IMG/VR virus record: IMGVR_UViG_3300042558_004148
Span: 309,486-373,485 of that record
Strand: one strand, 5' to 3'
DNA: 64,000 nt
The notes below the pieces were generated by a model that saw only the letters and a program-made list of their open reading frames with translations, did not search any database and was not told the origin of the DNA. The translations under genes were made by a program, and so were the position numbers. Shown piece after piece: positions 1-64,000 of the stretch. Position 1 is the first letter of the stretch; each line of letters starts with the position of its first letter.

Positions 1-200
1 GAACAGGTGTTACACCAGGTGGTATTAAAAAGACAGGGACATATCTTCTAAATATTGGTCTTCCTATGATGAAGAGATTCTATAAGCCGGAGGACATAGA
101 GAAAATGAAGATGATAACAAGCGGACAGTTAATAGATGCTGCTAAAGCTAAAGAACTTCTTGCTGGTGGAGCAAAAGGGGGAGAATTATCTCTGGATTAA
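1..200 (+). CDS. 3' end of a hypothetical protein (partial)
   Basis: Open frame from position 3 (TGVTPGG...GELSLD) to TAA at 198-200. Confidence 0.6.
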   Translation, partial: TGVTPGGIKKTGTYLLNIGLPMMKRFYKPEDIEKMKMITSGQLIDAAKAKELLAGGAKGGELSLD

Positions 201-231
201 GAATATATAGATTATAAAAATATAAAAAAAT

Positions 232-1092
232 ATGAACAATAAACACATTAAATTATTCGAAGCTTATGTCTCTGAAACTAGCGACATTATAAATGAAGCT
301 TATGATGATATGATGGCTAACCATGCTGATGGTGATTTTAATATCGATGAAGACACTATGACTTATGACTTATCAGAAGATGACGAGGATATGGATTGGC
401 TGGATGACGAAGAATTAGGAAGTGGAGAAAAAGCAGCACTTGCTAGGGATTTTCAAATTCTAACTAAACCACAATTAGCAGCACTTTACCTAAGGGCATT
501 AGGAAAAGCTCAGGAAAATGATCCAGGTAAATATTTGGTAATGGTTGATGGTATCGATCAGTTCGGTGAATATGATGATGACAGCAGAGCATTTAAAGTT
601 AGTACTGCAGCTCTTGGTGATGCCATTGGACTTGATTCAATCAGAACAGTTGGACGTACAGTTAACAAATTTGTTAATCTAATTAATGGTACTGGTGAAA
701 CTTCTTCTGAGACAATCTACCCTAAATTACTTAGAGCATACGAATTTTTCCAAAATAAACCGGTTTCTCAAGTAGCTAATTTGGCATCTGAAGCAGTTCA
801 GGATCCTACAGTTTCTACTAAACACAGAGAGGAAGCTATTGCAGCAGGACCTAGAGCAGCAGCTCAAAGAGCAGCTCAAAAGAAAATGCAATTGGAAGTT
901 GGATCTAAAGTTTTTGCTCTTATTAATTCACTAAGAAGAAACGAAATCTTCAGAGACATCACTAAAGCTCATAGAGCGGCAGTTAATAAGATGGCAGCTG
1001 AAACTGGATTAACAGCAGAGAGAATTAATCTTGCTTATAGAACATTCTTAACAGATAAAGGAATTATGTCAGGTGCTAATTACGCTATGTAA
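232..1092 (+). CDS. hypothetical protein, putative head-packaged (N-term KHIKLFEAY)
   Basis: 286-aa ORF with acidic N-region; GAATATATA motif at 201-209 upstream. Confidence 0.75.
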   Translation: MNNKHIKLFEAYVSETSDIINEAYDDMMANHADGDFNIDEDTMTYDLSEDDEDMDWLDDEELGSGEKAALARDFQILTKPQLAALYLRALGKAQENDPGKYLVMVDGIDQFGEYDDDSRAFKVSTAALGDAIGLDSIRTVGRTVNKFVNLINGTGETSSETIYPKLLRAYEFFQNKPVSQVANLASEAVQDPTVSTKHREEAIAAGPRAAAQRAAQKKMQLEVGSKVFALINSLRRNEIFRDITKAHRAAVNKMAAETGLTAERINLAYRTFLTDKGIMSGANYAM

Positions 1093-1556
1093 TTATGCAA
1101 TAGTATATAAAAGATTATAAAAGAGGCCATCGTATTTAATATAGAAATTCGATGGCTTTTTAGTGTTTCCTTAATACCTGGAGGAGAAACCTGATAAACA
1201 GCATCAGAAAAAATATATTCCCGATCTGCTTCAGTTACATATACAGGATCGTCCGGAAATTCTTTGCTTTTTCCATTTACTGCGAAATCATCAGTAAGTA
1301 ATATCTCGTCAACAAGACAGACATCCAATAACTTGATCCTCGTTGATCTCACTGAATAATATTCAAACAATAAAACTAATAATAGGATAGTAAATAATAC
1401 AATAGCTCCAGTTACAACAGATAGAAGCAGAGTCATAAATAATGAAGATATTATTAATACTGTTGGATTTATCTTAGGGAACTTAAGTATGTTGAATAAT
1501 CTCCCCATCGAGACTGAGTCAAGTTTACTATTATAATAAGATATAGAATTTGTCAT
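1080..1556 (-). CDS. hypothetical membrane protein
   Basis: Hydrophobic stretch at about aa 33-66 plus a C-terminal hydrophobic segment. Confidence 0.55.
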   Translation of the reverse strand: MTNSISYYNSKLDSVSMGRLFNILKFPKINPTVLIISSLFMTLLLSVVTGAIVLFTILLLVLLFEYYSVRSTRIKLLDVCLVDEILLTDDFAVNGKSKEFPDDPVYVTEADREYIFSDAVYQVSPPGIKETLKSHRISILNTMASFIIFYILLHNYIA

Positions 1557-1608
1557 ATTTATATTTTTTATAAAAATAGTGATAATATTCGGTTTAAAAA
1601 AATATTAA

Positions 1609-2505
1609 TTAAAATATGTCGTGTTCCTTTATGGATAATCTTCTTGCCTGTATTTTTAATTTTCTCATTGCCTTCTGGTATTTGACTCTTATATTCTCAC
1701 CCGACATGGAATAAATTTTACCCATATCAGGGAATGAATGTGGATCACCATCATATTCACCAACACCATGTCTTCTAAAAACTATATCCTTCTCTGTTGG
1801 TGTTAACTTGTCAACGAGGTCATTTAGAATTCTATTAAAATCGTTCTGTAAAACAGAGTCATCCGAGCTTTTTTCTCCTGATTCTATTATATCCAATAAC
1901 GTCATTGAATCTGATTCTGATGATATTGGATTACTAAAAGAACTTGGTCTATAGTCCGCAACAGTAGCTGAAAATAGAGCATCTCTTCTTAATGACTTGT
2001 ATTTTTCTTTCTTCTCTTTTATCGAAGCAAAAGCTTCATCGAAGGTTGCATCTCTACCCTCCCGCATAGATATTTCATTAGAAGCTTCCCTCATTGCTCT
2101 TAAAACACCAATCTGATTCATTGGTAATCTAACTAATTTTTTAGATTCGCTCATGTGTGCTAGCATTTCTTTTCTGATATGCCATACAGCAAAAGAGATG
2201 AATTTGAATCCTCTAGTGGGATCGAATTTTCCGGAGGCTTCCACTAAACCTATGTTTCCTGCCGCAACTAGATCTGCATAATCTTCTGGACTGCTCGAAT
2301 ACATCTTAGCAACGGATAGCACAAATCTTAAATTAGCCTTAACCAATGTATCCCTTGCTTCCTGATCTCCTTCAGCAGCTAGATAAGCAATCTCAGCTTC
2401 TTTATCTGGACTCATCATCTTGTGTTGCTCAACTTCGTTGAAATAATCACCGGATGACCTGGTTAGTCTCGGTGTGAATTTTTCTGAAATTTTAAATTGT
2501 CTCAT
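1609..2505 (-). CDS. RNA polymerase sigma70 factor, Bacteroidota SigA-like (no region 1.1)
   Basis: LVKANLRFVLSVAKMY, GNIGLVEASGKFDPTRGFKFISFAVW, and a region-4 HTH-like C-terminus. Confidence 0.93.
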   Translation of the reverse strand: MRQFKISEKFTPRLTRSSGDYFNEVEQHKMMSPDKEAEIAYLAAEGDQEARDTLVKANLRFVLSVAKMYSSSPEDYADLVAAGNIGLVEASGKFDPTRGFKFISFAVWHIRKEMLAHMSESKKLVRLPMNQIGVLRAMREASNEISMREGRDATFDEAFASIKEKKEKYKSLRRDALFSATVADYRPSSFSNPISSESDSMTLLDIIESGEKSSDDSVLQNDFNRILNDLVDKLTPTEKDIVFRRHGVGEYDGDPHSFPDMGKIYSMSGENIRVKYQKAMRKLKIQARRLSIKEHDIF

Positions 2506-2540
2506 ATTGAATTTTTAATACTTCTTCATTAATTTTTGAG

Positions 2541-2572
2541 CAAAGGTAACCACCTAATACGGATAAAAAAAA
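2541..2572 (-). promoter_or_regulatory. class-1 promoter (T-tract-CCG-N11-TACCTTTG) upstream of the sigma gene
   Basis: Reverse strand reads TTTTTTTATCCG-11nt-TACCTTTG. Confidence 0.75.
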
Positions 2573-2633
2573 TAATTTCATAATATTTTCGATATATAAT
2601 TAAATCGCGTATAAACAATAATATAATATACCA

Positions 2634-3218
2634 ATGAAATACATCACCACATACGAATCAATGTCTTATACACAAAGAAATCAATCAATAAGTGAGGGTT
2701 TATCATATCACATAGATAAAAATATACCACTTATGGAAAGTGTATATAGAATAGAATCTGAATCTTGGTTATCTATAATTAATGAGGCTAGGATTCTATG
2801 GGAGAACAACGTCATTGATCTATGTGAGGATGATCTATTCCTAATCAGTACAGATGCTGGCAGTAAAGGTGTATATGAAAACGAAACAGTATTGCTAGAT
2901 GTACCATTCTATGTTGATCATGAATTATACGAGGCAGAATATAGGGGCAGAGATGTTGATCTGAATAAACCATTCAGAACTCCTGGAGGTCCTAGAAAAT
3001 TCGCAGTGTATACAAAGAATGAATCAGGAAATGTAATAAAGCTTGGATTTGGTCAGCCTGGTATGAGGGTTAATAATAACGATCCAGCTAAATCAAGATC
3101 ATTTCAAAAAAGAATGAGGTGTGATAATCCTGGACCTAGATGGAAAGCTAGATGGTGGTCATGTAATGTTGCAAGGTATAGAAAATTACTTGGTATTAAA
3201 TCTAGCAGACCATGGTAA
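2634..3218 (+). CDS. conserved phage protein (LNKPFRTPGGPRKFAVY...KLGFGQPG...WWSC), putative virion protein
   Basis: 194-aa ORF; N-term MKYITTYES; GATATATA at 2591-2598. Confidence 0.7.
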   Translation: MKYITTYESMSYTQRNQSISEGLSYHIDKNIPLMESVYRIESESWLSIINEARILWENNVIDLCEDDLFLISTDAGSKGVYENETVLLDVPFYVDHELYEAEYRGRDVDLNKPFRTPGGPRKFAVYTKNESGNVIKLGFGQPGMRVNNNDPAKSRSFQKRMRCDNPGPRWKARWWSCNVARYRKLLGIKSSRPW

Positions 3219-3496
3219 AATCACCATTTATGGAATCAGTGGTTTCCAAGGGATCTATAGAAACCGTTGTTAGAAAATTTGATAGCAATATAGACCCAAA
3301 TGAACTCAAGTGGCACTGGGATAATGAGGATAGAATAGTTTATCCTATCGGTGAAAGTGATTGGATGTTTCAGTTCGATAATGAATTACCGATTAATATT
3401 AGAGCTAAAATAAAAATACCAAAAGGTACTTGGCATAGAATAATAAAAGGAACCAGTGATCTTCAGATAATAGTTGAGAAGATTAAGGATATATAA
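3212..3496 (+). CDS. cupin-like small protein
   Basis: KWHWDNEDR and IPKGTWHRIIKG resemble the two cupin motifs. Confidence 0.55.
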   Translation: MVKSPFMESVVSKGSIETVVRKFDSNIDPNELKWHWDNEDRIVYPIGESDWMFQFDNELPINIRAKIKIPKGTWHRIIKGTSDLQIIVEKIKDI

Positions 3497-3512
3497 TAAA
3501 AAAATAATAGAT

Positions 3513-3809
3513 ATGGATAATATTAAGGGTTATGAATCATTCAGATCCAGTGAATCTGATATAAACGAGAGCTTCTGGAATAGTATTTTTGGTAAGCCAA
3601 CAATAAAGGCTGCAACGAGAGATGCTCTAAAAACACAGGAATTTAGTGTTAGAGGAGAGGGTGAAAGATCCGAGGACAATTATATAGTTTTCAACGGAAA
3701 GAAGTTTTACCCAGATCAAATACAATATGACGATTATCACTCAACAAAGGAACTACCAAGAGTGGAAGGTAACTTACTTATAATTGCAAATCCCGCTTGG
3801 AGTCTCTAA
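3513..3809 (+). CDS. hypothetical protein (probable start MDNIKGYESF)
   Basis: ATG at 3513 follows GATATATA at 3488-3495 and fits the shared N-terminal motif. Confidence 0.65.
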   Translation: MDNIKGYESFRSSESDINESFWNSIFGKPTIKAATRDALKTQEFSVRGEGERSEDNYIVFNGKKFYPDQIQYDDYHSTKELPRVEGNLLIIANPAWSL

Positions 3810-3840
3810 TTTAATCATATAACATAAATAACAAATAACA

Positions 3841-4044
3841 ATGGAACACTTAAAGGAATACAACGAATATCTTCTTGAAAAGAAAGGAATCAGCCCAGCA
3901 ATATACAAAGAACTTGAAATGTTTTTTGGATCTGTTAAAAGCCCTTCATATAAGGATGCTAAATTATTTATAGCTAAAACTAATGATGGTTGGGAACTTT
4001 CGGAAGAGGATTATAAAGAGGCTAAATCTAAATTTAAAGGATAA
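3841..4044 (+). CDS. small hypothetical protein (MEHLKEYNEYLLE)
   Basis: ORF with A-rich initiation region. Confidence 0.65.
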   Translation: MEHLKEYNEYLLEKKGISPAIYKELEMFFGSVKSPSYKDAKLFIAKTNDGWELSEEDYKEAKSKFKG

Positions 4045-4047
4045 AAT

Positions 4048-4629
4048 ATGAAATTTGTAAAATTATACGAAGATTTCGATCTGGATGATTTTATGAAAAA
4101 TCCTGGTACATATTTTCATTCCGACGATTCAAAGGAAGTCGAGGATGGCGATTATATAACTTCATATAGAGGTATAGGTCAGGTTCTTGGTAAGGAGGGT
4201 GATTTTTTAAGGATACAGCTTATGGATGGTCCTAGAAATGTGGTAAGGGTTCCTTATGATATGGTAAGAAAAATAAAAAAATCAGAAGCTGAGGAGGCTG
4301 CTAATTCACTACCAAAAACGAAGGATGAATTGAAGCTTATGAATAGCGAACTTTCTAAATATACTGAAACTGTAGTAACCACTGACGATAATGATAATGA
4401 GGTACTATCTGGAAATATAACATCATCCATAGAATATCTTGAAGCAATACTGATTGATGTCATTTCATTATCGAAGAAAGACGCATATACAACATTCTAT
4501 CCAGAGTATTCGCTTCTGGTATCAAATGTTGCAGAACTAGCACAGCTTATACTACAAACTACAAACGACGAAACAAAACAAAATTCGGTTGATGTTATTC
4601 TGGATAAATTCTATGAAATCTCCAATTAA
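4048..4629 (+). CDS. hypothetical protein (MKFVKLYEDF), possible SH3/KOW-like segment
   Basis: Operonic ORF; GDYITSYRGIGQVLGKEGDFLRIQL is a KOW-like pattern. Confidence 0.65.
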   Translation: MKFVKLYEDFDLDDFMKNPGTYFHSDDSKEVEDGDYITSYRGIGQVLGKEGDFLRIQLMDGPRNVVRVPYDMVRKIKKSEAEEAANSLPKTKDELKLMNSELSKYTETVVTTDDNDNEVLSGNITSSIEYLEAILIDVISLSKKDAYTTFYPEYSLLVSNVAELAQLILQTTNDETKQNSVDVILDKFYEISN

Positions 4630-4641
4630 TTAAAATTAAAT

Positions 4642-4881
4642 ATGTCAAGAACATTTTACTCTAGATACGTCAAGGGTGATAATACAATTATTGAGGTATC
4701 TTCCTCCGATACTCAATATATTGAATCTTTAAAAAATTTTACAGATTCGTACAACAGGGAAAAAATCAGGACAGAAATTGTTAACGAGGGTAGAATTAAA
4801 TCAATCCAAATTATTTTAGATAATGAAACATGTGTGGATGCTGAATCTATCATTCACGAAATAATGGAATATGTCCCATGA
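4642..4881 (+). CDS. hypothetical protein
   Basis: 79-aa operonic ORF. Confidence 0.55.
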   Translation: MSRTFYSRYVKGDNTIIEVSSSDTQYIESLKNFTDSYNREKIRTEIVNEGRIKSIQIILDNETCVDAESIIHEIMEYVP

Positions 4882-5039
4882 AAAAAATATCTATTGATAG
4901 TCTAAGAAAAATTAATCTGGATCATCTCATATTTTTAGCATTTGCTGGGCCAGAAGCTTTGGATGGCTATATACACATTAGAAACATAGCTAAAGAAAAA
5001 GCTAAAAAAATAATACTAACAAAAAAGCCGATTAAATAA
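4878..5039 (+). CDS. 53-aa hypothetical protein not in the ORF track (MKKISIDSLRK...KKPIK)
   Basis: ATGA overlap with the previous stop; ends TAA at 5037-5039. Confidence 0.5.
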   Translation: MKKISIDSLRKINLDHLIFLAFAGPEALDGYIHIRNIAKEKAKKIILTKKPIK

Positions 5040-5057
5040 TTTAATCGGCTTTTTCTT
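5022..5057. terminator. bidirectional intrinsic terminator
   Basis: AAAAAAGCCGATTAAAT-A-ATTTAATCGGCTTTTTT between convergent genes. Confidence 0.85.
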
Positions 5058-5073
5058 TTATGTGAAATTTAAT

Positions 5074-6468
5074 TTATGCTAATTCGATGTCCCATACAAG
5101 ATCTTCAAATATAAAATGTGAATCCTCGAATGAATTACATGTTGATTCCCAAACTGCTTTACCTGTATTGTACATCTGAGTAAAGAAATCTGTAGTTGCT
5201 TTAGCAGCTTCGTCATATGCGCTACTAAGTGCTTTACCTGCATCTGATAGCATTTTCTTACCTCCATTGTAAGCATTGGTAGTAAATTTAACTGATGCAT
5301 CCCAACCAGCTTTAATAGTTTTGGCGAAATCTGCTGCTCCGTCCTTAACATTCTTACCAATCCAAGCCATTCCTCCAGCAATCACTGCTGCTCCGTCCTT
5401 AGCTCCCTGAACTATTGTTTTTAATGCTGGTGACAAGAAAGTAGCTACTGATTTAAAAGCACTAACTGCTAGACCAGTAAGAACATATCCCAATGTTTTA
5501 GCTCCTGCTTTAATACCATCGAAAAAGGCTGTTGCCCCTTGTACTGTTGATTTAAGTGCCTTAGCTGAATCCTGAGCAAATTTGGTGAAGAATGCATTAG
5601 CTTTATCTGAAACCTTTTTATAGATGGCTGCACCTTTTATAGAAGCCCAATTCGCGATAGAAGCTAATCCTTGAATAGCTGCACCTGCCGTGTACATAAC
5701 ACCATCTGCAAGGAATTTAGAAGCAGATGCTACAGCAGATAAAATAGCCATTGCACCATCCAAAGCCATAACAACAGCTCCAGTTACAGTATAAACTATA
5801 GCCTTACCAACTGCAGTTGCTGCATTTTTAATAAATGCTAAGTTAGCATCCAATAGTGTTGTACCCTCTAGTGCTTTTACTTGTGTGGCTGCATCTTTTT
5901 TAGGTATACATATAACTAATGTTTTGCTACCGTATTTAACAACCGTTATAGATTGATAGATTTTAAGAAGAATTGGGTTAATCCCAGCTTTTTTAGCATC
6001 TTCAGCAGTTTTTACATTGTATCTTTTCACTATATCAGCATCTTGCTTAGCAGTATCCTTTATTGATTTAGATAATTCTAATAATTTTCTAAGCGTTTGA
6101 ACTCCAACAATACCATCAACGGTAAGTTTGTTAGTTTTCTGGAATTCCTTAACCTTAGCTTCAGTAGCTGAACCGAATGCTCCATCAGCCTCTTTAGCGC
6201 TCATTCCTAGGTCCTTTTGTAATTCAGTAACCCTCTTACTCTTCTCGCCTTTTTTTAGAGGTTTGAATTCACTTGGTGTTGGTCCAGCCTCATCAACAGG
6301 CTTTTCTTCGGTTGGTGCTAATAGGTCTGCAATTTTTTCCGCATCAGCAGCGGGAGCAAATGGATCGAATAATAAAGGATCCTCTGCTTTTACTTCTGAT
6401 TCGTTAATAAATCCATATGATTCATATAGGTGCTCGAAATCAGAAAATGATAATAATTTGTTTTCCAT
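5074..6468 (-). CDS. peptidoglycan-binding-domain protein with Ala-rich helical C-terminus
   Basis: LKKGEKSKRVTELQKDLG...DGAFGSATEAKVKEFQK...VDGIVGVQT (PG_binding_1 pattern); GATATATA on the minus strand at 6495-6502. Confidence 0.8.
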   Translation of the reverse strand: MENKLLSFSDFEHLYESYGFINESEVKAEDPLLFDPFAPAADAEKIADLLAPTEEKPVDEAGPTPSEFKPLKKGEKSKRVTELQKDLGMSAKEADGAFGSATEAKVKEFQKTNKLTVDGIVGVQTLRKLLELSKSIKDTAKQDADIVKRYNVKTAEDAKKAGINPILLKIYQSITVVKYGSKTLVICIPKKDAATQVKALEGTTLLDANLAFIKNAATAVGKAIVYTVTGAVVMALDGAMAILSAVASASKFLADGVMYTAGAAIQGLASIANWASIKGAAIYKKVSDKANAFFTKFAQDSAKALKSTVQGATAFFDGIKAGAKTLGYVLTGLAVSAFKSVATFLSPALKTIVQGAKDGAAVIAGGMAWIGKNVKDGAADFAKTIKAGWDASVKFTTNAYNGGKKMLSDAGKALSSAYDEAAKATTDFFTQMYNTGKAVWESTCNSFEDSHFIFEDLVWDIELA

Positions 6469-6520
6469 GTCTAAATTTATTTTTTACTATAAACTATATA
6501 TCAAAAATAAATTACAAATA

Positions 6521-6553
6521 TTTTTTTTATACCGGGAAGGTTTAATATATTTG
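6521..6553 (+). promoter_or_regulatory. class-1 promoter
   Basis: TTTTTTTTATACCG-11nt-TATATTTG. Confidence 0.7.
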
Positions 6554-6557
6554 CAAT

Positions 6558-7232
6558 ATGAAAAAACAAATATTATTACTTGTCGTGTTTTTATCTTGTA
6601 CATTATTATATGCACAGAATAGAACTTTCAGCTCCTCTGATGTTGATATAGCTACAATAGGATTTTCAAATGATCTGTCCGTGTATACTTCATATGGATC
6701 TAATGAAATTCATCGCGAACATTTTTTAGATAGTGTTGCTAAGGTTAGGGTTAATTATTTTTCCAGTGTCCTTATAGAAACTGGCAGAAGATTTTCATTA
6801 TGTAGTTTAGTTGAAAATATACCGGCAAATAATTATGGGCATTCTAGATATTTCGGAAACGATAAACTATTTAAAGAACCAGCTGGTTGCAGATATCCTA
6901 ATCCTTTACCTTTAATAGAAAACGCGAATACAAAGGTAACCGCAGAAATTATGCAGCAAACATCATGGACAAAATCAAGCGAATATAAATATACAGATGC
7001 GCAACTTATAAAGATGTCGTTGCTTGCTATCGGTAATAAATTCGGTAAAGATTTTATTTTGGATGGTTATAAGGAATCATCTTCCCATAGGAATGCAATA
7101 AAGAAATATGCAAAAGGTGCATATGGTTCTTATACGAAAGCTATAATCTCAAGAAAAAGAAATGAATTAGAAAATGTTTGGATTTATGAGGTAGTTATCT
7201 ATAATCTAACTGTTTTTTCCAAACCCGCTTAA
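6558..7232 (+). CDS. exported hypothetical protein
   Basis: Signal peptide MKKQILLLVVFLSCTLLYAQ. Confidence 0.7.
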   Translation: MKKQILLLVVFLSCTLLYAQNRTFSSSDVDIATIGFSNDLSVYTSYGSNEIHREHFLDSVAKVRVNYFSSVLIETGRRFSLCSLVENIPANNYGHSRYFGNDKLFKEPAGCRYPNPLPLIENANTKVTAEIMQQTSWTKSSEYKYTDAQLIKMSLLAIGNKFGKDFILDGYKESSSHRNAIKKYAKGAYGSYTKAIISRKRNELENVWIYEVVIYNLTVFSKPA

Positions 7233-7730
7233 TTATCTTAGCGTAAGTAGATATCTAGTTTGATCAACCAATGCTACAATTTCATCTAATATATTAAATA
7301 TTTCGCTATCTGAATTCTCGTCTAATAATGCTCTACAATCAATAGCATAGCATTTATGCATAACATCCATAAATTTTTTAAGATCACATTTTTCAGGATC
7401 ATTAAAATTCATTATTTTAATGCTAAGATTATCGTCAGATAAAACTGGCTTACCATACTTACCCATTATAACTTCAGCAAGACTGTCGCTGAGATCAAGG
7501 AATTTTCCAAATAACTTATCTAATGCCTTGTGCTGTCCGTAAGTATATGCTTGCCAATGTAGCAATTTTATCTGGGCAGTATTTTGCATTATCATCTTAA
7601 ATATATGGCCATATTTATTTGCTTCCTCAGATGAAACGTTATCTTCTGGCTTCTTATTAGCAACCATATCCATATTTGCTGGATTCTTAATCACGTCTCC
7701 AAATGCGCTAAGGTTTAAAATTCCGTCCAT
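7233..7730 (-). CDS. ferritin/Dps-like four-helix protein (DUF5856-like)
   Basis: QIKLLHWQ...HKALDKL...DSLAEVIMGKYG; GATATATA at 7751-7758 (-). Confidence 0.7.
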   Translation of the reverse strand: MDGILNLSAFGDVIKNPANMDMVANKKPEDNVSSEEANKYGHIFKMIMQNTAQIKLLHWQAYTYGQHKALDKLFGKFLDLSDSLAEVIMGKYGKPVLSDDNLSIKIMNFNDPEKCDLKKFMDVMHKCYAIDCRALLDENSDSEIFNILDEIVALVDQTRYLLTLR

Positions 7731-7749
7731 TATTTAATGTATATTTTAA

Positions 7750-8163
7750 CTATATATCACCAATTGGATTTATTTTATTTACTATTGATGTTGTTGATAA
7801 ATTGGGGATTTTGGTAAAAAATTCAACATTGCATAAATTTGATCCGGTTATCTTTCTCCCAATATATTCATCGCCTATTATTATCAGATCCACATTTTTT
7901 TCGACCAGCTTATCGCACATTTCAATTTCACTAGAAAAAACGACGACCTCATCAACATATCGTATCGATTCAAGTATAATCTTTCTGTTATTTTGGTTGT
8001 TTATAGGTCTATCCTTACCCTTCAGAATTGATACTCTTTCATCGGAATCTATACCAACAATAAGTAGATCCCCCCTGGATCTTGCATATTTTAGAATCTC
8101 TATATGCCCGGGATGTATTATATCGAAGCATCCGTTGACCCATATTATTTTCTTTTTCTCCAT
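7750..8163 (-). CDS. cytidylyltransferase-family protein (RfaE domain II/TagD-like)
   Basis: NGCFDIIHPGH (HxGH), VGIDSDERV, KGKDRPIN, STTSIV. Confidence 0.88.
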   Translation of the reverse strand: MEKKKIIWVNGCFDIIHPGHIEILKYARSRGDLLIVGIDSDERVSILKGKDRPINNQNNRKIILESIRYVDEVVVFSSEIEMCDKLVEKNVDLIIIGDEYIGRKITGSNLCNVEFFTKIPNLSTTSIVNKINPIGDI

Positions 8164-8213
8164 GCAGGAAACTTTTTATTGTTATAGATCTTATATAGAT
8201 ATATTATTTCACT

Positions 8214-8666
8214 ATGGGATGGCGTAATTTTTCAACGCATAAAGAGATTGAGCTAAAAGAATATTTAGAGGAGTGGTTATTCGAAAATCCGGATCATCTA
8301 ATTTACATTGGCTGTGATTCTCATAATGATATGGCTAATACAAATTTTGCAACTGTCATAGTACTTCATCATTATTCCAAAGGCGGACACGTTTTATATA
8401 ATAAGGAGATAATACCAAGGGTCACTTCAGCACACGAAAGACTATGGAAAGAGGTTGAGTATAGTGTAAATGCTGCTAAAAAATTAATAGAGTGGGGAAT
8501 ACAATCTCCTGAATACATAGACATTGATATGAATCCAGACCCTAAATATCAGTCAAATCAAATGCTTAGAGCTGCGGTTGGATTGGTTGAATCTGAGGGA
8601 ATGAAAGCAAGATATAAAACACTTTCCCCATGGTCAATATCAATAGCTGATGTTATCTGTAGATAA
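8214..8666 (+). CDS. RNase H-like YkuK (DUF458) family protein
   Basis: YIGCDS, RLWKEVEYS, IDIDMN, SIADVI pattern. Confidence 0.75.
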   Translation: MGWRNFSTHKEIELKEYLEEWLFENPDHLIYIGCDSHNDMANTNFATVIVLHHYSKGGHVLYNKEIIPRVTSAHERLWKEVEYSVNAAKKLIEWGIQSPEYIDIDMNPDPKYQSNQMLRAAVGLVESEGMKARYKTLSPWSISIADVICR

Positions 8667-8674
8667 ATACCATT

Positions 8675-9142
8675 ATGGAGGTAGAAAAGGGCATAGTAAC
8701 ATTTAGTTCACAAATAGATAGCGAATATACGGTTTTCATAGTATATGAGGAAAGCGAAAAATATCCAGCATTCAGAGAAATTTTCGAGCTACTTGATGAT
8801 AGTGTTGGATTCCTAGATTTCAAGGGTAAGCTTATTTTCATAGATGGCGAGTGTAAAGATCTAACATTGGACCATATCATAGCAGTACAAGCACATGAGA
8901 TATGTCATTTTATACTCCAGCATAATAATGGTGATTATAGTGAGGATAGAATGGAAATAGAAGCTGATATGGCATCAATAGAAATGCTTAATTGTATGGA
9001 AATGTATATTCCGGCAGATCTTATAAAGGAGAGGCTGCTTGAGAGGTATGGAATATTATACTCAACTGATAGCTTAGATTTTATATTATCTCCAGATAAA
9101 AGACTCATATTCAATGAATATCTAAAAAAAATTAAAAAATAG
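8675..9142 (+). CDS. HExxH zinc metallopeptidase-like protein
   Basis: AHEICHF followed by EIEADMAS. Confidence 0.7.
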   Translation: MEVEKGIVTFSSQIDSEYTVFIVYEESEKYPAFREIFELLDDSVGFLDFKGKLIFIDGECKDLTLDHIIAVQAHEICHFILQHNNGDYSEDRMEIEADMASIEMLNCMEMYIPADLIKERLLERYGILYSTDSLDFILSPDKRLIFNEYLKKIKK

Positions 9143-9151
9143 GATAAATAA

Positions 9152-9183
9152 TTTTTTTATATCGTGAAATATTATTATCTTTA
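9152..9183 (+). promoter_or_regulatory. class-1 promoter for the first tRNA cluster
   Basis: TTTTTTTATATCG-11nt-TATCTTTA. Confidence 0.65.
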
Positions 9184-9215
9184 CGTCATACAAATAAGAC
9201 ACAATGAAAACTAAA

Positions 9216-9289
9216 GGCCCCGTAGCTCAGCTGGATAGAGCAATTCACTTCTAATGAATAGGTCACACGTTCGAATCGTGTCGGGGTCA
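9216..9289 (+). tRNA. tRNA-Arg(TCT)
   Basis: Cloverleaf; anticodon arm ATTCA-CTTCTAA-TGAAT. Confidence 0.95.
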
Positions 9290-9297
9290 CAAAAAAT

Positions 9298-9379
9298 GCT
9301 CCTTTGGTGGAATTGGTAGACACGCTAGACTTAGGATCTAGTGCCGAGAGGTGTGAGAGTTCGAGTCTCTCAGGGAGTA
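9298..9379 (+). tRNA. tRNA-Leu(TAG)
   Basis: CTAGA-CTTAGGA-TCTAG; long variable arm. Confidence 0.95.
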
Positions 9380-9433
9380 CAACGGCTTTGATGGAGAGCC
9401 AAAAGTAGGTGATGAACCTACGTCCATCAAAAA

Positions 9434-9507
9434 GGTCTTGTAGCTCAGTTGGTTAGAGCACCGCACTCATAATGCGTAGGTCCCTGGTTCGAGTCCAGGC
9501 TGGACCA
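9434..9507 (+). tRNA. tRNA with CAT anticodon, probably Ile2 (lysidine)
   Basis: CCGCA-CTCATAA-TGCGT; lacks initiator features; Ile2 versus Met is inference. Confidence 0.85.
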
Positions 9508-9510
9508 CTA

Positions 9511-9540
9511 AATCCCGCCCAATAAGGGTGGGATTTTTTA
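9511..9540 (+). terminator. intrinsic terminator
   Basis: AATCCCGCCC-AATAA-GGGTGGGATT followed by a T run. Confidence 0.8.
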
Positions 9541-9557
9541 TTAAAAATAATTTTAAT

Positions 9558-9983
9558 ATGATATCAATTTATTTAGACGATTTTAGAACGCCCACCGAAC
9601 ATCCTAATAACGGGGAATGGATTATAGTAAGAAATTATGAGGAGTTCGTTAATAAGATATTAGAGGTTGGACTAGATAACATAGATATTCTCTCGCTGGA
9701 CCATGACTTGGATCATTCAGCAACATCCCACTATTTTGAATATGTTAAAAAAAATTACTCAATAGACTATTCACAAATACTAGAACCCACAGGAATGGAC
9801 GTAGCTAAATGGCTTATCTTGCATTCTAGAGCAACTGGTCACAAAATACCCAAATGTTATATACACTCTCATAATCCAATAGGATCCGGAAATATGTTGG
9901 GTCAAATAAATCTATATTTAAAGGAAAAGAAATTACCGGAAAGCTGCGAGATTAAAAGATGGAAGTATATAAATAAGGAATAG
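9558..9983 (+). CDS. cyclic-phosphate-processing receiver-like domain protein (probable start at 9558)
   Basis: IYLDDFRTP, IVRNYEEF, LSLDHDL, TGMDVAKWL, IHSHNPIG. Confidence 0.75.
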   Translation: MISIYLDDFRTPTEHPNNGEWIIVRNYEEFVNKILEVGLDNIDILSLDHDLDHSATSHYFEYVKKNYSIDYSQILEPTGMDVAKWLILHSRATGHKIPKCYIHSHNPIGSGNMLGQINLYLKEKKLPESCEIKRWKYINKE

Positions 9984-10028
9984 CAAAACCCGATTCCTTG
10001 ATTTGAATATATATAAAAAAAGGAATCC

Positions 10029-11861
10029 ATGTCAAATCCAGTAAAATATTCAATAACACCACTACCATATACTATAGGGAGAAATAACATGAACCTAGGG
10101 GTTGGCGTAACGGGATATGGATCAACACCGGAAACTAATTTTTGGCAAGGCTATGACGTTACACCATCGGGATATGTCATCTATATAAATAAGGCAGAAC
10201 AAGGACCTTCGATATATTCACCAGAATCTGATTTGGATCTCGTTGGATTAATCTCAATTAATGCATTTGGTGGATCATCGATAACAACAGTATCTGATGC
10301 ATTATTATGGTTATATGATCAGGACGATACAATATGTATCAATATGGAATACCCCTCGATACCAACTGAAGGCCTTAATATGCTTCTGGATGCAGGATTT
10401 ACTGCATCATATCCAAGAACAGGTAATGAGTGGTATGACCTCTCCAGAAATGGTAATTCAGGAAATCTAATGGGATCGACATTCAGTAATTTACAAAAAG
10501 GTAATATTGTATTTAATGGGGCAAGTGATTATGTAGATATAAACAATGGTTCACCCGTATTATCAAATAACGAATACACCAAGATAATCTGGTTTTATGT
10601 TAATAGCTTTTCTAATGCAAATAATCTAATAAGTGGAGGATCTGGATCTGGTCAGGGACAGCATGCTTTTTGGCTGGGCGCAACAAATAAATTACAATCT
10701 GGACATAATGGTTCCTGGAATATAGTTGAATCATCAACCACTCTTAACCTTAATACTTGGTATTGTGGTGCAGTAACCTTTAGTTCGGCAGCAGGATGGA
10801 AACTATATCTGAATGGTGTATTGGAAGATAGTTCAGCTGATAATATTACATTTTCTGGTGACGGTAACGTTTTTATAGGTTCATATGATACAGGTTCAAA
10901 TTTATTTAATGGATCCATATCCAATGCTATTATATACGACAGAACATTAAGTGATTCCGAAATAACATCAATATATAATTCATTCTTGCCGAGATTCATA
11001 ATACCGACGACTAGCACGACTACGACTAGCACCACAAGCACCACAACTACGACGACTATAGCTCCTACGACTACGACTACGACTACAACTAGCACCACGA
11101 CTACGACGACTATAGCCTCAACAACGACAACAACGACAACTATAGCTCCAACAACGACAACAACGACAACTATAGCTCCCGGTATAATTACCAGTAGTTT
11201 ATTCATGAAGCTTGATGCTAGTAATTATACATCAGGTACATGGACGGATGAGACTGGTAACGGAAATAATGCGACTATTAATGGGGCGACTTGGTCGTCA
11301 ACGGACGGTGGTATTTTTGATTTAAATGGTACTAGTAACACAATTAGTATTCCACACACTTCAAATCTTAGTTTAAATACCACGACACAAAGAACGATTC
11401 AGGTTTGGGTTAAATTCGATGTGTTACCTGCACTGAATACACAGATACCGGTCTTTGGTAAATTATCGGGATCGTTTGGGTTTGATGGATACTGGGGGGG
11501 TTTATTTTCTAATGGTGGTAAAGTTAGGTCAGTAACAAATGGAACAGGTGTTCAAAGAATTGTTGATTCTACTTTAACCGTCACAACAAATACTTGGTAC
11601 TTATTTACTTTTATATCACAAATTACAGCAACAGCAAATACAACTAAAGTTTATATTAATACTACGGAATATATTACAACGGCACACGGGACAGATGGGT
11701 ATTCGGAATCGAATCCTCTATACCTAGGATATATTGGGGCGGGTATTGGATCAACATATCTAAATGGTAAAATCGGTGCATCATATTTCTATACTAGAGG
11801 GTTGAGCGCTTCGGAAATTTCAACTAATTATAATTCAACAAAATCAAAATATGGTTTATAA
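10029..11861 (+). CDS. two LamG/concanavalin-like domains joined by a Thr-rich linker; putative virion fibre or decoration protein
   Basis: LLDAGFTASYP...WYDLS...VFNGASDY; second domain KLDASNY...WTDETGNGNNAT; about 55-aa poly-Thr linker. Confidence 0.85.
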   Translation: MSNPVKYSITPLPYTIGRNNMNLGVGVTGYGSTPETNFWQGYDVTPSGYVIYINKAEQGPSIYSPESDLDLVGLISINAFGGSSITTVSDALLWLYDQDDTICINMEYPSIPTEGLNMLLDAGFTASYPRTGNEWYDLSRNGNSGNLMGSTFSNLQKGNIVFNGASDYVDINNGSPVLSNNEYTKIIWFYVNSFSNANNLISGGSGSGQGQHAFWLGATNKLQSGHNGSWNIVESSTTLNLNTWYCGAVTFSSAAGWKLYLNGVLEDSSADNITFSGDGNVFIGSYDTGSNLFNGSISNAIIYDRTLSDSEITSIYNSFLPRFIIPTTSTTTTSTTSTTTTTTIAPTTTTTTTTSTTTTTTIASTTTTTTTIAPTTTTTTTIAPGIITSSLFMKLDASNYTSGTWTDETGNGNNATINGATWSSTDGGIFDLNGTSNTISIPHTSNLSLNTTTQRTIQVWVKFDVLPALNTQIPVFGKLSGSFGFDGYWGGLFSNGGKVRSVTNGTGVQRIVDSTLTVTTNTWYLFTFISQITATANTTKVYINTTEYITTAHGTDGYSESNPLYLGYIGAGIGSTYLNGKIGASYFYTRGLSASEISTNYNSTKSKYGL

Positions 11862-11880
11862 TAAATAATACGTAAATTAT

Positions 11881-11911
11881 TTTTTTTATCCGATTACATA
11901 TATTACATTTG
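11881..11911 (+). promoter_or_regulatory. class-1 promoter
   Basis: TTTTTTTATCCG-11nt-TACATTTG. Confidence 0.75.
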
Positions 11912-11915
11912 ATAT

Positions 11916-12512
11916 ATGAAAAAAATGATTCTATTCCTATTATTAACTCTAGTTCAAAATGTTCTATATGCTCAGACCAATTTAGAAGGATTGGTCTTAA
12001 AAGAACTTAATGCTTATAGAAAATTAAATAAGCTAAAACCGGTAAAATATTCAGATACCATAAATAAAGCTGCTTATCACCACACCCAATGGATGTCCAG
12101 AGTTAGCTTTAATAAAATGAAGCAAATAATGGAGGTTGATGATGGATCAGAGCAAATGGATGCACACACTGAAACAATCGACGTCCCGAACTTTAAGGAA
12201 TTAAAAACCCCCGAGGATAGAGGAAAGGAATTCGGTATAATTAAGGAAAGTACCAATTATACTTTAGGTGAGATCTGTAATATGGCAAATGCAAACGGCG
12301 GAAACTATTTCACTGCTTCTCAAAAATCCGATGATATGCTCGCTAAGGATATAATAACAAAATTTTCAAAATCACCAGGCCACGATGCGGTAATGAGATT
12401 GGACCTTGATAATTGTTATGTCGGTATTTGTGTAATTGTTAAGAGTGTTATTATCGGTGGACAGGAGAATAAAATTGCATATACCACAATATATTTTATT
12501 GAAAAATACTAA
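11916..12512 (+). CDS. exported CAP/SCP-domain protein
   Basis: Signal peptide; LNAYRK...AAYHHTQWM...GEI...SPGHDAVM. Confidence 0.75.
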   Translation: MKKMILFLLLTLVQNVLYAQTNLEGLVLKELNAYRKLNKLKPVKYSDTINKAAYHHTQWMSRVSFNKMKQIMEVDDGSEQMDAHTETIDVPNFKELKTPEDRGKEFGIIKESTNYTLGEICNMANANGGNYFTASQKSDDMLAKDIITKFSKSPGHDAVMRLDLDNCYVGICVIVKSVIIGGQENKIAYTTIYFIEKY

Positions 12513-12553
12513 TATTGCTATTGGATATATAGTTAAAATAAATCCAAATAAGA

Positions 12554-13858
12554 ATGTCTAAGAAATTTGTTTTCGAATCATTAAGTGATTTCATAAATTA
12601 TAAGCTTTTAACAGAGACTCCAAACGGAACTCTAAATGAGGCTGACTCTAAATCCTCCCCTTGGGATTTTAAATTTGATAGCGGTGAATTTAAAAAAGAT
12701 GACGTAAGTCCAGATCAGATAAAAAAATTAGAGGTAGATTTTAAAAATAGGATAATTCCAGTTTTAAATAATCAGAACTACATCGGTCAGAAACTTAATG
12801 TAACAATATCTTCAGCATCAAGTAAGGTTCCTGTCAATCCATCAGGATCTGTTGCAAAAGCATTAAAGGCTGCAGGTTATTCAACAGATAATGACGGCCT
12901 ATGTAAAGCTAGAGGTAATACTGTTGTTGAGTTGATAAAAGACCTAATGTACAATACATTCGGTGAAGGTATGGACAGGAAGGAATTTCTTAAGTCCGCC
13001 GAAAAGAAAATGGAATTCATAAATAAGCCAATGCCTAATATTGGACCAGATTATGATAAATCTAAAGGTGATAATCCGGATGATCAGAAATTTAAGGACA
13101 ATCAATTTATTTCTGCGACACTCGTAGCAAGTGGTGAACCAATTGGTGATGATATAAAGATATCATGTAAAATGGATAAAAGTTTCTCTGGTAGAAAGGC
13201 TGATGCTAGCAACGGATATGCAGGTTATGATAAAACAGTTTACCTTACAGCTAAGGCTGGCCAGAAAATGGAGATATTCTTTGATCCATTAGTTATACCA
13301 GATGCTATATTATTTTCATACTCAGGAAAGGAGATTAAACTTTCACCATTTATGGGTGCATTCGGTGCTAAATATATTAGAGGTGAATATAGCAAGGAAA
13401 AAGAGGATGCGTTAAATGCAGATGCTAAAGCGGGTAAAAATGCTCCTGGTAAAAGAGAGAACATTGGAGGAAAAAATTATTTAGTTATTGATTATAAGGA
13501 TTACCTTAATAATGTTATCAATAAAGGTGGTTCATTGGTTAAAGCAATAGAGACTAAACTATCTTCGCTTGGTCTAAAACCTATCAAAGAACTTTGTCCG
13601 GAATTTTTTGATTCAGCAGGAAAAATAGAGGTCTATAGAAATAAGGATCTTAGTGAAATTAAAATAGATGACACCAATAAAGTTTGGGAATGGACATACG
13701 ATCTGCTTAAATCTGGTGCATTAAAAGAATCTCCAAAGGCTGACATAAAGAGTTTAAGTATAGAGGTTACTAAAAATGCAGTAAGAGACGCAGTTAAATT
13801 AGTTGCTTTCTCACCGGTAGCTGGAACCCAATTTAAAATAAGAACAGTTTGTAAATAA
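12554..13858 (+). CDS. hypothetical protein, putative head-packaged (FVFESLSDF...LLTE)
   Basis: 434-aa ORF; GATATATA at 12524-12531. Confidence 0.7.
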   Translation: MSKKFVFESLSDFINYKLLTETPNGTLNEADSKSSPWDFKFDSGEFKKDDVSPDQIKKLEVDFKNRIIPVLNNQNYIGQKLNVTISSASSKVPVNPSGSVAKALKAAGYSTDNDGLCKARGNTVVELIKDLMYNTFGEGMDRKEFLKSAEKKMEFINKPMPNIGPDYDKSKGDNPDDQKFKDNQFISATLVASGEPIGDDIKISCKMDKSFSGRKADASNGYAGYDKTVYLTAKAGQKMEIFFDPLVIPDAILFSYSGKEIKLSPFMGAFGAKYIRGEYSKEKEDALNADAKAGKNAPGKRENIGGKNYLVIDYKDYLNNVINKGGSLVKAIETKLSSLGLKPIKELCPEFFDSAGKIEVYRNKDLSEIKIDDTNKVWEWTYDLLKSGALKESPKADIKSLSIEVTKNAVRDAVKLVAFSPVAGTQFKIRTVCK

Positions 13859-14253
13859 TGAGCAATAATATAAAAACTTTCGAAAGTTTCTCGTATCCAA
13901 TTAACGAGGAGGCAGCTTTACCAAAGATGCCGGATTTTCTTAAAAAAGCTGGAGCTAAAGAAGACCACTTCCATGGAGGAGGACCTGTTAGGATGAACCC
14001 ACCAAATAATTCTTGGATAATCGAGGTAAAATCGCCCAAAGGTATATTTAAGAAAGAGCATACATGGGGATTAGTATTTTTTCCTAACGGTACATTCACA
14101 ACCGGAATAACCCCAGAGGATTCAAACGGTCCATTCAATAGCGGTGGTAAATGGAAGGCTAGTCCTTCGGATTCATTTACTATGCTGAATAAAAAAATAC
14201 AGGGAGTATCTATGACATTCAATAGCTTATTTTCTCCTACCACATATATGTAA
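13858..14253 (+). CDS. hypothetical protein (MSNNIKTFESF)
   Basis: TAATG coupling with the upstream gene. Confidence 0.7.
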   Translation: MSNNIKTFESFSYPINEEAALPKMPDFLKKAGAKEDHFHGGGPVRMNPPNNSWIIEVKSPKGIFKKEHTWGLVFFPNGTFTTGITPEDSNGPFNSGGKWKASPSDSFTMLNKKIQGVSMTFNSLFSPTTYM

Positions 14254-14284
14254 ATAATAAAAATCAAAAAAAAATCAAAAAATA

Positions 14285-14316
14285 TTTTTTTTAATCGAAA
14301 CTTTATTATAAATTTG
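14285..14316 (+). promoter_or_regulatory. class-1 promoter for tRNA array A
   Basis: TTTTTTTTAATCG-11nt-TAAATTTG; late-type GATATATA at 14339-14346. Confidence 0.75.
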
Positions 14317-14369
14317 CATAAAATATTAAAATCAATTAGATATATAGTCTATTAAACATTAAAAACAAA

Positions 14370-14498
14370 ATGAAAACATTCTTCGGAAATATCGCCATTA
14401 ATTTTATGCCACAAGGCAATAACCCGTTTGTACAGGTGGGGATTGCAAAATGGTATAATGGCCAATACGAGAAACCGGAAGATGTAATAGTAGGTTAA
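14370..14498 (+). CDS. 42-aa putative leader peptide (MKTFFGNIAINFMPQGNNPFVQVGIAKWYNGQYEKPEDVIVG)
   Basis: A-rich initiation region, between a promoter and a terminator hairpin. Confidence 0.6.
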   Translation: MKTFFGNIAINFMPQGNNPFVQVGIAKWYNGQYEKPEDVIVG

Positions 14499-14521
14499 GA
14501 TAATAATAAAACTTAAATATT

Positions 14522-14558
14522 AAAAACTCCGATTCTCAAAAAGAATCGGAGTTTTTTT
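14522..14558 (+). terminator. terminator/attenuator hairpin directly before tRNA-Phe
   Basis: AAAAACTCCGATTCT-CAAAA-AGAATCGGAGTTTTT plus TT. Confidence 0.85.
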
Positions 14559-14562
14559 ATTG

Positions 14563-14635
14563 GGTGAGGTAGCAAAGTTGGTCTATGCAGCGGACTGAAA
14601 ATCCGATGATGACGGTTCGATCCCGTCCCTCACCA
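14563..14635 (+). tRNA. tRNA-Phe(GAA)
   Basis: GCGGA-CTGAAAA-TCCGA. Confidence 0.9.
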
Positions 14636-14720
14636 CAGAATAAATTAAATATTAAAATGAAGCGAAAACAGTAAGGTCCTCTAGCTTAGATTAAGCTATG
14701 GCCATTAATTAAAAAATAAT

Positions 14721-14795
14721 GATCCCGTAGCTCAGTTGGTTTAGAGCACCTCACTTTTAATGAGGGAGTCGTGAGTTCGAATCTCACCGGGATCA
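14721..14795 (+). tRNA. tRNA-Lys(TTT)
   Basis: CCTCA-CTTTTAA-TGAGG. Confidence 0.95.
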
Positions 14796-14821
14796 CTCAT
14801 AAATGAATTTCATTTATATAA

Positions 14822-14894
14822 CGGGGTGTAGATCAGTTGGTAGATCGCCTGGTTTGGGACCAGGAGGCCGTCAGTTCGAGCCTGGCCACCCCGA
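14822..14894 (+). tRNA. tRNA-Pro(TGG) copy 1
   Basis: CCTGG-TTTGGGA-CCAGG. Confidence 0.92.
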
Positions 14895-14903
14895 CAGAAT
14901 AAA

Positions 14904-14979
14904 CGGGAAATAGAGGAGTTAGGTCGTCCTCGCCTGCCTTGGACGCAGGAGCTCGCAGGTTCGAATCCTGCTTTCCCGA
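14904..14979 (+). tRNA. tRNA-Pro(TGG) copy 2
   Basis: CCTGC-CTTGGAC-GCAGG. Confidence 0.9.
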
Positions 14980-14985
14980 CAAAAT

Positions 14986-15058
14986 GGGGCCGTAGTTTAA
15001 TTGGCTAAAATTTCTGACTTGCACTCAGAGGACCCGGGTTCGATCCCCGGTAGCTCCA
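14986..15058 (+). tRNA. tRNA-Ala(TGC)
   Basis: TCTGA-CTTGCAC-TCAGA; G3:U70 pair. Confidence 0.9.
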
Positions 15059-15068
15059 CTATTAAAAT

Positions 15069-15141
15069 ACGTCGGTAGCTCAATTGGTAGAGCACTGGTC
15101 TCCAAAACCAGGGGTTGTAGGTTCGATTCCTGCCCGGCGTG
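15069..15141 (+). tRNA. tRNA-Trp(CCA)
   Basis: CTGGT-CTCCAAA-ACCAG. Confidence 0.93.
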
Positions 15142-15151
15142 CAAATTAAAT

Positions 15152-15222
15152 TGTCCTTTGGTCTAATGGCAGGACACGTGGTTTTGGTCCACGCGGTGGA
15201 GGTTCGAATCCTCCAGGGACAA
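15152..15222 (+). tRNA. tRNA-Gln(TTG)
   Basis: CGTGG-TTTTGGT-CCACG. Confidence 0.93.
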
Positions 15223-15325
15223 CAAATTGTTCATTGACATATGGAATAGCAAGGTACGTAATACGTAAAGTGCATTTGCAAAAAGTTATTGGTTCGAATA
15301 GATATATAGATAAAAAATCTATTTT

Positions 15326-15985
15326 ATGCAAAGTTGTGAAAATTGTGGGAATGTACATAATGGTGAATTGGGTAGCGGGAGATTTTGCTCTCTAAAATGC
15401 TCTAGAGGATTTAGTACTAAATCTAAAAGATCGGAAATAAATTATAAGGTTTCGAAAACATTGACAGGAAAGGGAAACCCGCCAGAAATAAAAGAATGTG
15501 GCCACTGTAAAAATAAATTTGAAATTTCTTGGTCAAAACGTCTACAGACATGTTGTTCAAGAAAATGCGCCGCACAATTAAAATGGCTGGATGATGATTA
15601 TAGAAAAAATATAACGGAAGCTTCTTCAAAATCAGCTTATGAAAAACACAAAAATCCAGACATTAAGTTCGGGTGGAGAACAAGGTCAAAATTTGAGATG
15701 TCATATCCTGAAAGTATAGCAAAATCAATTCTTGATGAATATGGCATACAATATGAATATGAATATCCATTTCATCCATATTTTATAGATTTTGCAATCG
15801 TTGATCATAAAATTGCTATCGAGATAGACGGAAGACAGCATAATCAAAACGAGAGAATGTTAATAGATATTAAAAAAGATAAAAAATTGATGGAGAATGG
15901 ATGGAGAATATTTAGAATAAAGTTTCCAGAGGATAATATTAAAAATAGCATTAAAAATATATTGGCAGATATACCCTCCGCCTGA
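15326..15985 (+). CDS. free-standing endonuclease: Zn-finger modules plus DUF559/Vsr-like PD-(D/E)xK domain
   Basis: CENC...FCSLKC; CGHC...CCSRKC; YFIDFAIVDHKIAIEIDGRQH...DKKLMENGWRIFRI; GATATATA at 15301. Confidence 0.85.
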   Translation: MQSCENCGNVHNGELGSGRFCSLKCSRGFSTKSKRSEINYKVSKTLTGKGNPPEIKECGHCKNKFEISWSKRLQTCCSRKCAAQLKWLDDDYRKNITEASSKSAYEKHKNPDIKFGWRTRSKFEMSYPESIAKSILDEYGIQYEYEYPFHPYFIDFAIVDHKIAIEIDGRQHNQNERMLIDIKKDKKLMENGWRIFRIKFPEDNIKNSIKNILADIPSA

Positions 15986-16040
15986 TACGCGGTAGAAAGG
16001 TTAACTGGTTATATGTGGGTTCGAATCCCATTCTGCCAAC
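15962..16040 (+). ncRNA. tRNA-like RNA without a canonical D arm (GAT anticodon-like loop)
   Basis: TTGGCAGA/TCTGCCAA acceptor; GTGGG-TTCGAAT-CCCAT T arm; CCGC-CTGATAC-GCGG. Confidence 0.65.
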
Positions 16041-16072
16041 ATAAGATTTGTAAAAAATCGACAACTAAAAAT

Positions 16073-16146
16073 TCTCCTGTAGCTCAGTTGGTTAGAGCAT
16101 CTGACTGTTAATCAGAGGGTCACTGGTTCGAGTCCAGTCGGGAGAG
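16073..16146 (+). tRNA. tRNA-Asn(GTT) copy 1
   Basis: TCTGA-CTGTTAA-TCAGA; G73. Confidence 0.95.
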
Positions 16147-16152
16147 CAATAA

Positions 16153-16224
16153 GGATCTGTAGCTCAGTGGTAGAGCAGCGCACTGTTAATGCGCTGGTCG
16201 TAGGTTCGAATCCTACCGGGTCCT
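16153..16224 (+). tRNA. tRNA with GTT anticodon (Asn) copy 2, atypical U73
   Basis: GCGCA-CTGTTAA-TGCGC; discriminator T. Confidence 0.88.
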
Positions 16225-16248
16225 CAAAAATAATATATTAACAATAAA

Positions 16249-16512
<264 letters not shown>

Positions 16513-16552
16513 TGTAGGTGCCTCAAGGGACTGCAGCCCTACTACACTCTAT

Positions 16553-16624
16553 GCAGGTATCGTATAACGGCTATTACTCCAGACTTCCAATCTGGAGATT
16601 GGGGTTCGATTCCCCATACCTGCT
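16553..16624 (+). tRNA. tRNA-Gly(TCC)
   Basis: CCAGA-CTTCCAA-TCTGG. Confidence 0.95.
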
Positions 16625-16686
16625 CAGAATGTGGAACCACATCGATCCCGTAATGCCACGGCTTGTGCACAAGTAACGGGATGCAT

Positions 16687-16760
16687 GGCGAGATAGCTCA
16701 GATGGTTAGAGCGCGGGAGTCATAACCCCGAGGCCGTAGGTTCGATTCCTACTCTCGCTA
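16687..16760 (+). tRNA. tRNA-Met(CAT), elongator type
   Basis: GGCGAGA/TCTCGCT acceptor; CGGGA-GTCATAA-CCCCG. Confidence 0.85.
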
Positions 16761-16820
16761 CTAAAAAATAAATTAATATGAAAAAGAAATTCGACGCTCA
16801 TTAGGTTTAATAACCTAAAA

Positions 16821-17018
16821 ATGAGTAAAATGAGTAAAAACACAAACAGAGCAAAATTGAATAAGGCAACTTGTTCTAGAGACTACCGATTAATTTGGTT
16901 AAAATGGGAATTTCCTATGTATTGGGATGAAGGATTAAATTTTAAAAAAGGTCATCCCTCAATAAAATATAGAAGTTATAAAACATGGAAACATAGCAGA
17001 AAAACCAGATGGAAATAA
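16821..17018 (+). CDS. small basic hypothetical protein
   Basis: 65-aa ORF whose start lies inside a hairpin. Confidence 0.55.
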   Translation: MSKMSKNTNRAKLNKATCSRDYRLIWLKWEFPMYWDEGLNFKKGHPSIKYRSYKTWKHSRKTRWK

Positions 17019-17030
17019 TTATCTTATTAT

Positions 17031-17061
17031 TTTTTAATCCCGTAGTATTTTATTAATCTTG
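17031..17061 (+). promoter_or_regulatory. class-1 promoter
   Basis: TTTTTAATCCCG-11nt-TAATCTTG. Confidence 0.6.
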
Positions 17062-17075
17062 TAAAAAATAAAAAG

Positions 17076-17597
17076 ATGAAAACAAAATTCTATGAACTGT
17101 CACAAAACAACAGCGGAGGATCATTCGTAGTTGATGATAAACTTTGTCACCGACTTTTCATTGAGGCTGAATCTGAGGAAGAAGCAATCAATATAGCGGA
17201 AGATCTTGGGTGCTATTGGGATGGTGTAGATGAAGGTTCGGATTGTCCGTGTTGCGGAGATAGATGGTACAGATCCGGGAATTTAGTAGATCTAGAAAAT
17301 ATCAACTCCAAATGGGGAGGTTACGAGATCTCCGAATGGTTGACAGATCCCAAGGGTGCAAATGGCGATGATGCTATCAAGAAAATCAAAGCAGAATATG
17401 GTAAATCTGTATGGCTTACAGAACCTATTATAGAAAAAAAATACGGATCTGATAGAATCATAGGTAAAATCAGGCTCGATTCAATAGAGCAATATGCACA
17501 GATTATGGCCAATCTTTATGGATGGACTAAACCTGACTGTCGTATTTTCTATAAAGACGGTAGAATTAAAAACGTATACTCAAAGAAGCTGAAATAA
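17076..17597 (+). CDS. conserved phage hypothetical protein (SQNNSGG...CPCCGDRW)
   Basis: 173-aa ORF with a CxCC motif. Confidence 0.75.
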   Translation: MKTKFYELSQNNSGGSFVVDDKLCHRLFIEAESEEEAINIAEDLGCYWDGVDEGSDCPCCGDRWYRSGNLVDLENINSKWGGYEISEWLTDPKGANGDDAIKKIKAEYGKSVWLTEPIIEKKYGSDRIIGKIRLDSIEQYAQIMANLYGWTKPDCRIFYKDGRIKNVYSKKLK

Positions 17598-17613
17598 AAA
17601 TCAGCTTCTCTAC

Positions 17614-17688
17614 AGTCCCTTAGCTCAGTTGGTTTAGAGCGATTGTTTTACACACAATAGGTCGTCGGTTCGATTCCGGCAGGGACTA
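17614..17688 (+). tRNA. tRNA-Val(TAC)
   Basis: ATTGT-TTTACAC-ACAAT. Confidence 0.95.
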
Positions 17689-17691
17689 CAA

Positions 17692-17884
17692 AAGATCCAA
17701 TTAGTCCGAAAGGATAAAAAAGGAGGAATAAGATGAACAGACAAAAGTCATCTCCAAAGAGTAGAATTAAGCCGGTGTGAGCGCACGCGGAGGCATCCGA
17801 GGGAGGGTATGGAAACCTTCAGCTAGAAATTCAAGGGTATGGAATCAAGGTGTTAGTAGCGGTCTAAAGTCTGAATTGGATCTT
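17692..17884 (+). ncRNA. putative 193-nt structured RNA
   Basis: 11-bp terminal helix AAGATCCAATT/AATTGGATCTT; internal TCC-GAAA-GGA hairpin. Confidence 0.45.
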
Positions 17885-17890
17885 ATATAA

Positions 17891-17977
17891 GGGAATGCGC
17901 CAGAGTTGGAGAGTTGGGACGGACTGTAAATCCGTTGGCTTGCGCCTGAGTAGGTTCGAATCCTACCATTCCCACCA
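17891..17977 (+). tRNA. tRNA-Tyr(GTA) copy 1 (CCA encoded)
   Basis: ACGGA-CTGTAAA-TCCGT. Confidence 0.95.
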
Positions 17978-17989
17978 ATAAAAAAATAA

Positions 17990-18205
17990 ATGGTTATGGA
18001 ATTAAATGAAATTAAAAAATCACTGTATAAGGAAAATCCACATGCAGTTTTGAGGATGATTAGAAAGAGTGTTGCTTATTATTCTGCGCATTTAGTTTCG
18101 AATGACTCCATTGTGCAATTTCAAGTTCCTATTGAAGACATGGGTGATGCTGATTTCTTATCATCGATGGACTCGAAACTTTTAATCCGCTGGATAACTA
18201 TATAA
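17990..18205 (+). CDS. small hypothetical protein
   Basis: EIKKSLYKENP...VPIEDMGDADF...KLLIRWI. Confidence 0.7.
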   Translation: MVMELNEIKKSLYKENPHAVLRMIRKSVAYYSAHLVSNDSIVQFQVPIEDMGDADFLSSMDSKLLIRWITI

Positions 18206-18225
18206 TATCGAAACATCCCTTAATC

Positions 18226-18308
18226 GGGTCAGTTGAGCAACTGGTTGGCTCGCCGGACTGTAAATCCGGTCCCTTCGGGGCGTGTAGGTTCGAATCCTAC
18301 CTGGCCCA
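18226..18308 (+). tRNA. tRNA-Tyr(GTA) copy 2
   Basis: CCGGA-CTGTAAA-TCCGG. Confidence 0.93.
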
Positions 18309-18323
18309 CTAAATTTTTTAAAA

Positions 18324-18716
18324 ATGAACAAAGAAAGATTATCAAAATTAGCGGGTGATTTATTAGATATCCCATCAAGAATTTCTGAAATTCAAGGAAG
18401 AATCCTTGATCATAACGAGGAGATTCAAACAACGAACAATGAGATTTCTCAGATCGAGGCAACAATAAAAAGCGAGATTGGCGCTCAGTTGGACGATAAT
18501 GGGAAGAAACTTTACACTAATGCAGAATCAAGAGAAGCTGCTTTCGTCGAGATTTCAAATTCCAATCAGGAATTAGTTTCTAAAAGAAATAGATTAAGTT
18601 CTTTACAGGGATATGTTTCTATCGAAAGAATAAAAATGGAATCTCTAAGTAATGAACAAAGAAATATTAGAGCAGTTCTATATTTCTTCGGAGGTAGCTT
18701 CGAGGATGTAGTATAA
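18324..18716 (+). CDS. coiled-coil hypothetical protein
   Basis: 130 aa with a heptad pattern. Confidence 0.7.
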   Translation: MNKERLSKLAGDLLDIPSRISEIQGRILDHNEEIQTTNNEISQIEATIKSEIGAQLDDNGKKLYTNAESREAAFVEISNSNQELVSKRNRLSSLQGYVSIERIKMESLSNEQRNIRAVLYFFGGSFEDVV

Positions 18717-18721
18717 TAAAT

Positions 18722-18847
18722 GGGTAACCTTCCGGGGTGGGAACCGGAGCCAACGCGTAATTTTGGCGTCATCCATGACTAAGGTTAATAAGGAAACAGC
18801 AAGACTCGAGTAATTGCAAATCCAGGGTTCGATTCCCCTGTTACCCA
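18722..18847 (+). ncRNA. 126-nt tRNA-like RNA with a multibranched interior
   Basis: GGGTAA/TTACCC-A acceptor; CAGGG-TTCGATTC-CCCTG; TTCCGG-GGTGGGAA-CCGGAG hairpin. Confidence 0.6.
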
Positions 18848-18879
18848 CAAAAATAATGAAGATTAATAATTAAAAGATT

Positions 18880-19338
18880 ATGACAATTAGAGAACAGATA
18901 AATGCAGATTTCGTAACTGCAATGAAAGCAAAGGACGAAAATGCTAAAATGGCTTTAAATAGCATCAAGGCTTCTATTACTAATTCAGAAAAGGCAAGTC
19001 CAACATGGATTGCAACTGACGATGAGGTAATTAAAATTGTCAGCAAAGGAATCAAACAACGTGAGGAATCTATTAAAATGTATGATTTGGCAAATAGACC
19101 AGAATTGGTTACTAAAGAACAGGATGAAATTAGTATTCTGAAAAAATACATGCCTGCTCAGATGAGTGAACAAGAGATTGCGGATGCCTTGACAGTAATC
19201 ATGCAAGGTTTTGCTGGAGTAATTACAAATTCTCAAGCACTTGTTGGTAAAACTATTGGAGAATTCAATAAACAATACCAAGGTCGTGCAGATATCGGAA
19301 CAGTTAAAATGCTAGTTAATTCATTAGTTGAATGTTAA
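18880..19338 (+). CDS. GatB/YqeY domain protein
   Basis: IREQINADFVTAMKAKD...IKQREESIKMYDLANRPELVTKEQDEISILKKYMPAQMSE. Confidence 0.9.
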   Translation: MTIREQINADFVTAMKAKDENAKMALNSIKASITNSEKASPTWIATDDEVIKIVSKGIKQREESIKMYDLANRPELVTKEQDEISILKKYMPAQMSEQEIADALTVIMQGFAGVITNSQALVGKTIGEFNKQYQGRADIGTVKMLVNSLVEC

Positions 19339-19360
19339 TTAGTTAATTTTTGCTAAATAA

Positions 19361-19392
19361 TTTTTTTACCCCGTATCTATGTGATACATTTG
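19361..19392 (+). promoter_or_regulatory. class-1 promoter
   Basis: TTTTTTTACCCCG-11nt-TACATTTG. Confidence 0.75.
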
Positions 19393-19434
19393 CAGAAATA
19401 ATAAAAATATAGTTAATCTTTAAAGATAATAAAT

Positions 19435-20352
19435 ATGAGAAGAAATTCATTAGAATCAAAGGGTCTTTCAATGTCACAGGCTCAGTCAGTATCAAATCTT
19501 TGTAACCAAAGAGCTAGAGACATCAACTTTAAATTAGCTGATATAAATAATATCAGCAAATCGATCACTGTCGATGGAATGGAATATCATGAAGTTGAGG
19601 CTAAACCAATCCCGGTGAATGTTAATGAGCTTCTTGATCAAAAGTCTAAGCTGCATGCAACCCAATCATTTCTTATGGAGAATATCAAAGCCAAGGAGGA
19701 AATGCTAAACGATGTCAAATGGGATGAATTTGAATTCGATAGGGACCAGCCTGTTAAGGGAGAATTAAAATCAATCAAGAAGTTAAACGAGGTTGATGAA
19801 AAATGGGGATGGGAACAGTTATCGACTGCCGAATATAATGAATATTTGGAGGCTGAAGCATATGCTTCCCATGTTGGTCAATTCATCCACAAAGGTGGTA
19901 AATTAGATCAATTAAGAAGTGAGCTTCCGAATATTAAGAAATTGGAATGGATGGAAATCGAGGCTGGAAAAAAGACTCCGGTTAAGGTTGAGATTCATCA
20001 CACAAGTGATGATCTTTTAAAAATCCATGAAGATCTTGCTTCTACCCACAGAAAGCATGAACAAAGGGTTAACTACTTTAAAGCAAAAATAAAGAACCTT
20101 GTTACTTCGGAAAATGCAAGGATTGCTAAAGAAAATGCAGTTGCTCAGGCTGGAATAAAAGAACACAACGATAATGTTCTTGATGCTTATAATAAAGCAA
20201 TGGAAGAATACAGATCTAGCTATAGAGAAGCTTCGGATTTATTCGAAGAAAAAAGACAAAAAGAGATCGCTCGAATCTCAGCTCTAAGAATTGAGGTTGA
20301 TCCAAGATTTAAAGAAACAATTGATATGTTTCTATCTGAGGTTTCAGAATAA
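19435..20352 (+). CDS. coiled-coil-rich hypothetical protein (GLSMSQAQSVSNLCNQ)
   Basis: 305-aa ORF downstream of a promoter. Confidence 0.75.
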   Translation: MRRNSLESKGLSMSQAQSVSNLCNQRARDINFKLADINNISKSITVDGMEYHEVEAKPIPVNVNELLDQKSKLHATQSFLMENIKAKEEMLNDVKWDEFEFDRDQPVKGELKSIKKLNEVDEKWGWEQLSTAEYNEYLEAEAYASHVGQFIHKGGKLDQLRSELPNIKKLEWMEIEAGKKTPVKVEIHHTSDDLLKIHEDLASTHRKHEQRVNYFKAKIKNLVTSENARIAKENAVAQAGIKEHNDNVLDAYNKAMEEYRSSYREASDLFEEKRQKEIARISALRIEVDPRFKETIDMFLSEVSE

Positions 20353-20360
20353 TTAAAAGT

Positions 20361-20709
20361 GGGGTTGGTTATGGATAGTCAGGAGACGATTCCATAACCA
20401 TTTGATTGAAGGTGGTAATGTTTTATATAAAATCTTATCGATGATAGTTATAAACTAATTTAAGTGTTTCTACGGAAACAGATAAAACAGCAACCGCTTC
20501 CTTTACAAAAACAAAAAAAACTGAGATAGAACTCAATTGTTAAACAAGTTACTGAAATCTCATAGAGAAAGAGGAATCTTTACCACTAGACAGATAATTG
20601 GTTAGCAAAAAGAGACTTGGTTTTTGACTTTGCCTTTGTAGTAAAGGAAGGTCTTTGACGTTGGCATTGTCGTTAGCATAGTCTATACACTTTATCATTT
20701 TCATAACCC
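20361..20709 (+). ncRNA. putative ~350-nt structured RNA or 3' UTR element
   Basis: GGTTATGGA/TCCATAACC; CTTCCTTTAC (20497)/GTAAAGGAAG (20641); TGTTTC-TACG-GAAACA. Confidence 0.4.
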
Positions 20710-20715
20710 ATAATA

Positions 20716-20787
20716 TTACCAGTTGGCGTATTGGCATACGCACCCGATCGTAAGGGAGATATTAGGTTCGATTCCTATGCTGGTAGC
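20716..20787 (+). ncRNA. tRNA-like/pseudo-tRNA with an irregular anticodon arm
   Basis: TTACCAG/CTGGTAG; GCGTA-TTGGCA-TACGC; TAGG-TTCGATT-CCTA; CCC-GATCGTAA-GGG. Confidence 0.55.
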
Positions 20788-20792
20788 AAATA

Positions 20793-20972
20793 GAGTTTGT
20801 CGGTCCGTGATGATGATTAATTCTTTTATGGATGCAGTAGGAGTAAACGTGTTGTTGGCGTAAACCACATTGCTATAAACCACATTAGTAGACCTGTAGA
20901 TGGTGATAATTAATTATCCCGTAGGGTTATAATAATAAATCAATCCATAGTGAATACAGCGTCGGCAAGCTC
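20793..20972 (+). ncRNA. putative 180-nt structured RNA
   Basis: GAGTTTGTCG/CGGCAAGCTC closing helix; TATGGAT/ATCCATA inner helix. Confidence 0.45.
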
Positions 20973-20979
20973 CATTTAT

Positions 20980-21094
20980 GTTACTGTAGCTTAGCGGAAG
21001 AGCAGTCTCCCTGTAACCGTGCGTAGGGTTCGATTCCCTTTCAGATTGGATGCGAGACGTGGGATTGGCATAGGTTCGAATCCTATCAGTAACT
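20980..21094 (+). ncRNA. tRNA-like RNA with a 44-nt anticodon loop that contains a second T-arm motif
   Basis: Perfect acceptor GTTACTG/CAGTAAC, anticodon stem GTCTC/GAGAC and T arm ATAGG-TTCGAAT-CCTAT; inner AGGG-TTCGATT-CCCT. Confidence 0.7.
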
Positions 21095-21099
21095 CAAAA

Positions 21100-21298
21100 G
21101 TGTTGTTAGCTCAATTTGGTCAGAGCTTCCGATGGGTAGATATTAAGAAGATTCTAGACACTATCTTAAAAAGGGCCACAGGGACACGGAGTGCTAGGTG
21201 ATATGCGTAATGAAATTAATTACTTCATGTAACAGGTCATAGGGTCCGTAAACGGTACATAAGGCCGTTGGGTATAGGTTCGAATCCTGTACAACACA
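21100..21298 (+). ncRNA. 199-nt tRNA-like RNA with large internal expansions
   Basis: GTGTTGT/ACAACAC-A; D arm GCTC-AATTTGGTCA-GAGC; ATAGG-TTCGAAT-CCTGT. Confidence 0.7.
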
Positions 21299-21415
21299 CG
21301 ATGTGGCGTTGACCTGTCTGCTGCCACAATGGATAAGAGGAATAGCTTTTAGGAAGTAGATCCAATTTGATGCGCAAAAAAGTGGAGGGTGACGAACGGG
21401 GAGAGACTCGTCCAT

Positions 21416-21487
21416 AGTTCCATAGTTTAACGGATAGAATTTCCCACTACGGATGGGAAGATGAGGGTTCGAATCCTTCTGGGACTA
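21416..21487 (+). tRNA. tRNA-Arg(ACG)
   Basis: TCCCA-CTACGGA-TGGGA. Confidence 0.9.
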
Positions 21488-21525
21488 CTAATTATCGAAT
21501 AATATTTAGAAAATAATAGAAAATA

Positions 21526-21557
21526 TTTTTTTTATCCGAAACTTTTCCCTATTTTTG
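21526..21557 (+). promoter_or_regulatory. class-1 promoter for tRNA array B
   Basis: TTTTTTTTATCCG-11nt-TATTTTTG; GATATATA at 21580-21587. Confidence 0.75.
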
Positions 21558-21606
21558 CATAGAAATTAAAAGGGAGAAAGATATATAAATCTCAAAATAA
21601 CATAAA

Positions 21607-21708
21607 ATGAAACAAGTACAATACACATTATCGTCACTGCATTTAGATACAACAAGTACATCTTGTGAGTTATCACTGTGCGTTGAAAAGGAGAAGGTAT
21701 TGGTATAA
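21607..21708 (+). CDS. 33-aa putative leader peptide (MKQVQYTLSSLHLDTTSTSCELSLCVEKEKVLV)
   Basis: Same position as the 14370 leader: promoter, ORF, terminator, tRNAs. Confidence 0.6.
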   Translation: MKQVQYTLSSLHLDTTSTSCELSLCVEKEKVLV

Positions 21709-21728
21709 GTATATAAAAACTTAAATCT

Positions 21729-21760
21729 AAAAGGTCTCCTCTAAAAAGGAGACCTTTTTT
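21729..21760 (+). terminator. terminator/attenuator hairpin before the tRNA-Ser array
   Basis: AAAAGGTCTCCT-CTAAAA-AGGAGACCTTTT plus TT. Confidence 0.85.
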
Positions 21761-21797
21761 ATTTTACGAGATCTTTGACATATTGGAAGCCAAAAAA

Positions 21798-21881
21798 GGA
21801 GGAGTAATTAAGCTGGCGCTTGACCTAGTCTTGAAAACTAGCGGTACCCTCGGGTATGGGGATCGATACCTCACTCCTCCG
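21798..21881 (+). tRNA. tRNA-Ser(TGA) copy 1
   Basis: CTAGT-CTTGAAA-ACTAG; long variable arm; T loop ATCGATA. Confidence 0.85.
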
Positions 21882-21890
21882 CAAATGAAT

Positions 21891-21977
21891 GGAAAGTTGT
21901 CCGAGTGGCTTAAGGAGCACGCTTGGAAAGCGTGTGCATCCGAAAGGGTGCCATAGGTTCGAATCCTATACTTTCCG
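21891..21977 (+). tRNA. tRNA-Ser(GGA)
   Basis: CACGC-TTGGAAA-GCGTG. Confidence 0.95.
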
Positions 21978-21982
21978 CACAT

Positions 21983-22055
21983 TCCTCCGTGGCTCAATTG
22001 GTAGAGCAGCTGATTTGTAATCAGCAGGTTGCAGGTTCGATCCCTGTCGGAGGAT
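21983..22055 (+). tRNA. tRNA-Thr(TGT)
   Basis: GCTGA-TTTGTAA-TCAGC. Confidence 0.93.
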
Positions 22056-22070
22056 CTAATAAATAAAAAT

Positions 22071-22142
22071 GGCACTGTGGTCGATTGGCTCAGGCGTCCG
22101 CCTGCAAAGCGGAAGAGATAGGTTCGATTCCTATTGGTGCCT
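22071..22142 (+). tRNA. tRNA-Cys(GCA)
   Basis: TCCGC-CTGCAAA-GCGGA; U73. Confidence 0.92.
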
Positions 22143-22160
22143 CTAATTAATAACTTGCTT

Positions 22161-22583
22161 ATGAATGATATAGAAAAAATAGCTTTAGCAAAAGCTAAGA
22201 TCGAGGAGGAAAGAGCTAACAGGAAAGAAGCTATGATTAAATACTGGAATAATTTAAAGAAATTTGAAAATCCATGCGACGTTCCAGGTATTCCTAGAGT
22301 TGAAGAAAAGGAGTATAAAGAATTCTATGTACCCAGACTTATAGCTGCTGGAGCAATACCGAAAGCAGATCTTGTAGATGGACAATTTTACTTCGGTGAA
22401 TATAGAAATGCTAATGTTGGTAAATGGATAGCTGAAAAAAACTTATTTGAACACTGGAGATATAAATTCGGATTTCGTTTAGATACTTGTAATCACTTCG
22501 AGGATGATAATGGATTTGCATTATTCGTTCCTATTAGATTAGCAAATGATGCTGAAATAGAGGAATACCTCAGCACAAAATAA
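22161..22583 (+). CDS. hypothetical protein (probable start MNDIEK)
   Basis: The track start at 22134 lies inside tRNA-Cys; ATG at 22161 is outside it. Confidence 0.7.
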   Translation: MNDIEKIALAKAKIEEERANRKEAMIKYWNNLKKFENPCDVPGIPRVEEKEYKEFYVPRLIAAGAIPKADLVDGQFYFGEYRNANVGKWIAEKNLFEHWRYKFGFRLDTCNHFEDDNGFALFVPIRLANDAEIEEYLSTK

Positions 22584-22588
22584 TACAT

Positions 22589-22663
22589 GGTGGCCGTAGT
22601 TCAGTTGGTTAGAACGTCTGGTTGTGGTCCAGAAGGTCGTCGGTTCGATCCCGACCGGTCACC
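22589..22663 (+). tRNA. tRNA-His(GTG)
   Basis: G-1; TCTGG-TTGTGGT-CCAGA; C73. Confidence 0.95.
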
Positions 22664-22794
22664 CTTTTTTATTACTAAGATTATGGCTTTTATTAAGATC
22701 CATCAAAGGTTTTGAATTAGTTTAGATTCTCAGGGCTAATATAGTCGACGATTCGAAATCAACTTTAGAATATATAATTATAAAAATAAAATTT

Positions 22795-23478
22795 ATGTGG
22801 AATGAAACCGAGTCTATTCTTGCTAAAAAATTACTAGAGGATGGAAAAAAATATAGAGAAATATCAGAAGTAATAGGTAAAAGTTACAATTCAATTAAAA
22901 ACCATCTTTTGAAAAAATATGGAATAAATCAATCTCAATTCGACAACTTAAGAAATATCGATATTCTAATTTGCCTTTGTTGTGGAGATGAGTTCGATAA
23001 TGAGAAATCTGGCAAGACAAGAAAATATTGCTCAGTGACGTGTTCAAATATAAGTAGAGGGAAAAAAAATCTAAAAAATTGTCCGATCTGTTTTAATACA
23101 GTAGATAAAGAAAAAAGAACCAAATACTGTTCACCAGAATGTCATAGTAAATCTATAACAAAAATAAATCAGGAAAAATTAGACGGCGGGATTTTTACTG
23201 ATTCAAACAGAAAAACTATTAAGAAGTTTTTAATATTAAAAAGAGGACACTGCTGTGAAATTTGTAAAAATGAAAGTTGGAATGGCGTAAATATACCATT
23301 AATATTGGATCACATTGACGGAAATCCCCAAAATAACCTAGAAAATAATTTTAGGTTGATTTGTCCAAATTGTGACGCACTAACACCAACTTATATGGGG
23401 AGAAATATAAAAAATATAAAAAGAAAACCCCGACAAAGAGATTTAGATAGGGATATAAAAATACAGAAGAATTCGTGA
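22795..23478 (+). CDS. free-standing HNH endonuclease with an N-terminal HTH and Zn-finger modules
   Basis: CEIC...LILDHIDGNPQNNLENNFRLICPNCDA; YCSVTC and YCSPEC; GAATATATA at 22768. Confidence 0.9.
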   Translation: MWNETESILAKKLLEDGKKYREISEVIGKSYNSIKNHLLKKYGINQSQFDNLRNIDILICLCCGDEFDNEKSGKTRKYCSVTCSNISRGKKNLKNCPICFNTVDKEKRTKYCSPECHSKSITKINQEKLDGGIFTDSNRKTIKKFLILKRGHCCEICKNESWNGVNIPLILDHIDGNPQNNLENNFRLICPNCDALTPTYMGRNIKNIKRKPRQRDLDRDIKIQKNS

Positions 23479-23495
23479 TTATGATCGGATCAATT

Positions 23496-23576
23496 GCTTG
23501 AGTGGTGGAATTAGGTAGACACGCTAGATTTAGGATCTAGTGCTTCGGCGTGAGGGTTCGATTCCCTCCTTGAGTA
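23496..23576 (+). tRNA. tRNA-Leu(TAG) copy 2
   Basis: CTAGA-TTTAGGA-TCTAG. Confidence 0.92.
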
Positions 23577-23581
23577 CAAAT

Positions 23582-23667
23582 GCCCCGGTGGTGAAACTGG
23601 TAGACACGCTGGACTTAAAATTCAGTGGGCCGTAAGGTCCGTGCGGGTTCGACTCCCGCCCGGGGTA
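23582..23667 (+). tRNA. tRNA-Leu(TAA)
   Basis: CTGGA-CTTAAAA-TTCAG. Confidence 0.93.
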
Positions 23668-23672
23668 CAATT

Positions 23673-23758
23673 GGAGAGTGATCCGTGATGGCGATCGGGT
23701 CCGCCTGCTAAGCGTGACGTACGGGAAACCGTATGAGGTTCGATTCCTCCGCTCTCCG
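23673..23758 (+). tRNA. tRNA-Ser(GCT)
   Basis: CGC-CTGCTAA-GCG; long variable arm; GGAGAG/CTCTCC-G. Confidence 0.82.
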
Positions 23759-23784
23759 CTTTTAATTAAAAAAATTAGATATTA

Positions 23785-23816
23785 TTTTTATTACCCGTGA
23801 AACATTATTATATTTG
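23785..23816 (+). promoter_or_regulatory. class-1 promoter for tRNA array C
   Basis: TTTTTATTACCCG-11nt-TATATTTG. Confidence 0.75.
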
Positions 23817-23863
23817 CAGAGTAATAAAAATAACATATAATAAACAGTTCATTGAAAATATAT

Positions 23864-23936
23864 CGTGGGGTAGAGCAGTAGGTAGCTCATTGGGCTCATA
23901 ACCCAAAGGTCGTCGGTTCGAGTCCGGCCCCCGCTA
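23864..23936 (+). tRNA. initiator tRNA-fMet(CAT) copy 1
   Basis: Unpaired 1:72; GGG/CCC in the anticodon stem. Confidence 0.92.
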
Positions 23937-23941
23937 CTAAA

Positions 23942-24089
23942 GGTTGCGAAAGCTATAGGTCAGTATGTAATGCTGATTGGCCAATGGATTAATGATGATT
24001 TAGTATTACTGCCCGAGATACCGGTTAAGCAGCATGGTAAGTGACTAAGTAAGTAATTGATATAGTAGGTTCGATTCCTACCGTGACCA
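23942..24089 (+). ncRNA. 148-nt tRNA-like RNA (acceptor and T arm only)
   Basis: GGTTGCG/CGTGACC-A; GTAGG-TTCGATT-CCTAC. Confidence 0.65.
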
Positions 24090-24094
24090 CATAT

Positions 24095-24167
24095 TGCGGA
24101 GTAGAGCAGTTGGTAGCTCAGTGGGCTCATAACCCAAAGGTCGCAGGTTCGAGTCCTGCCTCCGCTA
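24095..24167 (+). tRNA. initiator tRNA-fMet(CAT) copy 2
   Basis: TGCGGAG/CTCCGCT; GGG-CTCATAA-CCC. Confidence 0.9.
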
Positions 24168-24356
24168 CGAGTCGCTTTTAGTTATCCCTGTAGAAGATAG
24201 AGGTTTGGGTAGTGAAGTAAACCAGTGGAATTCTACAACTTTAAAAGTTTGTGTGACAAAGTAAGGTCTAATTTTCCTGACAAGGGGGCTTCCCGACGAA
24301 AAATAGAAGCTCAACTAATTAAGTAGAATCTGAATCGCTCAATTCAGATTCGAAAC

Positions 24357-24457
24357 GGTCCGGTGGTGAAGTTGGTAAACACTAAGGTGGATGTATTCGA
24401 AGGCCAAGAATAACTAACATCTACTAGGCGTCGCAGGTTCGAATCCTGCCCGGTCCA
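24357..24457 (+). ncRNA. 101-nt tRNA-like RNA with an elongated anticodon arm
   Basis: GGTCCGG/CCGGTCC-A; GTG-AAGTTGGTAAA-CAC; GTGGATGT/ACATCTAC; GCAGG-TTCGAAT-CCTGC. Confidence 0.7.
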
Positions 24458-24507
24458 CAAATCTCAAGATTAATTACCTTGAGGCTGTCAGGTTCGAAAC
24501 TGACGAT

Positions 24508-24611
24508 TGGCTATAGTGTATTGGAGCACAGCAGAACGGAGTACAAGAATAGTGCTTAGCACTCACGGAAAGGGGACGCAGGTTTAAGGTTCGAATCCTT
24601 ATTAGTCACCA
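24508..24611 (+). ncRNA. 104-nt tRNA-like RNA with an expanded anticodon region, ending ACCA
   Basis: TGGCTA/TAGTCA; GTG-TATTGGAG-CAC; TAAGG-TTCGAAT-CCTTA. Confidence 0.65.
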
Positions 24612-24735
24612 AATTTAAAAGTACACCGGAACGCTCTGATTTGTCGAAAGACTTTTCAACGACGGTACGAGGCAGTCTCTGTTTATTCGCGGTACAGAGA
24701 AAGAGAGGTTCATCCCGCTGCGTCCTCGTTATAAT

Positions 24736-24807
24736 GGTCCTGTAGTTAAACGGCTATAATGCTGCCCTGTCACGGCAGAGTTCGGAGTTCGATTCTCCGT
24801 GGGACCG
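24736..24807 (+). tRNA. tRNA-Asp(GTC)
   Basis: CTGCC-CTGTCAC-GGCAG. Confidence 0.95.
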
Positions 24808-24809
24808 CA

Positions 24810-24951
24810 AAAAGATAATGGTTCTTTCTACGTAGGTTGTCGACAAACCGAAATAGGTAAAAAAAGTTCACCACCCCTTGTGCCTGGATCCAGTAAAACT
24901 CAGGAAAGCACTTAAGATTGGAGCGAGAAGGGTACTCCATCATTATCTTTT
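24810..24951 (+). ncRNA. putative 142-nt structured RNA
   Basis: AAAAGATAATG/CATTATCTTTT closing helix; GTGC-CTG...CAG-GAAA-GCAC. Confidence 0.45.
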
Positions 24952-24956
24952 TAACC

Positions 24957-25043
24957 GGAGGAGTCGCATAGTGGTTTAGTGCACCGGTCTTGAAAACCGG
25001 CGATCCTGAAAGGGGTCCGTGAGTTCGAATCTCACCTCCTCCG
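24957..25043 (+). tRNA. tRNA-Ser(TGA) copy 2
   Basis: CCGGT-CTTGAAA-ACCGG. Confidence 0.95.
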
Positions 25044-25047
25044 CAAA

Positions 25048-25342
25048 GGGTAAGAGATACCCTCCATGTTTAGATCTCATTAAAGGATCTCGGTTAATGT
25101 CCAGGTGGTAACCGAAAGCTGGTTTGGAAAGCAATCATCTCATGGGTGGTAATGAGTCAAATTAGTTAAAATACTGGAACTGAGAACAAAGGCAGGTAGC
25201 AGAGCCTCTCAGTAGCTTGACAGGTTTTTATGTGGTAAGACACTAATGAAAAGCTTCGCATGGCTCGTACCCATGGGAGTGATGGTTCTCGAAACAGCTA
25301 GAGTAACCCGTTAAAATCTAGCTTAGCACATCTCACTAAGTG
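25048..25342 (+). ncRNA. putative ~295-nt structured RNA
   Basis: Several hairpins (CTCAT/ATGAG, CTGAGA/TCTCAG, AGCTAGA/TCTAGCT, CTTAG/CTAAG); no long ORF; richer in GC than the coding background. Confidence 0.45.
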
Positions 25343-25347
25343 AACAT

Positions 25348-25419
25348 GGCCCGTTCGACTATCGGTTAGGTCGTCAGGTTTTCATCCTGGAAAGAGGGGT
25401 TCGATTCCCCTACGGGCTA
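25348..25419 (+). tRNA. tRNA-Glu(TTC)
   Basis: TCAGG-TTTTCAT-CCTGG. Confidence 0.95.
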
Positions 25420-25489
25420 CTATGTGTTAGATACTGTAATATTTAACACAGAGCCAATGAAAGTGATTTACAGATTGCTTGAATTGGTT

Positions 25490-25558
25490 GAAGCTTTCGT
25501 CTAGCGTTCTAGGACTCCGCGTGTAGCGGGAACATCGGTTAGAATCCGATATGCTTTA
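25490..25558 (+). pseudogene. tRNA pseudogene or tRNA-like element with a shortened anticodon loop
   Basis: GTC-TAGCGTTCTAG-GAC; CCGC-GTGTA-GCGG; ATCGG-TTAGAAT-CCGAT. Confidence 0.5.
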
Positions 25559-25567
25559 CTAAACATT

Positions 25568-25603
25568 TAAAAGTCGGTACATTTAAAAGTATCGACTTTT
25601 TTT
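25568..25603 (+). terminator. terminator closing the tRNA region
   Basis: AAAAGTCGGTAC-ATTTAAAA-GTATCGACTTTT plus T run. Confidence 0.8.
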
Positions 25604-25667
25604 GTGGCCTAAAAAAGAGCAATTTCAGATAAATATTCCGAACCAAAATAAACCAAAATAAACATCT

Positions 25668-27569
25668 ATGAAAAAATTACTCATTCTCATTTTTGGAATC
25701 CTGCTGATACCATATCTAGGATTCTCACAATGTCCAACAGCTCCGGGAAATGGAGTCTATGTTATGGTCAATTCACAATATCAGGTAGGTACTGTAGCAT
25801 CAGGAAAAACCAATATAGGTCTATGTTATCAAAACACGACATCTACCTTGATCACCGGTTTGCAATACAGAGTTTGGTATGATAAGAATGCATTCGGCGG
25901 TGGAGCTCCTATAGTAACATCAACAAATACATCATTTGCACAGGTACTTCAATACGAGAATAATCTATCGGAAGGTAGCATTACAGTAACTATCGTTTAC
26001 ACTGGTAGTAGTAGCACTTTTACTATTCCATCAGGTGCATTATTTAATATAGAATTACAACATTCAGCAAACTTTCAAACCTTCACTAATAATATAACTA
26101 ATATTGAGGTAACTGGAACAACAACATTCAATAATCTAAGCTCAAATATAGATGGTCTTGATGATCTATTAACCCTTCATAATTACGGTGGGGTTATTAA
26201 TTCTGTAATGTTTAATTACCAGGGTAACTTTGTTAACGTTACCGGATCGCCAGCTAAGAATCTAACTCTTGCTCTAGAGAAGAAACCTAAAACCGGATCG
26301 ACTTGGTCTATAGATGAGATTGACACTACTGATCTTAATGGTGAATTCAATTTTTCAAAATCGATAGACACCACATACTATGACGTTAGACTTGCAGTTC
26401 AGGGTGATACATTATCAGTAGGTAATATAGTTACTGTGGCCGATGCGCAAAGAGTTAATCAATATGTTCTTGGACAACTTCAACCATCCGGATTTGATTA
26501 TTATTCTTCCGATGTAAATAATTCAGGTAACATTACAATGTCGGACGTTTACGGAATATATGGTAGAATAGCGGGAAGATTTAGTGCTTGGCCAAATAAC
26601 GTACCTGACATCAGATTCTTTAGTGCTTCCGAATATGCATCGATCAATGGATCTTCAACAAATCAGACACAATCAATACCAGGGGTAACTAATCTAACGT
26701 TCGATATATTACCAGGCCAACCAGATTCGGTCACATTTTATGTACTTGGATATGGAGATGCCAATGGTACAGGATATAACATGGCTCGTTTAGTTCCGAT
26801 AACTATTATAAATCCGAACAACACACCAAATTATATAATGGACGTGACAACGCAATATGATGACACTACATTGTCTACGATTGAAATTAACATGCCTAAG
26901 GTGACTGTAGATGAAGCAAATCTTGTAACGATACCTGTTACATTAAAATCTAATTCAGGTCCAATAGGATCGCTACAAATGGCATTATACTACGATCCAT
27001 CTTTATTAGAATTTAAGGAAATAGTTAATAGTGAAAAATCAATGGATTGGATGAGTTTCGTTAATCCAGTTGAAAATACGATCGAATGGGGAGGATTTGA
27101 TATCTCAGGAAATCAACATCCAATAAATGATGGTGAAAACCTATTTAATCTTAAGTTTCTTGCACTTGAACCACAGTCAGATTGGAATGCTAGTCCATTA
27201 TGGGTAACAAGGAAATATGCGGGTAATTCTATTGCAACTGATCTGATCATAAATCCAACCCACGGTGAAGTTAAAATAATGAATATCTCATCAGGCTACT
27301 TAAATCTACTCGGTAACAAGATAATAGTATATCCAAATCCAGTAGACGATAAAATAATGGTTGCTTTTGAGGTTTCAGAGAAAGAAAATATAACACTATC
27401 GATTTACGATATAAACGGAAAACTTGTAGTTGATTTAATGAAAACTAATATGCCAAAGGGAAAATATCAGTACACTTATGATATTGGTGAACTATCAGCT
27501 GGTTTATATGTTGCAACATTAAATATCAAAGCAAGCCAAATAGCGACAGCTAAAATAATTAAAAAGTAA
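25668..27569 (+). CDS. secreted cohesin-like / Ig-like / dockerin-like / cohesin protein with a T9SS type-A C-terminal sorting domain
   Basis: Signal peptide; ITGLQYRVWYDKNAF; SDVNNSGNITMSDV; VTIPVTL...GSLQMALYYDPSLLEF; VYPNP...LSIYDINGKLV...AGLYVATL...KIIKK. Confidence 0.85.
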   Translation: MKKLLILIFGILLIPYLGFSQCPTAPGNGVYVMVNSQYQVGTVASGKTNIGLCYQNTTSTLITGLQYRVWYDKNAFGGGAPIVTSTNTSFAQVLQYENNLSEGSITVTIVYTGSSSTFTIPSGALFNIELQHSANFQTFTNNITNIEVTGTTTFNNLSSNIDGLDDLLTLHNYGGVINSVMFNYQGNFVNVTGSPAKNLTLALEKKPKTGSTWSIDEIDTTDLNGEFNFSKSIDTTYYDVRLAVQGDTLSVGNIVTVADAQRVNQYVLGQLQPSGFDYYSSDVNNSGNITMSDVYGIYGRIAGRFSAWPNNVPDIRFFSASEYASINGSSTNQTQSIPGVTNLTFDILPGQPDSVTFYVLGYGDANGTGYNMARLVPITIINPNNTPNYIMDVTTQYDDTTLSTIEINMPKVTVDEANLVTIPVTLKSNSGPIGSLQMALYYDPSLLEFKEIVNSEKSMDWMSFVNPVENTIEWGGFDISGNQHPINDGENLFNLKFLALEPQSDWNASPLWVTRKYAGNSIATDLIINPTHGEVKIMNISSGYLNLLGNKIIVYPNPVDDKIMVAFEVSEKENITLSIYDINGKLVVDLMKTNMPKGKYQYTYDIGELSAGLYVATLNIKASQIATAKIIKK

Positions 27570-27583
27570 AAAAAAGTAAAAAA

Positions 27584-27916
27584 ATGTCAGAAGAAACAAA
27601 CAACGTTGAGACCAACGATGGTACTTGGTCGGGATTAAAGAAAACCATAATCGGTACTCTAACAACTGTTATCGCAGGTGGTGGGGTTTGGATTTCTACA
27701 CTATTATTCGGCGGAAACGAGGATAAGGAAGAAACTAAAACCGAGCAGGTAGCTCCGGCTCCAGTTGTAGTTAACGTACAGCAAAACCAGGAAAACACTC
27801 AGAAACAACAAAACAATGGTGGAACACACACTATTATCAAAGAACGTGTTGTAGAAAAACCTGTTGAAAAGAAAGAGGAAAAGAAAAAGGACGAATCAAC
27901 TGATGCTCCTTGGTAA
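27584..27916 (+). CDS. small single-TM membrane protein
   Basis: TIIGTLTTVIAGGGVWISTLLFGG followed by a charged low-complexity tail. Confidence 0.75.
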   Translation: MSEETNNVETNDGTWSGLKKTIIGTLTTVIAGGGVWISTLLFGGNEDKEETKTEQVAPAPVVVNVQQNQENTQKQQNNGGTHTIIKERVVEKPVEKKEEKKKDESTDAPW

Positions 27917-27934
27917 TTAAAATAAATTAAATTT

Positions 27935-28285
27935 ATGTCATTAAAAAAATCACTAGGCTTTGGTAAAGAAGATCTGACTAAAGTGGCAGACAACAATAGA
28001 TTCTATCATATGCTTCAGCAGATGCAATCTAATAGATGGAGAATTACTGCTATAGTACTTGGATTATTTACATTAATAATAGTTGGTATCAATGCAGGAG
28101 TTTTTCTTGGAGCTACTATTAACGAGGACTGGAAAGAAATGTTACTTATACTATTAGGTGCTTTTGTTGGTAATCTAAATAAAGTTGTTGATTATTGGTT
28201 TAACTCTGAAGACAGGGATAAAATGCTCATCCAGAAGGTGGATGAAGAAGATGGTGTTGCTTTATCTAACACTATAGAAAAATAA
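27935..28285 (+). CDS. two-TM membrane protein (holin-like topology)
   Basis: ITAIVLGLFTLIIVGINAGVFLG; MLLILLGAFVGNLNKVVDYWF. Confidence 0.75.
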   Translation: MSLKKSLGFGKEDLTKVADNNRFYHMLQQMQSNRWRITAIVLGLFTLIIVGINAGVFLGATINEDWKEMLLILLGAFVGNLNKVVDYWFNSEDRDKMLIQKVDEEDGVALSNTIEK

Positions 28286-28296
28286 TAAAATTAAAA

Positions 28297-28530
28297 ATGA
28301 AAAAGTTTTTTAGCCAAATTTTCCAAGATGAAAAGGGAAATTATTCATCCAACAGATTTGTTGGTATCATGTGTGCAGTTTCACTTTGTGTTACAATGTA
28401 TCACAATTCATTCTCAACTGAGGATGTAGCACCAGCTCCAGCACTAATTAATGCAGTTGCAGCTCTTGCTTTTGGTGCACTTGGTTTAGGTGCAGCTAAT
28501 AAGATCTTCTCTAAGAAGAAAGAAGATTAA
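28297..28530 (+). CDS. small two-TM membrane protein
   Basis: SSNRFVGIMCAVSLCV; ALINAVAALAFGALGLGAA. Confidence 0.75.
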   Translation: MKKFFSQIFQDEKGNYSSNRFVGIMCAVSLCVTMYHNSFSTEDVAPAPALINAVAALAFGALGLGAANKIFSKKKED

Positions 28531-28546
28531 TTAAAATTAAATTTAT

Positions 28547-29266
28547 ATGAGATTCTCACTAATACTACTATCTTTAATTCTTGCTACTTCAAGTATTTAT
28601 GCACAGCCGGGTTCAGTAAAAACTGAACAGTATCAAGCTGAGTTTGAAAAGAAGCAATCAATAGATGTTGTAGCTGAATATACGGACACAATAAAAATAC
28701 CAATACAAATATTAAAGATTGGTATTAGTGAGGAACTCTATGAATTTTATCCGGAATTAAAAGATAAGAGAGTCGGCCTTGGTGTAACCAATATAGTTTT
28801 AGAATATCTTGAGATGACAAACAGATTTGTGTTCACTGAGGATAAGTTGGAGATTAAGGAAAGGATGATCCAGCAATTTAAGGCTTCGGATAAGGGGTTT
28901 ACTGAAAATAAAATGGACGGCAGAGGAAAAATTAAGTTAGCTAAATATTTTGTTTATATAGAGGTTTATGACTTTTCGGTATCTGATGATGAGGTTCTTA
29001 AATTGAACGGAGAATCTAAAACAACACAAGTAACAAGATTAGGACTTCAAGTTAAATTTGTAGATTCCGAAACTGGTGAGGTCTTAATGGGATCTGGATT
29101 AGGTGAGGCAACTACAATTAAAACAGCATCAATATTGGATGGCGTTGATGATAGTGATATTAAATTCAACCAATCCACAATAGGAACAACAACAAAAAAA
29201 TCACTAGAGACAGCTTCCTCAAGAATAGTATCTAGAATGATCAAAAAAGGAATTTTTAAATCGTAA
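28547..29266 (+). CDS. CsgG/HfaB-like exported protein
   Basis: Signal peptide; GLGVTNIVLEYL...RFVFTE; YFVYIEVYDFSV; LGLQVKFVDSETGEV...GLGEA. Confidence 0.7.
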   Translation: MRFSLILLSLILATSSIYAQPGSVKTEQYQAEFEKKQSIDVVAEYTDTIKIPIQILKIGISEELYEFYPELKDKRVGLGVTNIVLEYLEMTNRFVFTEDKLEIKERMIQQFKASDKGFTENKMDGRGKIKLAKYFVYIEVYDFSVSDDEVLKLNGESKTTQVTRLGLQVKFVDSETGEVLMGSGLGEATTIKTASILDGVDDSDIKFNQSTIGTTTKKSLETASSRIVSRMIKKGIFKS

Positions 29267-30850
29267 ATGTATGCTAAAACCATATCAACATTATTTCTTA
29301 TTCTCGCATTCAATGTAATTGGATATGGGCAAACATTCACGTATTCTTATACCGATCCATGTACAGGGTCAATAAAATCTCTACAGGTTCCTTCCAATGG
29401 GATCACAGTTAATTATTACGGAGAAATCCAAACATTCCAGCCAATAGATTTTTATAATGGCGGATTTGAAACATGGACACAAAATGTTTATTCCAATTAT
29501 GGGGGGAACAATCCATGCGCAACTATAGTTGGCTTATCGTCAACAGTTAATATTGCACAGAACACCGCTATAAATTTTATAGGTATAGTTAATTCATTAT
29601 CTGCACTTAGCGATATGGCTGCTACTGCAGGATCAACTAATATATTATCCGGCGTGGGGAGTGTACAGAATTCATCAAATGGTGGGAACAATAAAGGTAA
29701 GAATAAACAAACAGGATCTGGAGGAACAACAGGATCTGGTGGTTCTCAAAATCAGGGAGGTAATAATGGAAACAACAGCAGCAATAACGGAAATAGTAAT
29801 GCTAACGGTAGTAATAATACCGGGGGCTCTACAGCTACTAACGGGTCTACGCAATCTAATGACCAAACAACAGGATCTGGAGGAACAACAGGATCTGGAG
29901 GAACAACAGGATCTGGAGGAACAACAGGATCTGGAGGAACAACAGGATCTGGAGGAACAACAGGATCTGGAGGAACAACAGGATCAGGTCAGACAGGCAC
30001 TTCAAGCGGATCAAGTGGATCTACTGGTCAGAATAGCAGCAATACTAATGGGAGCGGGGGTTCCACAGAAGGAGGCAATGGAAAAAGCGAATCTACTACT
30101 ACCACAGAAACCCCTACAGAAAGCGAAGGAAAAACGAATATAGTTGGTGGATCTGTTGCTTCAGTACAAAATTCAACAAACAGCGGTGGCTCACCGTCTA
30201 ATAAAAATGGAAACAGACCAACGATATTAGCCAGTAGTGATTTTGTTGGATTCAATTTCAAGGATTCGGATGTAACCGCAGGTGGTAAAGTAACGGGAGG
30301 TTATACCTCGATGAGATGGGATGGTGCAAGATCATGGGGAATTAATGCAGATTATACAACAGCTATAAAAGGGCCAAACATAACAGGATTCTATGCTTTC
30401 ATTAAAAAGAAAAGAATAGATCTTATATCAGGTACAGTAACATTAGGATTCGATAGAAGATCATCATTGTATGGTACATTAGCTCTTGGTCAAATGTGGA
30501 ATATAGGCAAACGTGGTAAATTTAAAGCAGTTTATATGCTAACTGGATCTTACGGTAATGTATATGGTGAGGAATTTGTAGGTACTGCAGCAATAGCTGG
30601 TACCATGTATGATTTTAAAGTTTCAAAGAGAATAGACATTAAACTTCTGGGATTATATGTTTATGCTCCTTATGTTAGTTATTATAACGATATACTATTA
30701 AAATCACCGCACGTGGTTTTACCTATAGTTGGTACTAATGTAAGTTTAAGTAAGAGATTTAAACTTAACGTAAACTGTGGAGGTGCATGGGCTCTTAATG
30801 AGAATGCACTTAATTATACCATAATGCTAGGAACAAGAATGTTATTATGA
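29267..30850 (+). CDS. exported protein with a Gly/Ser/Thr/Asn linker and a predicted beta-barrel C-terminus
   Basis: Signal peptide; GSGGTT repeats; alternating hydrophobic strands ending YTIMLGTRMLL. Confidence 0.7.
   Translation: MYAKTISTLFLILAFNVIGYGQTFTYSYTDPCTGSIKSLQVPSNGITVNYYGEIQTFQPIDFYNGGFETWTQNVYSNYGGNNPCATIVGLSSTVNIAQNTAINFIGIVNSLSALSDMAATAGSTNILSGVGSVQNSSNGGNNKGKNKQTGSGGTTGSGGSQNQGGNNGNNSSNNGNSNANGSNNTGGSTATNGSTQSNDQTTGSGGTTGSGGTTGSGGTTGSGGTTGSGGTTGSGGTTGSGQTGTSSGSSGSTGQNSSNTNGSGGSTEGGNGKSESTTTTETPTESEGKTNIVGGSVASVQNSTNSGGSPSNKNGNRPTILASSDFVGFNFKDSDVTAGGKVTGGYTSMRWDGARSWGINADYTTAIKGPNITGFYAFIKKKRIDLISGTVTLGFDRRSSLYGTLALGQMWNIGKRGKFKAVYMLTGSYGNVYGEEFVGTAAIAGTMYDFKVSKRIDIKLLGLYVYAPYVSYYNDILLKSPHVVLPIVGTNVSLSKRFKLNVNCGGAWALNENALNYTIMLGTRMLL
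29870..29977 (+). repeat. 6 x 18-nt perfect tandem repeat ACAGGATCTGGAGGAACA (TGSGGT)
   Basis: Read directly; a further copy near 29710. Confidence 0.95.
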
Positions 30851-32520
30851 GAAAGTTTATAACCAGTCTAATCGTAATTCTGATAACATGTGCTACTTAT
30901 GCGCAAACGTTTTCCTATTCGGGATACATCTATAACGCGAATGGTACAGGAGCAGTAAATGTTCCAGTAAAGCTATATAAAAGAACAACCCCAACTTTAA
31001 CCGGATTTACCTCACAAACTAATTACAATGGTCACTCATATTATCGTTCAACAGGTTCTATGACATGGACTGCTGCTAAAACTGCTTGTGAAAATATGGG
31101 TGGACATCTTGCTACAGTTTCAAATGCAGCTGAGAATAATTTTCTCTTTAATACATGGCCATCAGGTTGGATTGGATATTATCAAGATAAAGTTGCTGGA
31201 TATACTTATTCTGAACCTTTAGGTGGATATCGATGGACAGAAACTCAAGTAACTGCAAATAGAGTAGCAGATTATGACGTTTCATCATATTCTTCAGGTT
31301 CGACCCTAGTTGATATCAAAGGAGGATTTAATGCTACTTTATACAATTCACCGACATATACAAGTACTGGTGGTAAGTATCTAAGCTTCAATGGAGCTAA
31401 TCAATATGCAATAACCGGAAACTTGGCTTCGGCAATGGGAAATACCAATCACATCACTTTGTTTGCTTGGGTTTATCCTACAGGGAATGGCGTTATTGTT
31501 AACGAACTAGGAACTGGAAGTCCTACATCCGGTTGGCATGAATCTGTTATAGAAATTACTGGAGGAAACACATTGAGAGTTGGATTTTGGACAGGAATTG
31601 GAATTCAACAATTAAGTACTACTATTACACTTAATGCTTGGCATTTAGTAGCAATAACTTATAATGGAACAACCATGAAAGGTTATTTAGATAATGTTAA
31701 TTTCGGATCTGTTAATTTTCAGAGAGAAGCTGCACATTTATATTCAGGAAATGGAGAATTTTTTGGAATAGGATTGACTGAAACTACTAATATGGGAAGT
31801 GGTGCTTATGGATCTTTTAGATTAGGAGATTTTCAAGTTTTTAATAGAGCTTTAACTGCCGATGAATTAGATAGAACATACAATTTATATGCATATAGAT
31901 ACAAGCTAAATCAATATGTTAATTGGAATGGCGGAGAACCTAATAACTCAGGAAATGAAGATTACGCTCAATTCGTAGGTAATGGACAATGGAATGATCT
32001 ACCGAACACTACTCTCCCTTATGTAATTGAATTTGATTATATCAACGATTTTACTCCTTGGGCTTTATATCAAACGGTCTATACAAATTCTAATGGATAT
32101 TATTCTTTTAGTCAATCAACGAATCCTGCAACTGAATGGTATATAAAAGTTGATGCACCTACTCCAATTACTACTCACCAAACATCAGATTTAAGTTCAA
32201 TAGGCAATATTGTAATTGGAACAACCACAAGAAAATCTATACATTGGAATATGTTTGACGTAAACAATGATGGCAAAATTACAATATCCGATTCATATTA
32301 TGTTTGGGGAAAGAAAAACGGGATATTTCCTAGCTGGATTGGATCTCAACCATCCTCACTTTATACTGTTTCCCAATTTAACTCATTGAATTCAGGAACA
32401 GTAAATTTAAAATCAATCTACCCCGGAGTAAGTTCATTTACGATATCCACCCCGGTCAGTGGGGGGTCTACAAATTATTATCTAATCGCTCCTGGATTTT
32501 CGGGACAGGTAACATATTAA
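30847..32520 (+). CDS. secreted C-type lectin with an inserted LamG domain and a C-terminal dockerin-like motif
   Basis: GHSYYRS...TWTAAKTACENMGGHLATV; WNGGEPNNSGNEDY...GQWNDL; LGDFQVFNRALT; DVNNDGKITISDS. Confidence 0.85.
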   Translation: MRKFITSLIVILITCATYAQTFSYSGYIYNANGTGAVNVPVKLYKRTTPTLTGFTSQTNYNGHSYYRSTGSMTWTAAKTACENMGGHLATVSNAAENNFLFNTWPSGWIGYYQDKVAGYTYSEPLGGYRWTETQVTANRVADYDVSSYSSGSTLVDIKGGFNATLYNSPTYTSTGGKYLSFNGANQYAITGNLASAMGNTNHITLFAWVYPTGNGVIVNELGTGSPTSGWHESVIEITGGNTLRVGFWTGIGIQQLSTTITLNAWHLVAITYNGTTMKGYLDNVNFGSVNFQREAAHLYSGNGEFFGIGLTETTNMGSGAYGSFRLGDFQVFNRALTADELDRTYNLYAYRYKLNQYVNWNGGEPNNSGNEDYAQFVGNGQWNDLPNTTLPYVIEFDYINDFTPWALYQTVYTNSNGYYSFSQSTNPATEWYIKVDAPTPITTHQTSDLSSIGNIVIGTTTRKSIHWNMFDVNNDGKITISDSYYVWGKKNGIFPSWIGSQPSSLYTVSQFNSLNSGTVNLKSIYPGVSSFTISTPVSGGSTNYYLIAPGFSGQVTY

Positions 32521-32542
32521 ATAAAAAATAAAATACTAACTA

Positions 32543-32998
32543 ATGAGAAATTTATTATTTTTACTACTTCTGATGCCAGTTATGGCATTTACACAAACAG
32601 AAATATGTGTTAAGATTGATTCGGTTTATTCTACTGCTAAATTAAGGGAGATGGGAAATAGAGATATCAGATTTGGTATCCAACAAATAGCTGAGGATAT
32701 ATTATCCGAAAAATATTGTCTTTCAGAAAAAGGAAATCCTATGGAAATAGAGGTTTATTATTTCGGTATACCTAAAAAATCATTAAGGATAGCAGGCATG
32801 GAAAAAACCAATCAAATAACACAGGTTGGTATTAGAATATATTACAATGGGATTAAATACGAGGGTCTGGGTGAATCAGATACCGAGGTTAGAGCAGTAA
32901 TGATAGAACTGGTTGATGGACAAGTACCATTCTCTAAGATGACAGTATCGAATGCTATAAAAAAAGCAATAATAGATGCTGTAAACAAGATAGAATAA
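32543..32998 (+). CDS. exported protein, distant paralog of the CsgG-like ORF at 28547
   Basis: RFGIQQIAEDIL vs GLGVTNIVLEYL; EGLGES vs GSGLGEA; FSKMTVSNAIKKAI vs FNQSTIGTTTKKSL. Confidence 0.6.
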   Translation: MRNLLFLLLLMPVMAFTQTEICVKIDSVYSTAKLREMGNRDIRFGIQQIAEDILSEKYCLSEKGNPMEIEVYYFGIPKKSLRIAGMEKTNQITQVGIRIYYNGIKYEGLGESDTEVRAVMIELVDGQVPFSKMTVSNAIKKAIIDAVNKIE

Positions 32999-33033
32999 TA
33001 AAGATATATACAGAAAGAAAATAAAGAACCGAA

Positions 33034-33708
33034 ATGGCTTATCGAATAATATTAAGAAGAGACACCACTCAAAATTGGGAATCTAATAATCCCGTATTAC
33101 TTTCGGGCGAACCTGGGTATGAAACGGACACTGGAATACTAAGAGTCGGTGATGGACTAACAACTTGGAAGGATCTAAATCCATATTATGGTGTTACAGG
33201 ACCGATTGGTGTTACAGGTTCCACTGGAGCTACTGGAGCAATGGGAGTTACTGGAGCTACTGGACCTTCAGGAGGACCGGTTGGAGCTACTGGACCGGTT
33301 GGAGCTACTGGAGCAATAGGAGCTACTGGAGCAATAGGAGCTACTGGAGCAATAGGAGCTACTGGAGAAGTTGGAGCTACTGGAGCAATAGGAGCTACTG
33401 GAGCAATAGGAGCTACTGGAGCAATAGGAGCTACTGGAGCAATAGGAGCTACTGGAGCAATAGGAGCTACTGGAGCAATAGGAGCTACTGGAGCAATAGG
33501 AGCTACTGGAGCAATAGGAGCTACTGGAGAAGTTGGAGCTACTGGAGAAGTTGGAGCTACTGGAGCAATAGGAGCTACTGGAGCAATAGGAGCTACTGGA
33601 GCATCTATAGAATTTTCTTCTACTCAACCTGGCAATACTGCTTCGCCCTCCACATGGGGAGAAATAACGATAGGAGCTACAGCATATTACATACCTCTGT
33701 ATTTATAA
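33034..33708 (+). CDS. Mtd_N/hyaluronidase-N-like domain plus a collagen-like (GATGAI)n fibre
   Basis: [38 protein letters not shown]; GATATATA at 33003. Confidence 0.85.
33301..33603 (+). repeat. about 16 x 18-nt repeat GGAGCTACTGGAGCAATA (variant ...GAAGTT)
   Basis: Read directly. Confidence 0.95.
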
Positions 33709-33724
33709 TATAATTAGAAACCAG

Positions 33725-33753
33725 AAAAACCCGATATTATATGTCGGGTTTTT
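33725..33753 (+). terminator. intrinsic terminator
   Basis: AAAAACCCGATAT-TAT-ATGTCGGGTTTTT. Confidence 0.8.
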
Positions 33754-33821
33754 CGTGTTTCTAATTTAAGTATATGTTAATATGGATATATACTTAATCA
33801 TAAATAAAATACATCAAAAAG

Positions 33822-35381
33822 ATGCCTTATAGAATATTACTTAGAAGAGATAACGCATTAAGCTGGGCATATAATGACCCGGTTTTAATGACAGGTGAAC
33901 CTGGATACGAAACAGATACCAATAAATTTAAAATCGGAGACGGACAGGCACCTTGGTCGCAATTGCCATATTATTCTGGAGTAACTGGAGGTACCGGTCC
34001 GATCGGACCCATTGGTATAACAGGAGCTACGGGTGCTAATGGATCTAGCGGTACCTCAGGTAGTTCTGGTACTAGCGGTACTAGCGGTACTAACGGTACT
34101 TCCGGAGTGAATGGTGCTGGATTAAGTTCTAAATCTGGAACCGTTTCATCTGGTGATACCGGATGGGTTGGTCCTGTCTATGATGTTGTCTTCGCTCAGT
34201 CATTCGGGTCTACAAATTATTCCATTTCTGTTGATGTTACAAATAGTGGTCCAATAACAATAACAAATAAGACCTCTTCCGGGTTTAGAGTTGCGACGGG
34301 GATGTTTGCCGAGAATTTTGATTGGATTGCGATTGCTAATGGTGAAAGTGTGGTACCAAGTTCAAGTGGCACATCAGGTTCAAGCGGTACCTCAGGTTCA
34401 AGCGGTACATCAGGTTCATCGGGAACTGCTGGTACTAGTGGTACTTCAGGAACTAATGGATCTTCAGGTACTGATGGATCATCTGGAACTAATGGATCAT
34501 CGGGAACTAATGGTACCTCAGGCACAGACGGAACTTCAGGAACATCTGGTACTAGTGGAAGTAGTGGAACATCAGGAAGCAGTGGAAGCAGTGGAACTAA
34601 TGGAAGCAGTGGAACTAATGGAAGTAGCGGGGTTTCACCTGGATATAATCCAATCCCATATAAATACGAAAATGCAGGGGATGTAACTATAAACAGTGAC
34701 GGGACGGATCCATTAAATACCGGAAGAATGATAGGGTCCGGTATTACATATACTCCATCCAGTATAGGAACTATTGGCATCTCATTTTCATTTGGTGTAA
34801 ATATCACATCAGATTTTGTACCTCTTGATAATTATGCATTCTCTATACGATATGGGACTGGAACACCTCCAATAACTAGTGATCAATTAACAGGAACACC
34901 GATAGCTACCCAAATATACGAAACATTCAATGGACAGTCCGCAGTAACTAATATGTATATAAATTCGGTACTTACCGGATTAACTATAGGTACAGATTAC
35001 TGGTTTGATTTATCAGTAACTTCAACAGAACAGAATCCACCAACAGCAAGATTCAATGGTTCGAATATAACATGTAGTATATTGGAATTAAGTGGTGGAA
35101 TTGGAGCAACTGGTCCTATTGGTGGATCAGGTACCGGAGCAAATATATATTACGGTGACCAAACAATAACATCAGGAAATAAGGTAATTGTAAATACCAT
35201 AGAGGTATATTCAGGCAATATATTAACACTTAATTCACCTATAGTGGATGTACCAGCAATATTTAAAATCTCCGATTATTCAGCTCTTAACTTTACTGAT
35301 GATATAGGTGCCTCCGCAGGTGGTGTACCAACAGGAGGTATCTATCATAATGCTGGAGCAGTAAGGATAAGATTAACTTAA
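33822..35381 (+). CDS. Mtd_N-like fibre protein with GTSGSS repeats
   Basis: [30 protein letters not shown]; GATATATA at 33785. Confidence 0.85.
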   Translation: MPYRILLRRDNALSWAYNDPVLMTGEPGYETDTNKFKIGDGQAPWSQLPYYSGVTGGTGPIGPIGITGATGANGSSGTSGSSGTSGTSGTNGTSGVNGAGLSSKSGTVSSGDTGWVGPVYDVVFAQSFGSTNYSISVDVTNSGPITITNKTSSGFRVATGMFAENFDWIAIANGESVVPSSSGTSGSSGTSGSSGTSGSSGTAGTSGTSGTNGSSGTDGSSGTNGSSGTNGTSGTDGTSGTSGTSGSSGTSGSSGSSGTNGSSGTNGSSGVSPGYNPIPYKYENAGDVTINSDGTDPLNTGRMIGSGITYTPSSIGTIGISFSFGVNITSDFVPLDNYAFSIRYGTGTPPITSDQLTGTPIATQIYETFNGQSAVTNMYINSVLTGLTIGTDYWFDLSVTSTEQNPPTARFNGSNITCSILELSGGIGATGPIGGSGTGANIYYGDQTITSGNKVIVNTIEVYSGNILTLNSPIVDVPAIFKISDYSALNFTDDIGASAGGVPTGGIYHNAGAVRIRLT

Positions 35382-35402
35382 AATAAAAATAGTATATAAT
35401 AC

Positions 35403-35429
35403 AAAATCCGGATATCCGGATTTTTTTTT
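35403..35429 (+). terminator. intrinsic terminator
   Basis: AAAATCCGGATATCCGGATTTT followed by a T run. Confidence 0.8.
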
Positions 35430-35448
35430 GAAATAAACTCCCTTTTAT

Positions 35449-35480
35449 TTTTATATTGCCGGAATATTACACTACTTTTG
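35449..35480 (+). promoter_or_regulatory. class-1 promoter for the ClpC-like gene
   Basis: TTTTATATTGCCG-11nt-TACTTTTG. Confidence 0.7.
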
Positions 35481-35515
35481 CATAAAATAAAGGATCTAAT
35501 CTTATTATATAAAAT

Positions 35516-37582
35516 ATGAATTACAACGAAAACGAGGATGATGATTTAGCATCAGCATACAAATCAAAGAAGGGGGTAAAAACTCCCATATTAGATTCTT
35601 ATTCTAGAGACTTAACAGAGATGGCGATTAGAGGTGAATTAGATCCAATAATCGGTAGAGACGAAGAAATAGAGAGAGTTTCACAGATCCTCTCCAGGAG
35701 AAAGAAAAATAATCCAGTTTTAATTGGAGAACCCGGTGTTGGTAAATCAGCAATTGCCGAAGGATTAGCATTAAAAATAGTACAAAGGAAGGTTTCAAGA
35801 AGTCTACTCAATAAAAGGGTACTTACTTTGGATTTAGGTTCAATGGTGGCAGGAACCAAATATAGAGGCCAATTTGAGGAAAGAGTAAAGGGGATACTAG
35901 AGGAGCTCAGAAACAATAAGGATATAATAATCTTCATAGATGAAATTCATACCATGGTCGGAGCTGGCGGTGCATCGGGTTCATTGGATGCTTCCAATAT
36001 GTTTAAGCCACCATTAGCTAGAGGCGAGATACAATGCATCGGGGCAACCACGCTGAATGAATATAGACAGAACATAGAAAAGGATGGTGCACTAGAAAGA
36101 AGATTTCAGAAAGTTATTGTAAATCCTCCAGATGCAGAAACTACCATAGAGATACTAGAAAACATAAAAAGTAAATATGAGGATTATCATAATGTAAAAT
36201 ATACGGATGAAGCCATATTAAATTGTGTGAAACTTACTGAAAGATATATTACTGATCGAAATTTTCCCGATAAGGCATTAGATGCACTTGATGAAGCAGG
36301 AAGTAGAACACAGCTTAGCGATGTTAAAATTCCAGACAGCATAACTAATTTGGAAACCAGCCTTATTAAAGTAACTGAGGAAAAAGATAAATCTGTAAAA
36401 AAGCAAGATTATGAGGGTGCTGCTAAATACAGAGATCAGGAAAGAAAAATTAGATTATCTCTGGATCTTGAAATAAAGTCATGGGAAGAAAAACTTAAGG
36501 CGAAAAGAAAAGTTGTTGATGGTGAAAGAGTAGCGGAAGTAGTTTCGATGATGTCAGGGGTTCCTCTTAAGAAAGTTTCAGAGGTTGAAAACGAAAGGCT
36601 CTACAGGATGAATGATGAATTACGTGGAAAAGTAATAGGTCAAGATCATGCTATAGAAAAAATTGCTAGGGCTATCCTTAGAAATAGAATGGGACTGAAA
36701 GATCCAAATAAACCAATAGGATCATTTATGCTATTAGGACCTACCGGAGTTGGTAAAACCCAATTGGCGAAAGAATTATCTAAATATATGTTTGGAGATA
36801 CTGACTCATTAATAAGAGTTGATATGAGTGAATATATGGAAAAATTTGACGTATCTAAATTAACGGGAGCTCCTCCAGGATACGTTGGACACGAAGACGG
36901 AGGACAATTAACCGAGAAAATAAGAAGAAAACCATATTCAATAGTACTTTTTGATGAAATTGAAAAGGCACACCCCGAGATATTTAATACACTACTCCAG
37001 ATACTGGATGAAGGTCATATCACAGATAGTATGGGGAGAAAAATAAACTTCAAGAATACGTTAATCATATTGACCTCTAATATAGGCCAAAGAAAATTGC
37101 AAGAATTTGGTGGCGGTGTCGGGTTTTCAACAGCAACAAAGGAAAACTATGCTGAAATGGAAAATGAAATGTTTCTTAGAAAAGAACTTGAGAAGAAGTT
37201 TTCCCCTGAATTTATAAATAGATTGGATGATATAGTTTATTTTAAAACATTAGAAAAGAAAGATCTACTTCAAATACTTGATGTTGAATTGGATAAGGTT
37301 ATTCCTAGATTAGAATCACTAGGATTTAAAGTTAAAATAGCTGATGATCTTAAAGATAAAATATGTGAAGCTGGATATAATCCAAAATTTGGTGCTAGAC
37401 CATTAAAAAGAATAGTACAGAAATATATTGAGGATACATTAGCTGATCTGATGGTACAAAATAAAATACCACAGGAAAGCACAGTTACATTATCATATGA
37501 CAAAGAGAAAGATGGTGGTATACAGAATCCAGTAAAATTTAAGATACTACAGAAAAGGAAAAGAAAAGATGATATGGCATAG
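35516..37582 (+). CDS. clpC: ClpC-like AAA+ chaperone lacking the N-terminal Clp_N domain
   Basis: GEPGVGKS and GPTGVGKT Walker A motifs; UVR-like KQDYEGAAKYRDQE; GGVGF loop; FGARPLKR. Confidence 0.92.
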   Translation: MNYNENEDDDLASAYKSKKGVKTPILDSYSRDLTEMAIRGELDPIIGRDEEIERVSQILSRRKKNNPVLIGEPGVGKSAIAEGLALKIVQRKVSRSLLNKRVLTLDLGSMVAGTKYRGQFEERVKGILEELRNNKDIIIFIDEIHTMVGAGGASGSLDASNMFKPPLARGEIQCIGATTLNEYRQNIEKDGALERRFQKVIVNPPDAETTIEILENIKSKYEDYHNVKYTDEAILNCVKLTERYITDRNFPDKALDALDEAGSRTQLSDVKIPDSITNLETSLIKVTEEKDKSVKKQDYEGAAKYRDQERKIRLSLDLEIKSWEEKLKAKRKVVDGERVAEVVSMMSGVPLKKVSEVENERLYRMNDELRGKVIGQDHAIEKIARAILRNRMGLKDPNKPIGSFMLLGPTGVGKTQLAKELSKYMFGDTDSLIRVDMSEYMEKFDVSKLTGAPPGYVGHEDGGQLTEKIRRKPYSIVLFDEIEKAHPEIFNTLLQILDEGHITDSMGRKINFKNTLIILTSNIGQRKLQEFGGGVGFSTATKENYAEMENEMFLRKELEKKFSPEFINRLDDIVYFKTLEKKDLLQILDVELDKVIPRLESLGFKVKIADDLKDKICEAGYNPKFGARPLKRIVQKYIEDTLADLMVQNKIPQESTVTLSYDKEKDGGIQNPVKFKILQKRKRKDDMA

Positions 37583-37604
37583 AGTCATTAGAATCATGTG
37601 ATCC

Positions 37605-37642
37605 AAAAAAACCATTCAATTTATATATTGAATGGTTTTTTT
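37605..37642. terminator. bidirectional terminator
   Basis: AAAAAACCATTCAAT-TTATAT-ATTGAATGGTTTTTT. Confidence 0.8.
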
Positions 37643-37688
37643 GTATATTTCTTTATATCAGTTATATATCTTAAAATATAGATAATTA

Positions 37689-37889
37689 ATGAACAATAAA
37701 AAATATAAAGATGATGTAATAAAAGAAAATGTTATACTAAAAAGTAAAATAGCATATTCTATAGGGTCTCTTGAAACGGTAAGTTATTTATTGAAAAATG
37801 ATGATCCTGAAACGATAGTTAAAAATACGGAGCATCTTAAATTTACAGTGTCAAGAATACTCGAGGATCTTAAAAAAGATATAGCTTAG
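37689..37889 (+). CDS. small hypothetical protein
   Basis: 66-aa ORF. Confidence 0.5.
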   Translation: MNNKKYKDDVIKENVILKSKIAYSIGSLETVSYLLKNDDPETIVKNTEHLKFTVSRILEDLKKDIA

Positions 37890-38437
37890 CCCACTTTTAC
37901 TAATTTTATTTTAGCCCCTCTATATCCATTAACCTCCATGGCTAATCTAAGATTTTCATCATTATCATCGAAAAATGTGAGATTGGTATAACCGGAATCT
38001 ATTATATCTGATATAGCTTTTTGCTTTCTTTCCGCTATATTTCCGCTATAATTAAATTTGGGATCATTAATTGCTATTACGAGATCGGGATGTATGTCTA
38101 TCCTATTACAAAGAAAGAAATCCCTAACCAGATCGGATGAACTTCTTGCGGTAAGTATAGATACGGGTATACCCCTCCTATAGTAATTTTTTAATTTATT
38201 GAATATAAAATGAATAAATTCACCCTGCCTTAATATTTCCGGGCAATCAAAATCGTCGAAATTTAATATATGGGAGGAGCTATTCTCGAAGCTATTGAAC
38301 TCATCCGGAGTCATTTCTCGTATAACTTTTTTAGTTACTCTACTGACTATTTTAATTTTAGCGTCAGTTTTAATCAGAGTGTCATCCAGGTCAAATATAA
38401 CTATACGGTCCCCTTTGATATCTTTAAGTTTATTCAT
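37886..38437 (-). CDS. HAD-superfamily phosphatase (capless, polynucleotide 3'-phosphatase-like)
   Basis: FDLDDTL, ILTARS, ERKQ, FFDDNDEN. Confidence 0.8.
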   Translation of the reverse strand: MNKLKDIKGDRIVIFDLDDTLIKTDAKIKIVSRVTKKVIREMTPDEFNSFENSSSHILNFDDFDCPEILRQGEFIHFIFNKLKNYYRRGIPVSILTARSSSDLVRDFFLCNRIDIHPDLVIAINDPKFNYSGNIAERKQKAISDIIDSGYTNLTFFDDNDENLRLAMEVNGYRGAKIKLVKVG

Positions 38438-38441
38438 CCGA

Positions 38442-39101
38442 TTAGATAATTACATTAATCATCCTGGTTTTATTTGTTATTTTCTCCTCACTTAACTTAT
38501 CATATCTTAGATCCGATAATCCATCCTTAGATATCTCATCAGCAGTTGGATTTACCTGGAATTCTCTAAGTTTTTGTATATTTAGCATATATTGAGTCTG
38601 CTCTATGTCCCTTGTATGATCCAATGATTTATATCTACATTTTTTTCTATATGTTTGAATCCCCATTATGACACATCTAAGTAGAACGTCATCATCTTCA
38701 GCTCCCCATCCCCAATATGAATTTGAATATCCATTTATTTTAACAAAGCTGTCCTTATCGAATAGTGTAACTCCTCCGAAATATCCATCATAAGGCAATT
38801 TATATCCGAACTGTTCAGCCTCCGTAGCTAAATGTGTTGGTCCATCGGGATATGAATAATCAGAATCCAATGGAAGCATATCAACATCATGGAAAGCGTA
38901 ATAGTCGCTATCGGGTGATTCATTAAATCCTATATTAAGAAGCTTTGCTCTATTGAATTTCTTATCATCCGATTGATGAACTATTACAATTTCAAAATCT
39001 ATATTTTCTGAATTTAGTGTTTTTTCCATGTGAGGTATGAATTGTTCCATATGCTCCTCCCGGTTTCTATAAGGTACTATTACCGATAGCTTTTTAGACA
39101 T
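38442..39101 (-). CDS. GT7 beta-1,4-galactosyltransferase-like protein
   Basis: IVPYRNREEH, FNRAKLLNIGF, FHDVDMLP, YFGGV, NGYSNSYWGWGAEDDD. Confidence 0.9.
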   Translation of the reverse strand: MSKKLSVIVPYRNREEHMEQFIPHMEKTLNSENIDFEIVIVHQSDDKKFNRAKLLNIGFNESPDSDYYAFHDVDMLPLDSDYSYPDGPTHLATEAEQFGYKLPYDGYFGGVTLFDKDSFVKINGYSNSYWGWGAEDDDVLLRCVIMGIQTYRKKCRYKSLDHTRDIEQTQYMLNIQKLREFQVNPTADEISKDGLSDLRYDKLSEEKITNKTRMINVII

Positions 39102-39172
39102 TGTTTTATCTTTAATATGCCAAAATTGGACTTTTGTTTCGAAACCTGTCCTATTTTTTAACTATAATTAGT

Positions 39173-39931
39173 ATGATAAAAGACAGTGATATAATTTTCG
39201 TAACCACCTCTTTAAATACAAAATGGATAGGTATACAAAAAAAAATAGTCAGAGATAAATTCCCTGGTAGCGAGCATATTATAATGGACGGGCGGGGTAA
39301 CTGGCCAAACTCCTGGTTCTATTGGATAAATGAAATAAAAGATAGAAATGAAAGGTGGTTTATCCATGTGGATGAAGATTTTTTCATAGAAAGTCGGGAA
39401 GAAATATTAAGATTATTGGATATTATGGAATCCGGTAACTATGGAATATCTGCAATATCTGAAGCATATTGTCATTATAGGGGAAGCAATCCTGTTGCAA
39501 TGAATTCTTTCTTCATGGTTGGAAGAATATCAGATCTAAGTAATTTCAATTTCGACCCTTCAGAAATGGAATTTTATATAGGATCCGATGGATGGAAGAA
39601 TAATATGGGACTGGAGTATTCCGATGAATATTACAATGACTTCGATTACCCCCACGAAAAACAAACTACCGGTGAATGGAGCCAAAAAGAGAGTGAACCG
39701 TACTATGCCTTTTTCTGGTATCTGAAAAATCTCGGAGTTAAATTCCATTATTTATATCCATATTTTGACAAAAGATTCATGTCAACTAATCCCAGAATAT
39801 CCGGAGATTCCGATGATATCGGTATTCATATGTGGTACACTAGAATATGGGAAAGTAATATGGATGTACATGGAATGCCCAATATAGAGAGATATCTATT
39901 AGTAGAGAATTATTTAAAAAATAAAAATTAA
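39173..39931 (+). CDS. putative glycosyltransferase (DxD motif), probable start at 39173
   Basis: WFIHVDEDFF; first gene of the glycan island. Confidence 0.5.
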   Translation: MIKDSDIIFVTTSLNTKWIGIQKKIVRDKFPGSEHIIMDGRGNWPNSWFYWINEIKDRNERWFIHVDEDFFIESREEILRLLDIMESGNYGISAISEAYCHYRGSNPVAMNSFFMVGRISDLSNFNFDPSEMEFYIGSDGWKNNMGLEYSDEYYNDFDYPHEKQTTGEWSQKESEPYYAFFWYLKNLGVKFHYLYPYFDKRFMSTNPRISGDSDDIGIHMWYTRIWESNMDVHGMPNIERYLLVENYLKNKN

Positions 39932-40782
39932 TGATAACATTAAGACAAATAGGTTATGCAGGAAGGCTTGGTAACCAAATGTTCCAATTTGCATCAGCAT
40001 TGGGTATTGCAAATAAAATAAGTTCTGATGTGAAATTTCCGATAGAGAATACGAAGAATTATTTAAACAATGGTCCTATTGACTCGAAAACCGGCAAATC
40101 AATGGATGTTAAATGTGATCTATTGGATTGCTTCAGTGGTAAGATAGAAACATATTTTATAGAATCAAGTTTAATAGAATCAAGATATCAATTTACGGAG
40201 AGTGGATTTGAATATGATCCAGCTATCTCAAATATAATACCTTACACAAACATAAATGGCTATTATCAAACTGATCTATATTTTAATTTCATACAGGAAA
40301 AAATAAAAGAAATATTTAACTTCAAAGACGAATATAAGTATATAGGCAATGCAATCTACGAGAGCATAAATGGCAAGAATCCCAAAGATGAAATAATATC
40401 AATGCATGTAAGGAGAGGAGATTATGTACTTTACCCAGATCATCATCCCCCATGTGACATTAATTATTATAAAAATGCTATAGAAATAATTAAGTCTGAG
40501 TCACAATCACCCAAAAAAATACTAATATTTTCCGATGATAAGGAATGGTGCAGAATTAATTTTACAGGTGATGAATACATTATATCAGAAAACGATAATC
40601 CGTATATAGATTTATATCTCATGTCATTATGTGATTATCATATAATAGCAAATAGCTCCTTCAGTTGGTGGGGATCATGGTTAGCAAAATCTAAAAAAAC
40701 TATAGCACCCTTAAAGTGGTTTGGACCTATGCTAAGAAATAACACAAAAGACATATATAAAAAGGAATGGATAATATTATAG
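39931..40782 (+). CDS. GT11 alpha-1,2-fucosyltransferase
   Basis: GRLGNQMFQFA, HVRRGDY, FSDDKEWC, IANSSFSWWG. Confidence 0.92.
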   Translation: MITLRQIGYAGRLGNQMFQFASALGIANKISSDVKFPIENTKNYLNNGPIDSKTGKSMDVKCDLLDCFSGKIETYFIESSLIESRYQFTESGFEYDPAISNIIPYTNINGYYQTDLYFNFIQEKIKEIFNFKDEYKYIGNAIYESINGKNPKDEIISMHVRRGDYVLYPDHHPPCDINYYKNAIEIIKSESQSPKKILIFSDDKEWCRINFTGDEYIISENDNPYIDLYLMSLCDYHIIANSSFSWWGSWLAKSKKTIAPLKWFGPMLRNNTKDIYKKEWIIL

Positions 40783-41597
40783 AGAAAATTAATTTTTGCG
40801 TATATTCAAATGAAAAATACTCAAAACCTAGAAAATCCATATTGAACCTAGCTAAGAGAAGCCTTATATTTAATAGTATCTTTGAATATGATAGGGAATG
40901 GTTAGAAAAAACAAAATTTTATTCGGACAATATTGGTATATTGGGAGACACTAACGGCAAAGGTGATGGATGGTGTTTATGGAAACCGTATGTTATATTG
41001 GAATCTCTTAAAAAAATAGAGAATGGTGAAATATTAATCTATATGGATTCCACTGATACGTTTAGCTCCGGATTCAAGGAATTCATAATAGAGCATTTTA
41101 ATTCTAATGAATTCTTATTATCGCAAATGGGTGACAATAAGAATTCAGTCTACACAAAAAGAGATACATTTCATTATATGGGATGTGATTCAATTGAATA
41201 TTGGGAAACTCCTCAGTTGGAGGCAGGAATAATAGGTGTAAGGAAAAATGAGAATACTATCAGATTCATGGAGGAATATTTAAAATATTGTCAAGACGAG
41301 AGGATAATAAAGGATTCACCCAATATTTGTGGAAAGGATAATTTAGGGAATTATATTGGACATAGGTATGACCAAAGTGTATTGACTAATTTAAAAGTTA
41401 AATATTCAATAAAACCGTGCACCGATATTAGATATTATGTGGAATGTAATATATGGGAGGCATTACATTACTGGAATAATATAGGTGAATTTAATAGAAA
41501 AATTAACCTAATAGAAAGCAGATTTGAAGAAAGACCCGAGAATAATATGGATATTAAGTTCTGGAGAATTAATTATTTAGAGCATCTTATAAAATAA
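40767..41597 (+). CDS. putative nucleotide-diphospho-sugar transferase
   Basis: WCLWKPYVI, IYMDS, HRYDQSVLT. Confidence 0.65.
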   Translation: MDNIIEKINFCVYSNEKYSKPRKSILNLAKRSLIFNSIFEYDREWLEKTKFYSDNIGILGDTNGKGDGWCLWKPYVILESLKKIENGEILIYMDSTDTFSSGFKEFIIEHFNSNEFLLSQMGDNKNSVYTKRDTFHYMGCDSIEYWETPQLEAGIIGVRKNENTIRFMEEYLKYCQDERIIKDSPNICGKDNLGNYIGHRYDQSVLTNLKVKYSIKPCTDIRYYVECNIWEALHYWNNIGEFNRKINLIESRFEERPENNMDIKFWRINYLEHLIK

Positions 41598-41604
41598 AAG
41601 TCTC

Positions 41605-42417
41605 ATGTTAAGCATAAATCTAACCGTACATAATAAGGAGAATCTACTACTGGAGTGTCTTGAGAGAATAAAAAAACATACTACAGGGACATATGAGATA
41701 GTAACTGTTCTGGATGGATGTACTGACAGATCTGAATTAATTTTGGATAATTTCATCAAAAATAATACATCAATCAGAATAGAAAAAATACATGCACCAA
41801 ACGTATTTGAAACCAAATCCAATAATATAGCAGCAAGAGCAAGCTCAGGAGAACATATTGTAATAATTCAGGATGATATGTTAATTAACGAAACCTGCTG
41901 GAATGAGAGGATGCTTAAGCCCTTTATTTTATTCGATGATGTTTTTTCAGTAACTGCAAGGACCTCACATAATTGGATAATTAATAAGGATTCTGTCCAT
42001 TCCAACTGTGAATCTATACCTCCAGGAATATGGTCAGATATATTAATACATACCGATCATGCAAATAGAAACAATACCGGGAGAGATGAATTTTCAATAA
42101 GAGACAGTTCAAACAGAGGACCGCTAATTATAAATCATAAAGATCTAGAAACACTTAATTATTTCGACGAATCATTCTATCCTCAGGATATGGATGATCA
42201 TGATCTACATTACAGAATGAAGAAACTTCTAGGGAAGGTTACTGGGATTTATTGGATAGACTATATAAGCGACAATGAGTGGGGAGGAACAAGAGAAAAT
42301 GGGGTAACTAAACAATGGATGTTAGATGCAAATCATAAAAACTCTGGTATATTGAGAGATAGACATCTGGATATTTTATCATCTCCCGGTAAAATGGAGG
42401 TTCGGAAATGTATATAA
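41605..42417 (+). CDS. GT2-family glycosyltransferase
   Basis: LTVHNKE, VLDGCTDRS, IIQDDM, DMDDHDL. Confidence 0.85.
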   Translation: MLSINLTVHNKENLLLECLERIKKHTTGTYEIVTVLDGCTDRSELILDNFIKNNTSIRIEKIHAPNVFETKSNNIAARASSGEHIVIIQDDMLINETCWNERMLKPFILFDDVFSVTARTSHNWIINKDSVHSNCESIPPGIWSDILIHTDHANRNNTGRDEFSIRDSSNRGPLIINHKDLETLNYFDESFYPQDMDDHDLHYRMKKLLGKVTGIYWIDYISDNEWGGTRENGVTKQWMLDANHKNSGILRDRHLDILSSPGKMEVRKCI

Positions 42418-42421
42418 AAAA

Positions 42422-43399
42422 ATGGACCATATTATGAAAAAAATAATTATCACCGGTGACATATCAACGAGGGATAAATTAAAGATGGAGGGATTCATAA
42501 AAGCATTCTCGAAAATAGGACATGTCGAGTATGTCGAGCCAAATCTTAGAGATAATATAATAAATCGAGGACCTTGTGATATATTATTTGGTGAATCGGC
42601 AGATTGGTTTCATGTTGATTATACTAATATAAAAAACGTCTTTATGTGGTGTATAATTGACCCATATAAATTTTTAGAAATATCTGAAAAATATACAAAT
42701 ACTAATTTTTTCATATGTTCAAAAAGTGTAATACACATTGATTCGGTATCGAAGGAATATATAAAAAGATACGATACTCCCATATACATGGAGGGAACTT
42801 TTGAGGAAATAGATCTATTGAAGTTCAGTGAATTCATAGGAGAATGTGAACTTATGGACGAAAACTTATACAAGTTTAAGGAAAATCTATATTATATGTA
42901 TTTACCATGTTCCCTTTCTTCATCACATATAGCTAATCATGAAAAAAGGGATATTGATATCACATATTTCGGAACTAGAGAGAATAGACCAGGCGTAACA
43001 GATATAATAAATCAAATGAGTTCGCTCGGATATAAAGTTACGTATAATCATACTGGAATTTATATTGGTCCCGATGAATGCATAGAATATTACAAGAGGT
43101 CCTTAATAACCCTACATGAGCAGGTGGGTCCAGTGCATTTAGAATTTCCGGTCAGATTTGGCGAAGCATCATATTGTGGTTCCACTATTTTTTCATTAGG
43201 TATGATGGGGAAATTAGCAGAATTTGCACAGTCGAATGATAATGTTCCCGCATTTAGATCTTTCAATAATAAAGAGGAACTCATTAAAGAGGCAATATGT
43301 TATATAGATACATACGGAAAAAAGGAAGATCCAGTGGTAGTTAAAGATGGTTATACTTATGATACATATTGTAAAAAAATAATAGATTTATCAATATGA
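42422..43399 (+). CDS. putative GT-B glycosyltransferase (CgeB-like C-terminus)
   Basis: DITYFGTREN-R...YKRSLITLH...VRFGEASYCG. Confidence 0.5.
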   Translation: MDHIMKKIIITGDISTRDKLKMEGFIKAFSKIGHVEYVEPNLRDNIINRGPCDILFGESADWFHVDYTNIKNVFMWCIIDPYKFLEISEKYTNTNFFICSKSVIHIDSVSKEYIKRYDTPIYMEGTFEEIDLLKFSEFIGECELMDENLYKFKENLYYMYLPCSLSSSHIANHEKRDIDITYFGTRENRPGVTDIINQMSSLGYKVTYNHTGIYIGPDECIEYYKRSLITLHEQVGPVHLEFPVRFGEASYCGSTIFSLGMMGKLAEFAQSNDNVPAFRSFNNKEELIKEAICYIDTYGKKEDPVVVKDGYTYDTYCKKIIDLSI

Positions 43400-44505
43400 A
43401 AAAATATGATTTTCTTATAGTTGGTGCTGGCCTTTTCGGATCGGTATTTGCTCAACAAGCCATTGAAAATGGATATACCTGTCTAATAATAGATAAAAGA
43501 AACCATAATGCAGGAAATGTATACACTGAGAATGTAAATGGCATAGATGTACATAAATATGGTGCACATATATTCAGAACATCGAGTAGCGATATATGGA
43601 ATTATGTTAATAGGTTCACTAAATTTAATCATTATACAAATAGGGTTAAGGTAAAATATGAAGAAAAGGTTTTCTCCTTTCCTATAAATCTTCTAACATT
43701 TAATCAGGTTTTTGGGTGTATTACACCAGAGGATGCCATAAATAAACTCAAAGAAAAAAAAATTAATATAGAGAATCCAAAAAATCTGGAGGAACATCTA
43801 TTATCTACCATAGGCGAGGATCTATATAAAATTTTTTTCCACGGCTATACTAAAAAACAGTGGGGGAGAGAACCGAGGGATTTGCCAAAGAGCATAATAT
43901 CAAGAATACCCATAAGGACTAATTTCGACGATAATTATTTTAATGACTGCTATCAGGGTATACCAGTTAATGGATATACCGATATGATAGAAAATATGCA
44001 AAAAGGAGCAGATATTTTACTAAACGAGAACTATTTGGATGATGTAGAAAAATGGAATTCAATTTGTGAAAAGGTTGTATATACGGGACCAATAGACGAA
44101 CTCATGGGATTTTGTTTCGGTGAATTAGAATATAGAAGTCTCAGATTCGAGGAGCATCTAATCAATACACCAGATTATCAGGGTTGCGCGGTTGTTAATT
44201 TTACTAGCGAATCGATAGAATATACAAGAATTATAGAGCATAAACATTTCACATTTGGCAAGCAAGATTTTACTATAATATCCAAAGAATTTCCGGAAAA
44301 ATGGGATAATACTAAGGAAAGATATTATCCGGTAAATGATGAAGGAAACAATATCAAATATAATCAATATAAAAATATGATTGAATCTGATCCCAAATAT
44401 ATTTTAGGCGGGAGACTTGCTGAATATAGATATTATGATATGAATCAAGTTATAGGATCAGCAATTAGCAAATTTTCCAAATTCATCAAAAAAAATAATA
44501 AGTAA
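43396..44505 (+). CDS. glf: UDP-galactopyranose mutase
   Basis: IVGAGLFGS, HKYGAHIF, YQGIPVNGY, RYYPVN, GRLAEYRYYDM. Confidence 0.95.
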   Translation: MKKYDFLIVGAGLFGSVFAQQAIENGYTCLIIDKRNHNAGNVYTENVNGIDVHKYGAHIFRTSSSDIWNYVNRFTKFNHYTNRVKVKYEEKVFSFPINLLTFNQVFGCITPEDAINKLKEKKINIENPKNLEEHLLSTIGEDLYKIFFHGYTKKQWGREPRDLPKSIISRIPIRTNFDDNYFNDCYQGIPVNGYTDMIENMQKGADILLNENYLDDVEKWNSICEKVVYTGPIDELMGFCFGELEYRSLRFEEHLINTPDYQGCAVVNFTSESIEYTRIIEHKHFTFGKQDFTIISKEFPEKWDNTKERYYPVNDEGNNIKYNQYKNMIESDPKYILGGRLAEYRYYDMNQVIGSAISKFSKFIKKNNK

Positions 44506-44506
44506 A

Positions 44507-45160
44507 ATGGTATCATATTCACAAGCAGGACAGGATATATTTGTAATCAATATATTAAAAAACGCAGGGAAGTTTTTAGATCTAGGATGCTATTTACCAG
44601 ATAAAATAAATAACACTTATCTATTAGAAAAAAATGGCTGGGACGGAGTTTCGGTTGATATATTTGATTATTCTAATGAGTGGAAATTAAGGAGTAGTAA
44701 ATTCATACAGATGGATTGTTTATCTGTTAACTATAAGGAATTTCTAGATTTACACTATCCTAATTCAAATAATATAATAGATTATCTTTCGATAGATATG
44801 GAGTTGTTGGGTGACAGATATACTCTCCTTAATAAGGTTATGCTTAGCGGATATGAATTTAAAATAATCACGATAGAGCATGATTCTCATCTAGGTAACG
44901 ACTACATAGAGGGAGAAAAAAATAAACAAGCTGAGCTTCTAAATAATATGGGATATTATTTATTATGTAACGATGTGGCAAATTATAAAAATCCGGATAT
45001 GTTTTATGAAGATTGGTGGATAAACCCAAAACATATAAATCCCGATGAGTATAATATGCTAAAATCATCCAGAATCAGCTGCGACCAGATATTTTTAAAA
45101 GCAGGAATAGAATATAAAATAAGCGACATCTCTAAAAATTGGGATGATTATAAAATATAG
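44507..45160 (+). CDS. FkbM-like methyltransferase
   Basis: SYSQAGQD, FLDLGC, NNTYLLEKNGWDG, IDYLSID, ITIEHD. Confidence 0.75.
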   Translation: MVSYSQAGQDIFVINILKNAGKFLDLGCYLPDKINNTYLLEKNGWDGVSVDIFDYSNEWKLRSSKFIQMDCLSVNYKEFLDLHYPNSNNIIDYLSIDMELLGDRYTLLNKVMLSGYEFKIITIEHDSHLGNDYIEGEKNKQAELLNNMGYYLLCNDVANYKNPDMFYEDWWINPKHINPDEYNMLKSSRISCDQIFLKAGIEYKISDISKNWDDYKI

Positions 45161-45162
45161 AA

Positions 45163-45753
45163 ATGATTAAAATACTACCATCAGACTCAACACAATGGTA
45201 TCTCGATAACGGAGATAATACATTAAGAATAGATTATCCCGAAATTAATCAAAAATCCACGGTTGTTGATATTGGGGCAAGACATGGATCTTGGTCGGAC
45301 CAAATAAAAACAAAATATTCACCTAATATATTTTGTTTTGAAGTTGTACCAAGTTTTTGTGAAGAATTGAAAGTCAAGGGGTATACAGTTTTTCAAAACG
45401 CAGTATATAATAGGGACGGGAAAATAATGATAGGAATAGACGGCGACGAGGGATCGGTATACCATACTAATAATACATTTGAGGTTGAATCAATACAAGC
45501 AAATAGTATATTTAATATAATAGGATCCGACGTAATAGATCTGATTAAAATTAATGTAGAGGGAGCAGAGTATTCGATACTAAATGATTTAATATTATCC
45601 AATACTATAGGTAAAATAAAAAACATACAGGTACAATTTCATCTAATAGAGAACCACGAGGAACAATATGATAATATAGTAAAAGAACTAGAAAAAACAC
45701 ATAGACTCACCTGGAGATATCCGTTCGTTTGGGAAAACTGGGAAATAAAATAA
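45163..45753 (+). CDS. FkbM-family methyltransferase
   Basis: VDIGARHG, IDLIKINVEGAEY, IQVQFH. Confidence 0.85.
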   Translation: MIKILPSDSTQWYLDNGDNTLRIDYPEINQKSTVVDIGARHGSWSDQIKTKYSPNIFCFEVVPSFCEELKVKGYTVFQNAVYNRDGKIMIGIDGDEGSVYHTNNTFEVESIQANSIFNIIGSDVIDLIKINVEGAEYSILNDLILSNTIGKIKNIQVQFHLIENHEEQYDNIVKELEKTHRLTWRYPFVWENWEIK

Positions 45754-45785
45754 AGTAAAGTAAAGCAGATTATATAATATTAGAA

Positions 45786-46718
45786 ATGAAAGATTTAACT
45801 AAAACAACATTAATAATACCAGTAAAGGTAGAACATAATGATAGATACAGAAATGCAAAGAATGTTCTTAATTTTCTAAACTCCAATATAAAAACAAATG
45901 TCTTTATATATGAGATATCTGATAACGGTGAAAGTAAATTAGACTTCATAAACGAATTGGGTAATCTGAAAATAAGTCACTGGGTACTACCGAACGAATC
46001 ACCATTTCATCGTACAAAATATCTTAATATTATGTTGGATAAAGTAGAAACTCCCGTTGTTGTTAATTATGATATAGATGTTCTATTAGATCCAAATAAT
46101 ATGTTGGAATGTCAGAATATCATATTGAGAGGGGAATCTTCAGTAATATATCCATACGAGCTTGGTCTCGGACAAATCCAAGTATACGAAACTTTTGATT
46201 ATAGTGGATTTGAAAAATCTGGATATTCCATAGATTTTATAAATAATTCAGATAAAATCAATACTTGGTATGCTGAATGCGGGCATTGTATATTTTTTAA
46301 TACCGAGATATACAGAGATTTTGGTGGAGAGAATGAGAATTTCATATCATATGGACCAGAAGATAAGGAAAGATTATACAGGTTCCAAATATTATCAAAT
46401 AGTGTTTCTTGGAGGGATGGACAAAAGGTATACCATCTTGAACATTATAGAGGAAATGATAGTTGGACAACAAATCCAAGCTTCAGTCACAATTGGAATA
46501 TATTCGATTCTCTTAAAGGAATGTCGGGAGAAGACCTCATGGAATACTATAAAAAATCGGATTACACAAAGAAATATTCAACGATAAGCAAGAATCACCC
46601 TATATTAACTGAATTGGGAGAAATAGGAAATGCTATAGAGAAAATAGTAAGTCCGCCAAAAATAATACAGAATTCGAATATCCAGATAAATCAAAACGAT
46701 CCCTCCACACTTAGATAA
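45786..46718 (+). CDS. GT2/GT7C-like glycosyltransferase
   Basis: FHRTKYLN, NYDIDV, FGGENENFISYGPEDKE. Confidence 0.8.
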   Translation: MKDLTKTTLIIPVKVEHNDRYRNAKNVLNFLNSNIKTNVFIYEISDNGESKLDFINELGNLKISHWVLPNESPFHRTKYLNIMLDKVETPVVVNYDIDVLLDPNNMLECQNIILRGESSVIYPYELGLGQIQVYETFDYSGFEKSGYSIDFINNSDKINTWYAECGHCIFFNTEIYRDFGGENENFISYGPEDKERLYRFQILSNSVSWRDGQKVYHLEHYRGNDSWTTNPSFSHNWNIFDSLKGMSGEDLMEYYKKSDYTKKYSTISKNHPILTELGEIGNAIEKIVSPPKIIQNSNIQINQNDPSTLR

Positions 46719-46783
46719 TATTGGTTTCTAAATATAATGGAATATAAATCCACAATTGGACTACAATATCATAAATATATTAA

Positions 46784-47695
46784 ATGGGAAAAATAATAAT
46801 AACCGGTGGAAGCGGATTAGTAGGTAGTGCTTTTAAGGGTGATGAATTTATACATCTTTCATCAAAAGACGGGGATCTTAGAAATATCGATTCGATAAAA
46901 CCAATACTGGAAAAAAATAAACCGGAGGGAATAATACACTGTGCTGCTAAAGTTGGTGGTGTTTTAGGTAATACTAAATATCCTGGGAATTTCTATAGGG
47001 ATAATATTCTTATGAACACCAACGTTATAGAGGAAGCAAGAAAACATGAAATCAAAAAACTTGTATTTTTCTCCTCAACATGTGTATTTCCTGATAATGT
47101 CGAATACCCATTATCACCAGAAAAAATTCATCTTGGACCACCACATAAATCAAACTATGCTTATGCTTATGCTAAAAGAATGGGGCAAGTTCAGATACAA
47201 GCATACAAGGATCAGTATGATCTTGATTATTTTACAGTTATACCTACCAATATTTACGGACCTAACGATTTTTATAATCTGGAAAACGGACATGTTCTAC
47301 CCTCACTAATACATAAAATGTATTTAGCAAAAGAAAATGGGACGGATTTCGTAGTATGGGGATCCGGTAATCCTCTAAGAGAGTTTATATTTTCCGAAGA
47401 TGTGGCTAGATTAACAATGAATCTATATAATGACTACAGAGGAAATGATCCAGTTATATTATCAACGTCGAATGAAATAAGTATAAAGGATGTCGTACTT
47501 ATGATCGCAGATATTTTTGAATTTAAAGGTAATATAAAATTTGATTCGACTAAACCGGAGGGTCAATACAGAAAGCCCAGCGATAATTCGGTGATAAAGG
47601 GGATGTATCCGGATTTTAAATTTACCCCGATGGAGGAAGGATTAAAAAAATCAATACATTGGTTTATAGAAAATTATGAAAATATTAGAAAGTAA
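46784..47695 (+). CDS. fcl: GDP-L-fucose synthase
   Basis: TGGSGLVG, HCAAKVGG, SSTCVFP, YAYAKR, PTNIYGPND, WGSGNPLREF. Confidence 0.95.
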   Translation: MGKIIITGGSGLVGSAFKGDEFIHLSSKDGDLRNIDSIKPILEKNKPEGIIHCAAKVGGVLGNTKYPGNFYRDNILMNTNVIEEARKHEIKKLVFFSSTCVFPDNVEYPLSPEKIHLGPPHKSNYAYAYAKRMGQVQIQAYKDQYDLDYFTVIPTNIYGPNDFYNLENGHVLPSLIHKMYLAKENGTDFVVWGSGNPLREFIFSEDVARLTMNLYNDYRGNDPVILSTSNEISIKDVVLMIADIFEFKGNIKFDSTKPEGQYRKPSDNSVIKGMYPDFKFTPMEEGLKKSIHWFIENYENIRK

Positions 47696-48678
47696 TGGAA
47701 AAGAAAAGAGCATTAATAACCGGAATTAACGGACAGGATGGTAGTTATCTTGCTGAATTACTTATAGATAAAGGATATGAGGTATTTGGTACAATCAAAA
47801 GAAACTCAGTATCTGAAAATCAAACAGCAAGATTAGATTCGGTGTATGAAGAAATAAAAGATAACCTGATATATGCGGATTTATTGGATGTTCCTTCATT
47901 ACTGCATGCTTTAAAGATATCAGATCCCTGCGAAGTATATAATTTAGCTGCGCAATCACACGTGAGGATATCCTTCGACCAACCAGTTTATACAGCACAA
48001 GCAACAGGCATAGGTACACTCAATCTACTGGAAGCAATAAGATTACATAATCAGGAAATAAAAATGTACCAGGCATCCTCATCGGAAATGTTTGGTAATT
48101 CCATAGATGATGATGGATACCAAAGGGAAACGACACCCATGAACCCGGTTAGTCCATATGGATGCGCTAAGGTATTTTCATATAATATATGTAGAAATTA
48201 TAGGAATTCATACGGAATGTTTATAAGTAACGGCATTCTATTCAATCACGAATCTCCGCGTAGGGGCACAAACTTTGTCACTAACAAGGTAGTAAAGACA
48301 GCAGTAAGGATTAAGCTAGGTTTGGAAAATAAACTCGTTTTAGGTAACCTAGATGCCACTAGAGACTGGGGACACGCAAAGGATTATGTGGAAGCTATGT
48401 GGATGATGCTCCAACAGGATAAATCTGGTGACTATATCTGTTCAACCGGTATATCACATTCTGTTCTTGACTTAGTTGAATATGTCTTTGATAAATTGGA
48501 TCTTGATTGGAAAGAATACGTCGGAACTGATAGCAAATTTTTAAGGCCAGAAGAACTTGAAGATCTAAAAGGAGATTCAAGAAAACTTAGAAATGATACT
48601 GGATGGTCACCCAAGTATAATTTCGAATCGATGTTAGATGAAATGATTGAGCATTGGCTGGAACATTATTCCAAATAA
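47695..48678 (+). CDS. gmd: GDP-mannose 4,6-dehydratase
   Basis: ITGINGQDGSYLAE, YNLAAQSHV, QASSSEMFG, SPYGCAK, NHESPRRG, RDWGHAKDY. Confidence 0.97.
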   Translation: MEKKRALITGINGQDGSYLAELLIDKGYEVFGTIKRNSVSENQTARLDSVYEEIKDNLIYADLLDVPSLLHALKISDPCEVYNLAAQSHVRISFDQPVYTAQATGIGTLNLLEAIRLHNQEIKMYQASSSEMFGNSIDDDGYQRETTPMNPVSPYGCAKVFSYNICRNYRNSYGMFISNGILFNHESPRRGTNFVTNKVVKTAVRIKLGLENKLVLGNLDATRDWGHAKDYVEAMWMMLQQDKSGDYICSTGISHSVLDLVEYVFDKLDLDWKEYVGTDSKFLRPEELEDLKGDSRKLRNDTGWSPKYNFESMLDEMIEHWLEHYSK

Positions 48679-48699
48679 ACTAATAACTACCAATAATAA

Positions 48700-48728
48700 T
48701 AAAAGCCGCTATATGCGGCTTTTATTTT
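48700..48728 (+). terminator. intrinsic terminator
   Basis: AAAAGCCGC-TATAT-GCGGCTTTT. Confidence 0.8.
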
Positions 48729-48761
48729 GATATATAGAGAAAATAAATAAAATAATATATC

Positions 48762-50036
48762 ATGGATAGAGTATTAAGTTTTTCAAGCTATCATAAATTA
48801 AATGAAGCTGAGGAAGTAAATAAATCTGCTAGCGCAGCTGAACAAATAGTCGATCTTTTCTTTCAGGCTTATGGTTCACTTGTTACTAAAATAGGTGATT
48901 ATAAGGATGCAATTAGCGATTTACTTGAAGTTGCAGAGGAAAAAGAAGCAGGTAAGAAAGGTGAAATTATGGATTCAATTTTAAGAAAAGTTGTTTCTAA
49001 AATAGACCCAACTTACAAAGAAATTGGTGGCGACATAACACAAGCTGGTAAACAAATAAAAGAAGTTTATGCAACTTTATTAGACACAGAAGAGGGTAAA
49101 AAATCTCTGGAAGAAATTAATAAAGCAATCTATAGAAAAATTATAGAAAAGCAAAAAGGTTTAGAAACTTCTTCTAAGGAACTTAAACCTAACGAAGAAA
49201 AAGTTGAGAAGGATAATAATTCATTTGATGCCAATTATTCTGATTCAGATTATATCTTTGAAAAAAATACTTTCGTGGATGAGAGAAACGCATTAATAAG
49301 TAAAATAAAACCTTTCTATGCAGAAAGTGTTCAACAGGCTAAAAATGCAGTATCAGCAAATCTTAAGTCAAAATCAGTTGAGACCGCTAAAAGTTTAAAA
49401 ACGATGTATGACTTACTTTCGGATGAGACCAAATGGGAATCTATGAAAAGAAGAACTAGAAAAGAAGAACTAGAAAGAATCAATTCAGAAATGGATAAAT
49501 TAAATTCTGATATGAATGATGTTAGAAAATCGGAGCTTCTTAAAATTGGCATAGATAAAAAAGTTTCTGATGGAATATCAGGAATCATAGAATTGATAAA
49601 TTCAGCAATTGGTAAAATATCCGAGATTGACTCTAAGAAAATTGAGGATGAAAAATTAGTAAAAACTGACGGCAAGGAAGAAGAAGAAGCTAAAAAAGAG
49701 GAGGATAAAAAAGAGGAGGATAAACCTGAATTAATATCGTCAGGTAATGTAGATAAGAAAAATCTAACCAAGAAAGGTCCAAATCTAGAAAAAATTAAAG
49801 CTTTCCAGGAAAAATTCAACACATTGTTTCCTAACGATAATATAAAAGCTGATGGACTTTATGGAAAAAATACTGAGACTTCCATAGTTAAAGTTGCTAA
49901 GATGATCGGTGGACTAATCGGTGAAGATTTAGCTAAGGCTACTGAGGACGGTAAAAAATTAACACCTGAATTGCAATCAGCAATAAATAAATTTGATTCT
50001 AATAAGGATAAAATAAAGGAGCTTATTTCTAAATAA
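48762..50036 (+). CDS. coiled-coil putative head-packaged protein with a C-terminal PG-binding-like segment
   Basis: VLSFSSYHKLNE; KAFQEKFN...ADGLYGKNTE; GATATATA at 48729. Confidence 0.7.
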   Translation: MDRVLSFSSYHKLNEAEEVNKSASAAEQIVDLFFQAYGSLVTKIGDYKDAISDLLEVAEEKEAGKKGEIMDSILRKVVSKIDPTYKEIGGDITQAGKQIKEVYATLLDTEEGKKSLEEINKAIYRKIIEKQKGLETSSKELKPNEEKVEKDNNSFDANYSDSDYIFEKNTFVDERNALISKIKPFYAESVQQAKNAVSANLKSKSVETAKSLKTMYDLLSDETKWESMKRRTRKEELERINSEMDKLNSDMNDVRKSELLKIGIDKKVSDGISGIIELINSAIGKISEIDSKKIEDEKLVKTDGKEEEEAKKEEDKKEEDKPELISSGNVDKKNLTKKGPNLEKIKAFQEKFNTLFPNDNIKADGLYGKNTETSIVKVAKMIGGLIGEDLAKATEDGKKLTPELQSAINKFDSNKDKIKELISK

Positions 50037-50040
50037 TTGT

Positions 50041-50739
50041 ATGCAAGTAAATAATTTTCATAAATTTAAAGTAAATTCAATTTTAGAGAAAGACGGTGAA
50101 TCTAAATCTGGAATTAAATATAAGGAAAATATAGGATACATTAAAAGTGATACTGGTAAAACATCAGCAATATCATATAAAATGGCTATTGGTGAAGCAC
50201 TAGCTGCTATAGATGATATGGCAGGTAACATATCAGTAAAAACCCCTTCCGTTCTAAGAGATGTTAGCGACAGAAAATATTCATTAGCAGATTCTTTAAA
50301 ACCTGATTTACAATCACATCTTAAGATGCTCAAGGGATTAAATTCAATAGCATCTTATCTAGAAACTAAAGCTCCTAAAAGCGAAGCTAATAATAAAGTA
50401 GTAACCTCGTACAATGACGGGATTAAAGAAATAGATGATGAACAAAAAGCAGGCAAAATTTCTAAAGAAATAGCTGATGGTAAAAAAGCAGATCTTAAAA
50501 AAGCAGCTCAAAAAGATTTAGACGAAGCCAAGGAAATTTATTACACACAAATACAAAAAGCATTACCGTATTATAAGGAAGCGGTTTTTGCATTTACTCA
50601 AGCAGCATCTAATGAGATATCTAATATAGACAAGGAAGAGGCTAAAGTTGATGATTTAAAATCAGAAGAAAACTATACAGATTGGCTATCTGGTGTAACT
50701 AAATTTGTGGAGTCTATATTATACGGGGCTAATAAATAA
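50041..50739 (+). CDS. hypothetical helical protein
   Basis: Operonic; N-term VNNFHKF...ILE. Confidence 0.7.
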   Translation: MQVNNFHKFKVNSILEKDGESKSGIKYKENIGYIKSDTGKTSAISYKMAIGEALAAIDDMAGNISVKTPSVLRDVSDRKYSLADSLKPDLQSHLKMLKGLNSIASYLETKAPKSEANNKVVTSYNDGIKEIDDEQKAGKISKEIADGKKADLKKAAQKDLDEAKEIYYTQIQKALPYYKEAVFAFTQAASNEISNIDKEEAKVDDLKSEENYTDWLSGVTKFVESILYGANK

Positions 50740-50749
50740 TTAATTAAAA

Positions 50750-51604
50750 ATGCTAATAGAAAATTTCGGTGGATTTCTAAATACTGCTAAAAAAATAATA
50801 TCCGGTGATAAGTCATCAGCTCAAATGGGATCTGATGTTCCTGCTGATTTATATTCTGCCGAAGCCATAAGAAATATGGTTATAACAACAGCCAATAAGG
50901 TTGATAATATAATTGGAATGGCAAACGAAAAGGATAGGGACGCAGCAAAATCATCTGCTGGGGAGATTGTATCATTTCTTAGAGATTCATTTGTTAAGCT
51001 GGAAGAGATCATAAAGGAACAGGGTAAAGGTGATATGACAGGAAAGGAGAGATCCTCCACGCTGTCTAAAATATCGTCACAACTGGATATTATAAACAGA
51101 AACGGTGGTGTTATTGATAAATGGAAAACTGAGTTTCTTGGCAAAGGAGGATCCAAAATAGCAGGATCCGCACTTTTTGATAAAGGTAAATCTCTAGTTG
51201 AAAAGGCAAGATCTATAATGAAGGTTGTTGAAGACACCAAGGCAATAAAGGATAAAATTAAATCTACTGAATTTGATCAAATCATAAAAAGAAGTATTGA
51301 TGCTGCATCAGGAACTGATATGAGAGGATTTAAACCTAAGCAAGATGTATTTACTAACGATACAAATAATAATCCAGAAGTTGTACAAAGATACAGAGAG
51401 AGATTAAAGAAAATAGGTGTGGATGCAAATCAAGAGGGTAAATATACTGCTTCAGATAAACCAAGCACCACTCAAGCTATGCAATACATAGGGACAGTAA
51501 CCGGTAAAACATATGGAGATGGCGACGAAGCCCTAGCAGATTTTCAAAAAGATCTAGGTGCATATACTGATAAGCAGGATGATATAAAAAAATTATTCAA
51601 GTAA
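50750..51604 (+). CDS. hypothetical helical protein
   Basis: Operonic; N-term MLIENF. Confidence 0.7.
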   Translation: MLIENFGGFLNTAKKIISGDKSSAQMGSDVPADLYSAEAIRNMVITTANKVDNIIGMANEKDRDAAKSSAGEIVSFLRDSFVKLEEIIKEQGKGDMTGKERSSTLSKISSQLDIINRNGGVIDKWKTEFLGKGGSKIAGSALFDKGKSLVEKARSIMKVVEDTKAIKDKIKSTEFDQIIKRSIDAASGTDMRGFKPKQDVFTNDTNNNPEVVQRYRERLKKIGVDANQEGKYTASDKPSTTQAMQYIGTVTGKTYGDGDEALADFQKDLGAYTDKQDDIKKLFK

Positions 51605-52095
51605 TGCTAAATATAAATTCATATGAGGATTTCTTATTCGAAAGCACTGACGATGGAGGATTTATACCAAATAATGTTTATCATAACAGTCCGGTAGCAA
51701 TCAACATTCTTGGGGAATCGCCAATGTGGTTTTCTTTAGATCTTGAACACGGTAACGAATATTATAATAATATGATATTTGACAGGGGTGAATCATATCT
51801 GTATGAAGGAGTAGTTAGAGATACTATTCCACACATCTACTCCGATGTAATATCGAATCTATTTAGCGACAATGGCATAGATACGGAAGACTGGATAGGT
51901 AGCATAGTAGGAAATCCTGACGAGGAAGAAGTTATGTCTCTGGATGGAACAAAAATACTAATGGAAAATAACTACTCCGGTATAGTTTATCCTGATTATG
52001 ATCCATTTGATCCGAGCGATGATGTTGACACATTATTAATATTCAACCCAAGAAAAACAATAACAGGATTTAGATTAATTAGGTCATCAAATTAA
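51604..52095 (+). CDS. putative ADP-ribosyltransferase-fold protein (ART-PolyVal-like), head-packaged N-terminus
   Basis: VYHNS...WFSLD...YSGIVYPD...LIFNPRKTI pattern; N-term INSYEDFLFE. Confidence 0.45.
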   Translation: MLNINSYEDFLFESTDDGGFIPNNVYHNSPVAINILGESPMWFSLDLEHGNEYYNNMIFDRGESYLYEGVVRDTIPHIYSDVISNLFSDNGIDTEDWIGSIVGNPDEEEVMSLDGTKILMENNYSGIVYPDYDPFDPSDDVDTLLIFNPRKTITGFRLIRSSN

Positions 52096-52302
52096 AAATT
52101 CGTTAAAGTTAATAATTATTGAAACAAATTTGCGTAACTTTGCTAAGATAATTATCTAATGGGACCCGGGGTTAATACTATCTAAGAGACTCTTAAGAGC
52201 CCAAAACCAAAAACTACTAATAACAATACCCAGATTTCAGATTAAAAAGAAACATATCCCCAACCTAGCTGTATGATAATGAAATAAATATCATAAAATA
52301 AT

Positions 52303-53499
52303 ATGGCTAAAGCAACGACATCATCAGTATCAGAAGGTTTTTCATTTGCTTCATTGGATAAACAACTTTCAAAAATAAGTGGTTTTGAAACTGGATCATT
52401 ATTAGAAACAAATACATTTAGCGAGGTTGATGAATGGATACCTACTGGTAACTATTTATTAAATGCACAGATATCAGGAACGTTATTTGGAGGTGTACCT
52501 AACTCAAGATCATTTGGAGTTATGGGAGATCCGGGAACAGGTAAATCCTTCTTCTGTTTAAATGTAGTTAGAGAAGCACAAAAAATTGGATATCATATTA
52601 TATATTGTGATACCGAGGGAGCTATTGATAAATCAAGTGCTATTAAATTTGGTATCGATTCTACAAATATAAGATATCAACCAATACAGACAGTTTCACA
52701 ATTTCAAACGTTTGTATCTAATATACTCGATCTTGTAAAGAAAGCTAAAGCTAAAGGAGAAAATCCTAAAATATTGATTGTACTAGATTCATTAGGAATG
52801 TTAAGTACTGATAAGGAATTGGCAGATGCTATGAAAGGACATAATGCATCTGATATGGGGGCTAAGGCTAAGGAATTAAGAAAATTATTCCGTGTAATTA
52901 CTCTTGATCTAACTGCAGCTAAAATACCCCTAATCTGTACAAACCACGTATATGCAGGGGGTGGAGCTTATATTCCAACGAAGGAAAGTTCAGGTGGTGA
53001 CGGCCCTATATTCGCTATGTCTGTTGTCTCTTTCCTATCTAAAGCACAATTAAAAGATGGTGCTGGTACAAAGACCGGTATAGTCGTTACATCCACTCTT
53101 AAGAAAAGCAGATTTACTATACCAGAACCTGTTAAATTTCATATATCATTTTCTAATGGTATGAATCCTTATGTTGGCTTACAAGACTACGTTTCTTGGG
53201 AAGTGTGTGGGATAGAAAGAGGTAAATTCGAGGAAGTTAAAAATGCGGAGGGTAAAAAAGAATCCGTTTTTAAACCAAGTGCTACCGCAACCAGATGGGG
53301 TGTTAAACATTTAGGTAAAACAGTAGCTTCAACTGAACTATTTACCGAGAAGGTATTTACAAGAGAAGTATTAGAGCAAATAGACGCTAAAGTTATTCAG
53401 GATAAATTCAAATTTCCTGATCTTGCTGATCATAGCGATATTTTAGATTCTATGAATATAGAATCAGATACTGATACGGATACTGATGAACAAGAATAA
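52303..53499 (+). CDS. uvsX: RecA/UvsX-like recombinase
   Basis: PTGNYLLNAQISG, GDPGTGKS, YCDTEGA, LDSLGML, TNHVY. Confidence 0.9.
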   Translation: MAKATTSSVSEGFSFASLDKQLSKISGFETGSLLETNTFSEVDEWIPTGNYLLNAQISGTLFGGVPNSRSFGVMGDPGTGKSFFCLNVVREAQKIGYHIIYCDTEGAIDKSSAIKFGIDSTNIRYQPIQTVSQFQTFVSNILDLVKKAKAKGENPKILIVLDSLGMLSTDKELADAMKGHNASDMGAKAKELRKLFRVITLDLTAAKIPLICTNHVYAGGGAYIPTKESSGGDGPIFAMSVVSFLSKAQLKDGAGTKTGIVVTSTLKKSRFTIPEPVKFHISFSNGMNPYVGLQDYVSWEVCGIERGKFEEVKNAEGKKESVFKPSATATRWGVKHLGKTVASTELFTEKVFTREVLEQIDAKVIQDKFKFPDLADHSDILDSMNIESDTDTDTDEQE

Positions 53500-53782
53500 T
53501 ATAAAATTCAAATATTTATTGGGGCTTTGGAAAACAATGCCCCAATATCCAACTAAAGAGGATGTCGTCTATGAAATTAGCCTATATCTATTAAAAGATA
53601 AAAGACCCAATGGGGATTTTTCTGAACAAACATTTAATTCCATATTTGGAAAAAATTGGAAGAGCGAAAAATCAGGCGAGATTATATCGGAGATGCTGGA
53701 AAATAATGATATAATGGAAACTAAAAAGAGTACACCATCTAAAAAATGGTATACAATAAAAAATAACCCTTATTATAATTAG
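53486..53782 (+). CDS. hypothetical protein
   Basis: 98-aa operonic ORF. Confidence 0.65.
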   Translation: MNKNNIKFKYLLGLWKTMPQYPTKEDVVYEISLYLLKDKRPNGDFSEQTFNSIFGKNWKSEKSGEIISEMLENNDIMETKKSTPSKKWYTIKNNPYYN

Positions 53783-53785
53783 TAA

Positions 53786-55087
53786 ATGGATTTATCACAT
53801 TCGGAAAATGTAATACTTAGATATGCACTAGAAAGTGCAACATATCTGGAAACTTGTAAAAGAGAATTCTTTAAGAATGAATCTTTTGGTGAAATGTTTG
53901 TTGCAGTTAAGGAATTTTGGGACAAGTACCACGAAATGCCTAGCTCAGATCAGTTGATAGAAGCTTTCAAACTTTCCGGTAATGTAGACAAGGTTAATGC
54001 TACAGAAATTCGTTCCATTTATGATATTGATTTAAGTAGATATGAGGATTCTTGGTTAAAGGAAACCACCGAATTTTTTATAGAATATAAGAACTTAACA
54101 AAATCCGCTGTTGATGCTCTTAAATATATTCAATCAACTCCAGTATCTTCGGAGAATATAAAAACAGTAATAGACACATTCAAAAATATAATAGTTGAGC
54201 GAAACAATATAGATTTTTCATTTGATGAGGGTCTGGATTTTTTCAAAGCTGAAAACCACAAGCAGTTAACACATAATACTTTCTCGAGCGGATATCCTTT
54301 CATAGATACTGTGCTTGGTGGGGGTTTCTCCGCTAAGGCTCTTTATGTATTCATGGGTATGCCTAAAGTTGGTAAATCTTTATGGTTAGGTAATATCGCT
54401 GCACAGGCAGTTAAGAGTGGTCATAATGTTGCTGTATTATCTTTGGAGATGTCAGATAGGAAATACGTGAAGAGAATGGGAGCTAATATTCTTGGTATTC
54501 CTGTTAAAGAATACGAGGCATTAAGTAACGATGAGCAGGCTATTAAGAAAAAATTAGGTTCAATTACTTATGAGAATTTAAGAGTTCCCGGTCAATTATT
54601 GATTAAGGAATTTCCTACCTCACAGGCATCTGTTAATGACGTTGAGAATTACTTGAAGAAGATGGAGGAAATTAAAGGTATTAAATTTAAGGTAATTATT
54701 ATTGATTATATTAACATTATGAAGAATTGGAGAAATCCGAATTCGGAAAACACTTATATGAAGATTAAACAGTTAGCGGAGGATTTAAGAGGTATGGCAA
54801 TGTCAAATCAATGGTCCATTATTACTGCTACACAAACAAAACAAGGTGATTTCGATGCTTCTGATTTAAGCATAAATTCCGCAGCGGAATCTTCTGGTTT
54901 AGTTGCAACCGTTGATGGTATGTTTGGTATAATCCAAGACCCACTTATGTATGCTAATAAGGAATATAAGCTTAAGATTCTAGCCAATCGTGATGATGGC
55001 TATAAAAATGCATACAAGGTATTTTCTGTTGATTACAAATACATGAGAATATCCGAAGATATCAATGTTGCTATGCACGTTGAGTAA
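53786..55087 (+). CDS. DnaB-like replicative helicase (T4 gp41-like)
   Basis: GMPKVGKS, SLEMS, IIIDYINI, TATQT, AAESSGL. Confidence 0.92.
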   Translation: MDLSHSENVILRYALESATYLETCKREFFKNESFGEMFVAVKEFWDKYHEMPSSDQLIEAFKLSGNVDKVNATEIRSIYDIDLSRYEDSWLKETTEFFIEYKNLTKSAVDALKYIQSTPVSSENIKTVIDTFKNIIVERNNIDFSFDEGLDFFKAENHKQLTHNTFSSGYPFIDTVLGGGFSAKALYVFMGMPKVGKSLWLGNIAAQAVKSGHNVAVLSLEMSDRKYVKRMGANILGIPVKEYEALSNDEQAIKKKLGSITYENLRVPGQLLIKEFPTSQASVNDVENYLKKMEEIKGIKFKVIIIDYINIMKNWRNPNSENTYMKIKQLAEDLRGMAMSNQWSIITATQTKQGDFDASDLSINSAAESSGLVATVDGMFGIIQDPLMYANKEYKLKILANRDDGYKNAYKVFSVDYKYMRISEDINVAMHVE

Positions 55088-55104
55088 AAATAATCCATAA
55101 AGAA

Positions 55105-55569
55105 ATGGACGAAAATGAAAACAATGAAGCCCCTAAGAAACAATTAGGTGATAAAATATTCGGAGCACATAACAATCCGACAAAAGATAATGATTATAAT
55201 GATAGTTTCGAACTGGATCAGACCCATAATATATTAAGTGAGTCTTATGATGAGGAGGATTATGTTTATAGAAAAAAATTAGAGGAACTTATATATCAGG
55301 CATTTCAGGATTCCAGATGGTTCCCACTTAGTTATAAGAAAAAAATACCAAAGGATTTGGTGCCTCATTTATTTCAGGAAGTTCTTGAAAAACTGGAGGA
55401 AACAGAATATACATTTTCCGAAAAATTTGTTTCTATATGTGACTATATACAAATTTCATATACCAAGGCGTATGAAATTGCACCTATAAAATACAAGGAG
55501 TTAATAATTAATGAATTGGAAGTTAAGTATAGTATTTTAACTAAAAGAAAAATAAGTAGACTTTTTTAA
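55105..55569 (+). CDS. hypothetical protein; C-terminal half weakly gp33-like
   Basis: FSEKFVSICDY...KYKELIINEL; similarity judged by eye only. Confidence 0.55.
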   Translation: MDENENNEAPKKQLGDKIFGAHNNPTKDNDYNDSFELDQTHNILSESYDEEDYVYRKKLEELIYQAFQDSRWFPLSYKKKIPKDLVPHLFQEVLEKLEETEYTFSEKFVSICDYIQISYTKAYEIAPIKYKELIINELEVKYSILTKRKISRLF

Positions 55570-55582
55570 ATTTGATAATAGA

Positions 55583-56698
55583 ATGGATAACCAAATAATT
55601 ACTAACGCTGAAGCCAAAAGAGTTTGGTTTATTACTGATACACATTTAGGAGTACGTAATAATTCGAATGAATGGATAGAACAGATTAGAGAATATTTTT
55701 TTGATTGGTTTTTCCCTTTAGTTAGAAATAATTATAAAGAAGGTGATGTTCTTGTACATCTTGGAGATTTTTTCGACTCAAGACAGAGTATAAATCTTAA
55801 AGTACTTAATTTAGGTATAGATGTTGCGGAGGAATTTTCTAAGATATTCCAGGATGGCGTATATTTTATAGTGGGCAATCATGATATATGGGGGAGAACA
55901 GCAAATGATGTAAATTCATTGAAGACCATAAAATGGATACCTGGTATAACCGTCTTCGAAGAACCTAGATCTGCAATTCTTAATGACAAGAAGTTTTTCT
56001 TTATGCCGTGGAGAAAGGATCACGAAGAGGAGATTGACACTCTAGAAAGCTCGCTACCACACGATGTTCTATGTTGCCATACTGATATCAGGGGTTTAAA
56101 GTTTAATCGCTATACGACTGTAGAAACAGGTGCTAGCACAGAAAAATTCAACAAATTTGGAAGAGTTTATTCGGGTCATATTCATTATGCGCAAAAACAG
56201 GATAATATAAATATGTTAGGATCTCCTTATGAGATAACGAGATCTGATATGGATAACCAAAAGTCCATAACTATGTTGGATCTTAATACAATGGAGGAGA
56301 CAGTTTTTGTTAATGATTTCTCTCCTAAATTCAAGAAAATATTTTTCTCACAGATCCTCGAATCCACAATAGATCAGCTTGAACCCATATTTAGAAATAA
56401 TTTTATAGATATTATGATCGATCCCATCATGTCTTTAAAAGCTCCTCTAAGTATTTTAACTGATACCATAACTTCACAGAGATCTTTAAAGTTTCATCCA
56501 TATGATCCTGATCAATCCAATAATCTATCGCAGCAGATGATTGATGCTGATGGCAGACAATTTAATGTTATGAGTTTTATAAAGGAATATGTTGGTGCTC
56601 TAGATAAGGATGACGAAACAAAGGAAAAATTGGTCAGTAGCATTAATAAATTACATCAACTAGTAATAACTCAGAATCAAGATCAAAAAATATCATGA
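55583..56698 (+). CDS. Mre11/SbcD-like nuclease (T4 gp47-like)
   Basis: ITDTHLG, HLGDFFD, GNHD, CHTD, SGHIH. Confidence 0.93.
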   Translation: MDNQIITNAEAKRVWFITDTHLGVRNNSNEWIEQIREYFFDWFFPLVRNNYKEGDVLVHLGDFFDSRQSINLKVLNLGIDVAEEFSKIFQDGVYFIVGNHDIWGRTANDVNSLKTIKWIPGITVFEEPRSAILNDKKFFFMPWRKDHEEEIDTLESSLPHDVLCCHTDIRGLKFNRYTTVETGASTEKFNKFGRVYSGHIHYAQKQDNINMLGSPYEITRSDMDNQKSITMLDLNTMEETVFVNDFSPKFKKIFFSQILESTIDQLEPIFRNNFIDIMIDPIMSLKAPLSILTDTITSQRSLKFHPYDPDQSNNLSQQMIDADGRQFNVMSFIKEYVGALDKDDETKEKLVSSINKLHQLVITQNQDQKIS

Positions 56699-58359
56699 AA
56701 ATAATTAAGATTGAATGGAAGAACTTTTCTTCGTACGGAAATAAAAAACAAATTCTCGAATTTCCTTCTGATTCTTCTTTGTTCCAGATAGTTGGTGAAA
56801 ATGGTGCGGGTAAGACAACAATCTCCCAAGTTATAGCATTTGGCCTATATGGAAAAGTAGAGGGTAAAAAATTAGGCGACATTCCGAATCGTATAAACGG
56901 TCACGCCTGGGTTAAAATTGAATTTGAAAATAACGGAAAGGTTGTTACGGTTGAACGTGGATTAGAACCATCAGTTTTTAATCTTTATATAAATGGTATC
57001 CTTTATGAGCAAGCAGGAAAAAATCCAGTGCAGGATTATTTAACTGATGATCTTATCGGTATACCGTACTATGTTTTTAATAATACCATATCTTTATCCA
57101 TCAACGATTTTAAATCTTTTATTAAAATGAGTGCTCAAGATAAGAGAGCCATAGTTGATAAAATATTTGGATTCCATATACTTAACCAGATGAGAGAGAT
57201 CTTAAAAGGTGAAGTAAAAAGAATAAAAGAGTCACTAGATATACTTGTTGGTAAAATTGAATCGACCAAGAAAAGCATCGACCATTCAAATAACGAGATG
57301 GAATCCTTATTAGCTGAGATAGAAAAGGAATCAACTGAAGAAATATCCAAGCTAAATGGTGCATTGGATAAATTTAAAACCCTCCAGATTGAACACTCTA
57401 AAGTGGTTGGAGATTTTAAAAAAAATGAGGATGAACTAACCGCATTGATATATGACTCGAATAGGAATCTAATAGAGACCAGAAGTAAATATCAGGATTT
57501 GGAAAGAAGATTGAAGCTTTATGATTCTGATAAATGTCCGACCTGTGAAAGCGATCTATCCGGAGAACATCACGAAGCATTAAAGGAATCTTTAAAAACG
57601 GAGAGTGAAATTAGATTTTCCGAATTGGGTGAATATGAGAACACATTGATTAGTCTTAAAAGAAGAGAATCAGAGAACAGAACACTTAAATCTGAACTTT
57701 CTGAGAAGAGTCAAAAAATTGATCTTAGAATAAAAGCAATACTTGCTGAGATCAAAAACATGGAGGATAAAAAAGACGGGAAGGAAATTAATTCATTGGA
57801 AAGGATAATCAATAAATTAGAATCCGATAAGAGTACACTTGAGGCTTCTAGCTTTACTACAATAGAAAAAAACAATTGGTTAAAGACAATAGATGATATA
57901 TTAAGCGAAAAGGGGGTTAAACAAATGGCAATAAAAACTATATTACCCTCATTAAACACCGAAATATCTGAATTGCTATTGGATCTTCAGCTCGAATATA
58001 GAGTTGTATTTGATGAGGAATTTAAAGCTATAATTTACCATATGGGAATAGAAATACCCCCGCAGACACTTAGTACTGGTGAAATGAAAAAAGTCGATTT
58101 TGTGGTACTTATTGCAGTAATGAAATTAATGAAGCTTAAATTTAGTTCTATTAATTTGCTGTTTCTGGATGAGCTTTTTAGCTCTGTTGATCCGGAGGGG
58201 GTTAATTCCATATTATCGATATTGAGAAAAAATTCCAGAGAAATGGGATTAAATATATTTGTAATAAACCATGCACCAATGCCCCATGAGATATTCGATT
58301 GGAAGCTAGAGGTTAAGAAAACTAATAATTTTTCATCCATACTTATAAATAAATTCTAG
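56695..58359 (+). CDS. Rad50/SbcC-like ATPase (T4 gp46-like)
   Basis: KNFSSYG, GENGAGKTT, CPTC hook, LSTGE, LFLDELFSSVD. Confidence 0.94.
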   Translation: MKIIKIEWKNFSSYGNKKQILEFPSDSSLFQIVGENGAGKTTISQVIAFGLYGKVEGKKLGDIPNRINGHAWVKIEFENNGKVVTVERGLEPSVFNLYINGILYEQAGKNPVQDYLTDDLIGIPYYVFNNTISLSINDFKSFIKMSAQDKRAIVDKIFGFHILNQMREILKGEVKRIKESLDILVGKIESTKKSIDHSNNEMESLLAEIEKESTEEISKLNGALDKFKTLQIEHSKVVGDFKKNEDELTALIYDSNRNLIETRSKYQDLERRLKLYDSDKCPTCESDLSGEHHEALKESLKTESEIRFSELGEYENTLISLKRRESENRTLKSELSEKSQKIDLRIKAILAEIKNMEDKKDGKEINSLERIINKLESDKSTLEASSFTTIEKNNWLKTIDDILSEKGVKQMAIKTILPSLNTEISELLLDLQLEYRVVFDEEFKAIIYHMGIEIPPQTLSTGEMKKVDFVVLIAVMKLMKLKFSSINLLFLDELFSSVDPEGVNSILSILRKNSREMGLNIFVINHAPMPHEIFDWKLEVKKTNNFSSILINKF

Positions 58360-58398
58360 ACTAATATTCTATATCGAATATATAGAATAAAAAAAGTT

Positions 58399-59328
58399 TT
58401 GAAAGAAGGAATTCCTAGAAAAGTAATAAGGGGAAGACAAACTATAGATGCTGATAAAATCAGAATAGCTCCTACACCTAGACAGGAGGTAAAGGATATA
58501 GTTAATTCTAAAGATAAGATACCGGAGCTTGTTAGTGTTCCATCAACATCATTTGTTCCTAGCACTAGCGGGGAGGGAATACTCGGAATAGGATTACTTA
58601 AGCCCAGACCACAGATAAGAGAAATATATCCAACCGATGTAGTTTCATCTGCTAATATTCCTATAATAAATAAACCTGTTACCTACTCATATTTTTTCAT
58701 TAAATATGATAATATGAATGTTCAATTAGGCATAGAGGGAAAATTATTAGCTTTTGCTGTTGTCATTACTCTAAGCCCAATGAGTGTTAAAACGTGTTCT
58801 GAGCTTTTGGGTATGTCCGACACTAAGATAACACCATTAACTAAGGATCAATATACTAACGATTCATTTTCACATCCAAAATATGTTAATGATTCAGGTA
58901 CACCACTTCAAATAAGATATTCTGAAATAACTATTCTTGTACAGGTCACCCCAGGAAGGCTGGACAACATACCAATTGGATATCCAGATTTTGATTCAAC
59001 ACCAGACGGGGTAACAAGCAGAAAAGGACCTATACCAACCCCACCATATACCGATTTTATAAGCTCCACTGGTGCAACATCCAGTGTTTCTATAATTCCT
59101 GGAGGTACTGTTGCATTTATAGATAACTCAGTTAGAAGCCCTTGGCAGTTTGCACCAACCGGATGGAATTGGCAATTTGGACCTAGCGCAAATCCAACGG
59201 GAAGTACCGCTCAGAATCCAATAGTTGCTTATGGTGCCACTGGAAATTATACTGTTACTTTAACAGCTTCTAATTCTGCAGGATCCACAGCAAAAACAAA
59301 AAATAACTTTGTGATAGTAACAAATTAA
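58399..59328 (+). CDS. structural protein with a C-terminal PKD domain
   Basis: VAFIDNS...WNWQFG...QNPIVAY...GNYTVTLTASN; TTG start; GAATATATA at 58376. Confidence 0.8.
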   Translation: MKEGIPRKVIRGRQTIDADKIRIAPTPRQEVKDIVNSKDKIPELVSVPSTSFVPSTSGEGILGIGLLKPRPQIREIYPTDVVSSANIPIINKPVTYSYFFIKYDNMNVQLGIEGKLLAFAVVITLSPMSVKTCSELLGMSDTKITPLTKDQYTNDSFSHPKYVNDSGTPLQIRYSEITILVQVTPGRLDNIPIGYPDFDSTPDGVTSRKGPIPTPPYTDFISSTGATSSVSIIPGGTVAFIDNSVRSPWQFAPTGWNWQFGPSANPTGSTAQNPIVAYGATGNYTVTLTASNSAGSTAKTKNNFVIVTN

Positions 59329-59330
59329 CT

Positions 59331-60077
59331 ATGTCAGGATTTTTAGAAAAATATAACACGGATGATGTATTTTTAAGAGGTGTAATTATGGGTCTGATAA
59401 GATCTTTTAATGATAAGCTAACTTATATACAAGTAAATGATAAACAGGAAGTTTTAGAGGTCTTTGTTCCTTTCTTTTATTCAATGACCGGTGATGAATC
59501 TTTTTTACAAGATTTCTTTATAGAATACAAGGAATGTCTAACGGATAAAACTATTGCCGAGGGTAACTATGATGTACTTCCTAGAGGTATAGTTACCATG
59601 CAATCATCTGAAATTAATACGGGAGGTCTAGGTAATAAATTTACCAGGATGACATACGCTAAAGAATCCCTTGAGGGCGAGATGAAAACATATTCATCAT
59701 ATACAAATTCTGTACCTCTTAATTTATCATTTAACGTTGCTATGAAGGTCGACACTATGCTCGATGCATTTAAGATATATCAATCAGTTATATCAACTTT
59801 TTATAAAACATACACATATAGTTTTGAGTATCAGGGATTCAGAATACCCGTTCAGGTTGGATTTCCGGAAAGTTATGAAATCAATAAGCAATTAGAATTT
59901 AGTTATGCCAGTAACGATTATATACAATTTAATTTTTCGGTTGCTATGGAGACATATTTTCCAGAGAAGGATTTATCAACTGAAAGATTTAGAGGTAATC
60001 TTATGCAAGCTGGTATAAAAATGAATGAGGTTATTAGTAAAAAATCTATAGATTCTGAAAATAGAGAGATTTTATAA
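59331..60077 (+). CDS. tail completion / sheath stabilizer protein (T4 gp15-like)
   Basis: VPFFYS...FL, LPRG, VPLNLSF...MKVD...DAFKI pattern. Confidence 0.65.
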   Translation: MSGFLEKYNTDDVFLRGVIMGLIRSFNDKLTYIQVNDKQEVLEVFVPFFYSMTGDESFLQDFFIEYKECLTDKTIAEGNYDVLPRGIVTMQSSEINTGGLGNKFTRMTYAKESLEGEMKTYSSYTNSVPLNLSFNVAMKVDTMLDAFKIYQSVISTFYKTYTYSFEYQGFRIPVQVGFPESYEINKQLEFSYASNDYIQFNFSVAMETYFPEKDLSTERFRGNLMQAGIKMNEVISKKSIDSENREIL

Positions 60078-60199
60078 ACTGCATTCAATACTTTTTTTGG
60101 AGTAAATATTAGTAATATTGAACATATCCGGAAAAGGATATAATATCAGGTAGATTAGTATTTTGGAAATGAATATATACACTAAAGAATTATTAAAAA

Positions 60200-60493
60200 G
60201 TGGCTTCCAATTACGATATAAATTTACTCCCATTAACATCTAGAATAATAGATGGTAGTAACAGCCAGACTGAAGATCAGCTTTATTTCGTTGGTACTGG
60301 TAAAAATTATGTTAAGAAATCAGATTCAGGTGCATCCATAGAGGTTAAAGCATCTGGTAATTTCTATAGCAACACTAACCCGGTGGGTGATTCATTTAGA
60401 GATATATTGGATGGTGGTGACTCAGGTGATAGTTCGCAATTTATTGCACCTATTGTCGGCGGTGTATTTCCTGCAAGAAAAAATGGAATATAA
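60200..60493 (+). CDS. small hypothetical protein
   Basis: GTG start; GAATATATA at 60171. Confidence 0.6.
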   Translation: MASNYDINLLPLTSRIIDGSNSQTEDQLYFVGTGKNYVKKSDSGASIEVKASGNFYSNTNPVGDSFRDILDGGDSGDSSQFIAPIVGGVFPARKNGI

Positions 60494-60507
60494 AAAAATA
60501 GAATAAA

Positions 60508-61296
60508 ATGGCATTTAGAATACAAATAAGAAGAGACGTAGCTCTTAAATGGTCTATAAACAATCCTATTTTATTGGATGGTGAAATTGGATACGAAACG
60601 GATACCACCTATATAAAAATAGGAGATGGAACAACATACTGGAATGACCTATCTTATTGGACAGGTGGAGTTACTGGTGCTGGTTTAATAGTTAAAAAAG
60701 GTGGTGCTACGATACTATCACCGACAAATACTATTAACTTCAGCGACGATTTTAATGTTAGTGTTACAACATCAACGGAAGCTACAGTATCTCTGGCTAA
60801 TGGAGCTGGAGGATCTAGTTCATTTAATATATTTGTTAATGGGGAAGGAGTTACCGGTGCTACTGGTTTAGATTTTAACGGATTTGGATTAACTGCTAGC
60901 GATAAGTTTGTTACTTTAACACCTTATTATACTCCATATTTTTCAGTTAGCCTTGAACTAAATGGATCTGACTTTAGCCAATTTACTAGTAGTAGAGGAC
61001 CTGATGGAGAGCCTTTAACTGGACCAAGTTGGAATTATAGCCTTACTAATTCAGGTAATAATATAACAATTACCCATAATGAGGGAACATCACCTATGAG
61101 TCTAGCTACACATGCTACCAATGCTTCTAATATATTTATTAAATCCCCGGTGGGTACTTCACCTGCACAGTTTACATTAGCTAGTAACCCAACCAAAAAT
61201 GCTTTCACCGTATATGGTGTAAATAGTTCAAATACCGGTGCAGCGAGTAGCTCGGGTACGGTAGATATCGTTTGGGCTTTTGGTTTGACCCTTTAA
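60508..61296 (+). CDS. Mtd_N-like domain fibre-associated protein
   Basis: RIQIRRDVALKWSINNPILLDGEIGYETDT...KIGDG. Confidence 0.85.
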   Translation: MAFRIQIRRDVALKWSINNPILLDGEIGYETDTTYIKIGDGTTYWNDLSYWTGGVTGAGLIVKKGGATILSPTNTINFSDDFNVSVTTSTEATVSLANGAGGSSSFNIFVNGEGVTGATGLDFNGFGLTASDKFVTLTPYYTPYFSVSLELNGSDFSQFTSSRGPDGEPLTGPSWNYSLTNSGNNITITHNEGTSPMSLATHATNASNIFIKSPVGTSPAQFTLASNPTKNAFTVYGVNSSNTGAASSSGTVDIVWAFGLTL

Positions 61297-61352
61297 TAAA
61301 TAATATATGGCTAATTTTTTTAGACCTTTAATAGACAATATAAAACTGATAA

Positions 61353-64000
61353 ATGGATTTTGATAGATCTTTAATATTACCACCTAAATTAATCACTGGA
61401 TATGCTATATCAGGAGGAGCTTCTGTTAACCAGACATATAGTGATGTAACCAGTCCTTATTATGGAACTGCATATAGATGGAATGTTAATCTAAGAGTAA
61501 ATATACAGCAGCATTCCAATCCAAATACTCCTACTCCATATGTTTACAGAGCAGCGGATTTATCTGCAGGAATGTGGATAGGTCAGATTAATGGATATAC
61601 ATATCAGATTATAGATATAGTTTCGGTTAGTGGCGATTCAAATTTAACTGTTATATTAGAAGATACGGATTTTCTAAATCTTATAACTTCACCAGATCAG
61701 ATAGGTACAAATGCTCCTTTAGAGGATTCACCTATAATTATATTCGACCTAGATGATAATGGTGATCCTATAATAAATCCTATACAGCTACAGAGTAGTA
61801 AACTTCCGGATTACACATACTGGCTCCATGACATACAGTCTAGATTTAAGTTTAGAAATTATTATCAGAAGTTTTTCTATATAAACCCAGGTGACAACAC
61901 TACTGGATTAACTGGTGGTGATCCTGTTTATCTTTCGACTGATTCAACTTTTGTTAAGGTTACGTCCACATCTCAATTAGAGGTTGATAAATTATTTGGG
62001 TATGTTTCAGGTGGTAATCTACCTTATCCCGGACATCTAACTGTAATGCCTTCTGGTAAGTACGTTAGTGATTTACCTAATCTTCCTGGTCCTACTGGTA
62101 GCGTTCTTTATCTTGATACTGTAAATGGCGTTAATAATTTAAGTAATACTGCACCTGCCACTGGTCCAGTTAAACCAGTTTATATAAAGATAAGTGATAA
62201 TAGTGCTATATTAATAAGTTCTGGTGGAGGATCTGGATCTGGCTCTGGTGATTTACCAATATATGGAACATCCGGTGAAATAATTAGCACAGGAGCTACA
62301 GGATTACAATTTTCTGGAGATGGCATAGATTCTATAACAAATATCGATAATTATGTCACTGTATCAATAAATGGTGGATCATCAGGAACTTCAGGTACTA
62401 ATGGAACCGATGGAACTTCAGGTACTAATGGAACCGATGGAACATCGGGTACTAGTGGTACTAATGGAACATCAGGTACTAGTGGTACTAATGGAACATC
62501 TGGAACCAATGGAACATCGGGAACCAATGGTACTAACGGAACTTCAGGAACCAATGGTACTAACGGAACTTCAGGAACCAATGGTACTAATGGATCTTCA
62601 GGAACCGATGGAACATCAGGTACTAACGGTACTAATGGAACTTCGGGTACTAACGGATCATCAGGAACCGATGGTACCAGTGGATTAAGTGGTGCGTCGG
62701 GTACCAGTGGAACTTCAGGTACTAATGGAACATCAGGTACTAACGGTACTAATGGATCTTCAGGAACCGATGGAACATCAGGTACTAATGGTACTAATGG
62801 AACATCAGGAACCGATGGTACTAACGGATCTTCAGGAACTGATGGAACATCAGGTACTAACGGATCTTCAGGAACTGATGGAACATCAGGTACTAATGGA
62901 ACATCAGGAACCGATGGTACTAACGGATCTTCAGGAACCAATGGTACTGATGGAACAAGTGGTACTGATGGAACAAGTGGATCTTCAGGAACCAATGGTA
63001 CTGATGGAACAAGTGGAACCGATGGAACAAGTGGAACCGATGGAACAAGTGGAACCGATGGAACATCAGGTACTGATGGAACAAGTGGAACCGATGGGAC
63101 TTCTGGTACCGATGGAACAAGTGGAACCTCAGGAACTGATGGAACATCTGGAACCTCAGGAACTGATGGAACCTCAGGAACTGATGGAACAAGTGGAACT
63201 GATGGAACAAGTGGAACTGATGGAACAAGTGGTACTGATGGAACAAGTGGTACTGATGGAACAAGTGGAACCGATGGGACTTCTGGTACCGATGGAACAA
63301 GTGGAACCTCAGGAACTGATGGAACATCTGGAACCTCAGGAACTGATGGAACCTCAGGAACTGATGGAACAAGTGGAACTGATGGAACAAGTGGAACTGA
63401 TGGAACAAGTGGTACTGATGGAACAAGTGGAACCGACGGAACTTCGGGAACAAGTGGTACTGACGGAACCTCTGGAACAAGCGGTACTGATGGAACTTCA
63501 GGTACTGATGGAACAAGTGGTACTGATGGAACAAGTGGTACTGATGGAACAAGTGGTACTGATGGAACTTCTGGAACAAGTGGTACCGATGGAACAAGCG
63601 GAACCGATGGAACAAGCGGAACCTCAGGCACTGACGGAACAAGCGGAACTTCAGGTACTGATGGAACTTCTGGAACAAGTGGTACTGATGGAACTTCAGG
63701 TACTGATGGAACTTCAGGTACTGATGGAACTTCAGGTACCGATGGAACAAGCGGAACAAGTGGTACCGATGGAACTTCTGGAACAAGTGGTACTGATGGA
63801 ACTTCTGGAACAAGTGGTACTGATGGAACTTCAGGTACCGATGGAACAAGCGGAACTTCAGGTACTGATGGAACTTCAGGTACTGATGGAACTTCAGGTA
63901 CCGATGGAACAAGCGGAACAAGTGGTACCGATGGAACTTCTGGAACAAGTGGTACTGATGGAACTTCTGGAACAAGTGGTACTGATGGAACTTCAGGTAC
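61353..64000 (+). CDS. large structural/fibre protein with a very long (GTS/GTD/GTN)n tract; runs off the window and is absent from the ORF track
   Basis: ATG at 61353 (MDFDRSLILPPKLITGY...); I traced the frame open into GGSSGTSGTNGTDG..., with no stop before 64000. Confidence 0.85.
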   Translation, partial: MDFDRSLILPPKLITGYAISGGASVNQTYSDVTSPYYGTAYRWNVNLRVNIQQHSNPNTPTPYVYRAADLSAGMWIGQINGYTYQIIDIVSVSGDSNLTVILEDTDFLNLITSPDQIGTNAPLEDSPIIIFDLDDNGDPIINPIQLQSSKLPDYTYWLHDIQSRFKFRNYYQKFFYINPGDNTTGLTGGDPVYLSTDSTFVKVTSTSQLEVDKLFGYVSGGNLPYPGHLTVMPSGKYVSDLPNLPGPTGSVLYLDTVNGVNNLSNTAPATGPVKPVYIKISDNSAILISSGGGSGSGSGDLPIYGTSGEIISTGATGLQFSGDGIDSITNIDNYVTVSINGGSSGTSGTNGTDGTSGTNGTDGTSGTSGTNGTSGTSGTNGTSGTNGTSGTNGTNGTSGTNGTNGTSGTNGTNGSSGTDGTSGTNGTNGTSGTNGSSGTDGTSGLSGASGTSGTSGTNGTSGTNGTNGSSGTDGTSGTNGTNGTSGTDGTNGSSGTDGTSGTNGSSGTDGTSGTNGTSGTDGTNGSSGTNGTDGTSGTDGTSGSSGTNGTDGTSGTDGTSGTDGTSGTDGTSGTDGTSGTDGTSGTDGTSGTSGTDGTSGTSGTDGTSGTDGTSGTDGTSGTDGTSGTDGTSGTDGTSGTDGTSGTDGTSGTSGTDGTSGTSGTDGTSGTDGTSGTDGTSGTDGTSGTDGTSGTDGTSGTSGTDGTSGTSGTDGTSGTDGTSGTDGTSGTDGTSGTDGTSGTSGTDGTSGTDGTSGTSGTDGTSGTSGTDGTSGTSGTDGTSGTDGTSGTDGTSGTDGTSGTSGTDGTSGTSGTDGTSGTSGTDGTSGTDGTSGTSGTDGTSGTDGTSGTDGTSGTSGTDGTSGTSGTDGTSGTSGTDGTSG
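62370..64000 (+). repeat. 9-nt-period Gly-Thr-X coding repeat, including a ~180-nt tandem duplication (about 63068-63427)
   Basis: Lines starting 63121 and 63301 are identical; a 162-nt-offset duplication near 63731/63893. Confidence 0.9.

What the first reader, a model, noticed from the sequence alone, without database searches (positions are those of the whole stretch)
38442..48678. Self-contained glycan island able in principle to make Fuc-alpha1,2-Gal (H-antigen-like) structures
Seen: gmd, fcl, GT11, a GT7 galactosyltransferase, further GT2/GT7C-like enzymes, glf and two FkbM-like methyltransferases. Established: GT7 plus GT11 activities build type-2 H antigen; GT7 is best known from animals. 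Inference: likely acceptors are the Ser/Thr-rich fibre linkers in this window (poly-Thr at 10029; GTS tracts at 33822 and 61353), which would give a glycan-shielded virion. Alternatively the island remodels the host surface.
Basis: partly seen in the sequence, partly recalled or inferred. Interest (0 to 1): 0.62.

Follow-up and report, generated by a model that had tools for sequence, protein, structure and literature searches.

The report
Huge-phage fucose–galactose glycan gene island
An uncultured 373-kb freshwater phage carries a 13-gene operon-like island of soluble sugar enzymes, built around an animal-type galactosyltransferase paired with a fucosyltransferase, that can probably make blood-group-H-like sugar caps, most likely on the phage's own collagen-like fibres.

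Summary
Window 37886-48678 is a compact glycan island. It has gmd, fcl, glf, one clear FkbM methyltransferase, a GT11, a GT2 and a 219-aa GT7. The GT7 matches human B4GALT1 at E=1.7e-43 and keeps all its catalytic motifs. Four further proteins look like glycosyltransferases by fold or motif. The second "FkbM-like" gene is not supported.

The window is the end of a 373,485-bp IMG/VR huge phage. That phage recurs almost unchanged in lake, wastewater and estuary metagenomes.

New evidence comes from 13 related loci. GT7 and GT11 are always adjacent and divergent, at a fixed site beside a ClpA/B-like ATPase and collagen-like fibre genes. The other roughly ten sugar genes are swapped wholesale: GT6 (ABO-type), GT31, GT17, kinases and aminotransferases. 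This supports a Fuc-α1,2-Gal-β1,4 core.

"Self-contained" is overstated. There is no GDP-mannose synthesis, galE lies elsewhere, and no initiating enzyme is identified.

No island protein has a membrane span, and there is no Wzx, Wzy or priming transferase. I favour cytoplasmic glycosylation of virion proteins (about 0.5). Host-surface remodelling is the main rival (about 0.3). Nothing was tested biochemically. I rate it a new variant of a known kind.

The parts
37886..38437 (-). HAD-IIIC-like phosphatase, co-oriented with GT7. Role unknown; possibly a sugar-phosphate phosphatase.
   Evidence: TIGR01681 27.6 bits, below cut-off; weak PF13419. Homologue sits next to GT7 in 6 of 12 related loci.
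38442..39101 (-). Compact soluble GT7 β-1,4-galactosyltransferase homologue (219 aa), with no membrane anchor or stem.
   Evidence: PF13733 and PF02709 above cut-off. Human/bovine B4GALT1 E=1.7e-43, B4GALT7 E=5e-35. F-N-R, H-D-x-D, (Y)FGGV, WGWGAEDDD and His162 are invariant or nearly invariant in 35 homologues. No TM segment.
39173..39931 (+). u265: uncharacterised protein with a conserved D-E-D (DxD-like) motif, a candidate divergent GT-A glycosyltransferase. First gene of the + strand operon.
   Evidence: Homologues align from residue 14 of the TTG-started ORF 39134, so ATG 39173 is the likely start. The profile gives only weak GT-A hits: B4GALNT1 DxD region E=0.074; 3 of 40 members hit GT2-like Pfam families. 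The single-sequence fold was unusable.
39931..40782 (+). GT11 α-1,2-fucosyltransferase homologue.
   Evidence: PF01531 105.8 bits; phrog_2644 252.6 bits. 36-37% identical to annotated α-1,2-fucosyltransferases of cyanomyoviruses. The H-V-R-R-G-D-Y and S-F-S-W-W-G motifs are visible.
40767..41597 (+). u276: GT-A-fold nucleotide-diphospho-sugar transferase-like protein (GT34 / DUF1647 / TOD1-like).
   Evidence: ESM Atlas: feature score 0.96 and TM 0.78 to a Glyco_transf_34 cluster; the nearest clusters are unnamed phage proteins. No Pfam hit.
41605..42417 (+). GT2 family glycosyltransferase. Candidate galactofuranosyltransferase; this is inference only.
   Evidence: PF00535 53.4 bits.
42422..43399 (+). 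u325: GT-B-fold glycosyltransferase-like protein (Glyco_trans_1_2 / GT4-like).
   Evidence: Atlas structural neighbours TM 0.62-0.66 to Glycos_transf_1 / Glyco_trans_1_2 clusters. PF13524 E=0.13.
43396..44505 (+). glf, UDP-galactopyranose mutase (makes UDP-Galf).
   Evidence: PF03275 248.7 bits; TIGR00031 359.5 bits, above cut-off 303.75.
44507..45160 (+). u217: conserved protein of unknown function.
   Evidence: 678 metagenomic clusters, none with a Pfam domain. No PDB-profile hit. Only a short FkbM-like motif.
45163..45753 (+). FkbM-family SAM methyltransferase, a likely sugar O-methyltransferase.
   Evidence: PF05050 37.7 bits; TIGR01444 52.2 bits, above cut-off.
45786..46718 (+). GT7C-like GT-A glycosyltransferase with D-I-D and G-P-E-D motifs. 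Conserved in sister islands next to fcl.
   Evidence: PF02709 17.1 bits, below cut-off. 613 metagenomic clusters. AF2 pLDDT 89.7. Foldseek best hits are K4CP, ppGalNAc-T2, heparosan synthase and B4GALT1, TM about 0.5. phrog_15655 209.6 bits.
46784..47695 (+). fcl, GDP-L-fucose synthase (GDP-4-keto-6-deoxymannose epimerase/reductase).
   Evidence: PF01370 163.9 bits. Best NCBIfam match NF047922, 240.6 bits, below the equivalog cut-off.
47695..48678 (+). gmd, GDP-mannose 4,6-dehydratase.
   Evidence: PF16363 389.6 bits. TIGR01472 391.2 bits, just under cut-off 415.
48698..48726 (.). Palindromic GC-rich hairpin flanked by A/T runs, directly after gmd. Possible operon terminator.
   Evidence: The number of such sites in the region is no more than chance, so only its position is suggestive.
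35516..37582 (+). ClpA/B-like double AAA+ ATPase, the conserved backbone gene that marks the island's left border.
   Evidence: 71-78% identical in related loci. 61% identical to the 642-kb phage LR756502.1, where it also abuts a glycan island.
33822..35381 (+). Collagen-like tail-fibre protein (G-T-S, G-S-S and G-T-N triplets), a candidate glycan acceptor.
   Evidence: Homologues lie beside the island in the related loci.
33034..33708 (+). Collagen-like fibre protein (G-A-T and G-A-I triplets), a candidate acceptor.
61353..64000 (+). Very long collagen-like fibre ORF (G-T-S, G-T-D and G-T-N triplets) that runs off the record end. A candidate acceptor.
10029..11861 (+). Virion-structural-like protein with a roughly 60-residue poly-Thr linker between two domains. 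A candidate acceptor.

Best explanation
The island is a glycan-synthesis module of an uncultured freshwater huge phage. The phage is related to the 'Mahaphage' group and probably infects Bacteroidota. The module consists of an 11-gene + strand operon plus the divergent GT7-HAD pair.

Shown by sequence:
- gmd and fcl would convert host GDP-mannose to GDP-L-fucose.
- glf would convert UDP-Galp to UDP-Galf. UDP-Galp would come from the host or from the phage's own galE elsewhere in the genome.
- There are seven proteins that are glycosyltransferases or look like them.
- At least one FkbM methyltransferase is present.
- None of these proteins has a membrane span.

Inferred:
- The conserved core works in series. 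The GT7 adds β1,4-Gal to a GlcNAc-, Glc- or Xyl-type acceptor. The GT11 then caps that Gal with α1,2-Fuc, giving an H-antigen-like terminus.
- The variable enzymes add Galf and O-methyl groups in this phage. In sister phages they add α1,3-GalNAc/Gal (GT6), β3-linked sugars (GT31) and others. This gives each lineage its own glycan 'serotype'.

Most likely target (inferred, about 0.5): phage structural proteins, glycosylated in the cytoplasm before assembly. The main candidates are the collagen-like fibres encoded next to the island and the poly-Thr linkers of other virion proteins. In those fibres the G-X-Y triplets carry Thr or Ser. The glycan could stabilise the triple helix and mask or diversify the virion surface.
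For: Gene content and motifs:
- Gene identities.
- The GT7 matches B4GALT1 at E=1.7e-43. DVD, FNRA, YFGGV, WGWGxEDDD and the distal His are kept and conserved in 35 homologues.

Conserved core, variable remainder:
- The GT11|GT7 divergent pair is invariant in 13 loci. It sits at a fixed site between the Clp ATPase plus collagen-like fibre genes and a variable block.
- Sister islands carry GT6, GT31, GT17, GT2s, a HAD-nucleotidyltransferase, a GHMP kinase, DegT and FkbM.
- The GT6 is BoGT6a/ABO-like and has DXD. Characterised GT6 of this phage-like type transfer GalNAc to H trisaccharide or 2'-fucosyllactose, but not to LacNAc (PMC3516806).

Soluble, co-transcribed enzymes:
- No hydrophobic 19-mer reaches TM level in any island protein.
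- Genes abut or overlap, consistent with one operon. A hairpin follows gmd.

Candidate acceptors:
- Neighbouring fibre genes across the clade have Thr at the Y position in 56-79% of triplets.
- This genome has further poly-Thr and G-T-N/S giant proteins.

Reality of the phage:
- The same island is found nearly identical in lake, freshwater, wastewater and estuary metagenomes from several studies.

Precedents, from established knowledge:
- Mycobacteriophage capsid and tail-tube glycosylation (Freeman 2023, cited in PMC12619734).
- Chlorovirus and mimivirus self-encoded glycosylation.
- O-glycosylated G-P-T repeats of Bacillus BclA.
- Gal-Thr stabilisation of collagen helices.
Against: - There is no biochemical or proteomic evidence of any kind.
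- No initiating protein glycosyltransferase is identified. The GT7C-like enzyme only resembles the GT2/GT27/GT7 clan in general (TM about 0.5).
- Cytoplasmic glycosyltransferases of O-antigen and capsule pathways are also soluble or peripheral. Lack of TM segments therefore does not exclude lipid-linked acceptors.
- The related GT11/GT6 clusters of cyanomyoviruses are usually read as host-surface (LPS) genes (PMC12801897).
- Synteny with fibre genes may be positional only.
- Outside this clade, GT7 homologues are not next to collagen-like genes.
- Thr at Y is common in prokaryotic collagens whether or not they are glycosylated.
- The GT7 acceptor sugar is unknown, so 'type 2 H' is not established.
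Confidence: 0.5

Rival explanations
1. Host-surface remodelling. The soluble phage enzymes act on the host's undecaprenyl-linked O-antigen, capsule or glycoprotein precursors at the inner face of the membrane. The host's own flippase, polymerase and ligase export the altered glycan. This would change the infected cell's surface, for example to block superinfection, to stop progeny adsorbing to debris, or to alter grazer recognition.
For: - Gene sets of this type (gmd, fcl, GT11, GT6, GT2) are typical of bacterial O-antigen clusters that mimic blood-group antigens. This is established knowledge, e.g. E. coli O86.
- GT11/GT6 clusters of cyanomyoviruses are conventionally interpreted this way (PMC12801897).
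- Likely Bacteroidota hosts are rich in fucosylated surface glycans. Host assignment rests on the relation to Mahaphages (PMC7162821).
- The phage depends on host GDP-mannose.
Against: - The island has no priming phosphoglycosyltransferase, Wzx, Wzy or ligase, and no membrane-associated segment. Host flippases and polymerases are usually specific for their own repeat unit.
- The phage-type GT6 of sister islands lacks the membrane-binding tail of the Bacteroides enzyme. This rests on length and on DXD type (PMC3516806).
- The island is fixed beside virion fibre genes across the clade.
- The wholesale swapping of about ten genes resembles the virion-glycan clusters of giant viruses.
Confidence: 0.3
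2. DNA hypermodification. The glycosyltransferases build oligosaccharides on hydroxymethylated bases of phage DNA to evade restriction and CRISPR.
For: - Phage glycosyltransferases are known to decorate DNA with diverse glycans (Pyle 2024, cited in PMC12619734).
- The genome has a second, very divergent thymidylate-synthase-like ORF that could be a pyrimidine hydroxymethylase. This is weak: 18.9 bits in Pfam, E=5e-6 in NCBIfam.
Against: - GT7, GT11, GT6 and GT31 families, GDP-fucose, UDP-Galf and sugar methylation are not known from DNA glycosylation.
- The TS-like gene is about 190 kb from the island.
- No known DNA glucosyltransferase family was seen in the island.
Confidence: 0.03
3. Another cytoplasmic or released product. 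The island could make a free or lipid- or small-molecule-linked fucosylated oligosaccharide (decoy, compatible solute, signalling glycan). Alternatively it could glycosylate non-structural phage or host proteins.
For: All enzymes are soluble and no acceptor is identified. GT7 homologues outside this clade sit in nucleotide-sugar clusters with no fibre genes nearby.
Against: There is no export function. The hypervariable content argues for a product exposed to selection by other organisms. There is no precedent in phages.
Confidence: 0.12

Closest known systems
Mammalian ABO(H) pathway: B4GALT1 (GT7) → FUT1/FUT2 (GT11) → A/B transferases (GT6)
   Same: The same three CAZy families are involved. 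The phage GT7 is alignable over its whole length to the B4GALT1 catalytic domain (E=1.7e-43). I count roughly 35-40% identical positions in the alignment, and all catalytic motifs are kept. The GT11 motifs are kept. Sister islands add a GT6.
   Different: The phage enzymes are bare catalytic domains with no signal anchor or stem, and would act in the bacterial cytoplasm. The acceptor is unknown. This phage's island has no GT6 and adds glf, methyltransferase(s) and four other putative glycosyltransferases.
GT11/GT6 ('LPS' or cell-wall modification) gene clusters of T4-like cyanomyoviruses (P-SSM2, S-SM2, S-CAM7, S-SCSM1)
   Same: These are phage-encoded GT11 (36-37% identical), GT6 and GT7C-like genes, clustered with sugar epimerases. 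In P-SSM2 the GT11 and GT6 lie about 1.5 kb apart.
   Different: No GT7 homologue was found in any of 50,697 GenBank phage records. The phage lineage and habitat differ. There is no fixed link to Clp or collagen-like fibre genes. Function is untested there too.
Virion glycosylation of mycobacteriophages (Freeman et al. 2023), chloroviruses and mimivirus fibrils
   Same: In all of these, virus-encoded soluble glycosyltransferases and nucleotide-sugar enzymes act in the cytoplasm on structural proteins. The gene clusters are clade-specific and variable. Mimivirus fibrils also involve collagen-like proteins. The tri-domain GT-GT-FkbM protein elsewhere in this genome recalls PBCV-1 A064R; this is from memory.
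   Different: In those systems the glycans are demonstrated experimentally. Here nothing is. The glycosyltransferase families differ: those systems have no GT7/GT11 core.
Bacterial O-antigen clusters that mimic blood-group antigens (e.g. E. coli O86: gmd, fcl, GT11 WbnK, GT6 WbnI)
   Same: Both combine gmd and fcl with a GT11, and with a GT6 in sister islands. The predicted fucosylated galactoside is the same.
   Different: The bacterial clusters carry wzx and wzy and rely on a priming transferase, and their Gal is added by a GT2. The phage island has none of the membrane components and uses a GT7.
Bacillus anthracis BclA exosporium glycoprotein
   Same: Both are collagen-like G-X-Thr repeat fibres. 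In BclA these are O-glycosylated with methylated or deoxy sugars (established knowledge). The fibre genes beside the phage islands have Thr at Y in 56-79% of triplets.
   Different: In this window's largest fibres Thr is at X (G-T-S, G-T-N, G-T-D). The glycan chemistry differs, and no glycosylation is shown.
Clp-adjacent sugar gene block of the 635-642-kb 'Mahaphage' genomes (LR745206.1, LR756502.1; Al-Shayeb 2020)
   Same: The Clp ATPase is 61% identical. It is flanked by GT2, GT6, GT2, DUF5672, DUF3431, GT11 and GT17 on one side and fcl plus an FkbM-like gene on the other.
   Different: There is no GT7. The records are unannotated, and the main text of the paper contains no word beginning 'glycosyl' or 'fucos'.

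Membership tests
CAZy GT7 / β-1,4-galactosyltransferase | Both Pfam halves (Glyco_transf_7N and 7C) above the gathering score | tested here: met
   80.5 and 85.3 bits against cut-offs of 27 and 23.
CAZy GT7 / β-1,4-galactosyltransferase | Catalytic motifs of B4GALT1: FNRAKLLN, metal-binding D-V-D, FGGV, WGWGxEDDD with the catalytic Asp, and the distal metal His | tested here: met
   All align with human B4GALT1. They are invariant or nearly invariant in 35 phage homologues.
CAZy GT7 / β-1,4-galactosyltransferase | Tyr preceding FGGV (bovine Tyr289), which restricts the donor to UDP-Gal rather than UDP-GalNAc | tested here: met
   Tyr107 is present and at least 90% conserved. The link to donor choice comes from established mutagenesis literature and was not tested here.
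CAZy GT7 / β-1,4-galactosyltransferase | Inverting transfer of Gal in β1,4 linkage to a GlcNAc, Glc or Xyl acceptor | not testable with these tools
   Needs an enzyme assay.
CAZy GT11 / α-1,2-fucosyltransferase | Pfam Glyco_transf_11 above cut-off, plus the GDP-fucose motif HxRRGD and the C-terminal SxFSWW motif | tested here: met
   105.8 bits against a cut-off of 23.9. Motifs read directly in the translation. The motif definition is from memory.
CAZy GT11 / α-1,2-fucosyltransferase | Fucosylates the 2-OH of a terminal β-Gal, here the GT7 product | not testable with these tools
   Only indirect support: an invariant GT7|GT11 pair in 13 loci and GT6 in sister islands.
De novo GDP-L-fucose pathway (Gmd + Fcl) | Both enzymes present and adjacent | tested here: met
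   PF16363 389.6 bits. The best NCBIfam hits are gmd and GDP-fucose synthase, although both are below the strict equivalog cut-offs.
De novo GDP-L-fucose pathway (Gmd + Fcl) | Own supply of GDP-mannose (ManB/ManC), which a 'self-contained' island would need | tested here: not met
   No NTP_transferase match anywhere in the 373-kb genome.
Wzx/Wzy-dependent O-antigen or capsule gene cluster | Priming phosphoglycosyltransferase, flippase and polymerase (polytopic membrane proteins) in the cluster | tested here: not met
   No island protein has a TM-grade hydrophobic segment: the maximum 19-residue Kyte-Doolittle mean is 1.39. No such Pfam family was hit. The rest of the genome was not searched for Wzx, Wzy or PGT families.
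Virus-encoded virion protein glycosylation system (mycobacteriophage / chlorovirus / mimivirus type) | Virus-encoded soluble glycosyltransferases plus nucleotide-sugar enzymes | tested here: met
Virus-encoded virion protein glycosylation system (mycobacteriophage / chlorovirus / mimivirus type) | Glycan covalently attached to virion structural proteins | not testable with these tools
   Needs glycoproteomics. Only synteny with fibre genes and S/T-rich tracts are available.
   No hit at E≤10 in Pfam, none in NCBIfam or PHROGs, none with a 30-sequence profile against PDB, and hhalign probability 10%.

The most novel reading that the evidence does not exclude
A widespread clade of freshwater huge phages decorates its collagen-like fibres (G-X-Thr/Ser triplets) and poly-Thr linkers with histo-blood-group-like glycans. 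A conserved soluble GT7→GT11 core builds these glycans. Swapping GT6, GT31, GT17, glf and methyltransferase modules diversifies them, giving a virion 'serotype' system. The compact phage GT7 family would also be the long-missing non-animal reservoir of β4-galactosyltransferases, which bears on how metazoan Golgi glycosyltransferase families arose or spread.
Probability: 0.3. Interest if true: 0.82.

Novelty: new variant of a known kind. Interest (0 to 1): 0.62.

Why it matters
- **Virion glycans in huge phages.** Phage-encoded glycan clusters and virion glycosylation are known, but from few systems. This case adds an animal-type β4-galactosyltransferase family that is abundant in uncultured huge phages (979 clusters). 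It is absent from all GenBank phage records and rare in 185,579 prokaryote species genomes (14 loci, mostly short MAG contigs).
- **A testable prediction.** The fixed pairing with GT11 and the ABO-type GT6 in sister islands predict H/A-like epitopes made in a bacterial cytoplasm.
- **If the target is the virion.** It would show glycan shielding or serotype variation in the largest phages. It would also give a function to their collagen-like Thr-rich fibres.
- **Practical use.** A 219-residue, anchor-free, presumably disulfide-independent β4GalT, with a matching α2FucT, would be an attractive tool for LacNAc and fucosylated-oligosaccharide synthesis in bacteria.
- **Evolution.** It extends to GT7 the prokaryote/phage-vertebrate link already argued for GT6.

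Tried and rejected
- Megablast of the island against GenBank phages found nothing.
- A single-sequence AlphaFold run of u265 gave pLDDT 41.7 and was unusable. It wasted one of the two fold jobs; an alignment should have been used.
- The u265 profile against PDB and Pfam gave only sub-threshold GT-A hints.
- For u217, the pairwise comparison, hhalign, the PDB profile, and Pfam at E≤10 and PHROGs at E≤0.001 gave no support for a methyltransferase assignment.
- The T4 late-promoter motif TATAAATA is not enriched: 13 found against 15.8 expected. The sigma-70-like and terminator scans give chance-level counts. Expression timing therefore could not be inferred.
- I tested whether metagenomes holding only 58-76% of the island's words carry a strain with a swapped island. 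They do not. The contigs are short, low-depth and identical or nearly so.
- No RNA run holds the island, so expression is unknown.
- I considered a cytoplasmic N-glycosyltransferase acting on the many N-G-T/S sequons of the G-T-N-G-T-S arrays. I did not search for GT41, so this stays an idea only.
- I did not run complex prediction. No specific enzyme-acceptor pair is well enough founded.
- A rooted GT7 phylogeny with animal sequences could not be built, because no animal sequences were available as session objects.

Full report
**What the window is.** The window is the last 64 kb (309486-373485) of a 373,485-bp IMG/VR virus record that CheckV rates complete. It carries 32 tRNA genes, UvsX, DnaB and SbcCD homologues, and several collagen-like tail-fibre genes. 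It is therefore a huge tailed phage. Its ClpA/B-like ATPase is 61% identical to that of the 635-642-kb 'Mahaphage' genomes. Those phages were predicted to infect Bacteroidetes (PMC7162821). The island sequence occurs nearly unchanged in lake, freshwater, wastewater and estuary metagenomes. Among the runs not flagged as a possible source there are six studies, so it is not an assembly chimera.

**The observation.**
- On the minus strand lie a HAD-IIIC-like phosphatase (37886-38437) and a 219-aa GT7 (38442-39101).
- On the plus strand, abutting or overlapping each other, lie eleven genes: u265 (true start probably ATG 39173), GT11, u276, GT2, u325, glf, u217, FkbM, a GT7C-like protein, fcl and gmd. 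The run ends at 48678 and is followed by a palindromic hairpin at 48698-48726.
- The GT7 is not a vague GT-A hit. It aligns end to end with the catalytic domain of human and bovine B4GALT1 (E=1.7e-43) and with B4GALT7 (E=5e-35). It keeps FNRAKLLN, the D-V-D metal site, Y-FGGV, WGWGAEDDD and the distal His. These residues are invariant or nearly invariant across 35 diverse homologues.
- The GT11 shows the H-V-R-R-G-D-Y and S-F-S-W-W-G motifs.
- The unknown proteins were partly resolved. u276 is a GT-A, GT34/DUF1647/TOD1-like protein. u325 has a GT-B Glyco_trans_1_2-like fold. The GT7C-like protein gives a confident GT-A model (pLDDT 89.7) nearest to chondroitin polymerase, ppGalNAc-T2 and B4GALT1. 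u265 belongs to a small family with a conserved D-E-D motif and only sub-threshold GT-A similarity.

**No membrane components.** No island protein has a transmembrane-grade hydrophobic segment. The island has no flippase, polymerase or priming transferase.

**Not self-contained.** The genome has no nucleotidyltransferase that could make GDP-mannose. The UDP-glucose 4-epimerase (TIGR01179, 404.5 bits) lies at genome position 214360-215382, outside the window. Other sugar genes also lie elsewhere: a GT2-TPR protein and a 959-aa GT4-GT9-FkbM fusion.

**Comparative evidence.** This is the main new result.
- The GT7 has 51 relatives among IMG/VR contigs and 979 protein clusters at 90% identity in metagenomes, nearly all 218-219 aa.
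- It has none in 50,697 GenBank phage records. Only 14 were found in 185,579 prokaryote species genomes, mostly on short MAG contigs. One of these is plainly phage DNA, with the order GT2-GT11-GT7-Clp.
- In 13 loci of the same phage clade (Clp 71-78% identical) the gene order is constant: a variable block of about 8-12 sugar genes, then GT11(-) | GT7(+), then HAD in some loci, a small ORF, Clp, and collagen-like fibre genes.
- The GT11|GT7 divergent pair never varies, whereas the block beside it is exchanged wholesale. In sister phages the block contains GT6, GT31 (Galactosyl_T), GT17, several GT2s, DUF5672, DUF3431, a HAD-nucleotidyltransferase fusion, a GHMP kinase, a DegT aminotransferase, FkbM methyltransferases and a second GT11.
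- The GT6 is closest to the Bacteroides ovatus blood-group-A-synthesising enzyme and to human ABO transferases. It carries a D-V-D motif like the cyanophage and Parachlamydia type. That type transfers GalNAc to H trisaccharide and 2'-fucosyllactose, but not to LacNAc (PMC3516806).
- A GT6 that needs Fuc-α1,2-Gal, sitting in islands anchored by GT7 and GT11, is the best available indirect support for the predicted Fuc-α1,2-Gal-β1,4 core.
- The 642-kb Mahaphage LR756502.1 has a comparable Clp-flanking block (GT2, GT6, GT2, DUF5672, DUF3431, GT11, GT17, fcl) but no GT7. The locus is therefore old, and the GT7 is a clade-specific addition.

**Mechanism.**
- Shown by homology: GDP-Man → GDP-Fuc (gmd, fcl); UDP-Galp → UDP-Galf (glf); seven glycosyltransferase-like proteins; at least one sugar methyltransferase.
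- Inferred: the GT7 adds β1,4-Gal, and the conserved Tyr before FGGV suggests UDP-Gal as donor. The GT11 caps that Gal with α1,2-Fuc. The GT2 or another enzyme uses UDP-Galf. FkbM methylates a sugar.
- Not inferable: the acceptor sugar of the GT7 (GlcNAc would give type 2 H), the initiating enzyme, and the order of the other steps.

**Target.** I favour virion proteins, at about 0.5, for these reasons:
- All enzymes are soluble.
- The island is fixed next to fibre genes.
- The adjacent collagen-like proteins across the clade have Thr at the Y position in 56-79% of triplets. This is the arrangement that is O-glycosylated in Bacillus BclA, and in which Gal-Thr stabilises collagen helices (established knowledge).
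- This phage's own giant fibres are G-T-S, G-T-N and G-T-D arrays, and three large proteins carry poly-Thr linkers.
- The serotype-like turnover of the block recalls the clade-specific fibril glycosylation clusters of giant viruses.

None of this is direct. Host-envelope remodelling remains a serious rival (about 0.3). O-antigen glycosyltransferases are also soluble, and similar cyanophage clusters are read that way (PMC12801897). DNA glycosylation is unlikely (about 0.03). Another cytoplasmic or released product accounts for about 0.12.

**Comparison with known systems and novelty.** Phage GT11/GT6 clusters in cyanomyoviruses, mycobacteriophage virion glycosylation and giant-virus glycosylation clusters are the nearest known kinds. 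The new features are:
- the compact GT7 family;
- its invariant pairing with GT11 at a fixed locus beside Clp and collagen-like fibres;
- the concentration of families better known from animals (GT7, GT11, GT6, GT31, GT17) in one hypervariable phage locus.

Literature searches found no description of this. The paper on a possibly related freshwater lineage mentions core glycosyltransferases only in general terms (PMC12619734). I rate it a new variant of a known kind, with interest 0.62.

Noticed in passing
window 9216-25420: 32 tRNA genes on the + strand in several clusters. They cover most amino acids and include four tRNA-Met(cat) and one odd call with a 2-base anticodon at 20717-20787.
   Followed up: no
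window 61353-64000 and genome start: The long collagen-like ORF (G-T-S/D/N triplets) runs off the record end. The record's 'direct terminal repeat' is only 127 bp and lies inside this triplet-repeat coding sequence. A 1524-aa collagen-like ORF follows at genome 1008-5582. The DTR may be an assembly overlap of a circularly permuted genome, and the fibre gene may be far longer than shown. ORFs on the opposite strand and in other frames at 62351-64000 are repeat artefacts.
   Followed up: partly
genome 10594-13473 (L067), outside the window: A 959-aa fusion protein with GT4-like (Glycos_transf_1), GT9-like and C-terminal FkbM methyltransferase domains. It is a multi-domain glycan enzyme reminiscent of chlorovirus A064R (from memory).
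   Followed up: partly
genome 214360-215382 (L069) and 143712-144986 (L068), outside the window: A bona fide galE (TIGR01179, 404.5 bits) and a GT2 with a TPR-like C-terminal half. The phage's sugar metabolism is not confined to the island.
   Followed up: partly
genome 161224-162003 (L070:225-1004), outside the window: A 259-aa ORF with only a faint thymidylate-synthase-like signal, in addition to a normal ThyA at 172805. It could be a pyrimidine hydroxymethylase, which would hint at modified DNA.
   Followed up: no
window 35516-37582: A ClpA/B-like double AAA+ ATPase with a UVR motif. It is conserved as the island's neighbour in every related locus and in the 635-642-kb Mahaphage genomes. 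Its role (fibre folding? host takeover?) is unknown.
   Followed up: partly
L005:1713-2432, L007:7668-8297, L007:2378-3268, L007:1428-2375, L012:1436-2581, L005:4979-6334: Sister islands carry GT6 (ABO-type, DXD), GT31, GT17, a GHMP sugar kinase, a DegT aminotransferase and a HAD-nucleotidyltransferase fusion. Three loci have two GT11 paralogues.
   Followed up: partly
L053 (CALAYS010000141.1) and other short MAG contigs L054-L058: GT7 hits in 'bacterial' MAGs sit on short contigs. L053 has the phage order GT2-GT11-GT7-Clp, so it is probably phage DNA binned into a MAG.
   Followed up: partly
L051 (IMGVR GVMAG-S-3300005613-42): A giant-virus MAG contig carries a distant GT7 (32% identical) with a GT11 about 2 kb away. 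The pairing recurs outside tailed phages.
   Followed up: no
genome 82152-86912 and 86967-88166, outside the window; window 10029-11861: Three large proteins carry long poly-Thr (mucin-like) linkers. The one in the window joins two domains and hits a virion structural protein PHROG.
   Followed up: partly
window 48762-51604: Three conserved ORFs (424, 232 and 284 aa) directly downstream of the island have no Pfam or PHROG match. They have 26-34% identical counterparts downstream of gmd in L006.
   Followed up: no
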